This document shows positions 1-52,519 of a stretch of DNA of 52,519 bases, piece after piece; within the stretch, counting starts at the first letter, position 1, and every line of letters starts with the position of its first letter. Source of the stretch: a virus (taxonomy: Duplodnaviria > Caudoviricetes). The notes under the pieces were generated by a model, which worked only from the letters and a program-made list of their open reading frames with translations, had not been told where the DNA came from and did no database searches. The translations under genes were made by a program, and so were the position numbers. The DNA is taken from positions 1 through 52,519 of IMG/VR virus record IMGVR_UViG_3300029268_000023, one strand, 5' to 3'.

Positions 1-240
1 TTGATCCCAATATAAACCGAAGCTTTTTAATTTGGCTTCGGTTTCAGCTCTATAACACTCTTTTCTTCCAGTTGTGAGAATGATTTTAGTACCTTCATGT
101 TCCCACTCATCAAACTTTCCTTTAACACCAGGAAGAATATCAGCTGACTTAGTTAGGTCTAATTGAATGCTCATACCCATACCAAAGTTAGTCCATATAG
201 TACCATCTATGTCAACAAAGACAGTTTTAACTCCGTGCAT
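1..240 (-). CDS. HAD-superfamily phosphatase (runs off window edge)
   Basis: Manual translation from ATG at 240: MHGVKTVFVDIDGTIWT...IILTTGRKECYRAETEAKLKSFGLYWDQ. Has the DxDGT motif I and the TGR motif II. Not in the ORF track. Confidence 0.85.
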   Translation of the reverse strand, partial: MHGVKTVFVDIDGTIWTNFGMGMSIQLDLTKSADILPGVKGKFDEWEHEGTKIILTTGRKECYRAETEAKLKSFGLYWDQ

Positions 241-241
241 G

Positions 242-1159
242 TTAATGACTCCCTGTTGGACGAACTGGAGTAGAAAGTGAATCTCCTTTTTTCCAGGCTT
301 GAGGACCTTCAACAGTTTTCTTCTTTCCAAGCTCTTTCACAAAATCAACATATAAATCATTACCAAGTTGATCCATCTGAACAAAGAAAGCTTCTGATAA
401 ATCAAGCATGTCTTTTGTGACTATAGGAGCTGTATTAGTTGGAGTCATGTAGACATGATCGTCCCATAAAGTGTTAAAGTTCTTAGCACCTACCTCATCA
501 AATATTAAATCAAATACTTTTGTTCCAATAGTTGGAACTGTTCCATATTGACAAGCCCACTTAACACCAGCTACTGTTCTCATAGCACCAGTGATTATTT
601 CTGTCTTTGAGTCTGTGAATTGACGAATGAAATTAATTTGCTCTTTAGCGTCAATACCTTTTTCTTCCATTCTACCAATAATGACACTGATATAACGGGG
701 CTTAAATGTTGCAGCCATTGCAGCTGTTGCACAATCAGCAAGACCAGTAACATTGAAATCAATATTTTGTTTAACTGTCTTGAAAGCTTCTGTTTCAATT
801 TGATTCATTGAGGATAGAACTTTATAGTATGGAGGTAGTTTGCACGCAATCTTTGTACGACCATCACTTGCAGATTGAAACATGTTAACCCACATAGCCA
901 TCTCATGAATATTCATCTTTGAATATGGTGGCTGTACATAAACAACACCTTTACCATCATCTCTAATCTTGGTAATTAAACGACAGAGAGCACTGGTCCG
1001 ATCAAGTGCTTCTTCCATTGTCTTAATATTAACTTTGCCAAATGCTGATGGATTGGTTGTTACTCCCAATACATCCTTCTCATCAACATATCCCCAAAGC
1101 TTTCTCCAAGCGTCAGAAATATAATCTACTGAAGCGGTGTCAAAAAAGAATTGTCCCAT
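242..1159 (-). CDS. Divergent transaldolase/FSA-family class I aldolase
   Basis: FFDTA, GVTTNPS, Schiff-base K (ACKLP), NVT, YISVIIGRM and GAMR match TalC/FSA family motifs. Confidence 0.85.
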   Translation of the reverse strand: MGQFFFDTASVDYISDAWRKLWGYVDEKDVLGVTTNPSAFGKVNIKTMEEALDRTSALCRLITKIRDDGKGVVYVQPPYSKMNIHEMAMWVNMFQSASDGRTKIACKLPPYYKVLSSMNQIETEAFKTVKQNIDFNVTGLADCATAAMAATFKPRYISVIIGRMEEKGIDAKEQINFIRQFTDSKTEIITGAMRTVAGVKWACQYGTVPTIGTKVFDLIFDEVGAKNFNTLWDDHVYMTPTNTAPIVTKDMLDLSEAFFVQMDQLGNDLYVDFVKELGKKKTVEGPQAWKKGDSLSTPVRPTGSH

Positions 1160-1907
1160 TATTAACCTCTTTCATTAAAATTGTTTCAATATTTTGATCA
1201 TATTTGATTCTAATTAATTTTATATTTTTACTACAGCAAAACTCATTTTTTATGTTATCTTTGTAACAAGTATCTATATATTCATTTTCTGTTGTTATAT
1301 GTCGACCTCCTACGCCTCTACCAACACCCTCAATAAAATGCTGTATACCATCATATTCTATACAGGTGTCTTTTTCTGTTAAATAAAAGTCAAACTTTAA
1401 CATTTTGTTAGTTTTTGGATTAACACATTCTCTAAATGTTTTCTGTTTTAAGAAATTTATATTGTGTTGCTCTAACCAAACTCTTATAAACGACTCTCCG
1501 GTTGACTCACAGCACTTTGGACAACCTGTTCTGCATGAAGTGTGCATGTCAGGAGCTTGCCAAAAAGCACCATGTTTATAACAAATAATTTGAACTTTGG
1601 TGCTATTGTTTACATACAACACAGTTGAGTAATCATACTTGTTTCCGTGTGCTTGTTTAGCTTTTTTTATAAACTGCTCTAAGGTTGCTGGTTTATTCTG
1701 TGGCCGGTGTTTAACACCACACTTAGGACACCCTTGTTTTACGTTAATATGATTATTTGGTGTTTGGATAAAATCTCCATGTATTGGACATTTTATACAG
1801 ATCTTTGTCATAGCTTTTACGTATACTGTTTTAGAATAATCATATTTATCGTTATGAACAGTTTTAGCTTTTTGAATGAATTCTTCTGTAGTTAATACTT
1901 TGCGCAC
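1140..1907 (-). CDS. Putative homing endonuclease: Zn-binding 'HGDKYDYS..CPxHG..CPKC' repeats plus PD-(D/E)XK (Vsr/DUF559-like) nuclease
   Basis: Two repeats, then S-x-GE...FDFYL...IEYDGIQHF...KNEFC...LIRI. Likely start is GTG at 1907, behind GGAGG (ORF track starts at 1922). Confidence 0.8.
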   Translation of the reverse strand: MRKVLTTEEFIQKAKTVHNDKYDYSKTVYVKAMTKICIKCPIHGDFIQTPNNHINVKQGCPKCGVKHRPQNKPATLEQFIKKAKQAHGNKYDYSTVLYVNNSTKVQIICYKHGAFWQAPDMHTSCRTGCPKCCESTGESFIRVWLEQHNINFLKQKTFRECVNPKTNKMLKFDFYLTEKDTCIEYDGIQHFIEGVGRGVGGRHITTENEYIDTCYKDNIKNEFCCSKNIKLIRIKYDQNIETILMKEVNNGTILF

Positions 1908-1913
1908 AAGATG

Positions 1914-2000
1914 CCTCCACATAGGATAAAAGTGAGAAATAGAAGTAATCTTTGATGTGGCAAAGAAACAGTTGCAACTGCTGTCCTTCTTATTTCTTCT
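1914..2000 (-). ncRNA. Structured cis-RNA motif, copy A (three-way junction; CCACA loop pairs with UGUGG at the SD)
   Basis: AGAAAUAAGAAG-GACAG-CAGUUGCAACUG-UU-UCUUUG-CCACAU-CAAAGA-UUA-CUUCUAUUUCU...UGUGGAGG. A covarying second copy lies at 40226-40312. Confidence 0.7.
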
Positions 2001-2002
2001 AT

Positions 2003-2767
2003 TTATGTTTTAGCAAAGATCGAAACATCCTCTGGAGTACCAAGTGGTATCATTGTCTCTGCTTTATAAGCAAACACTGGAATCTCATTATCTAAATATT
2101 CTTGAAAAACTTGTGACATATAAAACTCACCATTTACAGGATCTTTTGTATTTAGAATTTTTTTAGCTAATTTACGAAACATATTAACTGAGCTAAAATA
2201 GAATACACCAATAATAGGTTTATAACCTTTTGCAAGTGCTGTTGGATCTTTCTCTTTAATATCTTTTACTCTGCCAGTAGCTTCATCTATTTGAGCAAAA
2301 CACCATTTGGAACTATCATCAATTGGTTCAAAATAACATGTTGCAGCAAAAAATTCATGTTTAATTTTTTTGATAAACTCAAAAAAATGCTGTGAAGAGT
2401 GTAAATTATCAGAGTCTAAAAAGAGAATAGGTTTTTCACCAATATATGCTTGAGATGATATTGTTGAATGAGCTGTATCTAAATTGCCTCTTGTAAGATG
2501 GCTGAACATTTTATAATCTGTGAACGGATACAAACTTGACACAAAATTAACAAGGTTATATTGATTATCATGTTCTGTGCGGATAGCGAATGTTATAAAC
2601 TGTTTTTCAAGTTCTTCTCTTGGTAGTGAACTTAATGTCCATTCAAGAATTGTTTTACCTTTTATATTAATTAAAGGCTTTAGAGTTTTATACTCACTAT
2701 TTTCAAATCGAGATCCATTTCCAGCCATCAACACAACAATATCAATATTGTTTTCGAATGGAGTCAT
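2003..2767 (-). CDS. Sugar-phosphate nucleotidyltransferase (NTP_transferase fold)
   Basis: VVLMAGNGSRF...KPLI, LDSD, IKEK, GEFYMS, LGTPED. Confidence 0.9.
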   Translation of the reverse strand: MTPFENNIDIVVLMAGNGSRFENSEYKTLKPLINIKGKTILEWTLSSLPREELEKQFITFAIRTEHDNQYNLVNFVSSLYPFTDYKMFSHLTRGNLDTAHSTISSQAYIGEKPILFLDSDNLHSSQHFFEFIKKIKHEFFAATCYFEPIDDSSKWCFAQIDEATGRVKDIKEKDPTALAKGYKPIIGVFYFSSVNMFRKLAKKILNTKDPVNGEFYMSQVFQEYLDNEIPVFAYKAETMIPLGTPEDVSIFAKT

Positions 2768-3777
2768 TTTATCTCCTTGTAAATGTCGTTAAGAATAGAC
2801 AAACCAGTCATATACATCACTTTTTGACGGTCTAAACTATCATAGTGTCTTGCACACATTCCAACAAAAATAAGACCTTCAATTAACCGAACTCGAGTGA
2901 GATCAAAATCATTAAACTGTTTCTCAAATATTCCTTGAAGAAAATGTTTAGCTAACAAATCACAATCAAATGAGTATAAATATTCTTTTAGTGGAGTTAT
3001 TTCAGTTAATGAAAATTTGTCGTTTATGATAAACTCGTACATGCCTTCAAATGAGTGAAACAGTTTAGCAACGTCATACAAAGGATCTCCGTATACTCCA
3101 CCTAATGAACCAAAACTACCACGAGGATCGATGAACTTAAAGATTGGTTCATTATTATAAGACATTCCACAAAGAATATTTGAGAAGCACATGTCACCAT
3201 GAATAACGTAAAATGGAATATCTCTACAAAGACTTTTTTCAATGTATTCTTTAATATCATTCCAAATAACTTCAAAGTTCAAGCATTTTTTTCCATTTAT
3301 TATTAATTCTTTCTCACTACACAAATTGGAGAAAAATTCAAAATTAGTTTTAAGAGCGTTATACTCTCGTTCTGTTTTATTAACATACATATCTCGAGAA
3401 TATCGGTTAGTGTACGGAGTTTTGCCTTCTTCACAACCATTAAAATCTTCCGTTATCAATTTATAAAGCTTGTGAGCAACACTTTTCCAGAAATCAAGTG
3501 ATATGAAAGACGATTGTGTGTCGTCTATCATAGCCATTCCTAAATTAGGATAAGCATAATATTCCATCATTAGATGATAAGTCTTGCAACCATCTTCTGT
3601 CCAATAATCTATAACTTTTGGAAATAGTGCACTAAGATGACCACAATCTTTTTCTATTTGCTGAAAGTATTCATATTCAAGTTGTAATTTAGAATTAGAA
3701 CTCTTCTTTGTAATTCGATTTGTGTGAAGATCGAACTCAAATGAATTATACGCTCTTGTCACAAGCTTTTGATCCAT
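2764..3777 (-). CDS. APH/choline-kinase-like phosphotransferase (capsule-biosynthesis type sugar kinase)
   Basis: RAYNSF, HGDMCFSNIL, FIDPRGSFG, GDPLYDVAKL. Confidence 0.85.
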   Translation of the reverse strand: MDQKLVTRAYNSFEFDLHTNRITKKSSNSKLQLEYEYFQQIEKDCGHLSALFPKVIDYWTEDGCKTYHLMMEYYAYPNLGMAMIDDTQSSFISLDFWKSVAHKLYKLITEDFNGCEEGKTPYTNRYSRDMYVNKTEREYNALKTNFEFFSNLCSEKELIINGKKCLNFEVIWNDIKEYIEKSLCRDIPFYVIHGDMCFSNILCGMSYNNEPIFKFIDPRGSFGSLGGVYGDPLYDVAKLFHSFEGMYEFIINDKFSLTEITPLKEYLYSFDCDLLAKHFLQGIFEKQFNDFDLTRVRLIEGLIFVGMCARHYDSLDRQKVMYMTGLSILNDIYKEIK

Positions 3778-4391
3778 TAGTTATATACCTCATTATAAAT
3801 TTCTTCAACTGAAATTATATTAAGATTGAACTTTGCAGCGAGAACTTCAAGATCAGGCATGCGAGACATAGAACCATCTTTATTCATGATTTCAATAATA
3901 ATAGAAATTGGTTGTAAGTCAGCAAGTTTACACACTTCGATTGAAGATTCTGTATGGCCACGTCTTTCAGTAAGAAGTCCTTTTTTTGGTCTTAATCCGA
4001 ACATATGTCCAGGTCTACATAGCTGTTCTGGTTTAGTGTTTTTGTTAAGCAAAAGCTTAACAACTTCAAGACGATCACTGATACTCATACCCGTTGTTGC
4101 ATTATCTCTTGCATCAAAAGAAAGTGTAAATGGTGTTCCAAATGGATCAGTTGGCTTATCAGTCATCATAGGAATCTGTAAGCGATCAAAAATCTCACCA
4201 ACTGCAGGAATACACATCAATCCACCAGCTTCTCTTTTAATAAAAGCAAGATTATCAATTGTAGCCTTTTCTGCAGCTAAAACAAGGTCACCCTCATTCT
4301 CACGATTATAGTCATCAACAATGATAATTGGCTTTCCATTCAATACATCTTCAATAATTCTTGCGACATGAGCGTTCTTAAACTGTTTCAT
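3777..4391 (-). CDS. ribB: 3,4-dihydroxy-2-butanone 4-phosphate synthase
   Basis: VDDYNRENEGD, GLMC, GTPFT, TTGMS.SDR, RPGHMF, RRGHTE and E..N.DG.M.R: full RibB motif set. Confidence 0.92.
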   Translation of the reverse strand: MKQFKNAHVARIIEDVLNGKPIIIVDDYNRENEGDLVLAAEKATIDNLAFIKREAGGLMCIPAVGEIFDRLQIPMMTDKPTDPFGTPFTLSFDARDNATTGMSISDRLEVVKLLLNKNTKPEQLCRPGHMFGLRPKKGLLTERRGHTESSIEVCKLADLQPISIIIEIMNKDGSMSRMPDLEVLAAKFNLNIISVEEIYNEVYN

Positions 4392-4405
4392 TTAAACTCC
4401 TTTGA

Positions 4406-4714
4406 TTAATTATCATTTGTATCTATTATAGCGTGAATTGCATTTATCATACACATACCATCTTTTTGAGGAACAGCACATAAGGCTATATGTGTACGTG
4501 TAAAGTATTCCATATCTTCTAATTCTTTTACATCACTTGAACCAACGAGTCCAATGAGAGCTGATCGAAGTAACTTGATTTTATCTTCTGCTGCACGAAG
4601 CGGATGTTTTTCGCAAACTTTTATGTGATCAGTTAAAACTTGATCTCCAGATGCTGGAGTGTCTTGTGGATATTCATGTCCACAATAAATGCAGGTTAGA
4701 ACTCTTTTTTCCAT
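4406..4714 (-). CDS. Hypothetical protein with CxxC/H/C Zn-binding motif
   Basis: TCIYCG...HIKVCEKHP; AGGAG SD. Confidence 0.7.
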   Translation of the reverse strand: MEKRVLTCIYCGHEYPQDTPASGDQVLTDHIKVCEKHPLRAAEDKIKLLRSALIGLVGSSDVKELEDMEYFTRTHIALCAVPQKDGMCMINAIHAIIDTNDN

Positions 4715-4724
4715 TATACACTCC

Positions 4725-5681
4725 TTAATCTATAAACACCTTTTTAAATTGTTCCATGACAGTTTTGGGATTAAACCGTTCACTATACTTATCGTAGTTT
4801 CGTTGTTTGTTATAGCTATTTAGTAATAGATCAACAAGCTGATTTTCATTGTTGTAGTAGAAACCATCATTAGCTAAAATCCAAATATGAGATCGTTGTT
4901 CAGATCCGTAGTAAGTTATAACTGGTTTATTACAAATGGAGAACTCTGCAACTGCAAGTCCAAAGCTTTCTCCTAACGCTCTTCCATGTAAACAAACATC
5001 ACATGTGTTTATGAACATCCTTTTCTTCAACATGTCAGCTGTACCTCTTAGATATATAATTCGTTCATGTTGAAATGGAAGAGGTCTTGTGTTCAGTAGT
5101 AAGAAGTAGAGGTCCGATCTTTTATCGAGAGCACGCTTAATAGCATTATATACAAATGGAATATCTAACTGATCATATCCACCATGTCGCCCTACAACGA
5201 AAGCGCCTTTAGGAATGTTCAATCTTTCTCTTAAATTCTGATTTGTTTCAGGAAGTTGAACAATATGAGGCACAATCGGTACATTTATTTGTCTTCTTTT
5301 CTGTACGTCCTGAGATAGCCATTCAGATATAACAGCCCATTTATCTCCATGAGGATCTAAATCAAATACACCATGAATTGCTGACTTGGTTGAAAAACTT
5401 ATGTTTGCATCAAATCCACCACTCTTTAGTGAGTAAAACAAATCAGCTGATTGCTGAAAAACAATTTTCTCTATTATTTGATCTTCATTATGGTCATACC
5501 AAATAACTTTAAATCTGTTCTCAAACTTTTCAACAACCAAAGGATCTGTAAAAGAACTATTCTTTCGACACATTATAATAGAATTATGTCCCAATAGTTC
5601 TTCACAATAGTGAGCATAATCGTATATAGCTACTTCTGTGCCTCTATTGCTAAGTTGATTACATTGGAAGAGAATATTCAT
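4725..5681 (-). CDS. GT-B (GT4-like) glycosyltransferase
   Basis: RGTEVAIYDYA, VGRHGG, GESFGLAVAEF (ExxGxxxxE), KPVIT. Confidence 0.85.
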   Translation of the reverse strand: MNILFQCNQLSNRGTEVAIYDYAHYCEELLGHNSIIMCRKNSSFTDPLVVEKFENRFKVIWYDHNEDQIIEKIVFQQSADLFYSLKSGGFDANISFSTKSAIHGVFDLDPHGDKWAVISEWLSQDVQKRRQINVPIVPHIVQLPETNQNLRERLNIPKGAFVVGRHGGYDQLDIPFVYNAIKRALDKRSDLYFLLLNTRPLPFQHERIIYLRGTADMLKKRMFINTCDVCLHGRALGESFGLAVAEFSICNKPVITYYGSEQRSHIWILANDGFYYNNENQLVDLLLNSYNKQRNYDKYSERFNPKTVMEQFKKVFID

Positions 5682-5905
5682 TAATATAACTCTTCTTTGA
5701 CATACTTAATAGTCTGTTTAATAGATTTATATATCATAATTAATGCTGGTATGGGTAGAGGTATTAACCAAAATAAAACTTGTTTTCTATTTTCGAAATA
5801 AGTGACAAATAATGCTTCTGAATCTGTTTTAAGAAGAATTGCCACTGTAATAATTTGACACAAATAAATCACACCAACTGTTATTAGTAGAGCCATTATA
5901 ATCAT
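5681..5905 (-). CDS. Small membrane protein
   Basis: Two hydrophobic stretches; coupled to neighbours. Confidence 0.65.
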   Translation of the reverse strand: MIIMALLITVGVIYLCQIITVAILLKTDSEALFVTYFENRKQVLFWLIPLPIPALIMIYKSIKQTIKYVKEELY

Positions 5906-6096
5906 TATAAATCCTTAAAGTTTTCAATCATTTCAGGTATCATTTCAAAAAGTAGCACATATATACAATAGAAAGGAATCATATTTAATAAAAAGTGTTT
6001 CTTACTATTGAATTCGCTTGAATGTAGTCGAGCAAATGTTATTAAATATTGTATAGCTAATAAATGTAACCCTATTATGATGAGAAATACAATCAT
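5905..6096 (-). CDS. Small membrane protein, similar layout to 5681-5905
   Basis: Hydrophobic; F.(S/N)(K/R)K..L...IP motif shared with neighbour. Confidence 0.6.
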   Translation of the reverse strand: MIVFLIIIGLHLLAIQYLITFARLHSSEFNSKKHFLLNMIPFYCIYVLLFEMIPEMIENFKDL

Positions 6097-6722
6097 ATCA
6101 CTTCCTCCTTAACGAATATATCATCAAATTCCAATTTAGTGCAGGAATATCCTTTAGTTTTCATGAAGTTTCTAACTTCATCTGTACCATTGTTATTTTC
6201 AACAGAAAAACAATGGATATATGTGTTATCAAAATCAATTGATTGTAATACACTCATTTCCGCGCCCTCAACATCGATTGAACAATAGTCAACATGATGT
6301 ATGTTTAATTTGTCAGTTAGTTTAGACAGTCTGCAACATTTAACTTCAATAATATTAGATGTTCCACCATACATCTTTAACTCTCTTTCAATTCTATCCT
6401 TATGTGTCTGATCAAAACATTCTACAATTCCACTTAGCATTTCTGTGTAGCCAGATAAACATTGAAAATTAACACTTTGTCGATCATCGTTAAAGATTGC
6501 AGCATTAAGAACTATTTTTCTACCATTTTGCTTTAACTTTTCAAATACATCTGGATTTGGTTCAATGCAAACACCTGTCCAGTTTCTATATTTTTCAAAG
6601 AAGTAAGTATTGTTTCCTGTAATTCCATCGTTACTTCCTATATCTAAAAAGTATCCTCTATATTTACCTTTAAATAAATCATCTATAAATTTATCTTGCC
6701 CTATCTGTGAATAGTATTTCAT
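6093..6722 (-). CDS. FkbM-family SAM methyltransferase
   Basis: YSQIGQD, FLDIGSNDG, WTGVCIEPN, SIDVEGAE, VENN. Confidence 0.9.
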   Translation of the reverse strand: MKYYSQIGQDKFIDDLFKGKYRGYFLDIGSNDGITGNNTYFFEKYRNWTGVCIEPNPDVFEKLKQNGRKIVLNAAIFNDDRQSVNFQCLSGYTEMLSGIVECFDQTHKDRIERELKMYGGTSNIIEVKCCRLSKLTDKLNIHHVDYCSIDVEGAEMSVLQSIDFDNTYIHCFSVENNNGTDEVRNFMKTKGYSCTKLEFDDIFVKEEVI

Positions 6723-7615
6723 TAGTTGAAAATCTCCTGAATTTTAGTATAAATATTGTAATTCTTATAATAAGATAACTTCATTTTTGTTAAAATGTCA
6801 ACTCGTTTTTTATAGTTATCTTTTTCTATAATATTTTGAAGCTGTAATAGGATAGTATCTGAATTAAGGCACAAATCAATATAACAACTATCATCATAAA
6901 TTTTATGAGCATTTGGTGCGCCATAATACACTGGAACGGTGTCGCACAGCAAACAATCAATAAACTTTTCAGTTAAATAGTTGTTCTCAGCTGTATTCTC
7001 GACAGCTATTGAATACTCATAATCGATTAGCCCATCACTTTTGTTATCAAGAGGTCCTTTTATACGCTGGTCGTGTTTATCAGTCCATCCTCTACCGTAT
7101 ATATCAATTGGTAAATCAGACTCTAAAATCTGTTTGGCTAAACGAGCACGAGCTCCATATAAAATGACATTATCGTCTGTTACTTGTCCATTACTAACAA
7201 TAAAACTCATTTTCTTTGTTTTATTAAAAGTATTATTCAGATACTTGTTAATAGGATCTTTGTCCATATGATACAACATCATAGCTGGATGACTCTCAAA
7301 GTTTTCAATAAATGGTGTGTTTCTGTCAAGAAGCCATACATCATGAAAATATACTTTGCTGCAATAAGATCCAATAGTTATATCCCAAGAATTAGACCAA
7401 CTTGGTTCCATTATAAAACCAATCACATTTTCTTTAGCACACTTAATTTGAGCAGGATTGAAACATCTATTGAAAACAATTAAGTAGTCATAGTCATCAT
7501 TATACGTAATGATAAAGTTGGGATTGAAGTTCCCCTCAGTAATATAGTTTCTTATAAAGCGATTGTATATTTCGAAATCAGATGTCCACTGACACACAAC
7601 TTTGAACTTTTTCAC
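6722..7615 (-). CDS. GT10 (fucosyltransferase-like) glycosyltransferase
   Basis: MEPSW, SFIVSN, IDIYGRG, YEYSIAVEN...YLTEKFIDC...VPVYYG. Likely start is GTG at 7615, not 7771. Confidence 0.8.
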   Translation of the reverse strand: MKKFKVVCQWTSDFEIYNRFIRNYITEGNFNPNFIITYNDDYDYLIVFNRCFNPAQIKCAKENVIGFIMEPSWSNSWDITIGSYCSKVYFHDVWLLDRNTPFIENFESHPAMMLYHMDKDPINKYLNNTFNKTKKMSFIVSNGQVTDDNVILYGARARLAKQILESDLPIDIYGRGWTDKHDQRIKGPLDNKSDGLIDYEYSIAVENTAENNYLTEKFIDCLLCDTVPVYYGAPNAHKIYDDSCYIDLCLNSDTILLQLQNIIEKDNYKKRVDILTKMKLSYYKNYNIYTKIQEIFN

Positions 7616-7749
7616 CAATTCAATCCTCTTCCCCAACACGATGCAAACATAAAGCCAACAACAGCAAAAAATAATATTGCAAGTGCTGCAGGAATTCCAA
7701 TCACTAATCCAACTGTCCACATCAGCCAAACAGGAATAATTATAGTCAT
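7612..7749 (-). CDS. 45-aa membrane peptide (not in ORF track)
   Basis: MTIIIPVWLMWTVGLVIGIPAALAILFFAVVGFMFASCWGRGLNW*. ATGA overlap with the upstream stop and GTGA overlap with the downstream start. Confidence 0.7.
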   Translation of the reverse strand: MTIIIPVWLMWTVGLVIGIPAALAILFFAVVGFMFASCWGRGLNW

Positions 7750-9335
7750 TTGTACTTATCCTCTCTACCAATTACGTTAACTTGTTCTAATATATACTCA
7801 TCTAACTGTTTACTATTCATAGATGCTATTCTTCCAAGCAATTCACAATTGTTTTTATAGTTTGGGTTATCATGAGGTCCATGTCTTGGATGAGGTAAAT
7901 GCAAACAATTATAAGTGAGCTCAATAATTGAAACACCAGTTTGCTTTACCTTAAAAGATAACGCATCATCTTCTGCTCCCCATCCCTCAAACCCCTCATC
8001 CCACCCACCAATAGCAAGAAAAGTTTCTCTATTGAATAGCACTAAACCAGCTGTTGGACCAACTCCTCTTGCATTTACTCCAACCATATCATCTGTAACA
8101 GCTTTATTCTGTCTAAATCTATTTACGATACTCATATCAACAATATCATGCATACCATTTTTAAATGGATTTACAACACTATAGTTCTGAGCCTCTGCAA
8201 AAGCGTGAACAAATTCTTTCTTTTTCATTATAATATCAGTGTCAGCGAAAGCAAGAATAGGTTTATTTGTTTTTAATGCTGCTACATTAAACGCCCAACT
8301 TCTATTGAATGGCTTTTCATTGAATAAAAATGTTTGTTTGATATTAGGTCTATTAAACGGTAGTTGTAGTCTACTTTGAGTGTCCTGTTCAATTATTTGA
8401 ATCTCAAGATCGCTACCAAAATAATTTTCCAACATTTCAAGTAACATAATCAAATTATCTTTACGCTCTTTAAATTCCTCTTTATAAAGAATAATGTACG
8501 ATACTGTTTGTGCATACTCTTTTACTTCTCTTTCACGTCTTGCTTTCCAAAATTCATTGTTGTATTTAATAGCATTTTCATATGTCATTCTGATCTGAGA
8601 CGTCTTAACTTTCCAACTTTGATACTCTTTATCATCTTGAGTACCAGGATGATTTATAAATGTTGTCTCAACAACTGAAATACTATGTCCTGCATTAACA
8701 GTGTCTCTCATGAGAATAGCATCATCTGGTGCATATACTCCTACAACTTGATAACCATGTATCTTTTTCCATAAATCAACACTAATGAAAAGAGCTCCAC
8801 CAGCTATACCTACTCCATTAGACGGCCATGAAACAACTTCATCGCCAATTGTATGACGTCTATCGAACTTATGAAGCCAATGTGCATTATCACCATGCAT
8901 ATTAATGCCAAACAAACCAAATGGTCTTTTATGTAATGTTTCAACATATGGCACAAGATTGGTGAGTCTATCAATCAAATGAGCGTTTTCTGGATATGTT
9001 TCAAAAACAATGTCTGAATCAAATGTTAAAATATACTTCGTTTCAGGATGAGCTGTTAAATATTGGTTAACTAAATGGTTTACAACATAAGCTTTCCCAA
9101 AATTGTCTTCAAATTTAAAGAATTTACATCTACCTGAGAAATATTTTTTATATAAAGTTAAAATTCTTTGAAGATATTCTGGCTCAGCATATCCACCAAA
9201 CACAAAATCAATATCTTTATAATTATTTGCCTCAAAATATTTAGCAAGAGATGTGATTGAATTAACATTGAAGTCAAACATATCTTTAGTTGGACAAAAT
9301 ATTTGCTGAACAACTACAACTTCACTCATAATCAA
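7746..9335 (-). CDS. Two-domain GT-A glycosyltransferase (GT2-like plus GT7/galactosyltransferase-like)
   Basis: N-terminal NFGKAYVVN, FDSD, IAGGALFI. C-terminal PFNRSWAFN, ADTD, GGWDEGFEGWGAEDD. Confidence 0.85.
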   Translation of the reverse strand: MIMSEVVVVQQIFCPTKDMFDFNVNSITSLAKYFEANNYKDIDFVFGGYAEPEYLQRILTLYKKYFSGRCKFFKFEDNFGKAYVVNHLVNQYLTAHPETKYILTFDSDIVFETYPENAHLIDRLTNLVPYVETLHKRPFGLFGINMHGDNAHWLHKFDRRHTIGDEVVSWPSNGVGIAGGALFISVDLWKKIHGYQVVGVYAPDDAILMRDTVNAGHSISVVETTFINHPGTQDDKEYQSWKVKTSQIRMTYENAIKYNNEFWKARREREVKEYAQTVSYIILYKEEFKERKDNLIMLLEMLENYFGSDLEIQIIEQDTQSRLQLPFNRPNIKQTFLFNEKPFNRSWAFNVAALKTNKPILAFADTDIIMKKKEFVHAFAEAQNYSVVNPFKNGMHDIVDMSIVNRFRQNKAVTDDMVGVNARGVGPTAGLVLFNRETFLAIGGWDEGFEGWGAEDDALSFKVKQTGVSIIELTYNCLHLPHPRHGPHDNPNYKNNCELLGRIASMNSKQLDEYILEQVNVIGREDKYK

Positions 9336-10128
9336 GTTCCTTTAGCCAAAGTTTTACAATAACTTCTTTCGGAAGAGACCAAAAACTATCCGATGAAGAA
9401 TTGCCATGAAAATTAGTATTAGTTAGAGCACATTCTCCTTTTATATAAGACCAACTTTCACTTATTGAGCAATGATAAACATCAGTAACCGAATCATAAA
9501 TTTTTTGATGATCGTTTTCATACCCCATAAATTGAACATTATCATTATACTTATATTGTTCAATATACTCTTTAAAATACTGAATATCAGTTATAAGTCC
9601 ATATACCAATACTAATTTACACCCATCATTTAAAGCATTGTTAATTGCAATGTGGGTTTGTTTATTTCTATCAATTGAGCCAATGACTCCTCCAACTTTA
9701 AGTAGCGGTTTTGAATTAGGTTTTATATCTGGTAAAATATTAGGCAATATAAATGATGGGTGGTTAACTTCATGAAAGGATTTTTGTTTTTCAGATACAA
9801 AATGGATCTTATCAAATATTTGATATTTAATCGAATCAACTCTCATTACATCACACTCATGGCAACTATAAATGAGTTTTTTTACTGGCACATCTTCTCT
9901 TATTTTAAATTTATCAAACTTGGATGTAAAATGAGCAATTAGATAATCACTACCATCTGCATTAATTGATACTGTTTTTGATTGTTTAGATCGACATAGT
10001 TGTGTATGATATGAATGTGGACCATAAAAAATAGTGTCATAACCACACTCATTTAGAGCATTAGTTAAATTTGCAAACGCGTGCGTGCTGCCACCAGGTC
10101 CTGACCAACCACTAAATATTTTTATCAT
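9322..10128 (-). CDS. GT-B (GT4-like) glycosyltransferase
   Basis: GPGGS..., IGSIDRNKQ, VQFMGY, SESWSYIKGEC. Confidence 0.75.
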   Translation of the reverse strand: MIKIFSGWSGPGGSTHAFANLTNALNECGYDTIFYGPHSYHTQLCRSKQSKTVSINADGSDYLIAHFTSKFDKFKIREDVPVKKLIYSCHECDVMRVDSIKYQIFDKIHFVSEKQKSFHEVNHPSFILPNILPDIKPNSKPLLKVGGVIGSIDRNKQTHIAINNALNDGCKLVLVYGLITDIQYFKEYIEQYKYNDNVQFMGYENDHQKIYDSVTDVYHCSISESWSYIKGECALTNTNFHGNSSSDSFWSLPKEVIVKLWLKELDYE

Positions 10129-11062
10129 AAATATTTTCTTTCAATATTTGTTCAACTTTTCTTAATTTATAATATGGTATTCGTAACAAGTTTATTTTTC
10201 TACTAACACAATATTTATTTTTGACAGTATCGTGTGCAAAATGATAATCATAATCTTTTTGAGTTATTTGGTGTTTATTTACATGACCACCAATACCTTC
10301 TTTAAAATGCTGCTTTCCATCAAACTCTATAATTAAGTTATATTTCGGTAAATAAAAATCGAAAGGTAATCTTCTATGTGTGCTATTATTAATACAATCA
10401 TTAAAAGTTTTTTGGCATTCATGTTCTATATTATTTTTAGATAACCAATCTTTTATTTTTATTTCACCTTTTGAATTTCTGCATTTAGAACAACCATTTC
10501 CACTTAGATGATTTCGAGGAGATTGTAAAAATATTCCATGTAAAGAACAAATAATTTCAACCTTTACACCACTATTCTTGTAAATAACTTTAGAATAATC
10601 ATATTTGTCACCATGAATATCACGTGCATCTTTTATAAAACTTTCAATTGTTTTAGCATTTCTTCCAAACCGTGTATCATATCCACATTTAGGACATCCA
10701 ACCTTTGATTTTAAAAATCTTCCAGCCGGAATCATTATTTCGCCATGAATAGGACAAACAACTACAATCTTTGAGTTAAAGTTTTTATATTGAACTTTAG
10801 AGTAATCATATTTATTACCATGAATTTCTTTAGCTTTTTGTATGAATTCGTCAGTTGAATTTGAATAAACATTGCTGCACTTTTTACATTTTGATTTTTT
10901 ATATGTATGAGTTGCTGGCATCTGCCAGAACTCACCATGTTCAGGACATATAATACAAACCTTTGTAATGTTATTGATGTATTCAACTTTAGAGTAATCA
11001 TACTTATCACCATGAATTTCTTTAGCTTTTTGTATAAAATCTTCTCGAGTCATTTTAACCAT
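10112..11062 (-). CDS. Putative homing endonuclease, three Zn-binding repeats plus PD-(D/E)XK nuclease
   Basis: HGDKYDYSKV...CPxHG x3; SKGE, LPFDFYLP, IEFDGKQHF, LLRIPY. Confidence 0.82.
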   Translation of the reverse strand: MVKMTREDFIQKAKEIHGDKYDYSKVEYINNITKVCIICPEHGEFWQMPATHTYKKSKCKKCSNVYSNSTDEFIQKAKEIHGNKYDYSKVQYKNFNSKIVVVCPIHGEIMIPAGRFLKSKVGCPKCGYDTRFGRNAKTIESFIKDARDIHGDKYDYSKVIYKNSGVKVEIICSLHGIFLQSPRNHLSGNGCSKCRNSKGEIKIKDWLSKNNIEHECQKTFNDCINNSTHRRLPFDFYLPKYNLIIEFDGKQHFKEGIGGHVNKHQITQKDYDYHFAHDTVKNKYCVSRKINLLRIPYYKLRKVEQILKENIYDKNI

Positions 11063-11089
11063 ATAAATACCTCCTATTAGTATTTATAT
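11061..11089 (-). promoter_or_regulatory. Late promoter TATAAATA embedded in a hairpin covering the SD edge and start codon
   Basis: ATATAAATAC-taataggag-GTATTTATAT(G), 10-bp stem. Confidence 0.75.
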
Positions 11090-11117
11090 TTTCAACATGG
11101 TGGATAACCTGTAGCAT

Positions 11118-12020
11118 TTATGTTTTATTTTGCCCAACATTAACTTCCTTTTCAAATTGATCAATTTTTAACATATGATCATAAACATCAATAGAAACAC
11201 CATAAATTGACTTAGTTATTTCGTTTCGTTTCCATGTTTCATAAGTCCAATTTGGGGCAGTCTTATTAGGATGATTTATATTAACTGTTTGTGCCATTGT
11301 GCAAGTGTATCCTTTTTGCCACATATCATGCTGGAGAAATGCATCATCGCCTGCATATATGCCCATTATTCTGTACCCATTAACTTCTCTCCAAGCCTTA
11401 GCACTAATAAAAAGAGCCCCACCTGCTATACTTGATCCATCATCTTTCCAAACTACTTTTTCTGCACCAACTTGAAGAGAATTATACACTTCGTTTTCTC
11501 CAAATAGATGACAACACCCTAAATCCTGTCCATTAGCTTGATTTAAAGCAGCTAATCCAAATGTAACTTTGTTTTCAGGTACTTTAGAATTCAGCAGCTG
11601 TGATTTTAAATACTTGTGTTCTAAATTCCAAGCTAAACCAATACATCGAGAAAAAATATTAGGTTCCCACAGAGGTATAATTATGTCTGAATCGTATGTT
11701 AGTATCCAATCAGCATCTTTGTCAGCATAATTATCATATAGATAATTTACAACAAAAGCTTTACCATAATTTTTATCAAAGTCAAAAAAGGCAGGTTTAT
11801 TAGCAACAGTCATAATAGCATGTATCCATTTAGATACAATACCTGTGTACTCTTCAGTCGAGCAATATCCCCCGAAAAGTATTTGTAAATGAGGAGGTTG
11901 CTCCTCTACATTTAATCGTTCTAAATATAGTATGAGAGAATTAATCGATTCACACTGTTGTTTAAGCGTTTCTTCATCTATTACGAAAATTGGCTGTATC
12001 AATACAATTTTATTTGACAT
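11118..12020 (-). CDS. GT-A glycosyltransferase, paralogue of the N-domain of 7746-9335
   Basis: FGGY, NYGKAFVVN, YDSD, IAGGALFIS, GIYAGDDA. Confidence 0.8.
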   Translation of the reverse strand: MSNKIVLIQPIFVIDEETLKQQCESINSLILYLERLNVEEQPPHLQILFGGYCSTEEYTGIVSKWIHAIMTVANKPAFFDFDKNYGKAFVVNYLYDNYADKDADWILTYDSDIIIPLWEPNIFSRCIGLAWNLEHKYLKSQLLNSKVPENKVTFGLAALNQANGQDLGCCHLFGENEVYNSLQVGAEKVVWKDDGSSIAGGALFISAKAWREVNGYRIMGIYAGDDAFLQHDMWQKGYTCTMAQTVNINHPNKTAPNWTYETWKRNEITKSIYGVSIDVYDHMLKIDQFEKEVNVGQNKT

Positions 12021-12773
12021 TTAGTTCAAAAGCTCCATCAAGCTCCACTTTTCTAAAACGGGATATTTCTTTTTTATATTTTTCTACTCTATTTCTGGCA
12101 CGATTATCATGCTCATCATCACCAACATTTTTGTACCAGGACATTCCTTCATAATGTTTGAAGCTATTCTCTATCCCTATTAAATTAAATATATTTAGGT
12201 TAGATTTTTTAATATCTTCGTAAAATGTTCCACCAACATCATACATTTCAACATCACTATTTTTATTATTATTGATTGGCACATTTCCGTAGAAACCGGT
12301 GGAATTAGTATCTAATATTCGAGGATCGTTCTTATCATAGAACCGAATATTGAATCTTTGAACATCTTCAATATTAATAAAGCAAAACCATGGATCTATT
12401 CGAGATTTTAGTTTGTAACCGGCTCTACTTGATGTAGCTTTTCCAACTAAAGTTGCATCGTTATTGGCGATATTATCAAAAAATGCATCGTTAATAGGAC
12501 GATTAAAAATAATATCTGAATCAACCAATAGCGCATACTTGGTTGAGCACATGTGAATTGCTTTATCAACTGCTTCAGCATGAGTCATTCCTTTGTTACG
12601 GATGTAGGGCACATTATGTTTTAAGAGTCTGTTCACAGTATCTTCGTCTGTTGAATTCTCCATTAGAATGAGATTGTGAGGACCACATCCATTCATGAGG
12701 ACAAAAGATCGAAGCATTGTTATAGTTCAGATGGTGTGTTATATGAACACGTGATGAGAGTGCAATTTTTCAA
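12010..12773 (-). CDS. GT2 glycosyltransferase; 5' end interrupted by an apparent 1-nt frameshift near 12725
   Basis: AAGGAG then TTG(12773) KNCTLITCSYNTPS; the other frame continues TITMLRSF...HAEAVD...LVDSD. Confidence 0.75.
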
Positions 12774-12800
12774 ATTATAAACTCCTTTTCAAGTAATATC

Positions 12801-12852
12801 AATATAGTATATATAAATTAAAAAAGTCAACTGTTTTTAGGAGTTGACTTTA
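12801..12852 (-). promoter_or_regulatory. Intrinsic terminator overlapping a sigma70-like promoter for the sugar operon
   Basis: AGTCAACT-cctaaaaac-AGTTGACT-TTTTT hairpin; TTGACT(12830-12825)-18 nt-TATATT. Confidence 0.6.
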
Positions 12853-12873
12853 GATAATACTATTTATGTGTTG

Positions 12874-13392
12874 TTATTTTAAATCTTTTATTTTCTGCTT
12901 AATTCCTTCAATTCTTTTCTCTAAAGATTTTATTTCAGCCTCATACTTGCTTTTTTCTGTTTGGTTAATAGCATCTTTATCATGTACGACGAAATCCTTC
13001 TTCCTATCGTTCCACTTCATCGGAACATCATATTTTTTATTTCCCAAACTACTCACAAGATGTCCTGTATCAGCATCTTTTTTAATATTGTGGTGTTCAG
13101 CTCTATTTAAAATTTTATGACTTGGAGTTGTTGCACCTTTAGTGGTAGGATGGTTTAAAATATCTCCATGGAGTTTATTAACTTTTCCACTATATTCTTT
13201 AAAAGAATTTGTATTGTGGTCCCACTTATAGTTCTTCTTACCATCACTATATAGTCCATGACTGGTATAATTTAATTTCATTTCCTTAACTTTTTTATCT
13301 CGGATCTTTTCACTATCAAGATGTTTCGCAATACTGTCTTCAGTGCTCGCTTCATTGAAGATATTTTCTACTAAATAATCTTTAAATTTCAT
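12874..13392 (-). CDS. Putative internal head protein
   Basis: MKFKDYLVE N-terminus resembles the T4 capsid-targeting sequence; Lys/His-rich. Confidence 0.6.
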   Translation of the reverse strand: MKFKDYLVENIFNEASTEDSIAKHLDSEKIRDKKVKEMKLNYTSHGLYSDGKKNYKWDHNTNSFKEYSGKVNKLHGDILNHPTTKGATTPSHKILNRAEHHNIKKDADTGHLVSSLGNKKYDVPMKWNDRKKDFVVHDKDAINQTEKSKYEAEIKSLEKRIEGIKQKIKDLK

Positions 13393-13404
13393 TTTGTCTC
13401 CTTT

Positions 13405-13623
13405 TTATATTTTACCTAATCTACTTTTTAAACTTGCTATATATTTAATATGACTCTGCTTGTTGGCAATCTTAGATTGTATTGATACTTTTGCTTCTGG
13501 AGTCTTAGCTGATGTTAACTGTTTAGTCAAGTTGGTTATTGACTCTCTATCTCTCATAATCATCTTATCATACATTTCTGATTTATCAGACATCTGCTCT
13601 TCTAAGTAATCTTTTAAATTCAT
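13405..13623 (-). CDS. Putative internal head protein
   Basis: MNLKDYLEE N-terminus. Confidence 0.55.
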   Translation of the reverse strand: MNLKDYLEEQMSDKSEMYDKMIMRDRESITNLTKQLTSAKTPEAKVSIQSKIANKQSHIKYIASLKSRLGKI

Positions 13624-14222
13624 TTAATTTTGCTCCTTAACATATCAAATATACTTTTATTATAACCAACCGTCATTTTACTAAATGTTTCAAAATCATT
13701 CTGTTTAATTGCATCTCTTATCTTTGAGGCGGACACATCTTCACCCGTTCTGTGTATTTCTTCAACCTTAATATTTAGATTCAATTTAAGTTTATATCTA
13801 TCTATTTGTTGTTGATATGACTTGACTCTATCTGTACCACAAAATATAGCAATAGGTTCCATGTTCTGTTCTCTTAGTGTTTTTAACATTTCTCCTAAGA
13901 ATGCTGATGGAATTTCATAAATGTTCTTTGTCAAATTCTTAGTTGATGTTTGCAATAGTCTTTTTTGTGTGTTGAAATCAAGAGGATTTTTTTCTTTATT
14001 TAATCCTGTTCCTTCACCCTTCACAATGAAGATAACTGGTTCAGCACTTGGATATTTCTTCTTCATATCTTCAATAATTTTAACATGTGCTATAGATGGA
14101 GGCTGCATTCGTCCAACAAACATAACAACTTTTCTTCCACCTCTTTTAAGTGGAACCTGATCAAGTGTTACTGCTTCTTTTAAAAGAGCCAAACGCTCTG
14201 AATAAAATAAATGAAATCTCAT
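13620..14222 (-). CDS. Cytidylyltransferase-like (HxGH-family) nucleotidyltransferase
   Basis: VGRMQPPSIAH, KNPL, CGTDR, VSASKIR; resembles the T4-like phage cytidyltransferase family. Confidence 0.8.
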   Translation of the reverse strand: MRFHLFYSERLALLKEAVTLDQVPLKRGGRKVVMFVGRMQPPSIAHVKIIEDMKKKYPSAEPVIFIVKGEGTGLNKEKNPLDFNTQKRLLQTSTKNLTKNIYEIPSAFLGEMLKTLREQNMEPIAIFCGTDRVKSYQQQIDRYKLKLNLNIKVEEIHRTGEDVSASKIRDAIKQNDFETFSKMTVGYNKSIFDMLRSKIK

Positions 14223-14566
14223 AGTTTAATATATTCTTTAATATATAGTTGAAGGTTCATCAAACAAGATTCTTTAAAAGTCTTGCCTAATATAAGTTCT
14301 CTAACATTTTTGTTCAATCTTTTATGAAATGATTCTTTTTCTTGAGGATTTAGCTGAGTATATGATTTGCGTGCTGCCAACTGTAAAAATATGTTACTTT
14401 GCAGATCTTTTATGAAGTCTGGATCGTTTTGATATTTCTCAGCAAAAGAAGCAAACTTGTGTAAAACCCACTTAGGATCTTTTTCAGCATAAAAATCTAC
14501 CACATCTCCTTTAAAAGAAACATGTGGCATTTCAGTTATTAGTTGACAAAACTCTTTGAATTTCAT
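14219..14566 (-). CDS. Hypothetical, possible internal head protein
   Basis: MKFKEFCQLITE N-terminus. Confidence 0.6.
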   Translation of the reverse strand: MKFKEFCQLITEMPHVSFKGDVVDFYAEKDPKWVLHKFASFAEKYQNDPDFIKDLQSNIFLQLAARKSYTQLNPQEKESFHKRLNKNVRELILGKTFKESCLMNLQLYIKEYIKL

Positions 14567-14799
14567 TCTTTCCAGACACCTGGCTTAACAGTTTTTAAAT
14601 CTTTTATCATAATGGGAGTAAATGATCCATGACTAACTCCAAAATCAACATACGCATATCCTTTTGTAACTTTCTTCACGTGTCCATATTCAGGAGCAAC
14701 TCCACCAGTCGTTAACTTTCTTCCTGCGTGTGGAGACACAATACGATCGTTTACTCTTACACCTTCGATAATGCATTGAATGTATTCTTTAAGTATCAT
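14563..14799 (-). CDS. Hypothetical SH3/KOW-like small protein, possible internal head protein
   Basis: MILKEYIQCIIE, then VNDRIV...GHVKKV...AYVDF. Confidence 0.55.
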   Translation of the reverse strand: MILKEYIQCIIEGVRVNDRIVSPHAGRKLTTGGVAPEYGHVKKVTKGYAYVDFGVSHGSFTPIMIKDLKTVKPGVWKE

Positions 14800-14805
14800 T
14801 TTTTG

Positions 14806-14934
14806 TTATTCTCCGAAATCTAATTCTTTTGGTTCTTCGTTATCTGTATCAAAATATTCAAAACCGGTTGTACCTAATAATTCTTCAAAGTCATCGAGCG
14901 ATCCAGCATCATCGATAGTGTCATTGTTGTCCAT
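14806..14934 (-). CDS. 42-aa very acidic peptide (not in ORF track)
   Basis: AGGAGG SD; MDNNDTIDDAGSLDDFEELLGTTGFEYFDTDNEEPKELDFGE*. Confidence 0.6.
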   Translation of the reverse strand: MDNNDTIDDAGSLDDFEELLGTTGFEYFDTDNEEPKELDFGE

Positions 14935-15923
14935 TAAATATCCTCCTTTTTAATTAGCTCAGCTTTACCTAACTTTACCATTTTTATTATTTTCTGTCTA
15001 TATAGGTTTAGCTTTTGGCAGCAATCTTTTATAGTATCATATTTAATGCCATCGATGATAACACCTACTGCTGCAGGATTTTTATCTCCACACATTCCTT
15101 TATGACCAGTTCTTGATTTAACAAATTTCTGAATTGATTCTTTGGAATGAGGACGATCGCCTTTAATAAAACCATTCGGTATAATATCATCTTTATTTAT
15201 AACTTTTTTAACATCTAAATCTTTATTATAAATAATAATTCTACCTTTATACTTACCTATTCTATTTATTGACATTTTGTGTTTGGTATCATCTGATAAT
15301 TTTTTCCCTTTATTAGCAACAGATAATATCATTTTATGTTCTTCAGTTCTTTTTTTCCCTTTATTTCCATTTCCTCTTTTTATTTTCTCTTCATCCGCCC
15401 GTTTTGATGATCCATATATATTTTCATAAGTTTTACCTTTATATAAACGGCTCATATATTCTTTGTGTTCTTTAGTTTTAGGTTTTCCACCAATAACAAA
15501 CCCGATTGGAATATTTTCAGTTTTATTAATACGTTTTTCTACATTTATTTCTTTATTGTATATTGCAATTTGACCTGTTCTTAATAAACTTTGGTGTTTA
15601 CAAATCTCTTTTTTATTAGGATGGTTTGATATTAAATCTCCGCCAGTTCCACCTTTGTCAATATTATATCCAATTTTTTGATCACAAGCGTTTAACTTAT
15701 CTATCCAATAAATTTCTCGTTCATTTACATTGTTATCTTCACAAGCTTCTAATGTTTCACGTTTAAAATTTTCAGCTCCATATTTTTTAATAGATCTTTT
15801 TAAATATAGACCTGATCCTAAATATCCATCTTCAGAAGACGTATAGTGTTGACCTACATAAATTTTGTTATTCACTATATTAGTAGTTTTATAAATTATA
15901 GGTTTATTATTTAATTCAATCAT
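14934..15923 (-). CDS. GIY-YIG (Seg-like) homing endonuclease with NUMOD3-type repeats
   Basis: IIYKTTN...IYVGQH...YLGSG...E.YWI...GYNIDKGG; KGKKRTEEHK, KGKKLSDDTKHKMS. Confidence 0.88.
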   Translation of the reverse strand: MIELNNKPIIYKTTNIVNNKIYVGQHYTSSEDGYLGSGLYLKRSIKKYGAENFKRETLEACEDNNVNEREIYWIDKLNACDQKIGYNIDKGGTGGDLISNHPNKKEICKHQSLLRTGQIAIYNKEINVEKRINKTENIPIGFVIGGKPKTKEHKEYMSRLYKGKTYENIYGSSKRADEEKIKRGNGNKGKKRTEEHKMILSVANKGKKLSDDTKHKMSINRIGKYKGRIIIYNKDLDVKKVINKDDIIPNGFIKGDRPHSKESIQKFVKSRTGHKGMCGDKNPAAVGVIIDGIKYDTIKDCCQKLNLYRQKIIKMVKLGKAELIKKEDI

Positions 15924-16309
15924 ATATTATAACTACTGTAAATTTGTTGTATATTAAACTTATTACATATAGTCCAGTTTTTCTTTTCTTCATAAGGAAG
16001 GACGAACACTCTTTTATTGTATGGTGTTATATCTTCAATATCTAAGTCAATAAGCTTCCAGTTGTATAGACAAAACGCAATTGAATTACGTCTCATTAAA
16101 TCTTCTTCAGAAATATTATTATAGCTTTTTTCTCGTGTCAAAGTAAACAGCTGTTTAAAGTGAACAAGAAAATAACAATCGTTATTTCTCCACAAATAGC
16201 AACTTGGGTAAATTATCTTTTCTTTTAAATTACCAACACCTATTCGAGTTAAGCTCTCAATTATAATTTTATCATCAACCAGTAAACTTATTTCTAATAT
16301 ATCTATCAT
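15920..16309 (-). CDS. regA: Translational repressor RegA
   Basis: ESLTRIGVGN..EKIIYPSCYL...YFLVHFKQLF...RRNSIA..L..W.L matches T4 RegA. Confidence 0.85.
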   Translation of the reverse strand: MIDILEISLLVDDKIIIESLTRIGVGNLKEKIIYPSCYLWRNNDCYFLVHFKQLFTLTREKSYNNISEEDLMRRNSIAFCLYNWKLIDLDIEDITPYNKRVFVLPYEEKKNWTICNKFNIQQIYSSYNI

Positions 16310-16342
16310 AATAACTCCTTTTCAATTCAATAATATTTATAT

Positions 16343-16861
16343 TTAACAATTAAAAATGGTCTGACGCTCAAATAATACTTCTTCATAGCTAAAGTTACAG
16401 GTCATTACCAATTCATCATCAACACCACTATCAAGAGATAGTGAGCTCAAATTCATTAGAAAACATTCAGTGAAATGCAACATAGCAACAGATCTACTCT
16501 GATTATCAAGTGTGTGTAGAGTTATGCGCTTTATTGTTTCATGATGAATCTGCTCTTCATCTAACTCTTGTCCATAACGTAATCTCTGCAGCCACTCAAA
16601 CAAATACAAATAATTCTCCATATTCTCAGAAATCTTTATATCTATCTGGAACTGTGTTAAATTATCATTAATACGAGAAATAGGGTGACGTACACGTGCA
16701 CCCTTAAATTCTGAGTAAAGTTCTTGTATGTTATAGTCTGGAATAGTAATGCTTTTAATATAATGTTCCAAGTATTTAAGATCATCAACCTTATCTACAG
16801 TTGGAACATTTGAAAATGTTACTTTCCATCTACTATTATGAAACGTGTTTGGGTATGACAT
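16343..16861 (-). CDS. Tail completion/tube terminator, gp3-like
   Basis: F.NVP..EHYIKSITIP...ISENMENY..LFEW...F..CF...LS...F.Y tube fold. Confidence 0.65.
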   Translation of the reverse strand: MSYPNTFHNSRWKVTFSNVPTVDKVDDLKYLEHYIKSITIPDYNIQELYSEFKGARVRHPISRINDNLTQFQIDIKISENMENYLYLFEWLQRLRYGQELDEEQIHHETIKRITLHTLDNQSRSVAMLHFTECFLMNLSSLSLDSGVDDELVMTCNFSYEEVLFERQTIFNC

Positions 16862-16871
16862 TATTTATTCC

Positions 16872-19319
16872 TTAAGCAAGATATCCTCTATAAGTACCTT
16901 CAATGAAAATTGTATATTTACTTCCACCTACTAAAGTGAAGGCTTCATCAGGATCTTTAAATCTAATCCATATACTATTAGTGAAACCAGAAAAACTATT
17001 ATCCCAATATAAAACTTCTATGGGTAATTTATCAGCAGCATCACTATAAAATTTATATGATATTCCAACTGGCCAACGATCACCATCTGTTCTTCGCATT
17101 ACTGCAGTGCAGGTTCCAATTGGTAAACAAGATCTATCAGAATATGGATTAGCATATATGTATGGCAGTTTATATGAATGAGATGTTGGATAAGTATCAA
17201 ATATATCTCTAATCAATATACCACCAGTTCCATAACTACCTCCAGCTGCTGTTATATCAACTATCATTGAAAAGTATACCATTGAATTACCCACTACTGT
17301 GTAGAAATGTTCCATTTCTACTTTTCCAATTGATTGTGTTATAGTAGGTCCAATATTTGTTATTCTACTGGTAAAATCACCTGCGTCTGTACTATCATTG
17401 AATTGAATCAGATCATAACTTCTAACAAATCCATAATCTCCTGATGTTGGGGCGTCTTGCCAAGTTTGTCTAAAAGTAGCTTCACCATTGACAATAAGAG
17501 TGTTAAAATTTGCATCTTCAGCATAAACAGCATTATATCGTAGATTTGATCTTCCTAAATTACCTTCACCATTTTCACTTGGCATAATACCAATTTTATC
17601 AGTCAGACTAATATCGTTTGCACTAATATTACCAGCTGCATCAAAGTAATTATTAGCAAGAGCATTAACATAAATCGTATTGTACCATTTAGTTTGTGAT
17701 CCAATATCGTAGGAAGCAGGCTTAAGAGGCAATATATCTCCAGCATGCCAGATATAACCATTTGGTGCAGGTAAATATATACTTCCATTTACATCTGTGT
17801 CCAAAAAATCAGATGTATCAATAATTGTTCCTGCATAAGATGGATCAAGCAACGACCATGGTACAGCTCCAATGGATGAAGCTGATGTCGTGCGCGAAAT
17901 AAGCTCTGAGTTTCTACCATTTGTACTACGCACACCTGGAAAGATAAAAACGTCATAAGAAAAACTTCCAAACATGCTATTTCTGATAATTAAATTCGAT
18001 TGTACTTTAGCAAGGTTTCCATTCAAAAATGAATCTTTAGGAGCTGTACTTGAGCTTATAACTTTTATGTCTCCATATCTAACCTCTATTCCACTTACAG
18101 ACAGACTCGTGCCAGAAACAGATGAGTTCCAACCTTCACCAAGAAAAATATTATCTTTAAAATAACCAGTATTCCACTTACTGTTCATACTTCCAATGTT
18201 ATGAAGACCATCTTCACCTGTCATCAACCCCATATTTAAAAACGTTAATAGAGGGTCAACAGCTTGACTTCCACTTAGTGAAATTTCAGCTGCACCTGTA
18301 TCTGTAACTTTAAAGGACATTCTATATTTAGTTGTAGGGTCTGCACCATTATCATAATGTTGAAGAGCAAGTTGAGGCATATTCTGCTCTGTTGTTTCAG
18401 TGCCATCAACAAATGTTGTTGTAGATATTAATGTTTTAGCTACTCCAACATCGTCTGTGGTTGTGTATTTTGTAACATAAACACTATCATGTGTTAGCAT
18501 GCCACCATCTTCAGATCTCTTTGTCCAATAATCAGCTTCAGATCCATATAGAATGGTTGCAAAGTCAGCAGCTATAGTTGATAATTGAATTTGAAACTCA
18601 ACCAACACCTCAGCTAAACCTCCACCATTAACGTTTGATTTAATTTGGGTTTGTGGAATTATAACTTCGGAGAATAGAAATGGATCTCCTACCTCTTCAT
18701 AGTTGGCATCTAAATAAACAGCATATAGACCAATTTTATTAAATTTATATACTCCAACATTATCTGTAACCTTCACAACAAAGCTTGCATTGCCAGCACT
18801 TGTTCCACCAGTAGATGAATATGTAACAGTTGTGAATAACTTATTCTTTGCAAATGTTGTATCATTTATACCAACAACACCATTACTATCATATACTCCC
18901 CAAACAGTGTCTGTTCCAGAAGGTGAAATAAATGCAGTACCTGAAATATGAGGACTTAAAGGAACACTGTTAAACAGGTTAATTGGCTGAAGAACTCTTT
19001 GCTTTCCAAAATTGTAAATGTCAGGTGGACCAGCAGCAAATCCCATATCTCCAGCTGACACAATGAAATCTTGAGTTGTTGCTAATGAATATATACCAAC
19101 TTTATTCCAGATAATCTCACCAGTTGGTAAAGTATCAGCTTCTGGATTAAGAGTTGAGATGTCATTCTCATCAAAATTTTCATCGGTTGGATCAATAGCA
19201 GGATTAATTCTGTAATCATAAACAGGAATAAAATATCTGCATGATATCAACGTTCCTTGTTCAGTTGCCTGTGATACTGCTGACAATCCTAATTGTGTTA
19301 TAGCTGCGAAATTTGACAT
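16872..19319 (-). CDS. Tail fibre/baseplate-attached protein
   Basis: ITQLG and FNKIGLYA N-domain; NIGS...W/YDIGS..W/NLG....Y fibre repeats. Confidence 0.7.
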   Translation of the reverse strand: MSNFAAITQLGLSAVSQATEQGTLISCRYFIPVYDYRINPAIDPTDENFDENDISTLNPEADTLPTGEIIWNKVGIYSLATTQDFIVSAGDMGFAAGPPDIYNFGKQRVLQPINLFNSVPLSPHISGTAFISPSGTDTVWGVYDSNGVVGINDTTFAKNKLFTTVTYSSTGGTSAGNASFVVKVTDNVGVYKFNKIGLYAVYLDANYEEVGDPFLFSEVIIPQTQIKSNVNGGGLAEVLVEFQIQLSTIAADFATILYGSEADYWTKRSEDGGMLTHDSVYVTKYTTTDDVGVAKTLISTTTFVDGTETTEQNMPQLALQHYDNGADPTTKYRMSFKVTDTGAAEISLSGSQAVDPLLTFLNMGLMTGEDGLHNIGSMNSKWNTGYFKDNIFLGEGWNSSVSGTSLSVSGIEVRYGDIKVISSSTAPKDSFLNGNLAKVQSNLIIRNSMFGSFSYDVFIFPGVRSTNGRNSELISRTTSASSIGAVPWSLLDPSYAGTIIDTSDFLDTDVNGSIYLPAPNGYIWHAGDILPLKPASYDIGSQTKWYNTIYVNALANNYFDAAGNISANDISLTDKIGIMPSENGEGNLGRSNLRYNAVYAEDANFNTLIVNGEATFRQTWQDAPTSGDYGFVRSYDLIQFNDSTDAGDFTSRITNIGPTITQSIGKVEMEHFYTVVGNSMVYFSMIVDITAAGGSYGTGGILIRDIFDTYPTSHSYKLPYIYANPYSDRSCLPIGTCTAVMRRTDGDRWPVGISYKFYSDAADKLPIEVLYWDNSFSGFTNSIWIRFKDPDEAFTLVGGSKYTIFIEGTYRGYLA

Positions 19320-19337
19320 GTATAATCTCCTGTTATT

Positions 19338-20285
19338 TTAATTCCAATAATCGGCAGGCGTATCTGATATTAACGATAAACTACCTCGACAACGTGATAA
19401 TGGTACCATGTAAAGAGGTGTTGTTGCAAGAAAGTAACCATGCACACCCTCAAACACAGTATTTATAGGTCTAACTGATTCAATAGCTTTTATTATGCTT
19501 TGTTGCTGATTTACATCAAATGAATAGTTAGTTCTACTTTTATTTATATTAAATAAGACTGCCATATGAGGAGTCGGAAAGTAGCTGTCCGGAATTTCAC
19601 TTAAATCTTCAGTCAGCTGGTTAACATTAGTGTTCCAACTTATGTTAGAGTGTTTCCAATTATTCTCATAATCATCTGTGTAATAATTAACTATATCTGC
19701 AACAAGACCAAAAGAAAACAGCATTACTTTCACAGCATTTGTGGTAGTTTTTATTTTATACCAGTGGGGTAAATTGCTAACCATGAAACGTAAATATTTC
19801 TTTCTAACATTCTCATAACATACACCATCATTTTCAAATGTTCCCAACTCACCTCTATTAACATCTATATCATATCCTAAATATGAAGCAAAATGCTGGA
19901 GGAAATCTAAGTCTATTAAATCAGGATCATGTGTCTCTGTTAATCTATATACTTTTTCTAAAATAGATATTCTTGGGTCAGCTGATGCTGAGAGAAGCGA
20001 GTTGCTATGAGAGTCAATATTGATCATATCAGCACTTAGAGAAGTAGTTCCTCCATATGCTGAGACTACAGTAGCACTTGTTTGAATATATCCTTCAGTA
20101 CCAGAGTACATTTCGTTTAGATAACCTTCAAAAAACTGAGTAAAATCAAAAATATCACTTTGTTCTTTAAGATATGTTGGAAGAAACTCTGTTAAGTTAA
20201 TTAATCTATTTCCACCATAACGTATAGGATCTCTATTACCACAGATTGTAATATAATTAGATTTTACTTTATTTGTTTCACTCAT
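19338..20285 (-). CDS. Baseplate wedge protein (gp7/P2 gpI-like)
   Basis: DPDLID..FL.HFA..LG, WYKIKTT, IESVRPIN. Confidence 0.65.
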   Translation of the reverse strand: MSETNKVKSNYITICGNRDPIRYGGNRLINLTEFLPTYLKEQSDIFDFTQFFEGYLNEMYSGTEGYIQTSATVVSAYGGTTSLSADMINIDSHSNSLLSASADPRISILEKVYRLTETHDPDLIDLDFLQHFASYLGYDIDVNRGELGTFENDGVCYENVRKKYLRFMVSNLPHWYKIKTTTNAVKVMLFSFGLVADIVNYYTDDYENNWKHSNISWNTNVNQLTEDLSEIPDSYFPTPHMAVLFNINKSRTNYSFDVNQQQSIIKAIESVRPINTVFEGVHGYFLATTPLYMVPLSRCRGSLSLISDTPADYWN

Positions 20286-20294
20286 TTTAACCTC

Positions 20295-22499
20295 TTATAT
20301 GGAATCGAATACAACTGTGCATCTAATAGAGAATGTTTGATCAGCAACACCATTAAACACATGTGATATTGTTGGACCAGTTGACACCTCATATACTCCT
20401 GGATAATTATCATAATCAAAATACCAATGATACTCTACAACTCTATATTTAGAAGTTACAACATTAGCTGTAAAATCAACTAACAGAGGAGTGAATCCAG
20501 CTCGTGGTGTTCCTGTAAAATCTACTTCAATATCATTGATTAATGTTATTGCAGGAACTCGAGGAAATAGATTTAACCAAGCACCAGCTGGAATAGTTGT
20601 CAGATCAACTACAACAGCACCAGGACTTCCAAAATTAAAAGCTCCTGCTGTTAGTCTTGATGAGTTCCAGAAACCAGTGTTATATCCACTTGTTTGCCAA
20701 ACTGAAGATCTGGTTGCACTTGTCAGAGGAAGGTTATAGTAATAATAATTTAATTTAGAATATCCTTCAGATAGTTGTATTTCATCATATGTTGGAAAAT
20801 TTTCTGTTGGTACAAAATCAAATACACATCCACTAACTATAACATTTCCACTTGTTTGAGTTGCTGACACAGCTTGCAAAATCGTACTTTGAGACTCTGT
20901 GAAAACACAATTGTCAAAGAAAATAGTGCCATAATTTGCATCCAAATCATATATAATGCTTTTAGCAAAATAACAATCTCTAAAGTTAACAATATTATTT
21001 TTATGATACGATATAGTTTCACCAACATATTCTGTAAATTGACCATCTGCACTTATAAAAGAACAGCCAAGGAAATCTATAGTCCACTGTTTCTGTGACG
21101 TTGATGTGATATTTTCATAGAAAATATTATTTCTAAAAATATATGAACCTGAGACAGGTGATATTGATATGTCTCCTTCAGAACCACCTCCTGTCTCGAC
21201 AGCTGGATCTAATATAATACCATTTTCAACAACACATACACTAAAAGCTGATAATGATAATTTAGGATCACTTTCTACATTTGATAGTCCAAACATAACA
21301 CATGATGCTGGATTATCTGCTGAAAGCTGCCATGGTTCTCCTGTTACCCAAGGAGATATTGTGCAACCATATTTTGTTTGAAACTCAACCCCGTAAGTGG
21401 TATTACCTTGTCCCTTTACATAATATACATCATTAGATTGTTGTGTTACACCAGCATGTGCAGATAATCCAGTTATAGTTGATAATTCTGGACTACCAAA
21501 TTGAGTATACTGATCAAGTTGATTTATTGTTAATGGGTTAGCAGATGTTCCTGTTCCTGACGTAGTAGTGCTACAATCAACAAACAGGAATGGATCATAC
21601 TCATAACAACTAACTCCATCATTACCAACTGCAGCATAAATTCTATTATTTTTATAACATAAATCATAACCATGAGTTATAAAATCTTGATATACTTTTG
21701 TAAAAGTAGTGCCATCATATGTTATTCCAAGCACATCATTATTTGTTCCAGTAACCCATAAAACTCTACCATCACCAACTGCTGCTAAATCATTGACAAG
21801 CATACCAGGACTATCATATGTTGCGGCACATGTTAATGTTGATCCATTAAACGTGTATAAATCTACTCCTGTAGAAGCTTTTGATCCATATATGTACCTT
21901 TTATCGCTTCTGAAATCTTTAAAATCATATTCATCAATTGACACATCATTTAATGAGTATGCTATAGCTGATGTAACTAAGTTGAAATCAGCACCATCAA
22001 ATGTGGTTACTATTAGTCCCCAACCTGTAGCCAAAAATATATTCCCGTCTTGAGCCACTTTAATTGTTTCATGAGATCCATATACAGCTGATGTAACATA
22101 TATTAGATTATATAATGGTGGATCAAATGAATAAGCTTTAACATATCCACTTCCTCCAACGAAAACATAATTATCTTTTCCACCAACACAGTTAACACTG
22201 TCTGCTGATGTGCCAATAGCAAGATTGTCTATGAACGTGAAACTTGATCCATCAAAAGTTAAAACCATAACTCCAAAATGATCTATAGGAACTATTAGGT
22301 GAGTTCCATTACTCCACATTCTTCTGATACTATAAGGTAAAGTTGTATCAAATGAGTCCAGATGTGTTAAAACACCACTATCATCACTAAAAGCATGGAC
22401 AATTCCATCTACAGTTCCACCATAAACATACGTACCATCATGATATATTACTCTGAAATCTCCAACTGGATCGACATTAGAATGTTTCTTAAACTCCAT
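20295..22499 (-). CDS. Structural protein: beta-propeller-like repeats plus C-terminal PKD/Ig-like domain
   Basis: TFDGxxF repeats; DFTGTPRAG.TPL.VDFT...YHWYFD PKD motif. Confidence 0.65.
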   Translation of the reverse strand: MEFKKHSNVDPVGDFRVIYHDGTYVYGGTVDGIVHAFSDDSGVLTHLDSFDTTLPYSIRRMWSNGTHLIVPIDHFGVMVLTFDGSSFTFIDNLAIGTSADSVNCVGGKDNYVFVGGSGYVKAYSFDPPLYNLIYVTSAVYGSHETIKVAQDGNIFLATGWGLIVTTFDGADFNLVTSAIAYSLNDVSIDEYDFKDFRSDKRYIYGSKASTGVDLYTFNGSTLTCAATYDSPGMLVNDLAAVGDGRVLWVTGTNNDVLGITYDGTTFTKVYQDFITHGYDLCYKNNRIYAAVGNDGVSCYEYDPFLFVDCSTTTSGTGTSANPLTINQLDQYTQFGSPELSTITGLSAHAGVTQQSNDVYYVKGQGNTTYGVEFQTKYGCTISPWVTGEPWQLSADNPASCVMFGLSNVESDPKLSLSAFSVCVVENGIILDPAVETGGGSEGDISISPVSGSYIFRNNIFYENITSTSQKQWTIDFLGCSFISADGQFTEYVGETISYHKNNIVNFRDCYFAKSIIYDLDANYGTIFFDNCVFTESQSTILQAVSATQTSGNVIVSGCVFDFVPTENFPTYDEIQLSEGYSKLNYYYYNLPLTSATRSSVWQTSGYNTGFWNSSRLTAGAFNFGSPGAVVVDLTTIPAGAWLNLFPRVPAITLINDIEVDFTGTPRAGFTPLLVDFTANVVTSKYRVVEYHWYFDYDNYPGVYEVSTGPTISHVFNGVADQTFSIRCTVVFDSI

Positions 22500-23119
22500 T
22501 ATATACCTCTATTACTCCAATTTAAATGTATGTATCCGGATGTAATCGGAATAATTTGTTTTCTATAAATCTTTTTATTGAATGCTGCGAAAGCCCAATC
22601 TTTTGGAAAAATATCTAAGCTGTTGTGTAGCTTATCTCGAACTGCTAAATATTTATTAATAGTGTTTATTAAGAATTCTTTGAAGAAATTAGTGTTACTT
22701 CCGTTATACATTATATTGCAATCAATGAACGGATGAGAGTATATTCCAAAATGAACACAATCTTCAAAAGTAAGTGACTTTTCTAATTTAATATCAGTGT
22801 CACAATAAAGCGTTTCTGCAACAGTTGATAAAAAGTGATATCGGATTACATCGGATTGAGCCCAAAAAAACTTTTTATTTTTTGGGATATAATTCCAAAC
22901 ACATTCTATGTTTGTGTCTTTAAGCATGTCTCTAATATAAGTGTTTACATTAATTATCTTAATGTTCTTTCCTTTTAAAAAAGAAAATTCCTTAGTCCAC
23001 TTTGGAGAAGTTATCAAAAAGTATTTGTCATCTTTATGAACACAATCAACAACAGACTTCATACATTCAATTAACTCTTCACCTGGTTCTTCACCTATCC
23101 ATATTTGTACATAGTTCAT
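22499..23119 (-). CDS. DXD glycosyltransferase (GT32/OCH1-like)
   Basis: QIWIG, QSDVIRY..L, LYCDTDI. Confidence 0.75.
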   Translation of the reverse strand: MNYVQIWIGEEPGEELIECMKSVVDCVHKDDKYFLITSPKWTKEFSFLKGKNIKIINVNTYIRDMLKDTNIECVWNYIPKNKKFFWAQSDVIRYHFLSTVAETLYCDTDIKLEKSLTFEDCVHFGIYSHPFIDCNIMYNGSNTNFFKEFLINTINKYLAVRDKLHNSLDIFPKDWAFAAFNKKIYRKQIIPITSGYIHLNWSNRGI

Positions 23120-23121
23120 AT

Positions 23122-25926
23122 TTAACTCTTGTATAAAACATTAGTGTTAATTGTTACTCTAACTATTTCATTACCCATTGAATATCCACCTCGAACATAT
23201 GATGTGACTTCTTGTCCACTGATTGTTAGAGTTTCATGCTCTCGTGCAATGTTACCATGACTATCAAGCATGTTGAATTTAATTATATACATTAAATCTT
23301 TGTGCATATCATTCATTAATGAATAAAAGTTAGCTGTCTTTGTAAACAATATACCATTTATAGTAACAATGTTTGCAGTGTTGATGGAGTCAACAATATT
23401 TTTTACCAGCTCTGTATAAAAAACTCTCTCATTAATTTTATTAGACCAATTTAGATAATCAGCATACACATATGTATACGGGTCGAAAGTAGTTGATAAT
23501 GTGTTGATTGATCTATAATCTGTTCCAAACACTCTGTATTTATTCATAAAGTTAGTAATAGCTGTAGTTATTATTGACCCAACAGCTAATTTGTCATTTA
23601 ATGTAACTAATTGGGCATATCTTTCATGAGTTCCATTAAGTAAATTAACAGTATTTAACCAACTTGTTTGACCGTATGGTAAAGCATCAACAGATGGTTC
23701 TATTCTAACATCAGTATACAGAACATTTGGAATATCATCTATAAGTTGCACTATATTAGATTTATATACATCTAAATTAAAATCAGCATTATCATCAAAC
23801 CACAAATATATTCTATCATTTATTTGACTCTGTATAGAATCTCTGTTTGCAAGCTGTTTGATGTATACATTTCCTGTTAATTTAAAGTCTTGTATGATTG
23901 GTGAAATATAAACATTCTTAACAGTTAACTGAGATCTCTGATTAAGGTCAGCTACAACATCGTCTATTTTTGTGCTATAAGCAAAACCAGTATTAGAGAA
24001 AATTGTATTCTGAACTGTTCCTTGACTTAATCCAATAACGTTATTTGAATTTGGATTAAAGTACATTAAACTTGCAGAATCATGTACAGCTGATACAGCA
24101 TTTTCAGCATCTCCAAAGATTTTGAATTTGAATTTATTTTGCTCTAAAATAACATCAACACTATCCCAAAGTCCCAAATTAATAAAAGAAGTCTCAATTC
24201 CAGTAATTAAATCAGCATATGAAGAATAAGCTGATGTGTAGTTACTGAAAGCAGATACCTGAGTAGTAACCAATGTATTTTTATTAAAGTTAACAAGTCC
24301 TATTGACAACTGTGAAAGTCTTGCTTTAAAAGTGTTATAATCTGTCGTTGAAATACCAGACCAAACTGTTGTTAAATCTTGTCCAACGATTGTTGTATAT
24401 TCTGATGCAGAAGATATAGTTGATAATTCTTGTTGAAATTTAATTTGCTCAACTGTATTTTGATTAACGAACACAGTCATGTAGTTCTGAGATGGCATTT
24501 GAAATTCATTATAGTCAGAATCCAATACAACATCAGTCATATCTGTTTTTACAGATGATGCTCCTTCAATAACATTATACATAGATGCAACACAGCTGAA
24601 TAAAACGACATTGAATAATTTCTTAACAGCCGGAACATCTATAGCAGACGTAAATGTGCGCATGTTAAGAATCTCTTCTTGTTCTCCCCAAGCTATAGCA
24701 TTATTAACATTAATAGGTGATGTTAATGATTCAATAAATGTGATATAATCTCTTTTTGTGACAAGGCGATCGAGAGAGTAAAATATACCTGGAGCGTTAA
24801 CTTTGATTGATTCATTGCTTTCAATATCAGCACCACCAATAATATTTGATAGCAATTCAAACTCTACATTAATTCCATAATTATTAACTGTATCAATAAC
24901 ATCAACAGTTTGACCTATTACACCAACCTCATTAGCAACTGAGCCAAGTGTCGATAAATACTGCACAAAAATATTATTGTTTGCAGTAACTGCACCCTTT
25001 AAACCTTTGGCAACATACTTATCATCACCAAATTTAAGCTCTATTCCACCATCAGTAGCCGTTCTTATTAAGCATATCTTCTGAGATACCGCTACATCTG
25101 AATTAAAATCATAGAAATTAACAAACTCTTGAGTTAGAAGAGATCGTCTATCAACATTATATAAATTGGTATCTTCAAAAGCAGCACCTGGAGTCGATCC
25201 AATACCAACTTTCGTAACAGCTCCTGTAACATAATCTTTTGATCCATAGATATTACTAAAAGATGGGTCACTTAATCTATATGTTTGAAATATAGCATTG
25301 TGTTGATCATTTCCAACACTTGCAAATTTAGCATATTTTATTTCACCCTGAATTAACTCAATTTTTGAACTATCAGCATTAATGATCAGTTCTTTTTCAT
25401 ATGCTGGTCCTTGAGCTATATCAGATGCTGATAAAGTATAACTAAATAAATTCTTTAGGATAAAACTTTTACCACTTACTTCAAATCGAGTATATTGAGG
25501 AATTTGAACTTTAATCAAACCATCAGCTACATCTTGAGCGGTAAATCCATTACCAGCATAAGTTATATCACCTGTAATTTTAACTTTCATAGTAGTATTG
25601 GCAGGAACTGGACGCTGAATATCATATGCCAAGTTGCGTGATAAAGCAATAACAGAACTTTGTAGTTGTGCAGAGTCAAAGAAACTTTCTTCTGCTCTAC
25701 GCTCTAACAAATAATTTACTAAATCAGCCGTTCCAGCAAACATTTCTAACATTAACTGAGCTATAGCAGATTCTCTAAAATTATCAAAATTTCTATCTTG
25801 TGATAATCTATTATTAATAGCGTCAACTATATCTTTGTATGTTAGTCCAGTGTAATTTAAAAAATTAGTTGTACTCAACAACTTATTTCGTAAAAGTTCT
25901 GCTGCTATTTCAGTTTGTGAAGCCAT
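23122..25926 (-). CDS. Baseplate wedge subunit, gp6-like
   Basis: ESFFDSAQLQSSV, LKFGD, GGADIESNESIK.NAP, RLVTKRDY, AWGE. Confidence 0.88.
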   Translation of the reverse strand: MASQTEIAAELLRNKLLSTTNFLNYTGLTYKDIVDAINNRLSQDRNFDNFRESAIAQLMLEMFAGTADLVNYLLERRAEESFFDSAQLQSSVIALSRNLAYDIQRPVPANTTMKVKITGDITYAGNGFTAQDVADGLIKVQIPQYTRFEVSGKSFILKNLFSYTLSASDIAQGPAYEKELIINADSSKIELIQGEIKYAKFASVGNDQHNAIFQTYRLSDPSFSNIYGSKDYVTGAVTKVGIGSTPGAAFEDTNLYNVDRRSLLTQEFVNFYDFNSDVAVSQKICLIRTATDGGIELKFGDDKYVAKGLKGAVTANNNIFVQYLSTLGSVANEVGVIGQTVDVIDTVNNYGINVEFELLSNIIGGADIESNESIKVNAPGIFYSLDRLVTKRDYITFIESLTSPINVNNAIAWGEQEEILNMRTFTSAIDVPAVKKLFNVVLFSCVASMYNVIEGASSVKTDMTDVVLDSDYNEFQMPSQNYMTVFVNQNTVEQIKFQQELSTISSASEYTTIVGQDLTTVWSGISTTDYNTFKARLSQLSIGLVNFNKNTLVTTQVSAFSNYTSAYSSYADLITGIETSFINLGLWDSVDVILEQNKFKFKIFGDAENAVSAVHDSASLMYFNPNSNNVIGLSQGTVQNTIFSNTGFAYSTKIDDVVADLNQRSQLTVKNVYISPIIQDFKLTGNVYIKQLANRDSIQSQINDRIYLWFDDNADFNLDVYKSNIVQLIDDIPNVLYTDVRIEPSVDALPYGQTSWLNTVNLLNGTHERYAQLVTLNDKLAVGSIITTAITNFMNKYRVFGTDYRSINTLSTTFDPYTYVYADYLNWSNKINERVFYTELVKNIVDSINTANIVTINGILFTKTANFYSLMNDMHKDLMYIIKFNMLDSHGNIAREHETLTISGQEVTSYVRGGYSMGNEIVRVTINTNVLYKS

Positions 25927-25941
25927 TTAAATTCCTCTCAA

Positions 25942-26331
25942 TTATATAAAAATCTTTTTCTGCCAAATCGATGATTTTCCGCTACGTTTTATAATATACG
26001 GTATAACCAGTGTTATAGAATTATCATCCGTTTTATTGATAACTCTCATGTCAGCCTCAATTAATCTAACTCTATCTTCCCATCTTTTAATAGCAGCTGC
26101 AACTCCATTAAGAAGATTTTCGCCGTCATTTGGAGTCATTGTTTCAAACAACTTGCCCCAAACAGGAGATCCAAATGGTAAATTAAAAAGTCTTTCTCCA
26201 AAATAGGTTGCAACAATCATTTCAATGCTTTGCTTGACAGCATCTTCATCCCACACCTCACCTTTAGATATAATATTTTTTGATATATCATAGGCCCAGT
26301 GTTCAGAATATTCTTTAGGTAGGATTGGCAT
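25942..26331 (-). CDS. Baseplate wedge/sheath initiator, gp25-like
   Basis: AVKQSI...T..GERLF..PFGS...LFE...I.RWE.RV. Confidence 0.88.
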   Translation of the reverse strand: MPILPKEYSEHWAYDISKNIISKGEVWDEDAVKQSIEMIVATYFGERLFNLPFGSPVWGKLFETMTPNDGENLLNGVAAAIKRWEDRVRLIEADMRVINKTDDNSITLVIPYIIKRSGKSSIWQKKIFI

Positions 26332-26415
26332 TTTTAATTATTCTTTTTGTAGTTGAAATTAAACATGAATATTTAGGGAGACTAATAGTTCATGAATATT
26401 TATAATTCAACTTAA

Positions 26416-26440
26416 ATAGAAAGGAGTTCTTTCGAACCCC
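26416..26440 (-). terminator. Intrinsic terminator
   Basis: GGGGTTC-GAAA-GAACTCC-TTTCT, followed downstream by TATAAATA (26397-26404). Confidence 0.7.
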
Positions 26441-26447
26441 AATCATA

Positions 26448-26873
26448 TTACTCAAGTTCTTCGGCGGTAGGTTCAAAAATAAGAGGATAAAGCTGATCGA
26501 AATTGGCTGCTGATACCTCATCAGGAATCATATTCAACTTTATTCCATACATCTCGATCTCCAATTCCTCTGAAAGAAACTGTTCAGCTTCTTCTCTTTC
26601 ATTCTTATACTTTTCCTCAACCTGTCTAAATTTTTCAATATCGGTTACATAACCTTTATCATTTACAAGCTTTTCATCAATAAGTTCTTGACGATAATTC
26701 TTTAGCTTTTCAGTGACAACATCATTAATATCTTTGATCTCTTCTGTCAAAACACGCTTATTTCTGCTTAGGAAATAAGAAAAAGCCATTGGATATTTTT
26801 CTCCACTACCAACAAGAGAGGCAATTGTGTTACCGATAGAGACGATTTCGTTTTTAGTTAGTTTAACTTTCAT
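26448..26873 (-). CDS. Hypothetical protein
   Basis: Strong SD AAGGAG; helical and acidic. Confidence 0.75.
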   Translation of the reverse strand: MKVKLTKNEIVSIGNTIASLVGSGEKYPMAFSYFLSRNKRVLTEEIKDINDVVTEKLKNYRQELIDEKLVNDKGYVTDIEKFRQVEEKYKNEREEAEQFLSEELEIEMYGIKLNMIPDEVSAANFDQLYPLIFEPTAEELE

Positions 26874-26921
26874 GTGATTAACTCCTTTTCAATTGTTTTT
26901 GATTTCAATTCATTATATTTA

Positions 26922-27251
26922 TTATTCATTTGCATCAGCAGCTGATGTAAAACCAGACAATGTTTTAATCCATTCATAAATCTGAGTTTTTTCATTTACT
27001 GCACTTGTATCATAATTTACAATACATGGACCATTTTCTACAGGAATTAGTCCATTTGCAAATCTGTAAATAGGATTAAATGTTTCGAACGGTGTTTTAC
27101 CATTCTTATAAGCGTTTCTACTTTTATATACACTAACAGTTGCATCAGCGTTATTTCCTCTTACAACATGTTGTGTAATTACGAAATAAGCGTTTGCTAT
27201 TTCATCACCCTCTTCATTAGATGGTGGTAGATATGACATCTTTAAAGCCAT
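26922..27251 (-). CDS. Hypothetical, possible fibre-associated/assembly protein
   Basis: MALK...AY......YEWIKTL.GF..A pattern seen next to fibre genes. Confidence 0.6.
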   Translation of the reverse strand: MALKMSYLPPSNEEGDEIANAYFVITQHVVRGNNADATVSVYKSRNAYKNGKTPFETFNPIYRFANGLIPVENGPCIVNYDTSAVNEKTQIYEWIKTLSGFTSAADANE

Positions 27252-27262
27252 AATAATTCTCC

Positions 27263-28042
27263 TTATTTAGGCGGTTTACTATTTAAAATCTTTTTTATAT
27301 CTATTACTGACACTACTTGATCTAAGTGATGATTCACCACACAATCACAATCAACCAGTAAATCATAACCATGTTTCTTTGCATTCATACAGAAGTATAT
27401 ATCTTCATGAATTTTCAAAGTTGATGGATCACCATTCTCATTCATAAAATTAACTGTTTCAACACTGAACCACTCATATTTACATTTTTCAAAAACACTT
27501 CTATGAATCTTACAAAACCCCATTCCATGCCAATCAACTTTTCTTATACCTTTGTTATTCTGTGTAAGCCATTTAGAAATAACACCTTTGAAATTGGACT
27601 TGAAATAACCAGCACAATAATTTTTCTTAGGGTTGGCTCTCTCAGCATACGCACCACTTAAAATAGGAGCTGTATTATTTAGTAACTGTATAATGTGAGC
27701 ATATGTAAAACTGGTGTCACTATCTATAAACCAATAATAATCATAATCTTCTGGCAGTTTTTGTTTTATTGCTTGAGATTTATGTAAATTGATGCAAGCA
27801 TTTCTACCTTCATCTATAAACGTACATCTTACTCGTCTCCACTCAAATATAAAATCATCTGTCTCATAAACTGTTTTCGGCTGATAGTATTTATATTGTT
27901 GATAAGATAGTCTTGATAATTCATCGAAACTTTTTTCTATTGGCAACAGACTATTCCAGTTTCGATGAATGTTTCCATCTAAATCAATATACCACTCATT
28001 ATAAAATACTGTGCAGAACAAAATCTTTGGCTTCTTTATCAC
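27263..28042 (-). CDS. GT-A (GT2-like) glycosyltransferase
   Basis: IDEGRN, WFIDSD, GMGF..I.R.VFE, HEDIYFC, H. Confidence 0.8.
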   Translation of the reverse strand: MIKKPKILFCTVFYNEWYIDLDGNIHRNWNSLLPIEKSFDELSRLSYQQYKYYQPKTVYETDDFIFEWRRVRCTFIDEGRNACINLHKSQAIKQKLPEDYDYYWFIDSDTSFTYAHIIQLLNNTAPILSGAYAERANPKKNYCAGYFKSNFKGVISKWLTQNNKGIRKVDWHGMGFCKIHRSVFEKCKYEWFSVETVNFMNENGDPSTLKIHEDIYFCMNAKKHGYDLLVDCDCVVNHHLDQVVSVIDIKKILNSKPPK

Positions 28043-28094
28043 AATAAACCTCTTTTCAATAATATTTCAATGCAATCATATTTATATTTTATAA

Positions 28095-30155
28095 TTATGC
28101 TGCAACATACGTGCCAAAAACCGTAATGTGTCTATTGTTAGCATCGTTTTGATGATTTCCTGTTAAATCTGTACCATATGATTCAAGCTTAATGTATCCT
28201 GTTGATGCTGTACGAACCACAACAGGGTAATATGTTGTACCATTTCTAACAGTTCCTGCACCAATAGCTGAATTATTATCAGCTATGTTAGCAATAGGAT
28301 TTATAGGTAAATTGATATTAATAACACCAGTTCCACTTCCTGCTGTTCCTCCAGTTGTATTTAATAGATTGATCCAGAAATGTACTATATTACCAACTCT
28401 TTTATATTTTGATGATGATATAGTATATGATGGATCTGTACCTGCTGGAACATCAGCTGTCACCGACCATGTAGTATAAGCAACAGTGTAAATATCAGTT
28501 ACAACTTGTGTGTTCGTGTTTAGCTTAATAATTCCAACACCTGCTGTAGTTAGCTCAATATCTCCAGCAGATCCAGCTTCAATCAAAATATTTCCACTAT
28601 TTCCAGTTAATAGTTTTAATGTGTTCGTTAAATATCCTCTAACAAAGAATGTACTTGCTCCTGAATCATAATATATTTGACCCGCTTGACTGGCTGTTCC
28701 AAAATTCATTAGAGCAGCTGCTGGAATGTTTATATCTCCAACATTTGTAATAGTAAATCGTTCAACCATCGTGCCTGATCCACCAGCTGTTCCAGAAACC
28801 ATTGACTGGAATGTAAGAGTTCCATTATAAACACGGAGTGAAGCGGCTGGACCATTAACTATATAGTCCCAGTTTGTAGTGTAACGTGCATTAGAATTAA
28901 CATATATATCTGTTGTAGCTGTTCCTGCCATTATATCAGTTTGTCCAAACTCAATAGCTTTATACCCAACATTCCATGATCCTGGTGCTTTTCCAACTCC
29001 GATATTGCCAGATAGTATAACAGCATTACCAGCTGATTCAAATATAATACTGTTACTAATATGTCCAAGCGTATCTGTAAATTTTGTTAAGTAATTTGCA
29101 GTACCAGTTCCATGATTGTGTCCAGACAGTGATAAATCTGATGCATGTAAACCATCAAGTTTGTCAGCATTTAAATTAGTAACTAATGTATCACTCAAAA
29201 CAGTTAGTGGGGATGTTCCGGCTGCTATAGTGCTTCCAAATCGAGCGGCACTAATATTGAACGCTCCTGCTTCCCAATTTGCTGTAAGTTGTTTAGAACC
29301 ATCTCTTCTTATATATTGAATATGATCATCAGCTGACAAATTAGTTAAGTTAGAGTGGTTGTGAAAGTGACCATCATCTTTAACATACAAATTACCATCA
29401 CCACTAACAGCAAGTGAATTAGTATCATATAACAAGATTATTGTTTTATCTGCAGATAAACTTCCTCCTCCAGATAGTGGAGCGGTCGTGAAGATATCTC
29501 TTTCACTGAAAGCTGATGTTATAGCAGTATTCGTATAACTATTTGCAGCTGCTAATGAGCTTGCTGATGATAGCGATATTTTGTTATTTAAAAAATCAAG
29601 AGCTTCAGTTACATTATCACTAACAACAATAGTTGATGCATTTGTTATTTGAGAACTATTATAGTCACCAGATACAGCTATAACTATTCCTTGTCTACCA
29701 AAAATACTAACAACAGCACCACTTATTGTACTTGAGCCAGCACTAATATTAACATTTCTCCACATATTATCAATAGCGTTAAACACTAATGATTGACCAT
29801 CTTGTGCATTAATAATTTCAACATCTGCTAAATCATCTAATGTTGCACTTGTCTGCAACATATTAATAACAGCACTTGTTATACCATCAAGAATTAGTGA
29901 TAGTGTTGGCTGGTTATCAATATTTTGTTCATATCCACCTAAAACAGTTATATCACCATTAATACCTTGAGCAGTATCAACAGTGTAAATTCTTTGATAT
30001 GGAGCAGCACTTGTTTCAATATTAGGAGCAATAGCAGATATATCAAGACCAGTAAGAGCAAACACACGATGAGGTGGCATTGATTCAAAATTGAATCCAT
30101 ATTGCGTTGTTAGGTAATTAATAACATCTTGCTTCACTGCATCATGATTAAGCAT
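28095..30155 (-). CDS. Tail fibre protein
   Basis: LDDLADV, SIFGRQG, LSADDH.QY, VTNLNADKLDG, YKRVGNIV...LP C-terminal fibre motifs. Confidence 0.8.
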   Translation of the reverse strand: MLNHDAVKQDVINYLTTQYGFNFESMPPHRVFALTGLDISAIAPNIETSAAPYQRIYTVDTAQGINGDITVLGGYEQNIDNQPTLSLILDGITSAVINMLQTSATLDDLADVEIINAQDGQSLVFNAIDNMWRNVNISAGSSTISGAVVSIFGRQGIVIAVSGDYNSSQITNASTIVVSDNVTEALDFLNNKISLSSASSLAAANSYTNTAITSAFSERDIFTTAPLSGGGSLSADKTIILLYDTNSLAVSGDGNLYVKDDGHFHNHSNLTNLSADDHIQYIRRDGSKQLTANWEAGAFNISAARFGSTIAAGTSPLTVLSDTLVTNLNADKLDGLHASDLSLSGHNHGTGTANYLTKFTDTLGHISNSIIFESAGNAVILSGNIGVGKAPGSWNVGYKAIEFGQTDIMAGTATTDIYVNSNARYTTNWDYIVNGPAASLRVYNGTLTFQSMVSGTAGGSGTMVERFTITNVGDINIPAAALMNFGTASQAGQIYYDSGASTFFVRGYLTNTLKLLTGNSGNILIEAGSAGDIELTTAGVGIIKLNTNTQVVTDIYTVAYTTWSVTADVPAGTDPSYTISSSKYKRVGNIVHFWINLLNTTGGTAGSGTGVININLPINPIANIADNNSAIGAGTVRNGTTYYPVVVRTASTGYIKLESYGTDLTGNHQNDANNRHITVFGTYVAA

Positions 30156-30167
30156 GTAAACTCTCCA

Positions 30168-30905
30168 TTATGGTACTTTGACTGCGAATCCAGGAATCTT
30201 TGTTAGAATCGAAAGTGGTGCGCCTGTGATAGGACAAACTTGTAAATCTGGACAATATAGTTGAGCCTTTTGTCCACCAATATTTATACTTCCAACCGGT
30301 CCTTGTGTTATATTTATAGTTCCTTGAGGATCTATCTCAACAGATGCCTGACTTGTTGTCTGTGTCATTTTAATATAGTTGTCAACTTTAGTGTCACTAT
30401 GTCCTTTAATTTCAACATCAACATTTCCAAGACGATCAATTGTTAGTTGAGTTCCACTATTGTGAATAAATGTTAATAACTTTGAACGTCTATTCATCTG
30501 TAGAATATCACCTTCATCAGTTTTAAACAAAATCATTGTGTCTGGATAATCTGTATTACGCTCTTCTGGTAAGTTATTATTATCAAGCGCTTTTGTTGAG
30601 TAGTGTGGAGAATAAATATCACCTCTATCAAAATGTACATTGACAAATGTATCTATAGGAGGAACAATAAATGATCCTGCTTTACCTCCAACAAAACCAA
30701 ATTCTGGAATTGCCCAAGGTAAATCTTCATCTGCAACTGAATCATTGAATATACCATATACTCTAATTTTACAACGTCCTAATTTTGCAGGATCATTATT
30801 ATCAACAATTTTACCTTCATAATAGTGATAGTACTGCTCATTCAACTGACGTTCAAGAAACTTCTTAAGAAGTTCTGCAATATCATCATTCAATTGCTCA
30901 CGCAT
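30168..30905 (-). CDS. Baseplate central spike, gp5/VgrG OB-fold (no lysozyme domain)
   Basis: GKIVDNNDP.KLGRCKIRVYG, LPWA.P, H.SGT. Confidence 0.88.
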   Translation of the reverse strand: MREQLNDDIAELLKKFLERQLNEQYYHYYEGKIVDNNDPAKLGRCKIRVYGIFNDSVADEDLPWAIPEFGFVGGKAGSFIVPPIDTFVNVHFDRGDIYSPHYSTKALDNNNLPEERNTDYPDTMILFKTDEGDILQMNRRSKLLTFIHNSGTQLTIDRLGNVDVEIKGHSDTKVDNYIKMTQTTSQASVEIDPQGTINITQGPVGSINIGGQKAQLYCPDLQVCPITGAPLSILTKIPGFAVKVP

Positions 30906-32104
30906 TATGTTGCTCCATATTCCGGTCTATTTGTTCCTGGTCTATGTAATGATAACTGTTTTCTATAAATGTTGCTTTTAGAAATATTATGAATTATTCC
31001 TCCAACAATATATTCTCCAGAGTAAACTTCATTAATATTATCTTCTAATAACGAGGGAACAATTAAGTTAACTTTGTCAAATAATTTTACAGACTTGCTT
31101 GCATTGATATTGATCATCAGCGATTGGTTAAAGAACCCCCATTTTATATGATCATTTAACACAAGTGCTTCATAATATTTATTAAATACGTTCTTCTGTC
31201 TAATCTTAGTAAACAAAAATCCATAGTTTATTTGATCAATTATTTGTCCTTGATCACTTCTCAATGCATCATTTACAAAAGATGGACCTCGTGAAGATAT
31301 AATCTGTTTTTTATTCTGCATTGAATCAAAATCTATATAATTCAACTCAATTGCATTAGCATGTGTTTTGTTAGCATATCCTTCAATATTCTTCACATCA
31401 TATGAATTATACCATATAGTGTTATTATCTTCTTCACTTAAAATATTTTCACTATATTTCTGAAGATTTAGTTTAGCTGTTATATTATCCGATTTATTTG
31501 TCTCAAGAACTAATGACTTGTAATTTAATTTACCATTTGTTGATGCGTAACAAAACATGGTATCGTTTGATCTATAAGCTCTTTTGATAATATGTTGAAT
31601 CATTTGAAGATTGGTTTGATTAATCTGTAACCAAGTCATTGAATCATTAGTGGACATATTTTCAGATGACTCAAACTGCAAGCCCATTTCTGATGAAATT
31701 GATCTTACAACATCAATTGATGTTGATCCTCTATACGCTTTATTGTATACAGGAAAAAATGTATTGGTTGTTTTTAATAAACCAGTTAACATTATATTAG
31801 TTATTTTATTACTAACTGTATCAATAGTATGATCTTGTTTAATAAACTCTATTTCTAATAGTTCAGTATCATTAATATCTCTGCCAATAATTAAATGAAT
31901 AATTGTGTTATCTTTGATAACAGCTGCTTCTGATAAAACACCATCATCCATAATGATTAATTCTATACGTGGCAGAATATCAAATATCCATTCACGTATA
32001 GTACATGAAATAATATTCTGAGGGTTAAGTTCTATATCGTTTACATATATCTTACAATAGAAATTTTGACGCTGGGACAAATCAGCTTGTTGATTTATAG
32101 TCAT
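30905..32104 (-). CDS. Baseplate hub, gp27-like
   Basis: Position before gp5; YSGEYIVGGIIH C-terminal motif. Confidence 0.7.
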   Translation of the reverse strand: MTINQQADLSQRQNFYCKIYVNDIELNPQNIISCTIREWIFDILPRIELIIMDDGVLSEAAVIKDNTIIHLIIGRDINDTELLEIEFIKQDHTIDTVSNKITNIMLTGLLKTTNTFFPVYNKAYRGSTSIDVVRSISSEMGLQFESSENMSTNDSMTWLQINQTNLQMIQHIIKRAYRSNDTMFCYASTNGKLNYKSLVLETNKSDNITAKLNLQKYSENILSEEDNNTIWYNSYDVKNIEGYANKTHANAIELNYIDFDSMQNKKQIISSRGPSFVNDALRSDQGQIIDQINYGFLFTKIRQKNVFNKYYEALVLNDHIKWGFFNQSLMININASKSVKLFDKVNLIVPSLLEDNINEVYSGEYIVGGIIHNISKSNIYRKQLSLHRPGTNRPEYGAT

Positions 32105-32116
32105 TTTTGTTACCTA

Positions 32117-32449
32117 TTAAGATATAGATCGTTGTTTTGATCTAACATTTAGATAAAATAAATCTATATCACTTTTTGCAGGAATACTAATTATTTGGCC
32201 TATATTTAAATCATTCCATATATCATCAATTTTATTAAACTTCATTAATATCCACCAATATTCATCAGACCCATAAAACTTAAATGATAATATATCAGGA
32301 CGTTGTAAATCATCACGTTTAATAGCATAATATGTTATTTCAGAAGTCACTTTAAATAAAGTGTTAAAATAATTATTAGCTAAATCAGGTTCACTTATAC
32401 CATTAACTGTATTTGATGGAAAAAAATTTAATCTATTAAGACGTGCCAT
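32117..32449 (-). CDS. Baseplate wedge gp53/LysM-like
   Basis: RPDILSFKFYGSDEYWWILMKFN...GQIISIP. Confidence 0.85.
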   Translation of the reverse strand: MARLNRLNFFPSNTVNGISEPDLANNYFNTLFKVTSEITYYAIKRDDLQRPDILSFKFYGSDEYWWILMKFNKIDDIWNDLNIGQIISIPAKSDIDLFYLNVRSKQRSIS

Positions 32450-33333
32450 TATTGATTCACCACCCTTTTTCCACCAGATTTGGTTCCAAAAGACATATTA
32501 TCAATACCACCTCTTGTTAAAACCATAGCTTCACGAGATGATAAAGTTAAGCTTACATCCATAAATAAAGGTCCATCTGTTGTCATTTTATCAGACATAT
32601 CAAAACTAACACTTTCAATAACCATATCATCATGTTTAAACCAGTTACCAATTTGCACAGAAACAGGAGATGGAGATTCTGTTAAATTTAAGCTTCCTTC
32701 GCCAAGTTCACTTAAACTGTGTTGAAAATTGTCTGATAAATCACCTCCAACACTTTCTCCTAATGCACCTGTGGCAACTTTCCTAAAAGCTTCGCCACCA
32801 TATTTAATAATCATAGCTGCAATTGAATCAGGACTTTTATCTTTTATATCGTTTAAAAAATCCGCAATTTTAATATTTCTATGGGATCTTGGAAGAACAG
32901 ATGTCATTAACGCTAAAAATTGAGCCCATACTTCACCAGTGTTTTCCCAGTCTAAAACTCTAAATTCTGGTTGGATTGATAAATATCCTCCGCCACCTTT
33001 ATAGAACTTTTTTGTAACTAATCCAGCGGCTGTAAGACTGGTGCCACCTGTTCTTGCTAAGGCTGATCCACCCTTTTGAATGGCATTTAATATTGGATTA
33101 TTTCCCATGAGGTCAGATACCATTGAATCGAGTCCTAAAGTAGACCACTCAGCTGCTACATTGAAATTAATATTGTTCTTTAGTATTCCGACAATTTCAA
33201 TATCTGGCGTCTCTGTAAAAGCTCTACCTCCAGTTGGAGCAATTCTAATAGAATATGGTCCATCAACAGATGCATTAAAATATGTTTCATCATTGAACAA
33301 GTTATTGAAATCTATTTGGTTTAGAAAAGCCAT
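32449..33333 (-). CDS. Baseplate/tube initiator (gp48-like)
   Basis: Context; P.PVSVQIG...MVIESVSF...P..MDVSLTL. Confidence 0.55.
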   Translation of the reverse strand: MAFLNQIDFNNLFNDETYFNASVDGPYSIRIAPTGGRAFTETPDIEIVGILKNNINFNVAAEWSTLGLDSMVSDLMGNNPILNAIQKGGSALARTGGTSLTAAGLVTKKFYKGGGGYLSIQPEFRVLDWENTGEVWAQFLALMTSVLPRSHRNIKIADFLNDIKDKSPDSIAAMIIKYGGEAFRKVATGALGESVGGDLSDNFQHSLSELGEGSLNLTESPSPVSVQIGNWFKHDDMVIESVSFDMSDKMTTDGPLFMDVSLTLSSREAMVLTRGGIDNMSFGTKSGGKRVVNQ

Positions 33334-33334
33334 T

Positions 33335-35254
33335 TTATCCTCTTCCGTTTATCTGCACAGCAGATCTTTGATCAATTGATGTTTGATATTTCTTAGCAGC
33401 TAACATCTGACCTTCTACAATTCTATTTATAGTATTATCATCCAAAGACACAATTGTTACACCACTTGATGTTGTTTGAATCTTATTCTTAGGCAAATTC
33501 TTATTGTTAGCTTCATTAGAATTCTTAACAACAACTGGATCACCAATTTGACTCTTTTCTTCAACCATAGGGAAAGCGCCGGACTTCACATCAGCTCTAT
33601 TAACTCCAATTGGTTCAATATGCCAAGGTTCTTTTGTAGTCATTGGTTGATGAAATCCCCACTTTTTCATTAATCCAGAAGAAGCCATTTCATTAGCTTC
33701 ACGAGAATTAATGTCAAGAGCATATCCAAAGTTGTGAAGAGATCTACCTGGAGGAGCTGCATATCCAGCAGGACTTTCAGCAAACAATTTCTTTTGTGCT
33801 TCTATTGATCTAAAAGCTGAGTTAACCTGAACTGTTTTACCAGTTTGTTGATTATATTCATTAGCCATACCTTGAAAATTATTCATTACTGATGGTTGTA
33901 CACCTGATAAATCTACACCAGGTTGAGCTTTAAAACTATTAGATAATATAGTTCCAAGTTCAGATGCAGTTGATTTAATTCCAGTTGCTATGTTGGATAC
34001 TTTTGAAGCTGTTGGTTTTAATACTTTATCTGTAGCAAATTTAGTAGCACCTTTTATTCCACTTATTACAGCCTTTGTACCTTTTCCAACAAGATCTGCA
34101 CCTTTTTTAACAATTGGACTTTCAGATACAGCTTTTACCCATCCAACAACACTAAGCAACCATTGTCCAGATCCAGGGACCAATCTATCTAAGTTAGCTG
34201 CCATACTTTCAGCAGCTTCAAGAGGGTTGGTAAACGCTCCACCTATAGCTTTTGCTATTCCAATAAATGGACCAATAACTGGAATCTTTTCTAAATCAGC
34301 ATCTGTCTTCTTTGCAGCAGCTTTTATCGTTCCACCTGCTTCTTTTTTAGTAGCCATTTTAATGTCTCTAAAAAGAAGTAAAGCATCAATGCCCATACTA
34401 ACAACTGTACCTATACCAGGAAATATTGATGCTACACCAGAAGCTATTTCTCCAAGCCCTCCAACAATATCACCTTCACGAAATCTTTGAATACCAAACA
34501 ACAGTCCAATAATAGCACCAACACCAGGAATCTTTTTAAGAAGTGTTGCTGCACCTTTGCCAGCTAATTTTCCAGCACCTTTAGCTAAAGCTTTTGGAGC
34601 CAGTTTAGGACCTATACCTCCTAAAAGAGCTTTAAGAGGATCCATTAAGAATGAGTGAAATATTTCTGAGAAACCACCTTTTATACCAAGAACTTTAATA
34701 AATCTAACAGCGGTGTTAATACCTTTTAACCCACCTCGAGTTATATCAGCTCCTATTTTAATAAAACCTTTAATACCCTTTGCTACTTGTCCCCCGAAAG
34801 TGAATAATTCATTAACCATTTTGATAGGATTATATTTAAGTAACCCTTTAGCAAGTGAGCTTAGAAAACTTACTTTACCAGTTAATAAAAATCCAACAAG
34901 ACCACCAATAGCCATTAATGATTTTAGTCCACCAAATAAACTGGTACCTTTATCTTTTAACCACTTTTTAGTATTTTCTGCAGTTTGACTGGTGTTTTTA
35001 TCAATCTTCTTCAACATCTTCTCAGTAGCATCTGTTTTAGCAGATAGAAATTCATCTTTCTTTTTAGGAGCGGCTACTGTTCTCTTATATTGGTCTTCAG
35101 CTTTTTGCAGCTTTAAGAACGTAGTTAGCTCTTTAAGGCGGAGGTTGTTTTCCTTAAGAGCGTCCGTACGTTCTTTCTCTTTAGCTTTTCTAACTACATC
35201 GCTGTCAGCGCCATAAAGAGATTCCATTGTTGCTTTTGACATTCCTGTTGCCAT
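33335..35254 (-). CDS. Tape-measure/hub-like protein with C-terminal M15 (D-Ala-D-Ala carboxypeptidase-type) peptidase
   Basis: G/A/K-rich helical region with KKIPGVG; SAFRS...Q..., APPGRSLHNFGYALDI, EPWHIE. Confidence 0.78.
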   Translation of the reverse strand: MATGMSKATMESLYGADSDVVRKAKEKERTDALKENNLRLKELTTFLKLQKAEDQYKRTVAAPKKKDEFLSAKTDATEKMLKKIDKNTSQTAENTKKWLKDKGTSLFGGLKSLMAIGGLVGFLLTGKVSFLSSLAKGLLKYNPIKMVNELFTFGGQVAKGIKGFIKIGADITRGGLKGINTAVRFIKVLGIKGGFSEIFHSFLMDPLKALLGGIGPKLAPKALAKGAGKLAGKGAATLLKKIPGVGAIIGLLFGIQRFREGDIVGGLGEIASGVASIFPGIGTVVSMGIDALLLFRDIKMATKKEAGGTIKAAAKKTDADLEKIPVIGPFIGIAKAIGGAFTNPLEAAESMAANLDRLVPGSGQWLLSVVGWVKAVSESPIVKKGADLVGKGTKAVISGIKGATKFATDKVLKPTASKVSNIATGIKSTASELGTILSNSFKAQPGVDLSGVQPSVMNNFQGMANEYNQQTGKTVQVNSAFRSIEAQKKLFAESPAGYAAPPGRSLHNFGYALDINSREANEMASSGLMKKWGFHQPMTTKEPWHIEPIGVNRADVKSGAFPMVEEKSQIGDPVVVKNSNEANNKNLPKNKIQTTSSGVTIVSLDDNTINRIVEGQMLAAKKYQTSIDQRSAVQINGRG

Positions 35255-35257
35255 TTA

Positions 35258-35485
35258 TTAAGTACCTCCAAAAAATAATTTATCAGGTGAAGCATTTGGT
35301 TGTTTACGTTCAGAATCTTTTTCTTTAGATAAACGCTCATATTGCCACACAAACTCAAAAAACTCTACATCATCAAAAATAAACGGCGAACAGTGAAAGT
35401 AGTATCCCATATTAAAAGCAATTTCAAGGACATCACTTAATTTTATATTCGGGAAGAAAGAATTCTTCTCGAAACGATATCGCCG
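35258..35485 (-). CDS. Small conserved-looking ORF in the +1 frame of the upstream gene (tail chaperone 'T'-like); not in ORF track
   Basis: ...FFPNIKLSDVLEIAFNMGYYFHCSPFIFDDVEFFEFVWQYERLSKEKDSE...GGT*. Only ATG is at 35410, with no clear SD. Confidence 0.6.
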   Translation of the reverse strand, partial: RRYRFEKNSFFPNIKLSDVLEIAFNMGYYFHCSPFIFDDVEFFEFVWQYERLSKEKDSERKQPNASPDKLFFGGT

Positions 35486-36254
35486 TCAGGCTGTCACCTC
35501 CGCATTTCTCACATTTAACCTTTAGAACATTTGTAACACCACAATCATATTGTTTGATATAACTTACAATGTAAGCATAGTTCTGAGGGCCAACTTTGTC
35601 AGAAATTACATAATTATATCTATCAAGTAAACTTTCTTCTTTTCCATTAATAGAGTTAATCATTAATGCAACACTGAGAATTTCATCATCTATTTCTTTG
35701 AGAATGTTCTCATAAGATATCTTGAACTTAGTTGCATACTGCTCTTCTGCTACAGTTAGTAAATGAATTGTTAACTCATCTCCATTTGGAATGGAGAAAG
35801 TCATTTGATCATCTGACCAATCATCTGGCAAATAAGTAACATCTAAATTATTTAGTGTAAAATTGAATTCACCCTTTTCTTTGCAATGTTGACATTCAAA
35901 GTCAATTAGGAATCCGTTTTCACGATATGTGTTTGCTCTTAACCAAAAGATTAAAAACAATTTGTCAGCAATCAATAGATCATCAACATTTATACCAGTA
36001 ATTGATCTTTTAATAACATCGTTAACAACATAGTTTGCGTTAACATCTGTCATTGAGGATAGTTTCTTAACTTCAACTACTTTGAGAGGTCTTCCAAATA
36101 ACTTTGTGCCATCTGGATACATTTTTCCTCTACTTGGTAATCCTTCAATCTCCCATACATTAGGCTCTTTGATTTCTTGAGCTTTAATTGCAGGTTTCTT
36201 AACTGACGACTTCTTTTCAACAACACTTTCATCCACTTCTTCCATTCGTGGCAT
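35433..36254 (-). CDS. Baseplate hub assembly chaperone (gp26/gp51-like)
   Basis: LPSRG..Y, D...L...LR..TY, two CxxC, C-terminal FFLP. Confidence 0.75.
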   Translation of the reverse strand: MPRMEEVDESVVEKKSSVKKPAIKAQEIKEPNVWEIEGLPSRGKMYPDGTKLFGRPLKVVEVKKLSSMTDVNANYVVNDVIKRSITGINVDDLLIADKLFLIFWLRANTYRENGFLIDFECQHCKEKGEFNFTLNNLDVTYLPDDWSDDQMTFSIPNGDELTIHLLTVAEEQYATKFKISYENILKEIDDEILSVALMINSINGKEESLLDRYNYVISDKVGPQNYAYIVSYIKQYDCGVTNVLKVKCEKCGGDSLTAISFREEFFLPEYKIK

Positions 36255-36276
36255 ATTAACCTCCTTTTAAATAAAC

Positions 36277-36519
36277 TTAACTTATTGCAGATTTTTTCTT
36301 AAACATGTCAACCAGTTTCTTCAAACCAGCTTGACCGCTATCATGTGAAATCATTTTCTCAATCTCACTTTTATAGTATTTAGCATCATCTGTGCTAATA
36401 AACTTATCAGCTTGTTCCATTGATTTGGCAGCCTGATCAAGATGCATAATAGCTTGTTGTAAAAATGGTACAGCTTTTTTATAATCTGTAGCCTCTTTAA
36501 TATAATCATGAAAACTCAT
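36277..36519 (-). CDS. Putative internal head protein
   Basis: MSFHDYIKE N-terminus. Confidence 0.55.
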   Translation of the reverse strand: MSFHDYIKEATDYKKAVPFLQQAIMHLDQAAKSMEQADKFISTDDAKYYKSEIEKMISHDSGQAGLKKLVDMFKKKSAIS

Positions 36520-36532
36520 TTTATACTCCTAA

Positions 36533-36904
36533 TTAAAATTTACTACCCCACTTACCTTTCCATTCTTCTTCATCACCATGTTTATTTACATAACTATATA
36601 CTTTGCGATGAATTCCCATAACAGTGTTGTAAATATTATCCAACTCAATAAATTCTTTAAAACTCATTTTCTTATTCAATCGTTTCTGCTCTCTTACATA
36701 TCGATTATATAAATTATTCATAACATCATTTGTAAGAGTGTTTTTTATTGCTACCTGAACTAATTTTTTTGGAGCATTCTTTGAAAACCATCTACCTTTA
36801 TCAGTATCCATATCATTAAATATACTGTTTAGTTCTTGAACGATAATTTTTCTATATCCAGCCATATTTTCTTGGCCTTCATTTATAAAATCTTTAAACC
36901 TCAT
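36533..36904 (-). CDS. Putative internal head protein
   Basis: MRFKDFINE N-terminus. Confidence 0.55.
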   Translation of the reverse strand: MRFKDFINEGQENMAGYRKIIVQELNSIFNDMDTDKGRWFSKNAPKKLVQVAIKNTLTNDVMNNLYNRYVREQKRLNKKMSFKEFIELDNIYNTVMGIHRKVYSYVNKHGDEEEWKGKWGSKF

Positions 36905-36905
36905 T

Positions 36906-37550
36906 TTATACTCCTAACATAGCAGTTTTTAATTGATTTCGTACAGTTGAAGTTGTTAACAACTCTGGTATAGCTTTAATTGGTAAAAATTTCATATAAT
37001 CGGCACAGAAAGTTATATCATATCTAACAGCTTCTTTAGACGAATAGTCCAAAGTAATATCAGATGCATTTTGAAAGAATACATTTTTATATAGCCAGTT
37101 CTGAATAGTAATACCACTTTCATCTTCAGTCTGAATTAACATAAAATCTATTCTATTAACTTTTTGACTTCTATACGTACCACCAGACTCTCTATCTATA
37201 ATCTTTCTCTGTAGCCAATTAATAAAGTATGCGATTGTTCCAGAACTATCTTCCTCAAACGTAACAGTGATATCAAAACCATTAAAATCGTTCATTACTG
37301 GAAATGTTTTGGCTAATGGACCATATTTAATAACATCTTTACCAAAAGGATATTGAGGCAATGTTACACTAATAATGTGCCATGGTTTAATTATAGGCAT
37401 TGGTCCTATCTCATCTTCAAGTGCAACCTTTTCAGGAGTTGGATTGTCCCAAAATTCAACAAAGAATCTATGAGAGTGCTGTATTGATTTGACAGCATCA
37501 ATACCACTATAATATGATTGCAAAAATGTTGAATTAACTAATGGTGGCAT
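36906..37550 (-). CDS. Tail-tube-fold protein (gp19/gp54-like)
   Basis: SVTLP, ITVTFEED, ..LDYS...YDITF..D. Confidence 0.65.
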   Translation of the reverse strand: MPPLVNSTFLQSYYSGIDAVKSIQHSHRFFVEFWDNPTPEKVALEDEIGPMPIIKPWHIISVTLPQYPFGKDVIKYGPLAKTFPVMNDFNGFDITVTFEEDSSGTIAYFINWLQRKIIDRESGGTYRSQKVNRIDFMLIQTEDESGITIQNWLYKNVFFQNASDITLDYSSKEAVRYDITFCADYMKFLPIKAIPELLTTSTVRNQLKTAMLGV

Positions 37551-37559
37551 AAAATACCT

Positions 37560-38188
37560 TTATTCTAAGTCTATAATTTTATCAAATATTTTAGATAGTT
37601 TGTTTGCTTGAGAATGACCATCAAATAAGCTTATATTACGCATAACCCAATCAGAAATTTTCTTATATTCTTCTTTTTCAAACATATCAGCTACTTTTTC
37701 AGCTTGTGAGTGACCGTCTATCATATCGATGTTATCCATAAGCCAATCAGCTACTTGTTGATAAAGTTTTTGTAAATCTTTATTCTTATCTCCACCAGCA
37801 TCTTTTTTTACTGGTATAAACTTTTTAGTTGTTTTATCCCAAGAATGCGGAGTTTGTTCCTCCATACCACCAATTCTACCAGATCTAATAATTTGTCCAC
37901 TTTTATGAACATGAATGTTTTGATCATATAATTTTTTAGCTTTTTCTTCATCACTCATATTCATACCCTTAACTTCTGGATGAGCCATTGACTTTTTAAA
38001 GCTTTCGGTCCAATGAGGGTTTAAAACAAATTTATGGTCATATTTATGCCATTCAAAAGCTTTATGAGTGCCTTTTTGATAATAGATAGATCCTTTATAT
38101 GGTGTAACAATGAGATATAAATTCATTTTTTCATCTCATCTTCTCTCTTACTTTTAATTGACTCATTAATAAAATCTTTAAATCTCAT
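37560..38188 (-). CDS. Putative internal head protein; apparent frameshift at the A6 run 38126-38131
   Basis: AGGAG + MRFKDFINESIKSKREDEMKK* (38188) overlaps MNLYL...; one extra A fuses the two. C-terminal duplicated ..DW...NI...DGHSQA.K. Confidence 0.6.
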
Positions 38189-38201
38189 TTTTTATCTCCT
38201 T

Positions 38202-38753
38202 TTACACAACTTGATAATAATCATAGGTAAATTCAACTGAAAATTTCACTGATTCGTTACTGTTATAATCCAAAGACACTTCACTTAGGTTTGTTGGATA
38301 AGCATTTCTGAATCTTATAGCGCTATCCATCTCACTACCGTTATATTTATATAACTTTAACCATACATCTACAGCGTATTGCTTTTTGATAATAAAACTG
38401 CTTAAAGTTGCAGTCGGACTATATGGATCTGAACTACAAATAGATTGCATCCAGTTAGTAATTGTCTTATAAACCTTTTGATCTTCTCGCTCTTCTAAAG
38501 TAATACTTATTTTATTATCAAAAGATTGAGTAATAGGGAAAAGTTGTTTTTGACCATAGAAATAAGTTTCATATAAGTCAATTGTTCTTCCAGGTATAGC
38601 TATACTTTTGCATGCCATTATAATTTCATCAAATGTTAATTGTGAGGCTAACTGTGGAAGTTGAGGTATCCAAAATTGCCATAAAAAATTTCTTTGGATA
38701 TCAGCTTGATTCTTACCACGACCTTCTATAGTAAAATTATTTCCAGCTGGCAT
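38202..38753 (-). CDS. Tail-tube paralogue (gp19-like)
   Basis: DIQR.FLW, IPGR, YPT.LSEV.LDY, FSVEF.YD. Confidence 0.75.
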   Translation of the reverse strand: MPAGNNFTIEGRGKNQADIQRNFLWQFWIPQLPQLASQLTFDEIIMACKSIAIPGRTIDLYETYFYGQKQLFPITQSFDNKISITLEEREDQKVYKTITNWMQSICSSDPYSPTATLSSFIIKKQYAVDVWLKLYKYNGSEMDSAIRFRNAYPTNLSEVSLDYNSNESVKFSVEFTYDYYQVV

Positions 38754-38769
38754 TTATTGTTCCTTAGTG

Positions 38770-38808
38770 AGAAGAAATACAGGGAAAAGAACTCTCCCTG
38801 TATTTATA
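38770..38808 (-). terminator. Terminator hairpin whose 5' arm contains a late promoter
   Basis: TATAAATACAGGGA-gagttcttt-TCCCTGTATTT-cttct. Confidence 0.6.
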
Positions 38809-38817
38809 TTAAGCAGA

Positions 38818-39378
38818 TTATTGAGCGTCGAACAGAGTCCAAAGATCGTATTTGAAAGTTACACTATATTTGATACTCTCGTTACCATCATATGTTAGAG
38901 CTACGTCAGCTATATCTGATGGATACATGTTATAGAAGCGAACCCATTTCTCAGTTGGAGCTTGTCGTCCAAACTTATACATTTTTAGAAAACCATCTGT
39001 GACCATTCCAGCTCTTTTTCTTTCAGCCTCAGATGAGCCCGCAAATTCAGCTTCTGGATCTGGATTAAAGATTTTATTCTTCCAAGCATATAACGCTTTA
39101 AAGATATATTGATCTTCTGAGTCTTCGAATGTTACTTCTAAAGTATTTGAAAAATTTTCTTTTCCTGGAAATACCTGCTTTGTACCCATGAATACAGATT
39201 CTATGTGTTCATTAGTTCTTCCAGGAATGCTACATGTACGAGCACGAATAAGCAATCCCTCTTCAGATGCAATAGGAACAATATCAGCAATTCTTGGGAA
39301 CGATACTTCGAATAACCAAGAACGCTGTATATCTTGAATTGCACGCGCTCTATTTTCTATCGTAAAATTTGCGGCCAT
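38818..39378 (-). CDS. Tail tube protein gp19
   Basis: Follows sheath; DIQR..LFEV, IPGR, YPSDI..V.L.YD, YSVTF.YD. Confidence 0.82.
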   Translation of the reverse strand: MAANFTIENRARAIQDIQRSWLFEVSFPRIADIVPIASEEGLLIRARTCSIPGRTNEHIESVFMGTKQVFPGKENFSNTLEVTFEDSEDQYIFKALYAWKNKIFNPDPEAEFAGSSEAERKRAGMVTDGFLKMYKFGRQAPTEKWVRFYNMYPSDIADVALTYDGNESIKYSVTFKYDLWTLFDAQ

Positions 39379-39391
39379 ATTTTAATCCTCC

Positions 39392-40219
39392 TTAAGGTTT
39401 TGAAAATCTTTCGATTATCCAATTTTTATACTGTATACTATAACTCTTTTTATTGCTAAATGTAACTCTTATCATTTTGTAATTCAACTCTGGTTTGTCT
39501 AAGCAAAACTTTTTAATATCTGTTACATTATTGTATTCTATACTATTATTTATAAACCTATAAATAAATTTTGAATTATTGTTATTTGTACCAGATCCAG
39601 CAATTAATCTTTTATTTTTGTATTCATCACCTTGCTGTCTTGCTTTAGACATTTCACTTAATTTTCTTCTAATCTCATCTGGGTTAGAGTGTTTACATAT
39701 TTCATCAAGAGTTTTGCCTTTATGATCTGACACTTTACCTTTACGGGAAGAATTATCTCTTAATTTTTGTTTATGGTCTTCTGTTAATTTTCTACCAGTT
39801 AACGTATCACTTATTTTCTTTTTGATTTCTTCTGATGTTTTATGACCTATCATTCTTATTGATCGCTCATGGCGTTCTTTTTCAGATATCACTCTTTTGA
39901 ACCCACATACTCCTTCACCACCATCCGTCATATTCAATAAATTTCCAGTTTTATTAACTCTTTTACCATACTTCTTTATTAAACATTTTTCTAATATAAA
40001 TGCATCTTCTTCTGTTAGATGTTTTACCACAAATATTGTTTGAGGGTTCTCTTTATATTGATCAATATACTTTTTAACCCAGTTTAAAAAATATGTTCTT
40101 TTCTTTGATGAAAAAGCACTTGATAGATGATCTAAATATCTTCTTCCTTTTCCCTTTCCAACATACACAACTTTATCATTTATATCAAGATATGCATAAA
40201 CATAGAATTTTCTTTCCAT
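39392..40219 (-). CDS. GIY-YIG (LEM-3-like) homing endonuclease with NUMOD3-type repeats
   Basis: FYVYAY...YVGKGKG.R...H, E..LI..YG, L.NMTDGGEG; KKKIS..LTGRKLTEDHK. Confidence 0.85.
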   Translation of the reverse strand: MERKFYVYAYLDINDKVVYVGKGKGRRYLDHLSSAFSSKKRTYFLNWVKKYIDQYKENPQTIFVVKHLTEEDAFILEKCLIKKYGKRVNKTGNLLNMTDGGEGVCGFKRVISEKERHERSIRMIGHKTSEEIKKKISDTLTGRKLTEDHKQKLRDNSSRKGKVSDHKGKTLDEICKHSNPDEIRRKLSEMSKARQQGDEYKNKRLIAGSGTNNNNSKFIYRFINNSIEYNNVTDIKKFCLDKPELNYKMIRVTFSNKKSYSIQYKNWIIERFSKP

Positions 40220-40225
40220 TTAATA

Positions 40226-40312
40226 CCTCCACAAAGGTTGATAAGTTAAAAAGAGTAATTCTTGTTGTGGCAAGAAAACGGTTTCGAACCCGCTGTCCTC
40301 TTTTATCTTTTT
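40226..40312 (-). ncRNA. Structured cis-RNA motif, copy B
   Basis: AAAAGAG-GACAG-CGGGUUCGAAACCG-UU-UUCUUG-CCACAA-CAAGAA-UUA-CUCUUUU...UGUGGAGG. Confidence 0.7.
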
Positions 40313-40314
40313 AA

Positions 40315-42060
40315 TTAAGCTACAGTTGTAGTGACTCCTGTACGAGTAACTATTGTGTTAAGCTGTATGAATTCACTGACCCTCACCGGTTGGCAGTAAA
40401 CGTTAATAACCATCTGATTACTATCTATAATCTGAGATGTGTTATTTGTTGAGTCGACAACAACTTCGTATGCAGTTAATCCACCCTCAGACTGTACAGT
40501 TGCAAGAAAACTATCTATGTTTGACCAAACACGAAGACGGTTTCTTTCAGTGTTTGTTATGTCAAGAACATATGGTTGTAAAGCAGCTTCAATAGATGTT
40601 TCAATGAAAAGCAGCAATCTGCGTACATTGATTCTATCAAGTGCTGACTTCTTTAGCTGAGCTGTTTTCTGACCCCAAATTACATGTCCAACACCACGTA
40701 CGAAACGTGAAGTGTTGATGTTTACATCATACAACTGCCCAATTTGAGCAAAAGAGAATATAACATTCTGATCAAGAGCTGGTCCAATAACACCTCTTGC
40801 ATAACCAGCAGGAGCGTCCCATACGTTAGCTACATTATCTGTTCTTGCCATTGCAGCAGCACCATATATACATTTTGGAACATATATCTTACGATCATTG
40901 TATTGGTCATAAATGTAATCCCAACCAGCATATAAAGCAACATATGATGGATTAACATATCCATAAATTTCAGCTGCTTTTACTTGATCTACTGTCAATG
41001 CTGTTCTTGCACCAGTCTGACAGACAGCAACACAATCTTTTCTAAACTCAGCTACTTCAGCAGCCTTTTTCTTAACTGCAGTATCATATGTAGGAACAAT
41101 CAAGATATCTACATCTAAATCTTCCTTACTTTTCATAAGATCATAACCAGCTGTTGATGTTAAACCAGTATTCTCATTTGCTGCTGCACCACCTTGCAAT
41201 TTCTCAAAATTAAACTTACGGTTAATACCATTAATATCAACTGATGGTACAAGAGCAAGGTTAAAAATACTCATAGCTGATGGAACTTTCACATATATGT
41301 ATTGTGAGTTTCCGTTTACAACTTCTTCTATTTGTAACGAGTTGCCATCTTGATCTGTTTGCTGATTAACAGTACCATAGAAAGTCTCTACAGGAGTGTA
41401 TCCAGATAGAGCTGTTTGCTCACTTGTAGTCCATACTTCTTTTGATGTCTTTGTATAAACATTCAATTTGAATACTCTCTCCGCATTATCCATGTCATCT
41501 ACAGCTGAAGAATAATCATCAAAACTATATCTCCAATCGCAAGCAGATGAATACCACTCAATACCAACAGCAACATTATGAGCATCAGTACCAGGACCTG
41601 TAGCACCAATTAATAAAACATCTGATGCAGCAAAAGAGAAATCTTCCAAAGCAGCAATAGAATTAGTTTTATCAAGAGATGTAGGAGCAATGTTAGCAGA
41701 AATGCTACTTGAATATGTTCCTGTTCCGCTTGTAGTGTAAACAGCATTAGCATATCTATCTAATGTATCAGCTATTCTCATAACATTCAATGAGTTTGAA
41801 TACTTTAAGAATTCAAGTGCAGCATATGATGCAAATCCATACTCAGGAGTTTTTCTGTCTGTTGCAGCACCTGATGTGAATATAGGTTGTCCAAATGTAT
41901 CAATGAAACTTTTATCATCTGCTATTTCAACAAATCTGTTAACTGGACCATTCTTAGAGCGTACAATTATAGCGCCCACAGAGGTTCCAGCTGGTGTTGT
42001 AATCTCAGACTGATCTACTTCCTTTAGGTACACACCAGGAGTTGAATATTTTTGTGGCAT
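40315..42060 (-). CDS. Tail sheath protein gp18
   Basis: TPGVYLKEVD, GPVN, W.APAG..RG, WGQKT, SALDRINVRRL. Confidence 0.95.
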   Translation of the reverse strand: MPQKYSTPGVYLKEVDQSEITTPAGTSVGAIIVRSKNGPVNRFVEIADDKSFIDTFGQPIFTSGAATDRKTPEYGFASYAALEFLKYSNSLNVMRIADTLDRYANAVYTTSGTGTYSSSISANIAPTSLDKTNSIAALEDFSFAASDVLLIGATGPGTDAHNVAVGIEWYSSACDWRYSFDDYSSAVDDMDNAERVFKLNVYTKTSKEVWTTSEQTALSGYTPVETFYGTVNQQTDQDGNSLQIEEVVNGNSQYIYVKVPSAMSIFNLALVPSVDINGINRKFNFEKLQGGAAANENTGLTSTAGYDLMKSKEDLDVDILIVPTYDTAVKKKAAEVAEFRKDCVAVCQTGARTALTVDQVKAAEIYGYVNPSYVALYAGWDYIYDQYNDRKIYVPKCIYGAAAMARTDNVANVWDAPAGYARGVIGPALDQNVIFSFAQIGQLYDVNINTSRFVRGVGHVIWGQKTAQLKKSALDRINVRRLLLFIETSIEAALQPYVLDITNTERNRLRVWSNIDSFLATVQSEGGLTAYEVVVDSTNNTSQIIDSNQMVINVYCQPVRVSEFIQLNTIVTRTGVTTTVA

Positions 42061-42137
42061 TACTTACCTCCAATTTTAATAAATAATTATTTACAGTTCT
42101 TCTCTTAAACTATTTATGTTTTAGAGGTGGGCAATTA

Positions 42138-43808
42138 CTAAAAGTAGAAATCTTCTTCGGTAGCTGGCATGCCATTATCGATGATAGTTATGCCTACACT
42201 ATTGTCTTCCTCTTCTTCTTGTTCTGGTCGACTTAGTGAAAATTCTCTATTGATCTTTTTAGCTGCAAGACGTTTGCCATCAAAATATGGTGTTGATATA
42301 AAATAAACAGCCCATAGTAAAGATGTTACTAAGTCATCATGATCTTCTGGACTACTGGCATTATATACTCCAGGTGTTTTTTCTTCATAAACACTTAATT
42401 GGTAAACTGTACGTCTATGATTAAGTTTCAGCATGCGATTTTCAACATACTTTTTAAGAAGCATGCATCCTTCAATTTTATTTTTTCGAGTTGCACGAAT
42501 ACCAATTCCTTTTTTATCACAATTAACAATATTTTCGCTTTCATGATCATACCATATACAATTAGCAACAACAGTTCCAACATTATTATTTTCAAGCATC
42601 AACATACCATCGTTATAATACTCTGACATTGTTATGCACACCTTAGCAAAACTAAAGGGATCTATGAGATTACTGTGATAAACAGCAACCTGTTCTAAAT
42701 CAATTTCATTTCTAATTCTGATTACATTTACAACACTTTCATCATTTCCTGTACCCTCAGCTGAGTCAACACCTAATATATAAAACGCTCCAGGTACTGG
42801 TTCAGCAAATATTTCTAACAATCCTTCATACTTAGTTATAACAGGTTCAATTGGATCTAATGCCTCTAACACTTCACTATCAATTAATGTATTACTTGAT
42901 CCAATAAACTTACAATCAAACTCCTGATTAAAAGCAATCTGTCCAACGTCCTCTACTACTCGTTTTTTGAAATTAGGATCCTGTTTATATGTTGGAACAT
43001 CTTGCCAGCGTATCTTTACAGGATAAAAGCTATTCTTGTCTTTTTTCGCATTATCCCACATTGTATAGAAGTGATTTAATCCCTGAGGAGTTGATATTAT
43101 AACAACCTTAGATGATTGTCCTGATATAATAGTTGGGTATACAGATCTCATGAACTCATCAGCAACATTGTTTGGGACGAATGCAAACTCATCTAAATAT
43201 AATATGTTGTATGTTTGTCCACGAACTGCAGATGATCCTGTTGCAGCTGCAATAATACGTGTTCCATTTGAAAGCTGAATTGTTTTTGCATTCCAACCAC
43301 CATCTTTAATACCAACCTGCATCCAATGAGGTAAGTTTTCATATACCATTTTTACACGTCTTAAAATATCAAGAGCAGTTGATTCTTTGTTAGCAAGAAT
43401 AGCGATGTTTTGATCTTTATTAAATATAGCATGAAATATTAGATATATAGCACTTATTGTTGTATTATGAGATAATATACTATTTGTGTAATAAGTGTGA
43501 TTAGTTGAATTAACCGACAAATCATACATGTTTTCAAATCGATCAGTCTCCTCAACCATATTGACCGATAATAGGCCAACTTTTGTTCTAATTAACTGTC
43601 CTACTTGCAAATCCTTTATAAAAACTTCGTTATAAAACTCATCAATTAAAATGTGGTTATCTGCACCCTCTAATTCAAAAGGTCCTACTTGTATTTTCCA
43701 TACTTTATATTCAATTGTTTTATTAGAATGAGATATGTCTTCCCAACCAGTATCAGTTTCAACTTCCCATTCATCAACTTCAAATGTTTCTATAAATTTT
43801 TTATCCAT
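42138..43808 (-). CDS. Terminase large subunit C-part, with N-terminal 115-aa C-intein (43464-43808)
   Basis: MYDLSV...YYTNSILSHN|TT, then ILANK, RGQ..N.LYLDEFAF, STP.G.NHF, GVDS.EG, ENN, HDDLV. Confidence 0.93.
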   Translation of the reverse strand: MDKKFIETFEVDEWEVETDTGWEDISHSNKTIEYKVWKIQVGPFELEGADNHILIDEFYNEVFIKDLQVGQLIRTKVGLLSVNMVEETDRFENMYDLSVNSTNHTYYTNSILSHNTTISAIYLIFHAIFNKDQNIAILANKESTALDILRRVKMVYENLPHWMQVGIKDGGWNAKTIQLSNGTRIIAAATGSSAVRGQTYNILYLDEFAFVPNNVADEFMRSVYPTIISGQSSKVVIISTPQGLNHFYTMWDNAKKDKNSFYPVKIRWQDVPTYKQDPNFKKRVVEDVGQIAFNQEFDCKFIGSSNTLIDSEVLEALDPIEPVITKYEGLLEIFAEPVPGAFYILGVDSAEGTGNDESVVNVIRIRNEIDLEQVAVYHSNLIDPFSFAKVCITMSEYYNDGMLMLENNNVGTVVANCIWYDHESENIVNCDKKGIGIRATRKNKIEGCMLLKKYVENRMLKLNHRRTVYQLSVYEEKTPGVYNASSPEDHDDLVTSLLWAVYFISTPYFDGKRLAAKKINREFSLSRPEQEEEEDNSVGITIIDNGMPATEEDFYF

Positions 43809-44808
43809 ATAAAAATTCTCTACACTTATCTATAACTTGTTGTTTGTTTTCTTTCCATTCACTTTCCCAAATAACCAATACAATATAACCTAACCGCCCG
43901 GCATAATTTATTTTTTTACTGTCGGATTCCCATATATCATGTGCGTATTTATGCTTTCTTTTGTGGTAATGATATTTGTCATATTTATTAGGGTTACAAT
44001 GCCAGTAATCTCCATTATACTCTATAATTTTCTTTTCATTGTATAGATCATACGCATAATTAAGAGGACAATCATCTCGTTTAAGTATTAATTGACTATA
44101 ACACTGCAGCTTTTCTTTTAATTCTCTTTCAGCGATTGAAACACTTATACCATTATATCTGCTGGCAAAAGAAATCTTCTTTTTATTAATTTCTTGTTTC
44201 TCTTCAAATGATTTAGAATTAAGTTTGTCTTGCCACTTCTGTTGACGCTCAGCAAACTTTTTAACACCTAACTCTTCACCATACTTAGCAATGCATTTTT
44301 CTTTGCTAAATGTTTGTTGACGCTTATGTACTTTTTGTTTAGCTTCTTCTTCAGTAAATCCTTTATCAAGCCAATACTTTACATGCATGGGAGAAAGTTT
44401 CTTGCCAGTATTATATAACTCTTTATTTACTTCTCCACCAACCTTTGCACGTTTCTCATATTTATTGTGCCAAAGAACATTACATTTAGTGTTGTGGCAA
44501 AACGATTTATACCCATTTTGTAGATTGTTGAATTCTAATTCTTTTCCACACCATTTACAAGATTTCTCTTTTTTACCAACAGTGTCTAATAAATATTTAA
44601 TATAATATTGTTCATGTGTGATTGTATCAGAGTGTGATCGAGTTAAATGAGAACTCAAACGATTATAACTTTCAAATTGTTCTCCACATATTTGACAAAC
44701 ATATTCGCATTTATATTGATCAACATGATCTTTTAGTTTATGTTTTCTTAACTGACCAGCATAAAAACCTTTTCCACAAAATTCACAAATTCTTTTTTCA
44801 ATTGTCAT
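43801..44808 (-). CDS. Homing endonuclease: C2H2 Zn fingers plus Vsr-like nuclease, between the TerL halves
   Basis: CEFC..H, CQIC..H...H; YD, IIEYNGDYWH, D..K, VIWESEW. Start probably ATG 44808, behind GGAG. Confidence 0.85.
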   Translation of the reverse strand: MTIEKRICEFCGKGFYAGQLRKHKLKDHVDQYKCEYVCQICGEQFESYNRLSSHLTRSHSDTITHEQYYIKYLLDTVGKKEKSCKWCGKELEFNNLQNGYKSFCHNTKCNVLWHNKYEKRAKVGGEVNKELYNTGKKLSPMHVKYWLDKGFTEEEAKQKVHKRQQTFSKEKCIAKYGEELGVKKFAERQQKWQDKLNSKSFEEKQEINKKKISFASRYNGISVSIAERELKEKLQCYSQLILKRDDCPLNYAYDLYNEKKIIEYNGDYWHCNPNKYDKYHYHKRKHKYAHDIWESDSKKINYAGRLGYIVLVIWESEWKENKQQVIDKCREFLYG

Positions 44809-44843
44809 TAAATACTCCTTTTTATTGTTCATGAGTATTTATA
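44809..44843 (-). promoter_or_regulatory. Late promoter within an SD-sequestering hairpin
   Basis: TA-TAAATACTC-atgaacaataaaaag-GAGTATTTA-ATG. Confidence 0.75.
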
Positions 44844-45216
44844 TTTTAACTGGTTTTTCCTTACTGTCTTTTTGTAAAGAATGAAATTCTTCCAATGTAA
44901 TTTCTTTAACATCACCTGTTTTCTTATTTCTTATTTTTATCATTGTATCTTTAGTACAACATTTACCACACTGACGAGGAGCAAGAACTACTAAATTTCT
45001 TTTATTTTTAGGGGGTTTTAAGTAAGCTTTAAGCATTCTTTTTTGGAACTCCCAAAGCTTAATAAGCTGTTTTCCATGGTCAATTGTTACAATATGACAG
45101 TAGTGTTCAGCAAAATATATAATGTCTGCCATACATCTGATAAGCTCAGATTGCATCTGTTTGGTATACTCAACCTTTTCATGATCACCACGTAAATTAG
45201 GATTACCACTATACAT
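44839..45216 (-). CDS. Terminase large subunit N-part (85 aa) plus 40-aa N-intein
   Basis: YSGNPNLR, YFAEHY..I, L..FQ, PRQCGK|CCTKDTMIKIRN...ITLEEF. Confidence 0.92.
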   Translation of the reverse strand: MYSGNPNLRGDHEKVEYTKQMQSELIRCMADIIYFAEHYCHIVTIDHGKQLIKLWEFQKRMLKAYLKPPKNKRNLVVLAPRQCGKCCTKDTMIKIRNKKTGDVKEITLEEFHSLQKDSKEKPVKI

Positions 45217-45728
45217 TATTCATCATCCTCATCTTTCACTTCATATTCAACATCAATTGAGTTAATTTCTGACTCTTTACGAGCTTTTATAAGCTGTTCC
45301 AACATATCAGCACCAGTCATTGTGATATTAACTGTTGTTTGTTGTGTCTGAGGTGTTAGTTTAAACATTTCAAGGTCAGCTATAACTTTATTTAATTCTC
45401 TTAATTCTCTTAACTGATCTGTTACAGAATTTGATAACTTGGAGTATGCTTCAAACATACTGGCACGTGTGCCTTGTTTAAGAGATTCTTTTAATATCTC
45501 CATAACTTCACGTGTGTCACTTATCAACATGTGAAGTTCGCCCATTAAATATGTTTGGTCTTTTAGTACAATCTCTGTGGGTTGTTGTGCTACTTGTATA
45601 AGGTCGTTTTTCCGCTCACTAATTTTTGCAAGTTTATTTTCAATATTTTGTACTGTAGCTGAAGTATCAGTAACAAAGGAAGCACCAAACTTCTCACTAA
45701 TCTTTTCAAATTGTTCAACATGTTCCAT
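45216..45728 (-). CDS. Terminase small subunit (gp16-like)
   Basis: Directly precedes TerL; helical; ..FE.YS.L..SV...L..L... Confidence 0.6.
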   Translation of the reverse strand: MEHVEQFEKISEKFGASFVTDTSATVQNIENKLAKISERKNDLIQVAQQPTEIVLKDQTYLMGELHMLISDTREVMEILKESLKQGTRASMFEAYSKLSNSVTDQLRELRELNKVIADLEMFKLTPQTQQTTVNITMTGADMLEQLIKARKESEINSIDVEYEVKDEDDE

Positions 45729-45747
45729 AAACTCCTCTCTTTCATAT

Positions 45748-46557
45748 TTATAACATATATCCTGCTGAGGTTACACCATTAGTCCAATAAACTTCAGTAT
45801 TAGCATCATATCCACTTGTGCTCCAACCACTTACAGGAATGGCGCTTGTAGAATTAAATCCACTTGTATCATAACCAATAGTAAAGATATTATTTTGTCC
45901 AATGAAATATTGAGATTTAATAACCTTAACAATTTTAGCAGCTGTAACAGGTTTATACATCCAACCTTCAACAACAAGTTCTATTGTTCCATTAATCTCT
46001 CGAGTTTGTGTCTCATCTAAATCATCTGTAAATTCTGTTGACACTCCAGCCATTGTAACAGGTAAGTCTCTTTCAATGTTAAGAAAAGAAAACTCTTTTA
46101 CTCTTAACATATTTTTCGGAGCAAAGTAAGGAAGAATCAGTTCCATAAGTTGAGAGAAATCTTCCATGTATTCTGTCTTAATGTTTAATGTAAAATGATA
46201 GTCCCAAGGAGTTGGTTGAAAATCTTCAAATAATGTGTTATCTCCAACTCCAGCAATATTTACATATTCACCAAGCCAGTTTCTTGTTTCCTCAATAGAT
46301 CGTGCTCTATCTGCAGCAAATGTTAATCCATTCATAACAAGTGCTATTCTTGGAAGTTTAACAAAGTATTTATGTCCACTTTCCTGCTCTTTTCGAAACT
46401 GGTATGCTTTTTCCATTGGACCAAAAGAAATGGGAACCTCAATAGATTTAACAACATTACCACTTGTGTCATATCGATAAATGGTAAAATCATTAAACAT
46501 ATCCAGTAAAGCTACTGTAATGTTCCAAGTTGTTTTTGGGTAATAATATGGAAGCAT
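45748..46557 (-). CDS. Tail sheath stabiliser/terminator gp15
   Basis: F.D..I.R, VPISFGP.EK, LPRI, P.P.D, Q..E.ILPYF.P. Confidence 0.88.
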   Translation of the reverse strand: MLPYYYPKTTWNITVALLDMFNDFTIYRYDTSGNVVKSIEVPISFGPMEKAYQFRKEQESGHKYFVKLPRIALVMNGLTFAADRARSIEETRNWLGEYVNIAGVGDNTLFEDFQPTPWDYHFTLNIKTEYMEDFSQLMELILPYFAPKNMLRVKEFSFLNIERDLPVTMAGVSTEFTDDLDETQTREINGTIELVVEGWMYKPVTAAKIVKVIKSQYFIGQNNIFTIGYDTSGFNSTSAIPVSGWSTSGYDANTEVYWTNGVTSAGYML

Positions 46558-46568
46558 GTTAATACCTT

Positions 46569-46751
46569 TTAAACAGCAGAGGCACTAAGTGCAATAGTTG
46601 CTGTAGATGCTGTTTTTGGATTAAAATTAACAATTGTTGTTTGTAGTATATTAGCTGAGTCAATATAACTAACTAATATAGTATTGTTTCCTGTTGGTGT
46701 AATATCAACTATCGTGACACTTTCACCATTCATAATAGCTGTAACATTCAT
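46569..46751 (-). CDS. Small hypothetical, likely virion protein
   Basis: 60 aa; coupled to HEG stop; S/T/A-rich end. Confidence 0.55.
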   Translation of the reverse strand: MNVTAIMNGESVTIVDITPTGNNTILVSYIDSANILQTTIVNFNPKTASTATIALSASAV

Positions 46752-47758
46752 TTTTTATCCTTTGTAAGGAGTTTGAGGTAGTTGTCTATGATATTATCAA
46801 TTTGATCAATATTTATATAGGGTATTCTAAGAATATTTATATTATTGTTTAAACAGTACTGGTTTTTCATGATATCTTTTCTTTGTATATCTTTAAACTG
46901 ATTCAGTAATTCTTCGTTAGATAACCTACCACGTGAATAATCTACAGGTCTAAAATGTTGCTCTCCATCAAACTCTATACATAAATTATGATCAGGTAGA
47001 TAAAAGTCAAATTTTAATGATGATTTATCTTTTAAACCAATAAATCTTTTTTGTTCTTTAAATTTAATTCTATTATTCATGAGGTAAATATTAATTATCT
47101 CTTCACCTTTTGATCTATTACATTTAGGACAACCATTACCATTTAAATGGTCTCCTGCTTTTTGTGTATATTCACCATGATTAGGACAAATTATTGTTAC
47201 ATTTTTATAGTATCCATCATAATTAGTTTTAGAATAGTTATATTTATCATTGTGAATTATATTAACTTTTTCTATAAAAATTTTTGTATTGTATTTATGG
47301 ACTTTTTTAATAACCTTAATCTTTTTTGGCTTTCTTTGTTTATCACCTCTTAGGATGCTTGCGCATTTAAAGCAACCAAAACCTCTTTGATGAGTTGTTG
47401 GCAGTTGTTCAAATATTCCATGAGTAGGACATATTATCTTTACTTTTTCTGAGGCATTTTTCCAATCAACTAAAGAATAGTCATATTTATCACCATGATG
47501 TTTTTTGGATCTTTTTAAGAATTCTTCTAATGTACCAGTTAAACTGTTTTTAGTTCTTTCATAACCACATTTAGGACAACCTCTTTGATGGATTGTGTGG
47601 TCTTTAGGTGATATTTCGAAAGTGTGATTATGTTTAATGCAAATAATTTTAACTTTGGATCGAAAGTTTACATATTCAACCAAAGAATAGTCATATTTGT
47701 CACTATGTATTTTAACAGCTTTTTCAATAAAATCTTCTTTTGTTTGCTTTATAGCCAT
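46748..47758 (-). CDS. Putative homing endonuclease, three Zn-binding repeats plus PD-(D/E)XK nuclease
   Basis: KYDYS...C..H..CPKC x3; SKGE, FDFYLP, IEFDGEQHF, LRIPY. Confidence 0.82.
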   Translation of the reverse strand: MAIKQTKEDFIEKAVKIHSDKYDYSLVEYVNFRSKVKIICIKHNHTFEISPKDHTIHQRGCPKCGYERTKNSLTGTLEEFLKRSKKHHGDKYDYSLVDWKNASEKVKIICPTHGIFEQLPTTHQRGFGCFKCASILRGDKQRKPKKIKVIKKVHKYNTKIFIEKVNIIHNDKYNYSKTNYDGYYKNVTIICPNHGEYTQKAGDHLNGNGCPKCNRSKGEEIINIYLMNNRIKFKEQKRFIGLKDKSSLKFDFYLPDHNLCIEFDGEQHFRPVDYSRGRLSNEELLNQFKDIQRKDIMKNQYCLNNNINILRIPYINIDQIDNIIDNYLKLLTKDKK

Positions 47759-47829
47759 AATAATTACTCCTTTTTAATTCCTAAGAGTATTTATTATTTC
47801 ATCGAATTTAATCCCCATCTATTATAACA
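47759..47829 (-). promoter_or_regulatory. Late-like promoter (AATAAATA) in an SD-sequestering hairpin; upstream extended -10
   Basis: AATAAATACTC...GAGTAATTATT-ATG; TGTTATAAT at 47829-47821. Confidence 0.6.
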
Positions 47830-47837
47830 TGTTGATA

Positions 47838-48596
47838 TTAGTCAATATAGAAATCCACTGGTTCTGATTCTTGTCTTATTAGGTCCATTACATACTTCTC
47901 TTCTTCTTTACCTTCTTGTTGTAGCATATTTCCATTAATAGTGGACCCACCTGGCATATTGACATTATATTTAGAAAGTATCCAACCAAGTCTAATTTTT
48001 GTTCGAGCTACTGCTAACTTTTTTACAAGAGAATTATTAATTAAGAATTCAAACTTTTCTCTACGATACACTGTTAATAATCCAGTTGCGTCTGATTGAG
48101 GAGTTGGATAAACTCTAAGCTCTTCTCTACCAGCTAAATAATTAGCAGTATATTCTTTTGCAAAATGCCTTTTAACTTCTTCAAGATACATCATAGCATT
48201 ATCATAATCTGAAATTTCTAAACCAACAGATCCTACATTATATCCCATCTGATTAGACATAGGACCACTTCCAGGACCTCCACCACGTTCTTGTAGTAAA
48301 ATGTGTTCAGGTGAAAATATTTGATTTATACCATATATACCTGTTGGGAAAAACACTTCTATAACATCTGCAATATCCATTCCTGATAATGAGTAGGCGC
48401 TTGTGTTTGCAAGACATGGAAACACAACATAATCTAAATAAGCACCTTCTCCATAATTGTATCTTTGAAAATCTTGCACAACATCATCTATAATAATGTC
48501 AATTTGTGAGTCTGAAATTTCAACATTTATTACAGGAGCTCCAAGCTCATATTTTATATAGTCTCTAAAATCAGCCTTGTTGTATAAAGTTGACAT
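47838..48596 (-). CDS. Neck protein gp13
   Basis: LGAPVINVEI...QI, G..L.KY..MPGG.TING. Confidence 0.88.
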   Translation of the reverse strand: MSTLYNKADFRDYIKYELGAPVINVEISDSQIDIIIDDVVQDFQRYNYGEGAYLDYVVFPCLANTSAYSLSGMDIADVIEVFFPTGIYGINQIFSPEHILLQERGGGPGSGPMSNQMGYNVGSVGLEISDYDNAMMYLEEVKRHFAKEYTANYLAGREELRVYPTPQSDATGLLTVYRREKFEFLINNSLVKKLAVARTKIRLGWILSKYNVNMPGGSTINGNMLQQEGKEEEKYVMDLIRQESEPVDFYID

Positions 48597-48599
48597 TTA

Positions 48600-48974
48600 T
48601 TAATCCTTTTTTGACTTTTTAGTCGATGAAATCTTACTTTTTATATTCTTTGCAATTTTTTTACCAGATAGTGGTTTCACAACCGGTTCATCTGACTTTT
48701 TTATTTCATTGAATACATTTTCGTCTAACATTTTTGGCTCTATTTCTTCTGCAATAATACTGTCTAAATCAATTTCAATAACTGTTGCTTTATACTGTCT
48801 ATTAATAACAACAGGTGCTGGAGGAGGAGAATCACTCATCTGAATAGGCTTAAGAAATTCTTTATACTTTCTTGCTAACTGCTCGTGTAAAATATACTGT
48901 TTACCATCCGATGGAATAATTTTATGTATTTCAGGTATCGGAAGAGGTTTTCCAGAAATATTAACTACAATCAT
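48600..48974 (-). CDS. Hypothetical late protein
   Basis: SD AAGGAG; TATAAATA at 49009-49016. Confidence 0.7.
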   Translation of the reverse strand: MIVVNISGKPLPIPEIHKIIPSDGKQYILHEQLARKYKEFLKPIQMSDSPPPAPVVINRQYKATVIEIDLDSIIAEEIEPKMLDENVFNEIKKSDEPVVKPLSGKKIAKNIKSKISSTKKSKKD

Positions 48975-49030
48975 ATCAACTCCTTGTTAAATTAACTCTG
49001 TTCAGTATTATTTATAATTCGATATAAAAT

Positions 49031-49060
49031 AAAAAAGGAGTGAATTTCTCCACTCCTTTA
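49031..49060 (-). terminator. Intrinsic terminator after MCP
   Basis: AAAGGAGTG-gagaaatt-CACTCCTTT-TTT. Confidence 0.85.
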
Positions 49061-49085
49061 TATTAACTAACTGTGGGGTTAGTTA

Positions 49086-50369
49086 TTAGATTGCACCAGC
49101 AATAACCTGATTGACATTGCTGTAGTTAATCTGACGATAGTAACGTCCAGCATTCAATAGGGTTGTTGTAATAGCGTAACGTGACATTACACCAATACGT
49201 GGGCTGAAATCATTAGGATCGACTGCACGGTTCATAACACCAGTGATATATGGGCTATAGATAATACCAGCATCGCTGATACCAGAACCCTTGAAACCAA
49301 CAAGTGCATACTCAGAACCACCAAGAGCATACTGATCACGATATACTGCCAATGTGCCATTCAATCTTCCGATCTCTGCCATTCCAGCAAGCGAATCAAC
49401 ATCAGTTGCAATACCAGTGAAAGCTGGACGAGCAGACTGAAGAGCGGTTGCGATTCCAGGAGACACAACAACAAAGTTACCAGCACCACGACGGGTCTTG
49501 ATAGAAATCTTTTCTGCTGCGTAAATGATTGAAGTTACAATGGAAGCAATCTTTTCTTGACTCCAACGACCGTCAACATAAGTTGTACCAGAAGTAGCAG
49601 CAAGATCAAGACTTGTAGCTGTTTCACCACCGTTAGATGTATCGACAGCAGCTTGCTTCATTGAATATAGAAGCTCACGGTCCAATTCTGCAATAACTTC
49701 ATACTGAAGAATGTTTACAATCTCACGCTCGATATCAAGATTGTGCATTGCACGAATATCTTGAGCAGTTTCAAGGGAGAAAGAAGCAGCTAACTTACGA
49801 GTAAGAGCTGTAATTGTTTTCTGATCGATCTTAACCTGCAACTGTGGGTATGCACCAGTTGGACTAATCTGCCAATTTTCTGCAGTGGCTGCTGCGGCAC
49901 CAGTACCAGTATCTGCTGTAGCAGAGGTACCAGATGTACTACCAGTGAAACCAGAATACTGAGGAACCATATCCCATGCGGCTTCGTTCAAGCTATCCTT
50001 GTAGTAAACACGAAGAGCGTAAGCAAGACCTACTGGAGTATTCATAGCCTGTACACCAACACACTTGTTAGCAAACAAAGCTGGGAAAGTACGACGAACA
50101 AGAGCAAGCGAAACTGGCTTAAACTGATAAGCTGCAGCGTTTGGTGTGCCATCGATAGATCCACCAACTGTACCTAAGCCGTTGGAGAAAGCACCAGTAT
50201 CTTCTCCTAAAATATTTCCGTGGAAGTCTTTTGTTGCCTGGTTCTCAAGCAACTGAGCCATATTCTCTTGTCCTTCGCGGCTCTTAATATCAGCAATGGA
50301 AATTGGACCAAGTTCTGCGTCACTCCATTTTTCTATAAGCTGATCAATGTATTTTGGGTCTTTTCTCAT
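49086..50369 (-). CDS. Major capsid protein gp23
   Basis: LLENQ, LVRRTFP.L.A...GVQ.M..P.GL, TRKL.A..S.E.AQD..A.H..D.E.E, RRGAGN, PRIGVMSRY. Confidence 0.96.
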   Translation of the reverse strand: MRKDPKYIDQLIEKWSDAELGPISIADIKSREGQENMAQLLENQATKDFHGNILGEDTGAFSNGLGTVGGSIDGTPNAAAYQFKPVSLALVRRTFPALFANKCVGVQAMNTPVGLAYALRVYYKDSLNEAAWDMVPQYSGFTGSTSGTSATADTGTGAAAATAENWQISPTGAYPQLQVKIDQKTITALTRKLAASFSLETAQDIRAMHNLDIEREIVNILQYEVIAELDRELLYSMKQAAVDTSNGGETATSLDLAATSGTTYVDGRWSQEKIASIVTSIIYAAEKISIKTRRGAGNFVVVSPGIATALQSARPAFTGIATDVDSLAGMAEIGRLNGTLAVYRDQYALGGSEYALVGFKGSGISDAGIIYSPYITGVMNRAVDPNDFSPRIGVMSRYAITTTLLNAGRYYRQINYSNVNQVIAGAI

Positions 50370-50402
50370 ATTGTCCTCCTTATTTGTTTAGACATCTAAT
50401 AA

Positions 50403-50410
50403 TATTTATA
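50403..50410 (-). promoter_or_regulatory. T4-type late promoter TATAAATA
   Basis: Exact copies also at 52235, 51234, 49009, 44836, 38801, 28079, 26397, 16334 and 11081, all at gene boundaries upstream of a gene. Confidence 0.85.
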
Positions 50411-50422
50411 TTTCTACCTATT

Positions 50423-51204
50423 TTACAGATATCGGGCTGCTGCCTTACTTATTGAGAATTCTGCGTTTTCATTAATCTTTGGCTTTGTCTCAACAATACC
50501 ATCATCTTCAGTTATGATTTCTGCATGACCTGCGTCATCAGTATCACTAACTTTGTTCTCTTCGCTGATAACAATATCAATGAAGTTATCAATCTTCTTA
50601 TTGATTTCATCAATTGAAGAATTTTCAAACATCATGAATACACGTTTCTGCTGATCTTCTGAAAGTCCTTCAACCTTCTCATCAAGTAGTGCACCTTTTT
50701 CGTGCTGGCTAACTTTCTCATTAAGTTCCATCTTCTCAGCAATAAGTTGAGAAGCTTGTTCCTCAAGAGCCTTAATCTTTTCGACAGACTCTTTAACAAT
50801 CTTAGATCCTTCAGTATCAATAGCAATGTGACTCTCTTCGAAAACTTTCTTAATACCTTCTACAACTGGTAGAAGAGTTTCATTAATAGCAATCTTTAGA
50901 AGAGCTTCTTCTGAAATCTTTTCAGAAATTTCACTTTCCAAAAAGGCATCAAGATTTTCTATTAGTGAGCTTTAAGAGCTTCCATATCAGCTTTCTTTGA
51001 CTCTTCAAGCTTTACCTTTTCTTCTTGTACACGCTGTTCAACATACTCTTCAGCAAGCTTTTCCAACTCGGTTGTTTTTTCCTCAACAACCAAATCTATT
51101 TTTGTCTGTGCAGCCTCATTGATTTTATTTTCAATAGCGGCCTGAAGAGCTATTAAATCAGCAGCTTCCATAATACCTTCTAATTTTTTAAGAATATCCT
51201 TCAT
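50423..51204 (-). CDS. Prohead core/scaffold gp22-like; apparent 1-nt frameshift near 50965-50973
   Basis: Between gp21 and gp23; coiled-coil. ...EALK then -1 frame (S)LIENLDAFLESEISE... Confidence 0.78.
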
Positions 51205-51254
51205 GTTTCCTCCTTTAACGAGTTATTTAAAAGTATTTATATTTTATGACCATT

Positions 51255-51896
51255 TTAATGTATAGCTTCAATAAATTCAAGCATATATTGTAAAACGACT
51301 TTTGAATTGTATTTCTTATCAACTTGTTCTTTCAATCTATTGACAGCATACTCAACATACTTGCTACCCTCAATAATGAACTCTTTGTTCTCTAATATAC
51401 CATTTACGAAAGCATCTGGTGCAGAAGGATCTGCTACGATATCAACTGTGACCATATTATAGTCATCATTAACACGCTCACCATTAAGAGATCCAACACC
51501 TCTTGAAGATACACCAAGTAAACATCCCTCTTTAACTAATACTTGAGCTATTTTACCAGATGGAGTGTCAATCAACTTTGCAACACCAATCCAACTGTTA
51601 CTTCCATCTGAATCCAATGACTCTATAATGTGAGATACTCTATCAAGGTTGATAGATGGTGTTGGTGGATGATCCAATTCTCCGAATGCTCTTTTACGCA
51701 ATATTTTTTCATTATTAAACTTGCTCACCTCTCGCTCGAGAATAGGATGGGCATATCTACGTCCGTTTCTATTCTTTACTTCTGCTTGAAGAAATGGACC
51801 TTTAATACGGTATATTTTTTCATGATTTTCATTCTGCTCTGTCAATATTTCACAATCGTGAAAATCAATAAACTCCGTAATTAGTTTTAAAGACAT
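51255..51896 (-). CDS. Prohead protease gp21
   Basis: IKGPFLQAE.KNRNGR.Y, GELDHP, VSH, TP.G, GVSSRG.GS, DIVADPSAPDA. Start MSLKLITE behind AAGGAG. Confidence 0.95.
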   Translation of the reverse strand: MSLKLITEFIDFHDCEILTEQNENHEKIYRIKGPFLQAEVKNRNGRRYAHPILEREVSKFNNEKILRKRAFGELDHPPTPSINLDRVSHIIESLDSDGSNSWIGVAKLIDTPSGKIAQVLVKEGCLLGVSSRGVGSLNGERVNDDYNMVTVDIVADPSAPDAFVNGILENKEFIIEGSKYVEYAVNRLKEQVDKKYNSKVVLQYMLEFIEAIH

Positions 51897-51912
51897 GTTA
51901 GTCTCCTTTTGG

Positions 51913-52194
51913 TTATTCTCCTGCACCAGTATCATCTGTCACAGTGCTTTGAGAATCATCGTTCTCTTGATTTGTGTCAGGTGTATCTTCTGGTGGAGTA
52001 TTGTCGTCAGTTTCTATTGTTTCTGGTTCGTCTTCAACTGGTGGAACATACTCAACACCGTTCACTTTAGCAATAACTTCAGCTTTTTTAGCTGCAACTC
52101 TATCCATAATTTTCTTATTAACTACTTTTTCAAGATTATTTTTTAAATCAACATATTCTTTATTCTGTAGTGTATCAATTAATGTGTCAGACAT
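51913..52194 (-). CDS. Small acidic prohead core protein (gp67-like position)
   Basis: Between portal and gp21; acidic tail; late promoter upstream. Confidence 0.55.
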   Translation of the reverse strand: MSDTLIDTLQNKEYVDLKNNLEKVVNKKIMDRVAAKKAEVIAKVNGVEYVPPVEDEPETIETDDNTPPEDTPDTNQENDDSQSTVTDDTGAGE

Positions 52195-52256
52195 AATAAA
52201 CCTCCTAATTTAATTTATCAACTATTCATATTTCTATTTATAATACTATTCATAAT

Positions 52257-52519
52257 TTAAAATTGCATATCTGTTTCGGCTGGTTGTTCAGCTGCTGAGT
52301 TTGGCTCTCCTGATGGTTCTCCACCAGCATCTGGCTGAGCTTCTCCACCAGTTTGATCTGGAGTAGGAGCTGCCGCTTCCTGAGCAGCTTGTTCTTCTTT
52401 AGCTTTCTTATCAGCATCTTCTTTAGCTTTCTTCTTTTCTTTTTCTAACAATGCGTCATTTTCAGCATATTCATCATCAGGCATCTTAAAGTATTTCTTA
52501 ACAACAAACTCTTTTGAGA
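52257..52519 (-). CDS. Portal protein gp20, C-terminal end (partial)
   Basis: ..SKEFVVKKYFKMPDDE.. plus acidic tail, typical of the gp20 end; position upstream of gp21. Confidence 0.7.
   Translation of the reverse strand, partial: SKEFVVKKYFKMPDDEYAENDALLEKEKKKAKEDADKKAKEEQAAQEAAAPTPDQTGGEAQPDAGGEPSGEPNSAAEQPAETDMQF

Follow-up and report, generated by a model that had tools for sequence, protein, structure and literature searches.

Gene content and organization of the cassette

The analyzed window, i.e., the complete stretch of 52,519 nucleotides, constitutes an aquatic T4-like phage record that is 24% complete, and one of its extremities carries genes predicted to encode RibB, a sugar-phosphate kinase, a nucleotidyltransferase (NTase), a divergent transaldolase-like enzyme (TAL) and a small HAD phosphatase (Table 1). 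An earlier note on this DNA had described these as five co-oriented and mostly coupled genes. All five are real, minus-strand genes located where first reported, while tight coupling was observed at the RibB/kinase (1-nt overlap), kinase/NTase (4-nt overlap) and TAL/HAD (1-nt gap) junctions, but not between NTase and TAL, which are split by a homing endonuclease gene (80-nt gap on the NTase side, 20-nt overlap on the TAL side). This endonuclease, which the earlier note had overlooked together with the AfhE/AfhF UDP-arabinofuranose pathway discussed below, is not part of the pathway, and a BLAST screen of related loci flagged no gene at this site; paralogues occur in the window at 10112-11062 and 46748-47758. 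The HAD gene is represented only by its N-terminal part, as it begins with an ATG at position 240 and runs past the contig end at base 1, so that the window lacks its remainder; the complete protein, of 120 aa, is encoded on contig L002, which is near-identical.

The glycosyltransferase operon that had been proposed to lie upstream was recovered in the form of glycosyltransferase and methyltransferase genes, among which those spanning 6093..9335 (minus strand) are glycan-tailoring genes of the same island as the cassette. The family of the GT1-like gene closest to the cassette is present in 17 of the 52 viral loci described below, with homologues adjoining the cassette being 38-43% identical, and its counterpart in the cultured Synechococcus phage S-SKS1, SWZG_00038, comes after TAL. 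The intervening Cys/His-rich ORF returned zero Pfam, PHROG or NCBIfam matches, and its only BLAST counterpart among 80 related viral loci was that in the twin contig.

Table 1. Features of the cassette and the adjoining glycan genes
Feature	Coordinates	Strand	Supporting evidence or remark
Small HAD phosphatase, N-terminal 80 residues	1..240	-	DxDGT motif, PF03767 27.3 bits
Divergent transaldolase/FSA-fold Schiff-base enzyme (TAL), 305 aa	242..1159	-	PF00923 39.3 bits
Homing endonuclease, inserted in cassette	1140..1922	-	PHROG 559 E 2.9e-52, PF05265
Sugar-phosphate nucleotidyltransferase (NTase), 254 aa	2003..2767	-	PF00483 38.6 bits
Stand-alone APH-fold sugar-phosphate kinase, 337 aa	2764..3777	-	PHROG 21938, E 4.7e-46
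RibB (DHBP synthase), 204 aa	3777..4391	-	PF00926 214.3 bits
Cys/His-rich ORF, 102 aa	4406..4714	-	Between glycosyltransferase and RibB
Glycosyltransferase, weak GT1-family match	4725..5681	-	PF00534 19.4 bits, under cut-off
FkbM methyltransferase	6093..6722	-	PF05050 71.1 bits
GT10-like fucosyltransferase	6722..7771	-	PF00852 46.7 bits
GT2/GT7C glycosyltransferase	7746..9335	-	PF02709 46.3 bits

Sequence relationships of the encoded enzymes

The RibB of the cassette exceeds both curated cut-offs (26.4 for PF00926; 180.5 versus 177.45 for TIGR00506), is matched over its full length, at 149 bits, by RibB proteins of known structure (PDB 3h07, 1tks and 3mgz), and exhibits 44-52% identity to housekeeping RibBA proteins. 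Its RENEGD, TTG-S, PGH and RRGHTE stretches, which we take to be the metal- and phosphate-binding stretches of RibB, align without gaps to the same three structures. By sequence, this protein is thus a canonical synthase of 3,4-dihydroxy-2-butanone 4-phosphate (DHBP) that is predicted to convert ribulose 5-phosphate (Ru5P) to DHBP and formate, sharing family score, full-length alignment and active-site stretches with the RibB of riboflavin biosynthesis.

The NTase passes the PF00483 cut-off of 21.2, and A15, G16, G18, R20 and K30 of its G-x-G-x-R ... K signature are invariant across 22 sequences. PHROG 3980, a family of NTase+RibB fusions, matches both the NTase and the RibB of the window. The best PDB match of the NTase family profile is 4evw (139.5 bits), followed by GlmU, RmlA and HddC at 45-54 bits, with polyol-phosphate cytidylyltransferases at 28-31 bits; this preference for sugar-1-phosphate enzymes points to a glycosyl donor rather than a phospho-alcohol. 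With the MurU model, whose cut-off is 250, the window NTase reached 19.6 bits.

No Pfam match above threshold and no NCBIfam model match was obtained for the window kinase. Its AF2 model (pLDDT 91.9) returned 5-methylthioribose kinase as the top Foldseek matches, with low TM-scores (0.37-0.56) which are similar for APH enzymes of many specificities. The kinase is also related to AfhE, which is described in PMC13326640 as the arabinose-5-phosphate 1-kinase/UDP-arabinose pyrophosphorylase of DNA-arabinosylating phages. The UDP-D-arabinofuranose pathway reported there for phages HY126, Bas46, RB69 and DLP3 consists of an arabinose-5-phosphate isomerase (SIS), AfhE (NTase + kinase) and the HAD phosphatase AfhF, with AfhE and AfhF acting in the order Araf5P to Araf-1,5-P2 to Araf1P to UDP-Araf (PMC13326640). 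The kinase family profile aligned to residues 211-507 of the Bas46 AfhE homologue over 277 columns (hhalign 98.0%, E 1.8e-13), which identifies the C-terminal kinase domain of AfhE as a homologue of the window kinase. No significant similarity was detected between the HAD phosphatase and the Bas46 AfhF homologue (BLAST E 0.76; hhalign 3.7%). The HAD subfamily of the window includes the phosphatase of cyanophage S-SRM01 that is located after SIS and NTase-kinase genes, and this subfamily matches the usual cassette HAD (hhalign 96.2%).

The TAL protein belongs to the transaldolase/FSA family (PF00923, cut-off 27; PHROG 440, E 9e-26), while its score against the fructose-6-phosphate aldolase equivalog TIGR00875 (33.9) is far below the cut-off of 245.95. 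With members of this family, including the Thermoplasma transaldolase (PDB 3s0c), it shares the fold, the Schiff-base lysine, the N-terminal Asp, the TTNP motif, an Asn and the Ser/Arg phosphate site; across 50 family members, the corresponding residues D7, TTNP34-37, K107, N136, S158 and R163 vary little or not at all, K107 being invariant in all 50 and aligning to K86 of 3s0c. The catalytic acid/base pair is Glu and Phe in transaldolases, and Gln and Tyr in FSA. In the alignment, the TAL strand at the classical Glu position reads VVYVQPP and possesses neither Glu nor Asp, although the register is uncertain, whereas the position occupied by Phe in transaldolases and Tyr in FSA is Ile160 in TAL, as in 47 of the 50 sequences. 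Since TAL thus appears to lack both the transaldolase Glu and the FSA Tyr, its reaction may not be aldol chemistry. It also differs from transaldolases and FSA by a C-terminal extension of approximately 80 aa. Phage S-SKS1 encodes a canonical talC (171.4 bits) in addition to the cassette TAL (46.7 bits), indicating that the latter is not the usual pentose-phosphate-pathway talC. The TAL family is virus-restricted in the Atlas, and tblastn matched the cassette TAL in only two records, both of S-SKS1, among 50,697 phage records.

Conservation and genomic setting of the cassette

Fifty-two viral loci possessing an orthologue of the stand-alone kinase were compared within 8 kb on either side of the kinase gene; as these loci were selected via the kinase and include many close relatives, their raw counts do not represent independent observations. 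The kinase is accompanied by RibB in 48, NTase in 48, HAD in 50, TAL in 49 and a DUF7796 glycosyltransferase in 46 of the 52 loci, and its order relative to the other enzymes, i.e., RibB-kinase-(NTase)-HAD-TAL, is almost constant. When the loci were dereplicated at 80% kinase identity, RibB, NTase, HAD and TAL occurred together in 28 of 33 clusters. RibB is fused to NTase in 20 of the 52 loci, as well as in S-SKS1, while a RibB-NTase-kinase fusion (L086) and a RibB-methyltransferase fusion (P0121) were also observed. RibB and TAL share their pattern of presence and absence: both are missing from three viral loci (L018, L054 and L056), and among 80 kinase-bearing bacterial or archaeal loci two possess both and 78 possess neither.

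The cellular loci represent a widespread trio in polysaccharide loci, in which an NTase-kinase fusion (~550 aa) is followed by a small HAD and a second NTase resembling PDB 4evw, in the company of GT2, GT4, WavE and Wzy genes; NTase and HAD were found in 77 and 61 of the 80 loci, respectively. In type, the three enzymes are orthologues of the cassette kinase, HAD and NTase, and the trio differs from the cassette by the near absence of RibB and TAL (two of 80 loci) and by the extra N-terminal NTase domain fused to its kinase, that of the window being stand-alone. A comparable logic of HAD phosphatase, anomeric kinase and nucleotidyltransferase, by which a sugar omega-phosphate is converted to an NDP-sugar, operates in peptidoglycan-sugar recycling (MupP/AmgK/MurU) and heptose activation (GmhA/HddA/GmhB/HddC), albeit without close homology to the cassette.

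The closest known relative of the cassette is the phage UDP-arabinofuranose (AfhE/AfhF) pathway. Ru5P is the starting compound of that pathway and the predicted one of the cassette, and both possess a homologous kinase domain, with a small HAD and a nucleotidyltransferase encoded beside the kinase; the SIS/AfhE-like/HAD trio of cyanophage S-SRM01 occupies a fucosyltransferase/FkbM island of the type that also hosts the window cassette. In place of the SIS isomerase, the cassette has RibB and the TAL-like enzyme: a SIS gene lies beside the NTase-kinase gene in 16 of 27 sister viral loci, compared to none of the 52 RibB-type loci. Furthermore, AfhE is an NTase-kinase fusion, whereas the window kinase and NTase are two genes, and the NTase belongs to a different subfamily from the AfhE N-domain, to which it is a weak match (hhalign 35.8%). 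The DNA-modification partner of the AfhE/AfhF pathway, a ThyA-like 5-hydroxy-dCMP synthase, is missing from four of five cassette-bearing genomes. Cassette islands resemble those of the AfhE-type sisters in their GDP-fucose genes, fucosyltransferases and FkbM genes, and also hold O- and C-methyltransferases and a sulfotransferase. The DUF7796 model (pLDDT 91.5) adopts a GT-A fold similar to those of BoGT6a, glycogenin and alpha-3-GalT, which argues for a glycosyl donor rather than a phospho-alcohol.

The earlier note had seen no other riboflavin genes in the window and had inferred that RibB would not be a riboflavin auxiliary gene. Lumazine synthase (PF00885), GTP cyclohydrolase II (PF00925) and riboflavin synthase (PF00677) each gave zero matches in the window, and these three families and RibD_C (PF01872) were each found in none of five cassette-bearing phage genomes, including two with a completeness of 90% or more and the full S-SKS1 record. 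A random scatter of cassette RibB genes across related phages was looked for and not seen; instead, the gene-neighbourhood comparison that the note had suggested revealed linkage conserved across viral clusters. The cassette RibB is distinguished from that of riboflavin biosynthesis both by the lack of further genes for this vitamin in the examined phage genomes and by its fusion or translational coupling to sugar-activating enzymes. Linkage, NTase fusion, absent riboflavin genes and co-occurrence with TAL support RibB being part of a conserved nucleotide-sugar cassette rather than a stray riboflavin gene, and it most likely serves an activated sugar, not vitamin B2.

Proposed pathway and alternative explanations

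We consider it probable that the cassette encodes a phage pathway leading from Ru5P via DHBP to a nucleotide-activated sugar. RibB, given its canonical sequence, would generate DHBP, a four-carbon methyl ketone phosphate, from Ru5P, and the TAL-like enzyme would then form a lysine Schiff base and couple the unit derived from DHBP to another small carbonyl compound, most likely glyceraldehyde 3-phosphate, to yield a sugar phosphate presumably able to close to a furanose. By analogy with AfhE/AfhF, the kinase would phosphorylate the anomeric hydroxyl to give a bisphosphate, the small HAD would remove the terminal phosphate, and the NTase would convert the resulting 1-phosphate to an NDP-sugar, which the DUF7796 transferases that usually adjoin the cassette may transfer into a fucose-containing, methylated glycan. 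Co-occurrence and chemistry suggest DHBP as a substrate of the TAL-like enzyme and a 1-deoxy or branched ketose as its product. The leading candidate is predicted to be 1-deoxy-D-fructofuranose 6-phosphate, with C-methyl-branched pentose or hexulose phosphates being equally allowed; the former corresponds to arabinofuranose 5-phosphate bearing a methyl group on its anomeric carbon. Two chemical points stand against the TAL step, as DHBP has no free 4-hydroxyl and hence cannot be a classical transaldolase donor, and, being a ketone, is a poor aldolase acceptor. Further points that weigh against the proposed pathway are the apparent lack of the transaldolase Glu and FSA Tyr in TAL, the lack of significant similarity between the HAD and the Bas46 AfhF homologue, the weak NTase match to the AfhE N-domain, the low Foldseek TM-scores of the kinase, the non-independence of the locus counts and the 24% completeness of the window.

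Among the alternatives, it is unlikely that the kinase/HAD/NTase trio produces an ordinary NDP-furanose (for example NDP-arabinofuranose or NDP-fructofuranose) while RibB and TAL do no more than adjust the flow of pentose phosphates. In its favour, homology links the kinase to an arabinose-5-phosphate kinase, RibB and TAL both act on pentose-phosphate-pathway intermediates, and the trio occurs without either in 78 of 80 cellular loci, yet RibB consumes the Ru5P from which Ara5P is made, none of the 52 loci has a SIS isomerase, TAL is devoid of the catalytic pair of true transaldolases in the alignment, and the RibB fusions to NTase and kinase argue for substrate hand-over rather than flux control. 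Activation of DHBP itself, or of a reduced butanetriol phosphate, as a CDP- or NDP-alcohol would require no new carbon-carbon bond, the unit being added as a phosphodiester decoration comparable to those derived from CDP-ribitol, CDP-glycerol and CDP-6-fructose. CDP-ribitol synthesis uses fused reductase-cytidylyltransferases, which the NTase-RibB fusion resembles, and fructose 6-phosphate is reportedly the compound from which C. jejuni builds CDP-6-D-fructose. The CDP-6-D-fructose of this species provides a precedent (PMC10918830), and the bacterial partner NTase scored 29.7 bits against IspD (cut-off 27). However, such a route leaves no role for the co-occurring TAL, anomeric-type kinase and HAD, the NTase profile favours sugar-1-phosphate enzymes, and the adjoining transferases are of the GT-A fold and not of LicD or TagF type, rendering it quite improbable.

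A similarly slim chance is given to the proposed product hypermodifying phage DNA, as UDP-arabinofuranose does in RB69-like phages, instead of entering a protein- or lipid-linked glycan. DNA arabinosylation is the purpose of the sole characterized homologous pathway, and the DLP3 DNA arabinosyltransferases match GT-B enzymes (PMC13326640), while a GT1-family transferase adjoins the window cassette, as it does in 17 of 52 loci; the cassette of locus L003 adjoins replication genes (gp44, gp45 and that of an SMC-like protein). A thymidylate-synthase-family gene (PF00303), as needed for hydroxy- or hydroxymethyl-pyrimidines, was nevertheless present in only one of the five cassette-bearing genomes and was not adjacent there, and the fucosyltransferases, GDP-fucose genes, O-/C-methyltransferases and sulfotransferase fit a complex glycan better. 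Finally, that RibB and TAL represent ordinary riboflavin and pentose-phosphate auxiliary genes, located beside sugar genes by chance, is regarded as highly improbable: the canonical RibB sequence, the capacity of the host to supply the remaining riboflavin enzymes and the frequency of talC, a common cyanophage gene, are compatible with it, but the constant gene order in 28 of 33 dereplicated clusters, the RibB fusions to NTase, kinase and methyltransferase, the second, canonical talC of S-SKS1 and the absence of other riboflavin genes from all five cassette-bearing genomes are not.

Within the proposed nucleotide-sugar pathway, we tentatively suggest, at somewhat less than even confidence, that DHBP serves as building block of an undescribed NDP-sugar, through a RibB and TAL-like pair which, in aquatic phages at large, would have taken over from the isomerase that the phage arabinofuranose pathway employs; the candidates are a methyl-ketofuranose, for instance NDP-1-deoxy-D-fructofuranose, or a C-methyl-branched relative. 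To our knowledge, DHBP is known only as a riboflavin precursor and, if this proposal is correct, it would gain a role beyond riboflavin, in a new nucleotide-activated sugar.

Gene layout and source of the window

The window, an entire IMG/VR virus record of 52,519 bases, is 24% complete by estimate, has a G+C content of ~31–35% and carries all of its long ORFs on the minus strand. Because its PHROG matches include a tail sheath, a large terminase, a major head protein and a baseplate wedge, and because it also encodes a RegA translational repressor, it is a fragment of a T4-like myovirus. A near-identity search of bases 1–6000 against 50,697 phage records returned no match.

The earlier note had described five mostly coupled genes at the left end of the window, encoding RibB, an APH-fold kinase, a nucleotidyltransferase (NTase), an aldolase (here TAL) and a HAD phosphatase; these genes are indeed present, while a sixth ORF, specifying a homing endonuclease, had been missed. 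The RibB and kinase genes overlap by 1 nt and those of the kinase and NTase by 4 nt, a single nucleotide separates the TAL stop from the HAD start, and the endonuclease gene is preceded by an 80-nt gap and overlaps the TAL gene by 20 nt. A near-identical twin contig (L002), whose RibB is 100% identical, extends beyond the left end of the window and contains the full 120-aa HAD, two DUF7796 genes, further endonucleases and two Methyltransf_24 genes.

Homing endonucleases abound in both contigs. Two small, strongly hydrophobic ORFs, located between a glycosyltransferase and an FkbM methyltransferase, may encode membrane proteins of the glycan island, and a cytidylyltransferase-like protein is encoded a few kb upstream of this island.

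Positions of the cassette genes and other features in the window and its twin contig
Feature	Contig	Position	Strand	Remarks
RibB	window	3777–4391	minus	first of six ORFs in transcription order
APH-fold kinase	window	2764–3777	minus	second ORF
NTase	window	2003–2767	minus	third ORF
Homing endonuclease	window	1140–1922	minus	fourth ORF, between NTase and TAL; PHROG 559 type
TAL/FSA-like protein	window	242–1159	minus	fifth ORF
Small HAD phosphatase	window	starts at 240	minus	sixth ORF, cut by contig end
Hydrophobic ORF	window	5681–5905		74 aa
Hydrophobic ORF	window	5905–6096		63 aa
Homing endonuclease	window	10112–11062		PHROG 559-type paralogue
Cytidylyltransferase-like protein	window	13620–14222		PF01467, 28.6 bits; PHROG 3041
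GIY-YIG endonuclease	window	14934–15923
RegA	window	15920–16309		PF01818, 74.2 bits
Homing endonuclease	window	46748–47758		PHROG 559-type paralogue
Endonuclease	L002	4590–5588
Endonuclease	L002	7858–8802
Endonuclease	L002	10205–10591

Linkage of the cassette genes in viral and cellular loci

When IMG/VR was scanned with an alignment built from 31 relatives of the kinase, 205 stretches matched and 185 were confirmed; the best 80 of these 185 loci comprise the twin contig, 52 loci with a stand-alone full-length kinase (group A, L006–L057) and 27 loci with an NTase-kinase fusion (group B, L058–L084). Within ±8 kb of the group A kinases, RibB and NTase were each present in 48 of the 52 loci, the small HAD in 50, TAL in 49, DUF7796 (one to three copies adjoining the cassette) in 46 and an SDR epimerase/dehydratase in 38, these counts being conditional on the kinase through which the loci were found and based on family HMMs built from the same loci. 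Many group A loci are near-duplicates, which fall into 33 clusters at 80% kinase identity. The gene-neighbourhood search that the earlier note had proposed for phages bore out the linkage, as RibB, NTase, HAD and TAL all accompany the kinase in 28 of these 33 clusters. The five incomplete clusters are L046, L045 (without NTase), and L018, L054 and L056 (these last three without RibB and TAL); the HAD of L046 is of the window subtype and was picked up by BLAST. Some missing genes reflect contig ends, for example in L052, which starts inside the kinase. The gene order RibB-kinase-(NTase)-HAD-TAL is near-constant in group A, while TAL precedes HAD in the window and L046, and RibB is fused to NTase in 20/52 loci.

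Among the 50,697 cultured-phage records, full-length kinase matches, and matches to the cassette TAL, were obtained solely from two records of phage S-SKS1, with seven further partial kinase matches in other phages. The S-SKS1 genes encode an NTase-RibB fusion (SWZG_00042), the kinase (00041), HAD (00040), TAL (00039) and a GT1-family transferase (00038). The RefSeq annotation of SWZG_00040 (13633–13989 of L004, the S-SKS1 locus) as a ‘phosphoheptose isomerase’ was rejected in favor of a 118-aa HAD/NT5C-type phosphatase (PF06941, 37.4 bits). A form IV-like RuBisCO-like protein, accompanied by small ORFs of 117–146 aa, is encoded near the cassette in eight of 52 related loci and was rejected as a core member on account of this low count; it occurs in L003 (7443–8639) and in L024, L033, L035–L038 and L049. 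When aligned with 2cwx, it differs from true RuBisCO at several residues.

A scan of one genome per prokaryotic species returned at least 600 stretches, of which at least 570 were confirmed. In the best 80 of these (at least) 570 cellular loci, the kinase usually forms the C-terminal half of a ~550-aa protein that begins with an NTase domain; a small HAD comes next in 61 loci and a second NTase of the window type in 77, while RibB and TAL, always jointly, are found in two (L085 and L086). The surrounding genes, among them GT2, GT4, WavE and Wzy, mark these as polysaccharide loci, and the cellular HAD is similar to the EcbF/BcbF model of capsule phosphatases (83.8 bits, under the cut-off). This trio, made up of an NTase-kinase fusion, a small HAD and the second NTase, is widespread and apparently uncharacterised, occurring in many phyla and in Thaumarchaeota (L085–L164, e.g., L090 7296–10041 and L154 7974–10060); a WavE-family gene often follows it, its second NTase scores 139.5 bits against the structural-genomics entry 4evw, and its product was not identified from literature on C. 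jejuni capsule enzymes and WavE/fructose. Two further fusions were encountered: an 817-aa RibB-NTase-kinase protein (L086 6489–8942), whose contig was assigned to a Planctomycetota MAG bin, and a 378-aa RibB-Methyltransf_24 protein (P0121), the closest long relative of the window RibB at 62% identity.

Predicted activities of the cassette enzymes

RibB scores 214.3 bits with PF00926 and 180.5 against the ribB equivalog (cut-off 177.45), can be aligned end to end with solved 3,4-dihydroxy-2-butanone 4-phosphate (DHBP) synthases (up to 149 bits), retaining the conserved active-site stretches, and is 44–52% identical to housekeeping RibBA proteins, which are about as near as its phage relatives; from these features we infer that its product is DHBP. 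As the earlier note had stated for riboflavin genes other than ribB, lumazine synthase, GTP cyclohydrolase II and riboflavin synthase were searched for in the window and none was found. These three and RibD_C were also absent from all five cassette-bearing phage genomes searched (the complete S-SKS1 record, a contig with terminal repeats that is 100% complete, and three more contigs of 90%, 81% and 67% completeness), in which positive controls gave matches. This absence, together with the conserved linkage, supports the claim that the cassette RibB is not a riboflavin auxiliary gene.

At E ≤ 0.001, 567 of 1020 candidates are relatives of the kinase, and the profile of this family returned nothing significant among PDB sequences (best E 0.064). 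In terms of E-value, 5-methylthioribose kinase, which phosphorylates a furanose at its anomeric position, comes nearest to the kinase model (pLDDT 91.9); aminoglycoside, choline and fructosamine kinases are close behind, and TM-scores are low. The best solved relative of the NTase family is the uncharacterised 4evw (139.5 bits), and sugar-1-phosphate enzymes (45–54 bits) outscore IspD, LicC and inositol-phosphate cytidylyltransferases (28–31 bits). The DUF7796 profile found no match among PDB sequences, and the DUF7796 model (pLDDT 91.5) displays a GT-A glycosyltransferase fold, for which BoGT6a, glycogenin and alpha-1,3-galactosyltransferase are the best matches (TM ~0.5). This fold, the NTase scores and the kinase model make a glycosyl-phosphate/NDP-sugar route more likely than one through a CDP-alcohol. 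Kinship between WavE and DUF7796 was not supported (0.5% for the DUF7796 profile against a WavE protein).

TAL matches PF00923 with 39.3 bits and falls far under the FSA equivalog cut-off; its nearest Atlas clusters are 98–100% viral, and S-SKS1 also possesses an ordinary talC (171.4 bits versus 46.7 for the cassette copy). Residues D7, T34-T35-N36-P37, K107, N136, S158, G162 and R163 are invariant or near-invariant in 50 members, and a HMMER alignment pairs D7, K107, N136 and R163 with D6, K86, N108 and R135 of Thermoplasma transaldolase. By its alignment to K86, K107 is the Schiff-base lysine. The strand that we take to correspond to the carrier of the transaldolase catalytic Glu reads VVYVQPP, without an acidic residue and in an uncertain register, Gln76 being at least 95% conserved and position 74 being Tyr or His in the 50 members. 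Ile160 occupies the site of the transaldolase Phe and FSA Tyr.

A candidate route to an activated sugar

According to PMC13326640, which cites the primary work as its references 49 and 56, the AfhE enzyme of phage HY126 adds a phosphate to C1 of arabinofuranose 5-phosphate and at a later stage makes UDP-arabinofuranose, the Mg-dependent phosphatase AfhF removes the 5-phosphate between these two steps, and the AfhE substrate is supplied from ribulose 5-phosphate (Ru5P) by an arabinose-5-phosphate isomerase. In hhalign, the profile of the cassette kinase reaches 98.0% probability against the Bas46 phage homologue of AfhE (E 1.8e-13; 277 columns on residues 211–507 of that protein), the alignment taking in the HGD..FSN and FIDPRG.FG motifs; the window NTase matches the AfhE N-domain weakly (35.8%), and the window HAD has no significant match to the Bas46 phosphatase. 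The window HAD subfamily, whose match to the HAD usual in group A stands at 96.2%, includes the phosphatase of phage S-SRM01 that follows a SIS protein and an NTase-kinase fusion. The NTase-kinase fusion of group B locus L061 matches 364 phage records, 347 over at least 80% of its length, with arabinosylating coliphages and Acinetobacter phages included.

In group B, 16 of the 27 loci have a SIS isomerase gene adjoining the fusion; such a gene was found in none of the 52 group A loci and none of the best 80 of at least 570 cellular loci. The S-SRM01 island encodes a GDP-mannose dehydratase, GDP-fucose synthase, fucosyltransferases, GT2 enzymes and an FkbM methyltransferase, gene kinds shared by the window and group A. 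Given this distribution and the likeness of the islands, SIS and RibB plus TAL are alternative, mutually exclusive first steps ahead of the same kinase/phosphatase/NTase chemistry. In S-SRM01, a freshwater cyanophage (L166, 3518–13524), SIS, NTase-kinase and phosphatase lie inside this fucose/methyl glycan island and not beside DNA-modification genes, so that NDP-arabinofuranose made by phages may have a use in glycans other than those on DNA as well. As regards the cassette itself, hydroxy- or hydroxymethyl-pyrimidine DNA would require a thymidylate-synthase-family gene, which was detected in one of the five cassette-bearing genomes and is non-adjacent there; the cassette product probably does not serve DNA modification.

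The gene set is conserved, includes fusions and contains a kinase homologous to the arabinose-5-phosphate 1-kinase, and we consider it rather probable that it makes a DHBP-derived NDP-sugar. RibB would convert Ru5P to DHBP, which the TAL-like enzyme would turn into a sugar phosphate that can adopt a furanose form, a necessary role because DHBP by itself cannot cyclise. Kinase, HAD and NTase would then act in the AfhE/AfhF order, from 1,omega-bisphosphate via 1-phosphate to NDP-sugar, for use by the GT-A transferases.

Several chemistries for the TAL step fit the data, which do not favor any one of the three given here. The hydroxyacetone C3 unit of dephosphorylated DHBP could be joined to D-glyceraldehyde 3-phosphate to yield 1-deoxy-D-fructose 6-phosphate; since fructose is arabino-hexulose, the furanose form of this product equals an anomerically methylated arabinofuranose 5-phosphate, and would thus closely mimic the known substrate of the homologous kinase. 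FSA makes 1-deoxy sugars from hydroxyacetone. This reaction would release formaldehyde and would require HAD or a host phosphatase to act first, and as one specific route we give it a fairly low probability. TAL might instead form a Schiff base with DHBP, followed by phosphate elimination, as occurs in lumazine synthase, and addition to a triose phosphate, giving a C-methyl or dideoxy-diulose phosphate. DHBP may also act as ketone acceptor of a dihydroxyacetone or glycolaldehyde unit, whereby a C-methyl-branched hexulose or pentose phosphate would arise with the DHBP phosphate kept.

No paper on this RibB cassette was found in the searched literature, which leaves out most subscription journals. 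The DHBP-derived NDP-sugar route is directly testable, since the cultured pair S-SKS1/Synechococcus WH7803 carries the cassette. If true, a riboflavin-pathway enzyme would for the first time be found to serve glycan biosynthesis, a rare sugar would gain a new route, and it would become apparent how phages exchange the entry enzymes of a sugar-activation cassette and retain its kinase/phosphatase/NTase core. The proposed route would furthermore provide a function for a virus-restricted transaldolase-like family, a large uncharacterised kinase family and DUF7796, and virome ‘ribB’ and ‘transaldolase’ matches of the cassette type should then be kept out of counts of vitamin or carbon-flux auxiliary genes.

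What the first reader, a model, noticed from the sequence alone, without database searches (positions are those of the whole stretch)
1914..2000. Unrecognised covarying RNA motif upstream of two unrelated homing endonucleases (second copy 40226-40312)
Seen: both ~85-nt leaders share the order P1-GACAG-P2-UU-P3(loop CCACA)-UUA-P1' ... UGUGGAGG-start. Stems differ in sequence but keep pairing: P1 GAAG/CUUC vs AGAG/CUCU; P2 CAGUU/AACUG vs CGG-UU/AACCG; P3 UCUUUG/CAAAGA vs UUCUUG/CAAGAA. The junctions and the CCACA loop are invariant. CCACA is complementary to UGUGG overlapping the SD, giving a pseudoknot that would block ribosome loading. The downstream nucleases belong to different families (PD-(D/E)XK vs GIY-YIG), so the RNA appears to be a portable module. 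Inference: a riboswitch-like or protein-responsive translational switch, ribozyme/processing element, or mobility signal for HEGs. I do not recognise it as a named Rfam family.
Basis: partly seen in the sequence, partly recalled or inferred. Interest (0 to 1): 0.9.

Follow-up and report, generated by a model that had tools for sequence, protein, structure and literature searches.

The report
Kissing-loop leader RNA of homing endonucleases
A conserved folded RNA leader sits in front of selfish "homing endonuclease" genes of uncultured T4-like phages and hides their ribosome-binding site, probably keeping these nucleases at a low level.

Summary
Both window copies lie on the minus strand and fill the gap between the upstream gene's stop codon and a homing endonuclease gene (HEG).

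Searches of public collections raised the family to 66 distinct leaders. The fold is a three-way junction, P1-GAC-P2-P3-UUA-P1'. The 6-nt loop of P3 pairs with the 6 nt that overlap the Shine-Dalgarno (SD) sequence. P4's 3' strand is the rest of the SD, so a kissing-loop complex covers the whole SD.

Covariation is strong. On 51 distinct sequences, 96.6% of cells are paired against 76.7% when shuffled, and all 6 kissing pairs covary.

48 of 51 leaders precede HEG-like ORFs of at least five families. 44 of 66 have an exact T4 late-promoter box, TATAAATA, just upstream.

There is no Rfam match. Five cultured T4-like phages gave no hit.

Most likely this is a portable translational attenuator of HEG cassettes. 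It is a new architecture for a known principle. Whether a ligand or protein gates it is untested.

The parts
2000..2007 (-). Copy A: late-promoter-like box CATAAATA (one mismatch to TATAAATA). It contains the stop codon TAA (2003-2005) of the upstream ORF.
   Evidence: Sequence read. Box tally (box end lies 14 nt before GAC).
1942..1989 (-). Copy A three-way junction: P1 5' strand 1989-1986, J1/2 GAC 1985-1983, P2 1982-1967, P3 1966-1949 with loop L3 CCACAU at 1960-1955, J3/1 UUA 1948-1946, P1 3' strand 1945-1942.
   Evidence: Covariation.
1914..1925 (-). Copy A P4 hairpin: CCU 1925-1923, loop L4 AUGUGG 1922-1917 (pairs with L3), AGG 1916-1914. The SD GGAGG is at 1918-1914.
1140..1907 (-). HEG A: 255 aa, GTG start 1907-1905, DUF723-type zinc-finger repeats with a nuclease-like C-terminus.
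   Evidence: PF05265, 27 bits against a cutoff of 20.9; phrog_559, 1.2e-52.
40249..40304 (-). Copy B three-way junction: P1 5' strand 40304-40298, GAC 40297-40295, P2 40294-40277, P3 40276-40259 with loop L3 CCACAA at 40270-40265, UUA 40258-40256, P1 3' strand 40255-40249.
40225..40238 (-). Copy B P4 hairpin: ACCU 40238-40235, loop L4 UUGUGG 40234-40229 (pairs with L3), AGGU 40228-40225. The SD GGAGG is at 40230-40226.
   Evidence: (the local hairpin appears in the minimum-free-energy fold).
39392..40219 (-). HEG B: 275 aa, GIY-YIG family, inserted between the tail sheath and tail tube genes.
   Evidence: PF22945, 32.9 bits against a cutoff of 27; phrog_314 'homing endonuclease'.

Best explanation
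This is a cis-acting, autonomously folding 5' leader of free-standing homing endonuclease mRNAs.

A three-way junction (P1-GAC-P2-P3-UUA-P1', with P2 stacked directly on P3) presents the 6-8-nt loop of P3. That loop pairs with the loop of a small downstream hairpin, P4. The last two loop bases of P4 plus its 3' strand make up the SD sequence, so the kissing complex and P4 together cover the whole SD. This lowers or gates 30S binding and keeps HEG translation low.

The leader travels with a promoter and the nuclease gene as one expression cassette. The promoter is usually the T4-type late box TATAAATA, and in some phages a sigma-70-like box. The leader has been combined with nuclease genes of at least five families.

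Shown: the structure, its covariation, its position over the SD, the gene association and the promoter box.

Inferred: translational repression, the transcription start at the foot of P1, and constitutive rather than switched action.
For: 1. Structure.
- On 51 distinct sequences, 96.6% of cells are paired against 76.7% in shuffles. 19 of 23 pairs change on both sides. The covariation score is 0.566 against 0.200, reached by 0 of 500 shuffles. Slid controls give 39-51% paired (the same picture on 41 sequences).
- Per helix: kissing helix 6 of 6 pairs covary, 96.4% paired; P4 4 of 4; P1 4 of 4.

2. The kiss is position-specific.
- 48 of 52 distinct leaders carry a contiguous complement of 6 or more nt to L3 directly abutting the SD, using 36 different short loop sequences.
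- The matched L3:L4 duplex averages -5.5 kcal/mol, against -0.96 for loops paired with other members' partners.

3. Junction conservation holds outside the search pattern.
- 13 copies were found only by covariance model or by another pattern: D1-3, L230, L231, L233, L234, L236, L239, L242-245. They keep GAC, the A-U pair, the U-A pair and UUA.
- Only G.U to U.U (3 copies) and the P1 closing pair G-C to A-U (2 copies) vary.

4. Gene association. 48 of 51 leaders precede an ORF with a HEG-like family or N-terminus: DUF723/DUF4379 type 27, two GIY-YIG types 9, HNH types 5, EndoVII/Stc1-like 3, phrog_3339 type 3, C2H2+NUMOD3 1. Three are orphan or degenerate. Representatives were typed.

5. Promoter. 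44 of 66 have an exact TATAAATA, mostly ending 9-18 nt before GAC. T4 late transcripts start 6 nt after the box (PMC1524935, passage read). The D group has TTGACA-17-TATAAT instead.

6. Copy number. One phage of 224 kb, 91% complete, holds 8 copies. The window's own phage holds at least 6.

7. Precedent. RBS-hiding hairpins repress I-TevI, segB and mobE (PMC2988022 and PMC3014915, passages read).
Against: - No expression or probing data exist, and no RNA sequencing run holds the region.
- The lock is only moderately stable: about -5.5 kcal/mol for the kiss plus about -1.9 for P4 alone. Repression may therefore be partial.
- A simple hairpin does the same job in the same phage (window HEGs at 10112-11062 and 46748-47758). 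This leaves unexplained why an elaborate junction with an invariant core is kept, and such cores are typical of ligand or protein binding sites.
- Unlike the T4 paradigm, the predicted late transcript contains the whole inhibitory fold, so it is unclear when or how translation is allowed.
- Most members were retrieved with patterns that fixed GGACAG, TTT and ATTAC. Conservation of those letters is partly by construction.
Confidence: 0.7

Rival explanations
1. Gated switch. The invariant junction core (GAC, A-U, G.U, U-A, UUA) is a binding site for a small molecule or for a phage or host protein. Binding sets the angle of P3 and so forms or breaks the kiss, making the leader a riboswitch-like ON/OFF device tied to the state of infection.
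For: - The core is conserved while all the stems and the kissing sequence vary freely.
- The core stays the same across two phage types with different promoters.
- The kiss is weak enough to be tunable.
- A plain hairpin suffices elsewhere in the same genome.
Against: - No mutually exclusive alternative helix was seen by eye in the aligned linkers, which are variable and G-poor.
- Conserved junctions are also expected for a purely architectural three-way junction.
- No candidate ligand or partner gene was identified.
- No Rfam riboswitch match.
Confidence: 0.2
2. The element is mainly a 5'-terminal stabiliser or processing element. P1 pairs the very 5' end of the late transcript and protects it from 5'-end-dependent decay, or the fold is an RNase substrate. 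Under this reading the SD pairing is secondary.
For: - The predicted +1 falls at or 1-2 nt before the P1 5' strand in many members.
- Two related three-way junctions without any kiss lie behind TATAAATA in front of non-HEG genes (L240, L241).
Against: - The most strongly covarying helix is the one that covers the SD.
- P4 places the SD in a stem in nearly all members.
- Transcription start sites are predicted, not measured.
Confidence: 0.07
3. The element is a self-cleaving ribozyme that frees the HEG message or its SD.
For: It is a three-way junction with a loop-loop tertiary contact, which is reminiscent of hammerhead-type layouts (recalled, not tested).
Against: - Only six unpaired junction nucleotides are present.
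- No match to any Rfam ribozyme model, even at E up to 10.
Confidence: 0.02
4. The element works at the DNA level, for example as a nuclease target or a recombination site, and not as an RNA.
For: It moves together with HEGs.
Against: - The G.U pair of P2 occurs in 48 of 51 sequences, and other G.U or U.G pairs would be A/C mismatches on the other strand.
- The compensatory changes, and the fixed register with the SD and the start codon, point to the sense RNA.
Confidence: 0.01

Closest known systems
RBS-sequestering hairpins of T4-type homing endonuclease genes (I-TevI, I-TevII, I-TevIII, segB, Aeh1 mobE); PMC2988022 and PMC3014915, passages read
   Same: Both lie directly upstream of a HEG, hide the Shine-Dalgarno sequence in RNA pairing, and are linked to the late promoter box TATAAATA. 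Both limit expression of a potentially harmful nuclease.
   Different: - The known elements are single hairpins with no sequence homology between genes. The late promoter sits inside the 5' arm, so late transcripts escape repression.
- Here there is one homologous family with a three-way junction plus a kissing loop plus an SD hairpin. In most members the box lies upstream of the whole fold (box end 9-18 nt before GAC).
- The classical type co-exists in this same window.
Hairpins with TATAAATA upstream of metagenomic free-standing HEGs in 'fractured genes' (Dassa et al. 2009, PMC2677866; section 14 read, figures and supplement not seen)
   Same: Both concern environmental T4-like phage HEGs, including zinc-finger / Vsr-like nucleases. 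Both report a conserved 5' UTR structure and a late-promoter box, with two conserved complementary sequence motifs.
   Different: That paper describes RNAfold hairpins that include the promoter box. The text I read mentions no three-way junction and no loop-loop pairing. I could not see their Figure 4 or Figure S4, so partial overlap with this family cannot be excluded.
Catalogue of 8,495 candidate structured RNAs from IMG/VR (PMC10690425; passages read, supplements closed)
   Same: It uses the same data source, selects covariation-supported intergenic motifs, and lists some that lie within 25 nt of start codons.
   Different: The main text names motifs upstream of GP20, GP32, terminase, resolvase and others. 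It names no HEG-associated motif (0 occurrences of HNH or GIY-YIG). This family may be an unnamed DNAVirus_X entry in the supplements.
Loop-loop (kissing) regulatory RNAs: guanidine-II riboswitch, purine riboswitch L2-L3, TAR-TAR* and ColE1 RNAI-RNAII complexes (recalled, not tested here)
   Same: A short intramolecular helix forms between two hairpin loops with all loop bases paired. In guanidine-II the kiss controls access to the SD.
   Different: There is no conserved loop sequence here: 36 different loops were seen. Any recognition would have to be at the junction. No ligand is known.
PeSL mobile promoter / stem-loop cassettes of T4-type phages (PMC2839356 and PMC4122927; search listing and abstract starts only)
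   Same: Both are short mobile regulatory modules that combine a promoter with an RNA or DNA stem-loop, repeated many times in T4-like genomes.
   Different: PeSLs are early-promoter / terminator composites that flank novel ORFs. They are not late-promoter leaders that mask an SD.

Membership tests
Any Rfam 15 family (4227 models, including riboswitches and the hammerhead, twister-sister, pistol and hatchet ribozymes) | A covariance-model match at the motif | tested here: not met
   There were 0 gathering-score hits in the window. No hit fell at the motif at E up to 10 in L001/L002, nor at E up to 1 in 14 further loci that carry standard, large-loop and D-type copies.
T4-type HEG translational-control hairpin | The Shine-Dalgarno sequence is sequestered in RNA pairing directly upstream of a HEG. 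| tested here: met
   The kissing helix plus P4 cover GGAGG. All 10 pairs covary. 48 of 52 leaders have the complement abutting the SD.
T4-type HEG translational-control hairpin | The late promoter lies inside the 5' arm, so late transcripts lack the inhibitory strand. | tested here: not met
   In most members the box ends 9-18 nt before GAC, so the predicted +1 lies at or before P1. Only 6 of the 54 boxes scored lie 5-7 nt before GAC. Transcription start sites are predicted, not measured.
T4-type HEG translational-control hairpin | A single stem-loop architecture, with no homology between genes. | tested here: not met
   The element is a three-way junction plus a second hairpin plus a loop-loop helix, alignable across 51 sequences with one model.
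Riboswitch (generic) | A conserved ligand-binding core with variable stems. | tested here: inconclusive
   The junction core is conserved, also in 13 copies retrieved without the junction in the search pattern. This is equally expected for an architectural junction.
Riboswitch (generic) | Ligand binding and a ligand-dependent alternative fold. | not testable with these tools
   No alternative helix was noticed in the alignments. A ligand cannot be tested here.
tRNA / tRNA-like element | A cloverleaf recognised by ARAGORN. | tested here: not met
   ARAGORN found 0 tRNA or tmRNA genes in the window. The T-arm-like P2 loop of copy B (GGUUCGAAACC) is not conserved in other members.

The most novel reading that the evidence does not exclude
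The invariant junction may be an aptamer or a protein-docking site. The family would then be a new class of kissing-loop switch dedicated to selfish nuclease genes. A signal of the infection state (a nucleotide-type metabolite, a second messenger or a phage late protein) would decide whether L3 locks the SD hairpin. The switch would have been passed as a plug-in module between at least five unrelated HEG families and between phages that use different promoter types.
Probability: 0.2. Interest if true: 0.9.

Novelty: new variant of a known kind. Interest (0 to 1): 0.72.

Why it matters
Homing endonucleases are model selfish genes, and how they keep their own expression harmless to the phage is a long-standing question.

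This finding shows that many of them, from unrelated protein families, share one homologous and elaborately folded leader RNA. Regulatory RNA modules can therefore be exchanged among selfish elements.

The element is an unusually clean natural example of an intramolecular kissing complex, with 36 different loop 'addresses' on one scaffold. That makes it attractive for RNA structure work and as a tunable translation-control part.

It also raises a direct, testable question: why keep a three-way junction with an invariant core when a plain hairpin does the same job in the same genome?

Tried and rejected
- Megablast of both loci, and of the D-type locus, against 50,697 phage records gave no match.
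- blastn of a leader against the phage records gave only short chance hits, with E of 0.1 or more.
Of these, 1 (L017) was real.
- One search gave 12 stretches, 5 of them chance matches (L127-L130, L132).
- One search gave 18 viral stretches, 1 of them chance (L147).
- One search gave 69 metagenome stretches. About 38 carry a model hit or a parsed copy, and 31 do not.
- One search gave 21 stretches in bacterial and archaeal species genomes. The best R2 score was 27 bits, and the one I inspected (L263) is not a member. I therefore count none as real.
- R2 found nothing in T4, Aeh1, Synechococcus phage B3, Vibrio phage vB_VmeM-32 or Acidovorax phage ACP17. The same model does hit records G006-G015.
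- A HEG-less allele of the sheath/tube site was sought and not found. The one good relative, G010, also has a leader plus a GIY-YIG gene there.
- The look-up of sequencing runs listed no RNA holder. Read laying on four DNA runs (contigs only) gave no HEG-less joint at copy A.
- phmmer of HEG A against PDB sequences gave no meaningful hit.
- A relaxed junction descriptor over all held loci found no further three-way junctions in the window.
- I looked by eye for an alternative helix involving the linker and found none that was consistent. I made no formal test.
Supplements of PMC10690425 and PMC2677866 could not be read and may bear on prior description.

Full report
**What is in the window**

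All long ORFs of the 52.5-kb window are on the minus strand. The window is a whole IMG/VR contig, estimated 24% complete. Its large terminase is 33-39% identical to those of T4-like phages.

Each fills about 95 nt between a stop codon and a start codon.
- Copy A lies between a nucleotidyltransferase-like gene and a DUF723-type endonuclease gene.
- Copy B lies between the tail sheath gene and a GIY-YIG gene, followed by the tail tube gene.

A combined pattern occurs twice, against 0 in 100 shuffles. RNAfold gives the same three-way junction for both copies. No tRNA gene and no Rfam family matches.

**Growing the family**

Exact-pattern scans of viral contigs, of metagenome contigs and of species genomes were filtered with two covariance models. 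R1 was built from copies A, B and C. R2 was built from 45 hits. Many pattern hits were chance matches; they are counted in Tried and rejected.

R2 separates cleanly. It gives 51 distinct hits of 43.5 bits or more, and nothing at E up to 0.01 in 30 pattern-only loci. With 15 further copies of a large-loop variant, the family stands at 66 distinct leaders.

Contig G005 overlaps window positions 1-4403 at 99.9% identity and carries five copies. The window's phage therefore has at least six. A 224-kb, 91%-complete relative has eight.

Four complete phages of 133-148 kb with terminal repeats have one copy each. There it sits behind a consensus TTGACA-17-TATAAT promoter and in front of a different nuclease, phrog_3339.

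No real member was found in 185,579 species genomes with the pattern used. None was found in five cultured T4-like phages.

**The fold**

The AG of 'GACAG' and the following UU form the first two pairs of P2. A-U occurs in 51 of 51 sequences. G.U occurs in 48 of 51 and U.U in the other 3. P3 follows P2 without a linker, so the junction strands are GAC, none and UUA.

The 6-nt loop of P3 (L3) is complementary to the 6 nt that end in the first two bases of the SD. This complement is itself the loop (L4) of a 3-4-bp hairpin, P4. P4 is typically ACCU/AGGU, with variants CUC/GAG, UCU/AGA, GUCU/AGAC and UUCU/AGAA. Its 3' strand is the rest of the SD.

The element is therefore an intramolecular kissing complex that covers the entire SD, not just a loop-to-single-strand pseudoknot.

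**Covariation**

The figures below are for 51 distinct sequences.

| Measure | Observed | Control |
|---|---|---|
| Cells forming standard pairs | 96.6% | 76.7% in shuffles; 39-51% with partners slid |
| Pairs changing on both sides | 19 of 23 | - |
| Covariation score | 0.566 | 0.200 (0 of 500 shuffles reach the observed value) |
| Kissing helix | 6 of 6 pairs covary, 96.4% paired | - |
| P4 | 4 of 4 pairs covary, 87.7% paired | - |
| P1 | 4 of 4 pairs covary | - |

In a direct test, 48 of 52 distinct leaders have a contiguous complement of 6 or more nt abutting the SD, using 36 different short loops. The four exceptions are two degenerate copies (L179, L162) and two kiss-less variants (L240, L241).

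Matched L3:L4 duplexes average -5.5 kcal/mol, against -0.96 for mismatched partners. P4 alone averages -1.9.

*Caveat.* My main patterns fixed GGACAG, TTT, the Y/R make-up of P3 and ATTAC, so conservation of those letters is partly by construction. P1, the inner part of P2, the kiss and P4 were not constrained.

Thirteen copies were found only by model or by a pattern that lacked the junction. They keep GAC, A-U, U-A and UUA. The only changes are G.U to U.U (3 copies) and the P1 closing pair G-C to A-U (2 copies).

**A large-loop variant**

A second form replaces the upper part of P3 with UCCU-GAAAC-[6-8 nt]-N-AGUA-AGGA. Of 19 unique copies, 17 have an exact complement next to the SD, and one more has it with a single G.U. 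From memory, the GAA/AGUA flanks look like a sarcin-ricin / loop E module. I did not test this.

**Gene and promoter context**

The ORFs downstream of the 51 leaders fall into these groups:

| Downstream ORF type | Count |
|---|---|
| DUF723/DUF4379 zinc-finger type (5 truncated) | 27 |
| GIY-YIG, two types | 9 |
| HNH / NUMOD3 types | 5 |
| EndoVII/Stc1-like | 3 |
| phrog_3339 type | 3 |
| C2H2+NUMOD3 | 1 |
| Orphan or degenerate | 3 |

Families were assigned from Pfam and PHROGs scans of representatives. The remaining ORFs were assigned by BLAST cluster and N-terminal likeness. Some hits (SegE_GIY-YIG, and LEM-3 for L173) are below Pfam's cut-off.

Upstream, 44 of 66 leaders have an exact TATAAATA and 10 have one mismatch. 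The box mostly ends 9-18 nt before GAC. In T4 the box occupies -13 to -6 (PMC1524935, passage read). The predicted start therefore falls at or just before the P1 5' strand, and the late transcript would carry the complete fold. This is inference, since no RNA data exist.

**Comparison with what is known**

T4 I-TevI, I-TevII, I-TevIII, segB and Aeh1 mobE hide their RBS in a hairpin whose 5' arm holds the late promoter. Late transcripts therefore escape repression (PMC2988022 and PMC3014915, passages read). Dassa et al. reported similar hairpins upstream of metagenomic HEGs (PMC2677866, section 14 read).

The same window has two HEGs with exactly that classical layout, upstream of 11062 and of 47758. 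The new element shares the principle. It differs in three ways: its architecture, its being one homologous family across nuclease families, and its promoter lying outside the fold.

My literature searches found no description of it. A catalogue of 8,495 IMG/VR candidate RNAs (PMC10690425) may list it in supplements that I could not open.

**Verdict**

The structure is real beyond reasonable doubt. It is most likely a portable translational attenuator of HEG cassettes (confidence 0.7). A ligand- or protein-gated switch remains open (about 0.2).

Noticed in passing
window 10112-11062, 14934-15923, 43801-44832, 46748-47758 (all minus strand): Four further HEG-like ORFs lack the three-way-junction leader. 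Those at 10112-11062 and 46748-47758 have the classical T4-type hairpin, with a TATAAATA-like box in the 5' arm and the SD and AUG in the loop and 3' arm, at about 11060-11089 and 47759-47798. Two regulatory designs therefore co-exist in one phage.
   Followed up: partly
L240:1501-1607(-) and L241:1501-1608(-) (records G009 and G006): Two weaker R2 hits (about 27 bits) are three-way junctions with GAC, an AG...UU P2 and J3/1 UAA or UCA, directly behind TATAAATA. They have no loop-SD complement and sit in front of non-HEG genes (L241 starts MKRIAVLSGGGAMG, which looks patatin-like from memory; its only hit is phrog_25573). They may represent a wider class of 5' junction leaders.
   Followed up: partly
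G010:220264-221724 (L244, L279): A relative whose tail tube protein is 41% identical also carries a leader (large-loop variant) plus a GIY-YIG gene directly upstream of the tail tube gene. This is the same insertion site as window copy B.
   Followed up: partly
L162:2426-2512, L167:4808-4904, L179:669-762; L144, L211, L230, L242: Some leaders are orphan or decaying. In L162 the leader is followed by a 5-codon remnant overlapping the next gene's start. L179 has lost the SD. Several leaders precede HEG ORFs truncated to 10-34 aa while the RNA fold itself is intact.
   Followed up: partly
window 4403-4724: A DNA-run contig joins 4402 to 4725, skipping 322 bp that hold the small ORF 4406-4714. Contig G005 also stops matching the window at 4403. 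This looks like an indel polymorphism of a small gene.
   Followed up: no
window 242-1159 and 2003-2767 (minus strand): A transaldolase-like gene and a nucleotidyltransferase-like gene flank HEG A. The runs that hold this DNA are labelled lake or freshwater metagenomes. HEG A's stop overlaps the transaldolase ORF start by about 20 nt.
   Followed up: no
G010 copies L242-L245 compared with L230, L234, L238, L239: Within one genome, the large-loop variant precedes both DUF723-type and GIY-YIG genes, and so does the standard form. Leader type therefore does not track nuclease family, which suggests that leaders are swapped between cassettes.
   Followed up: no
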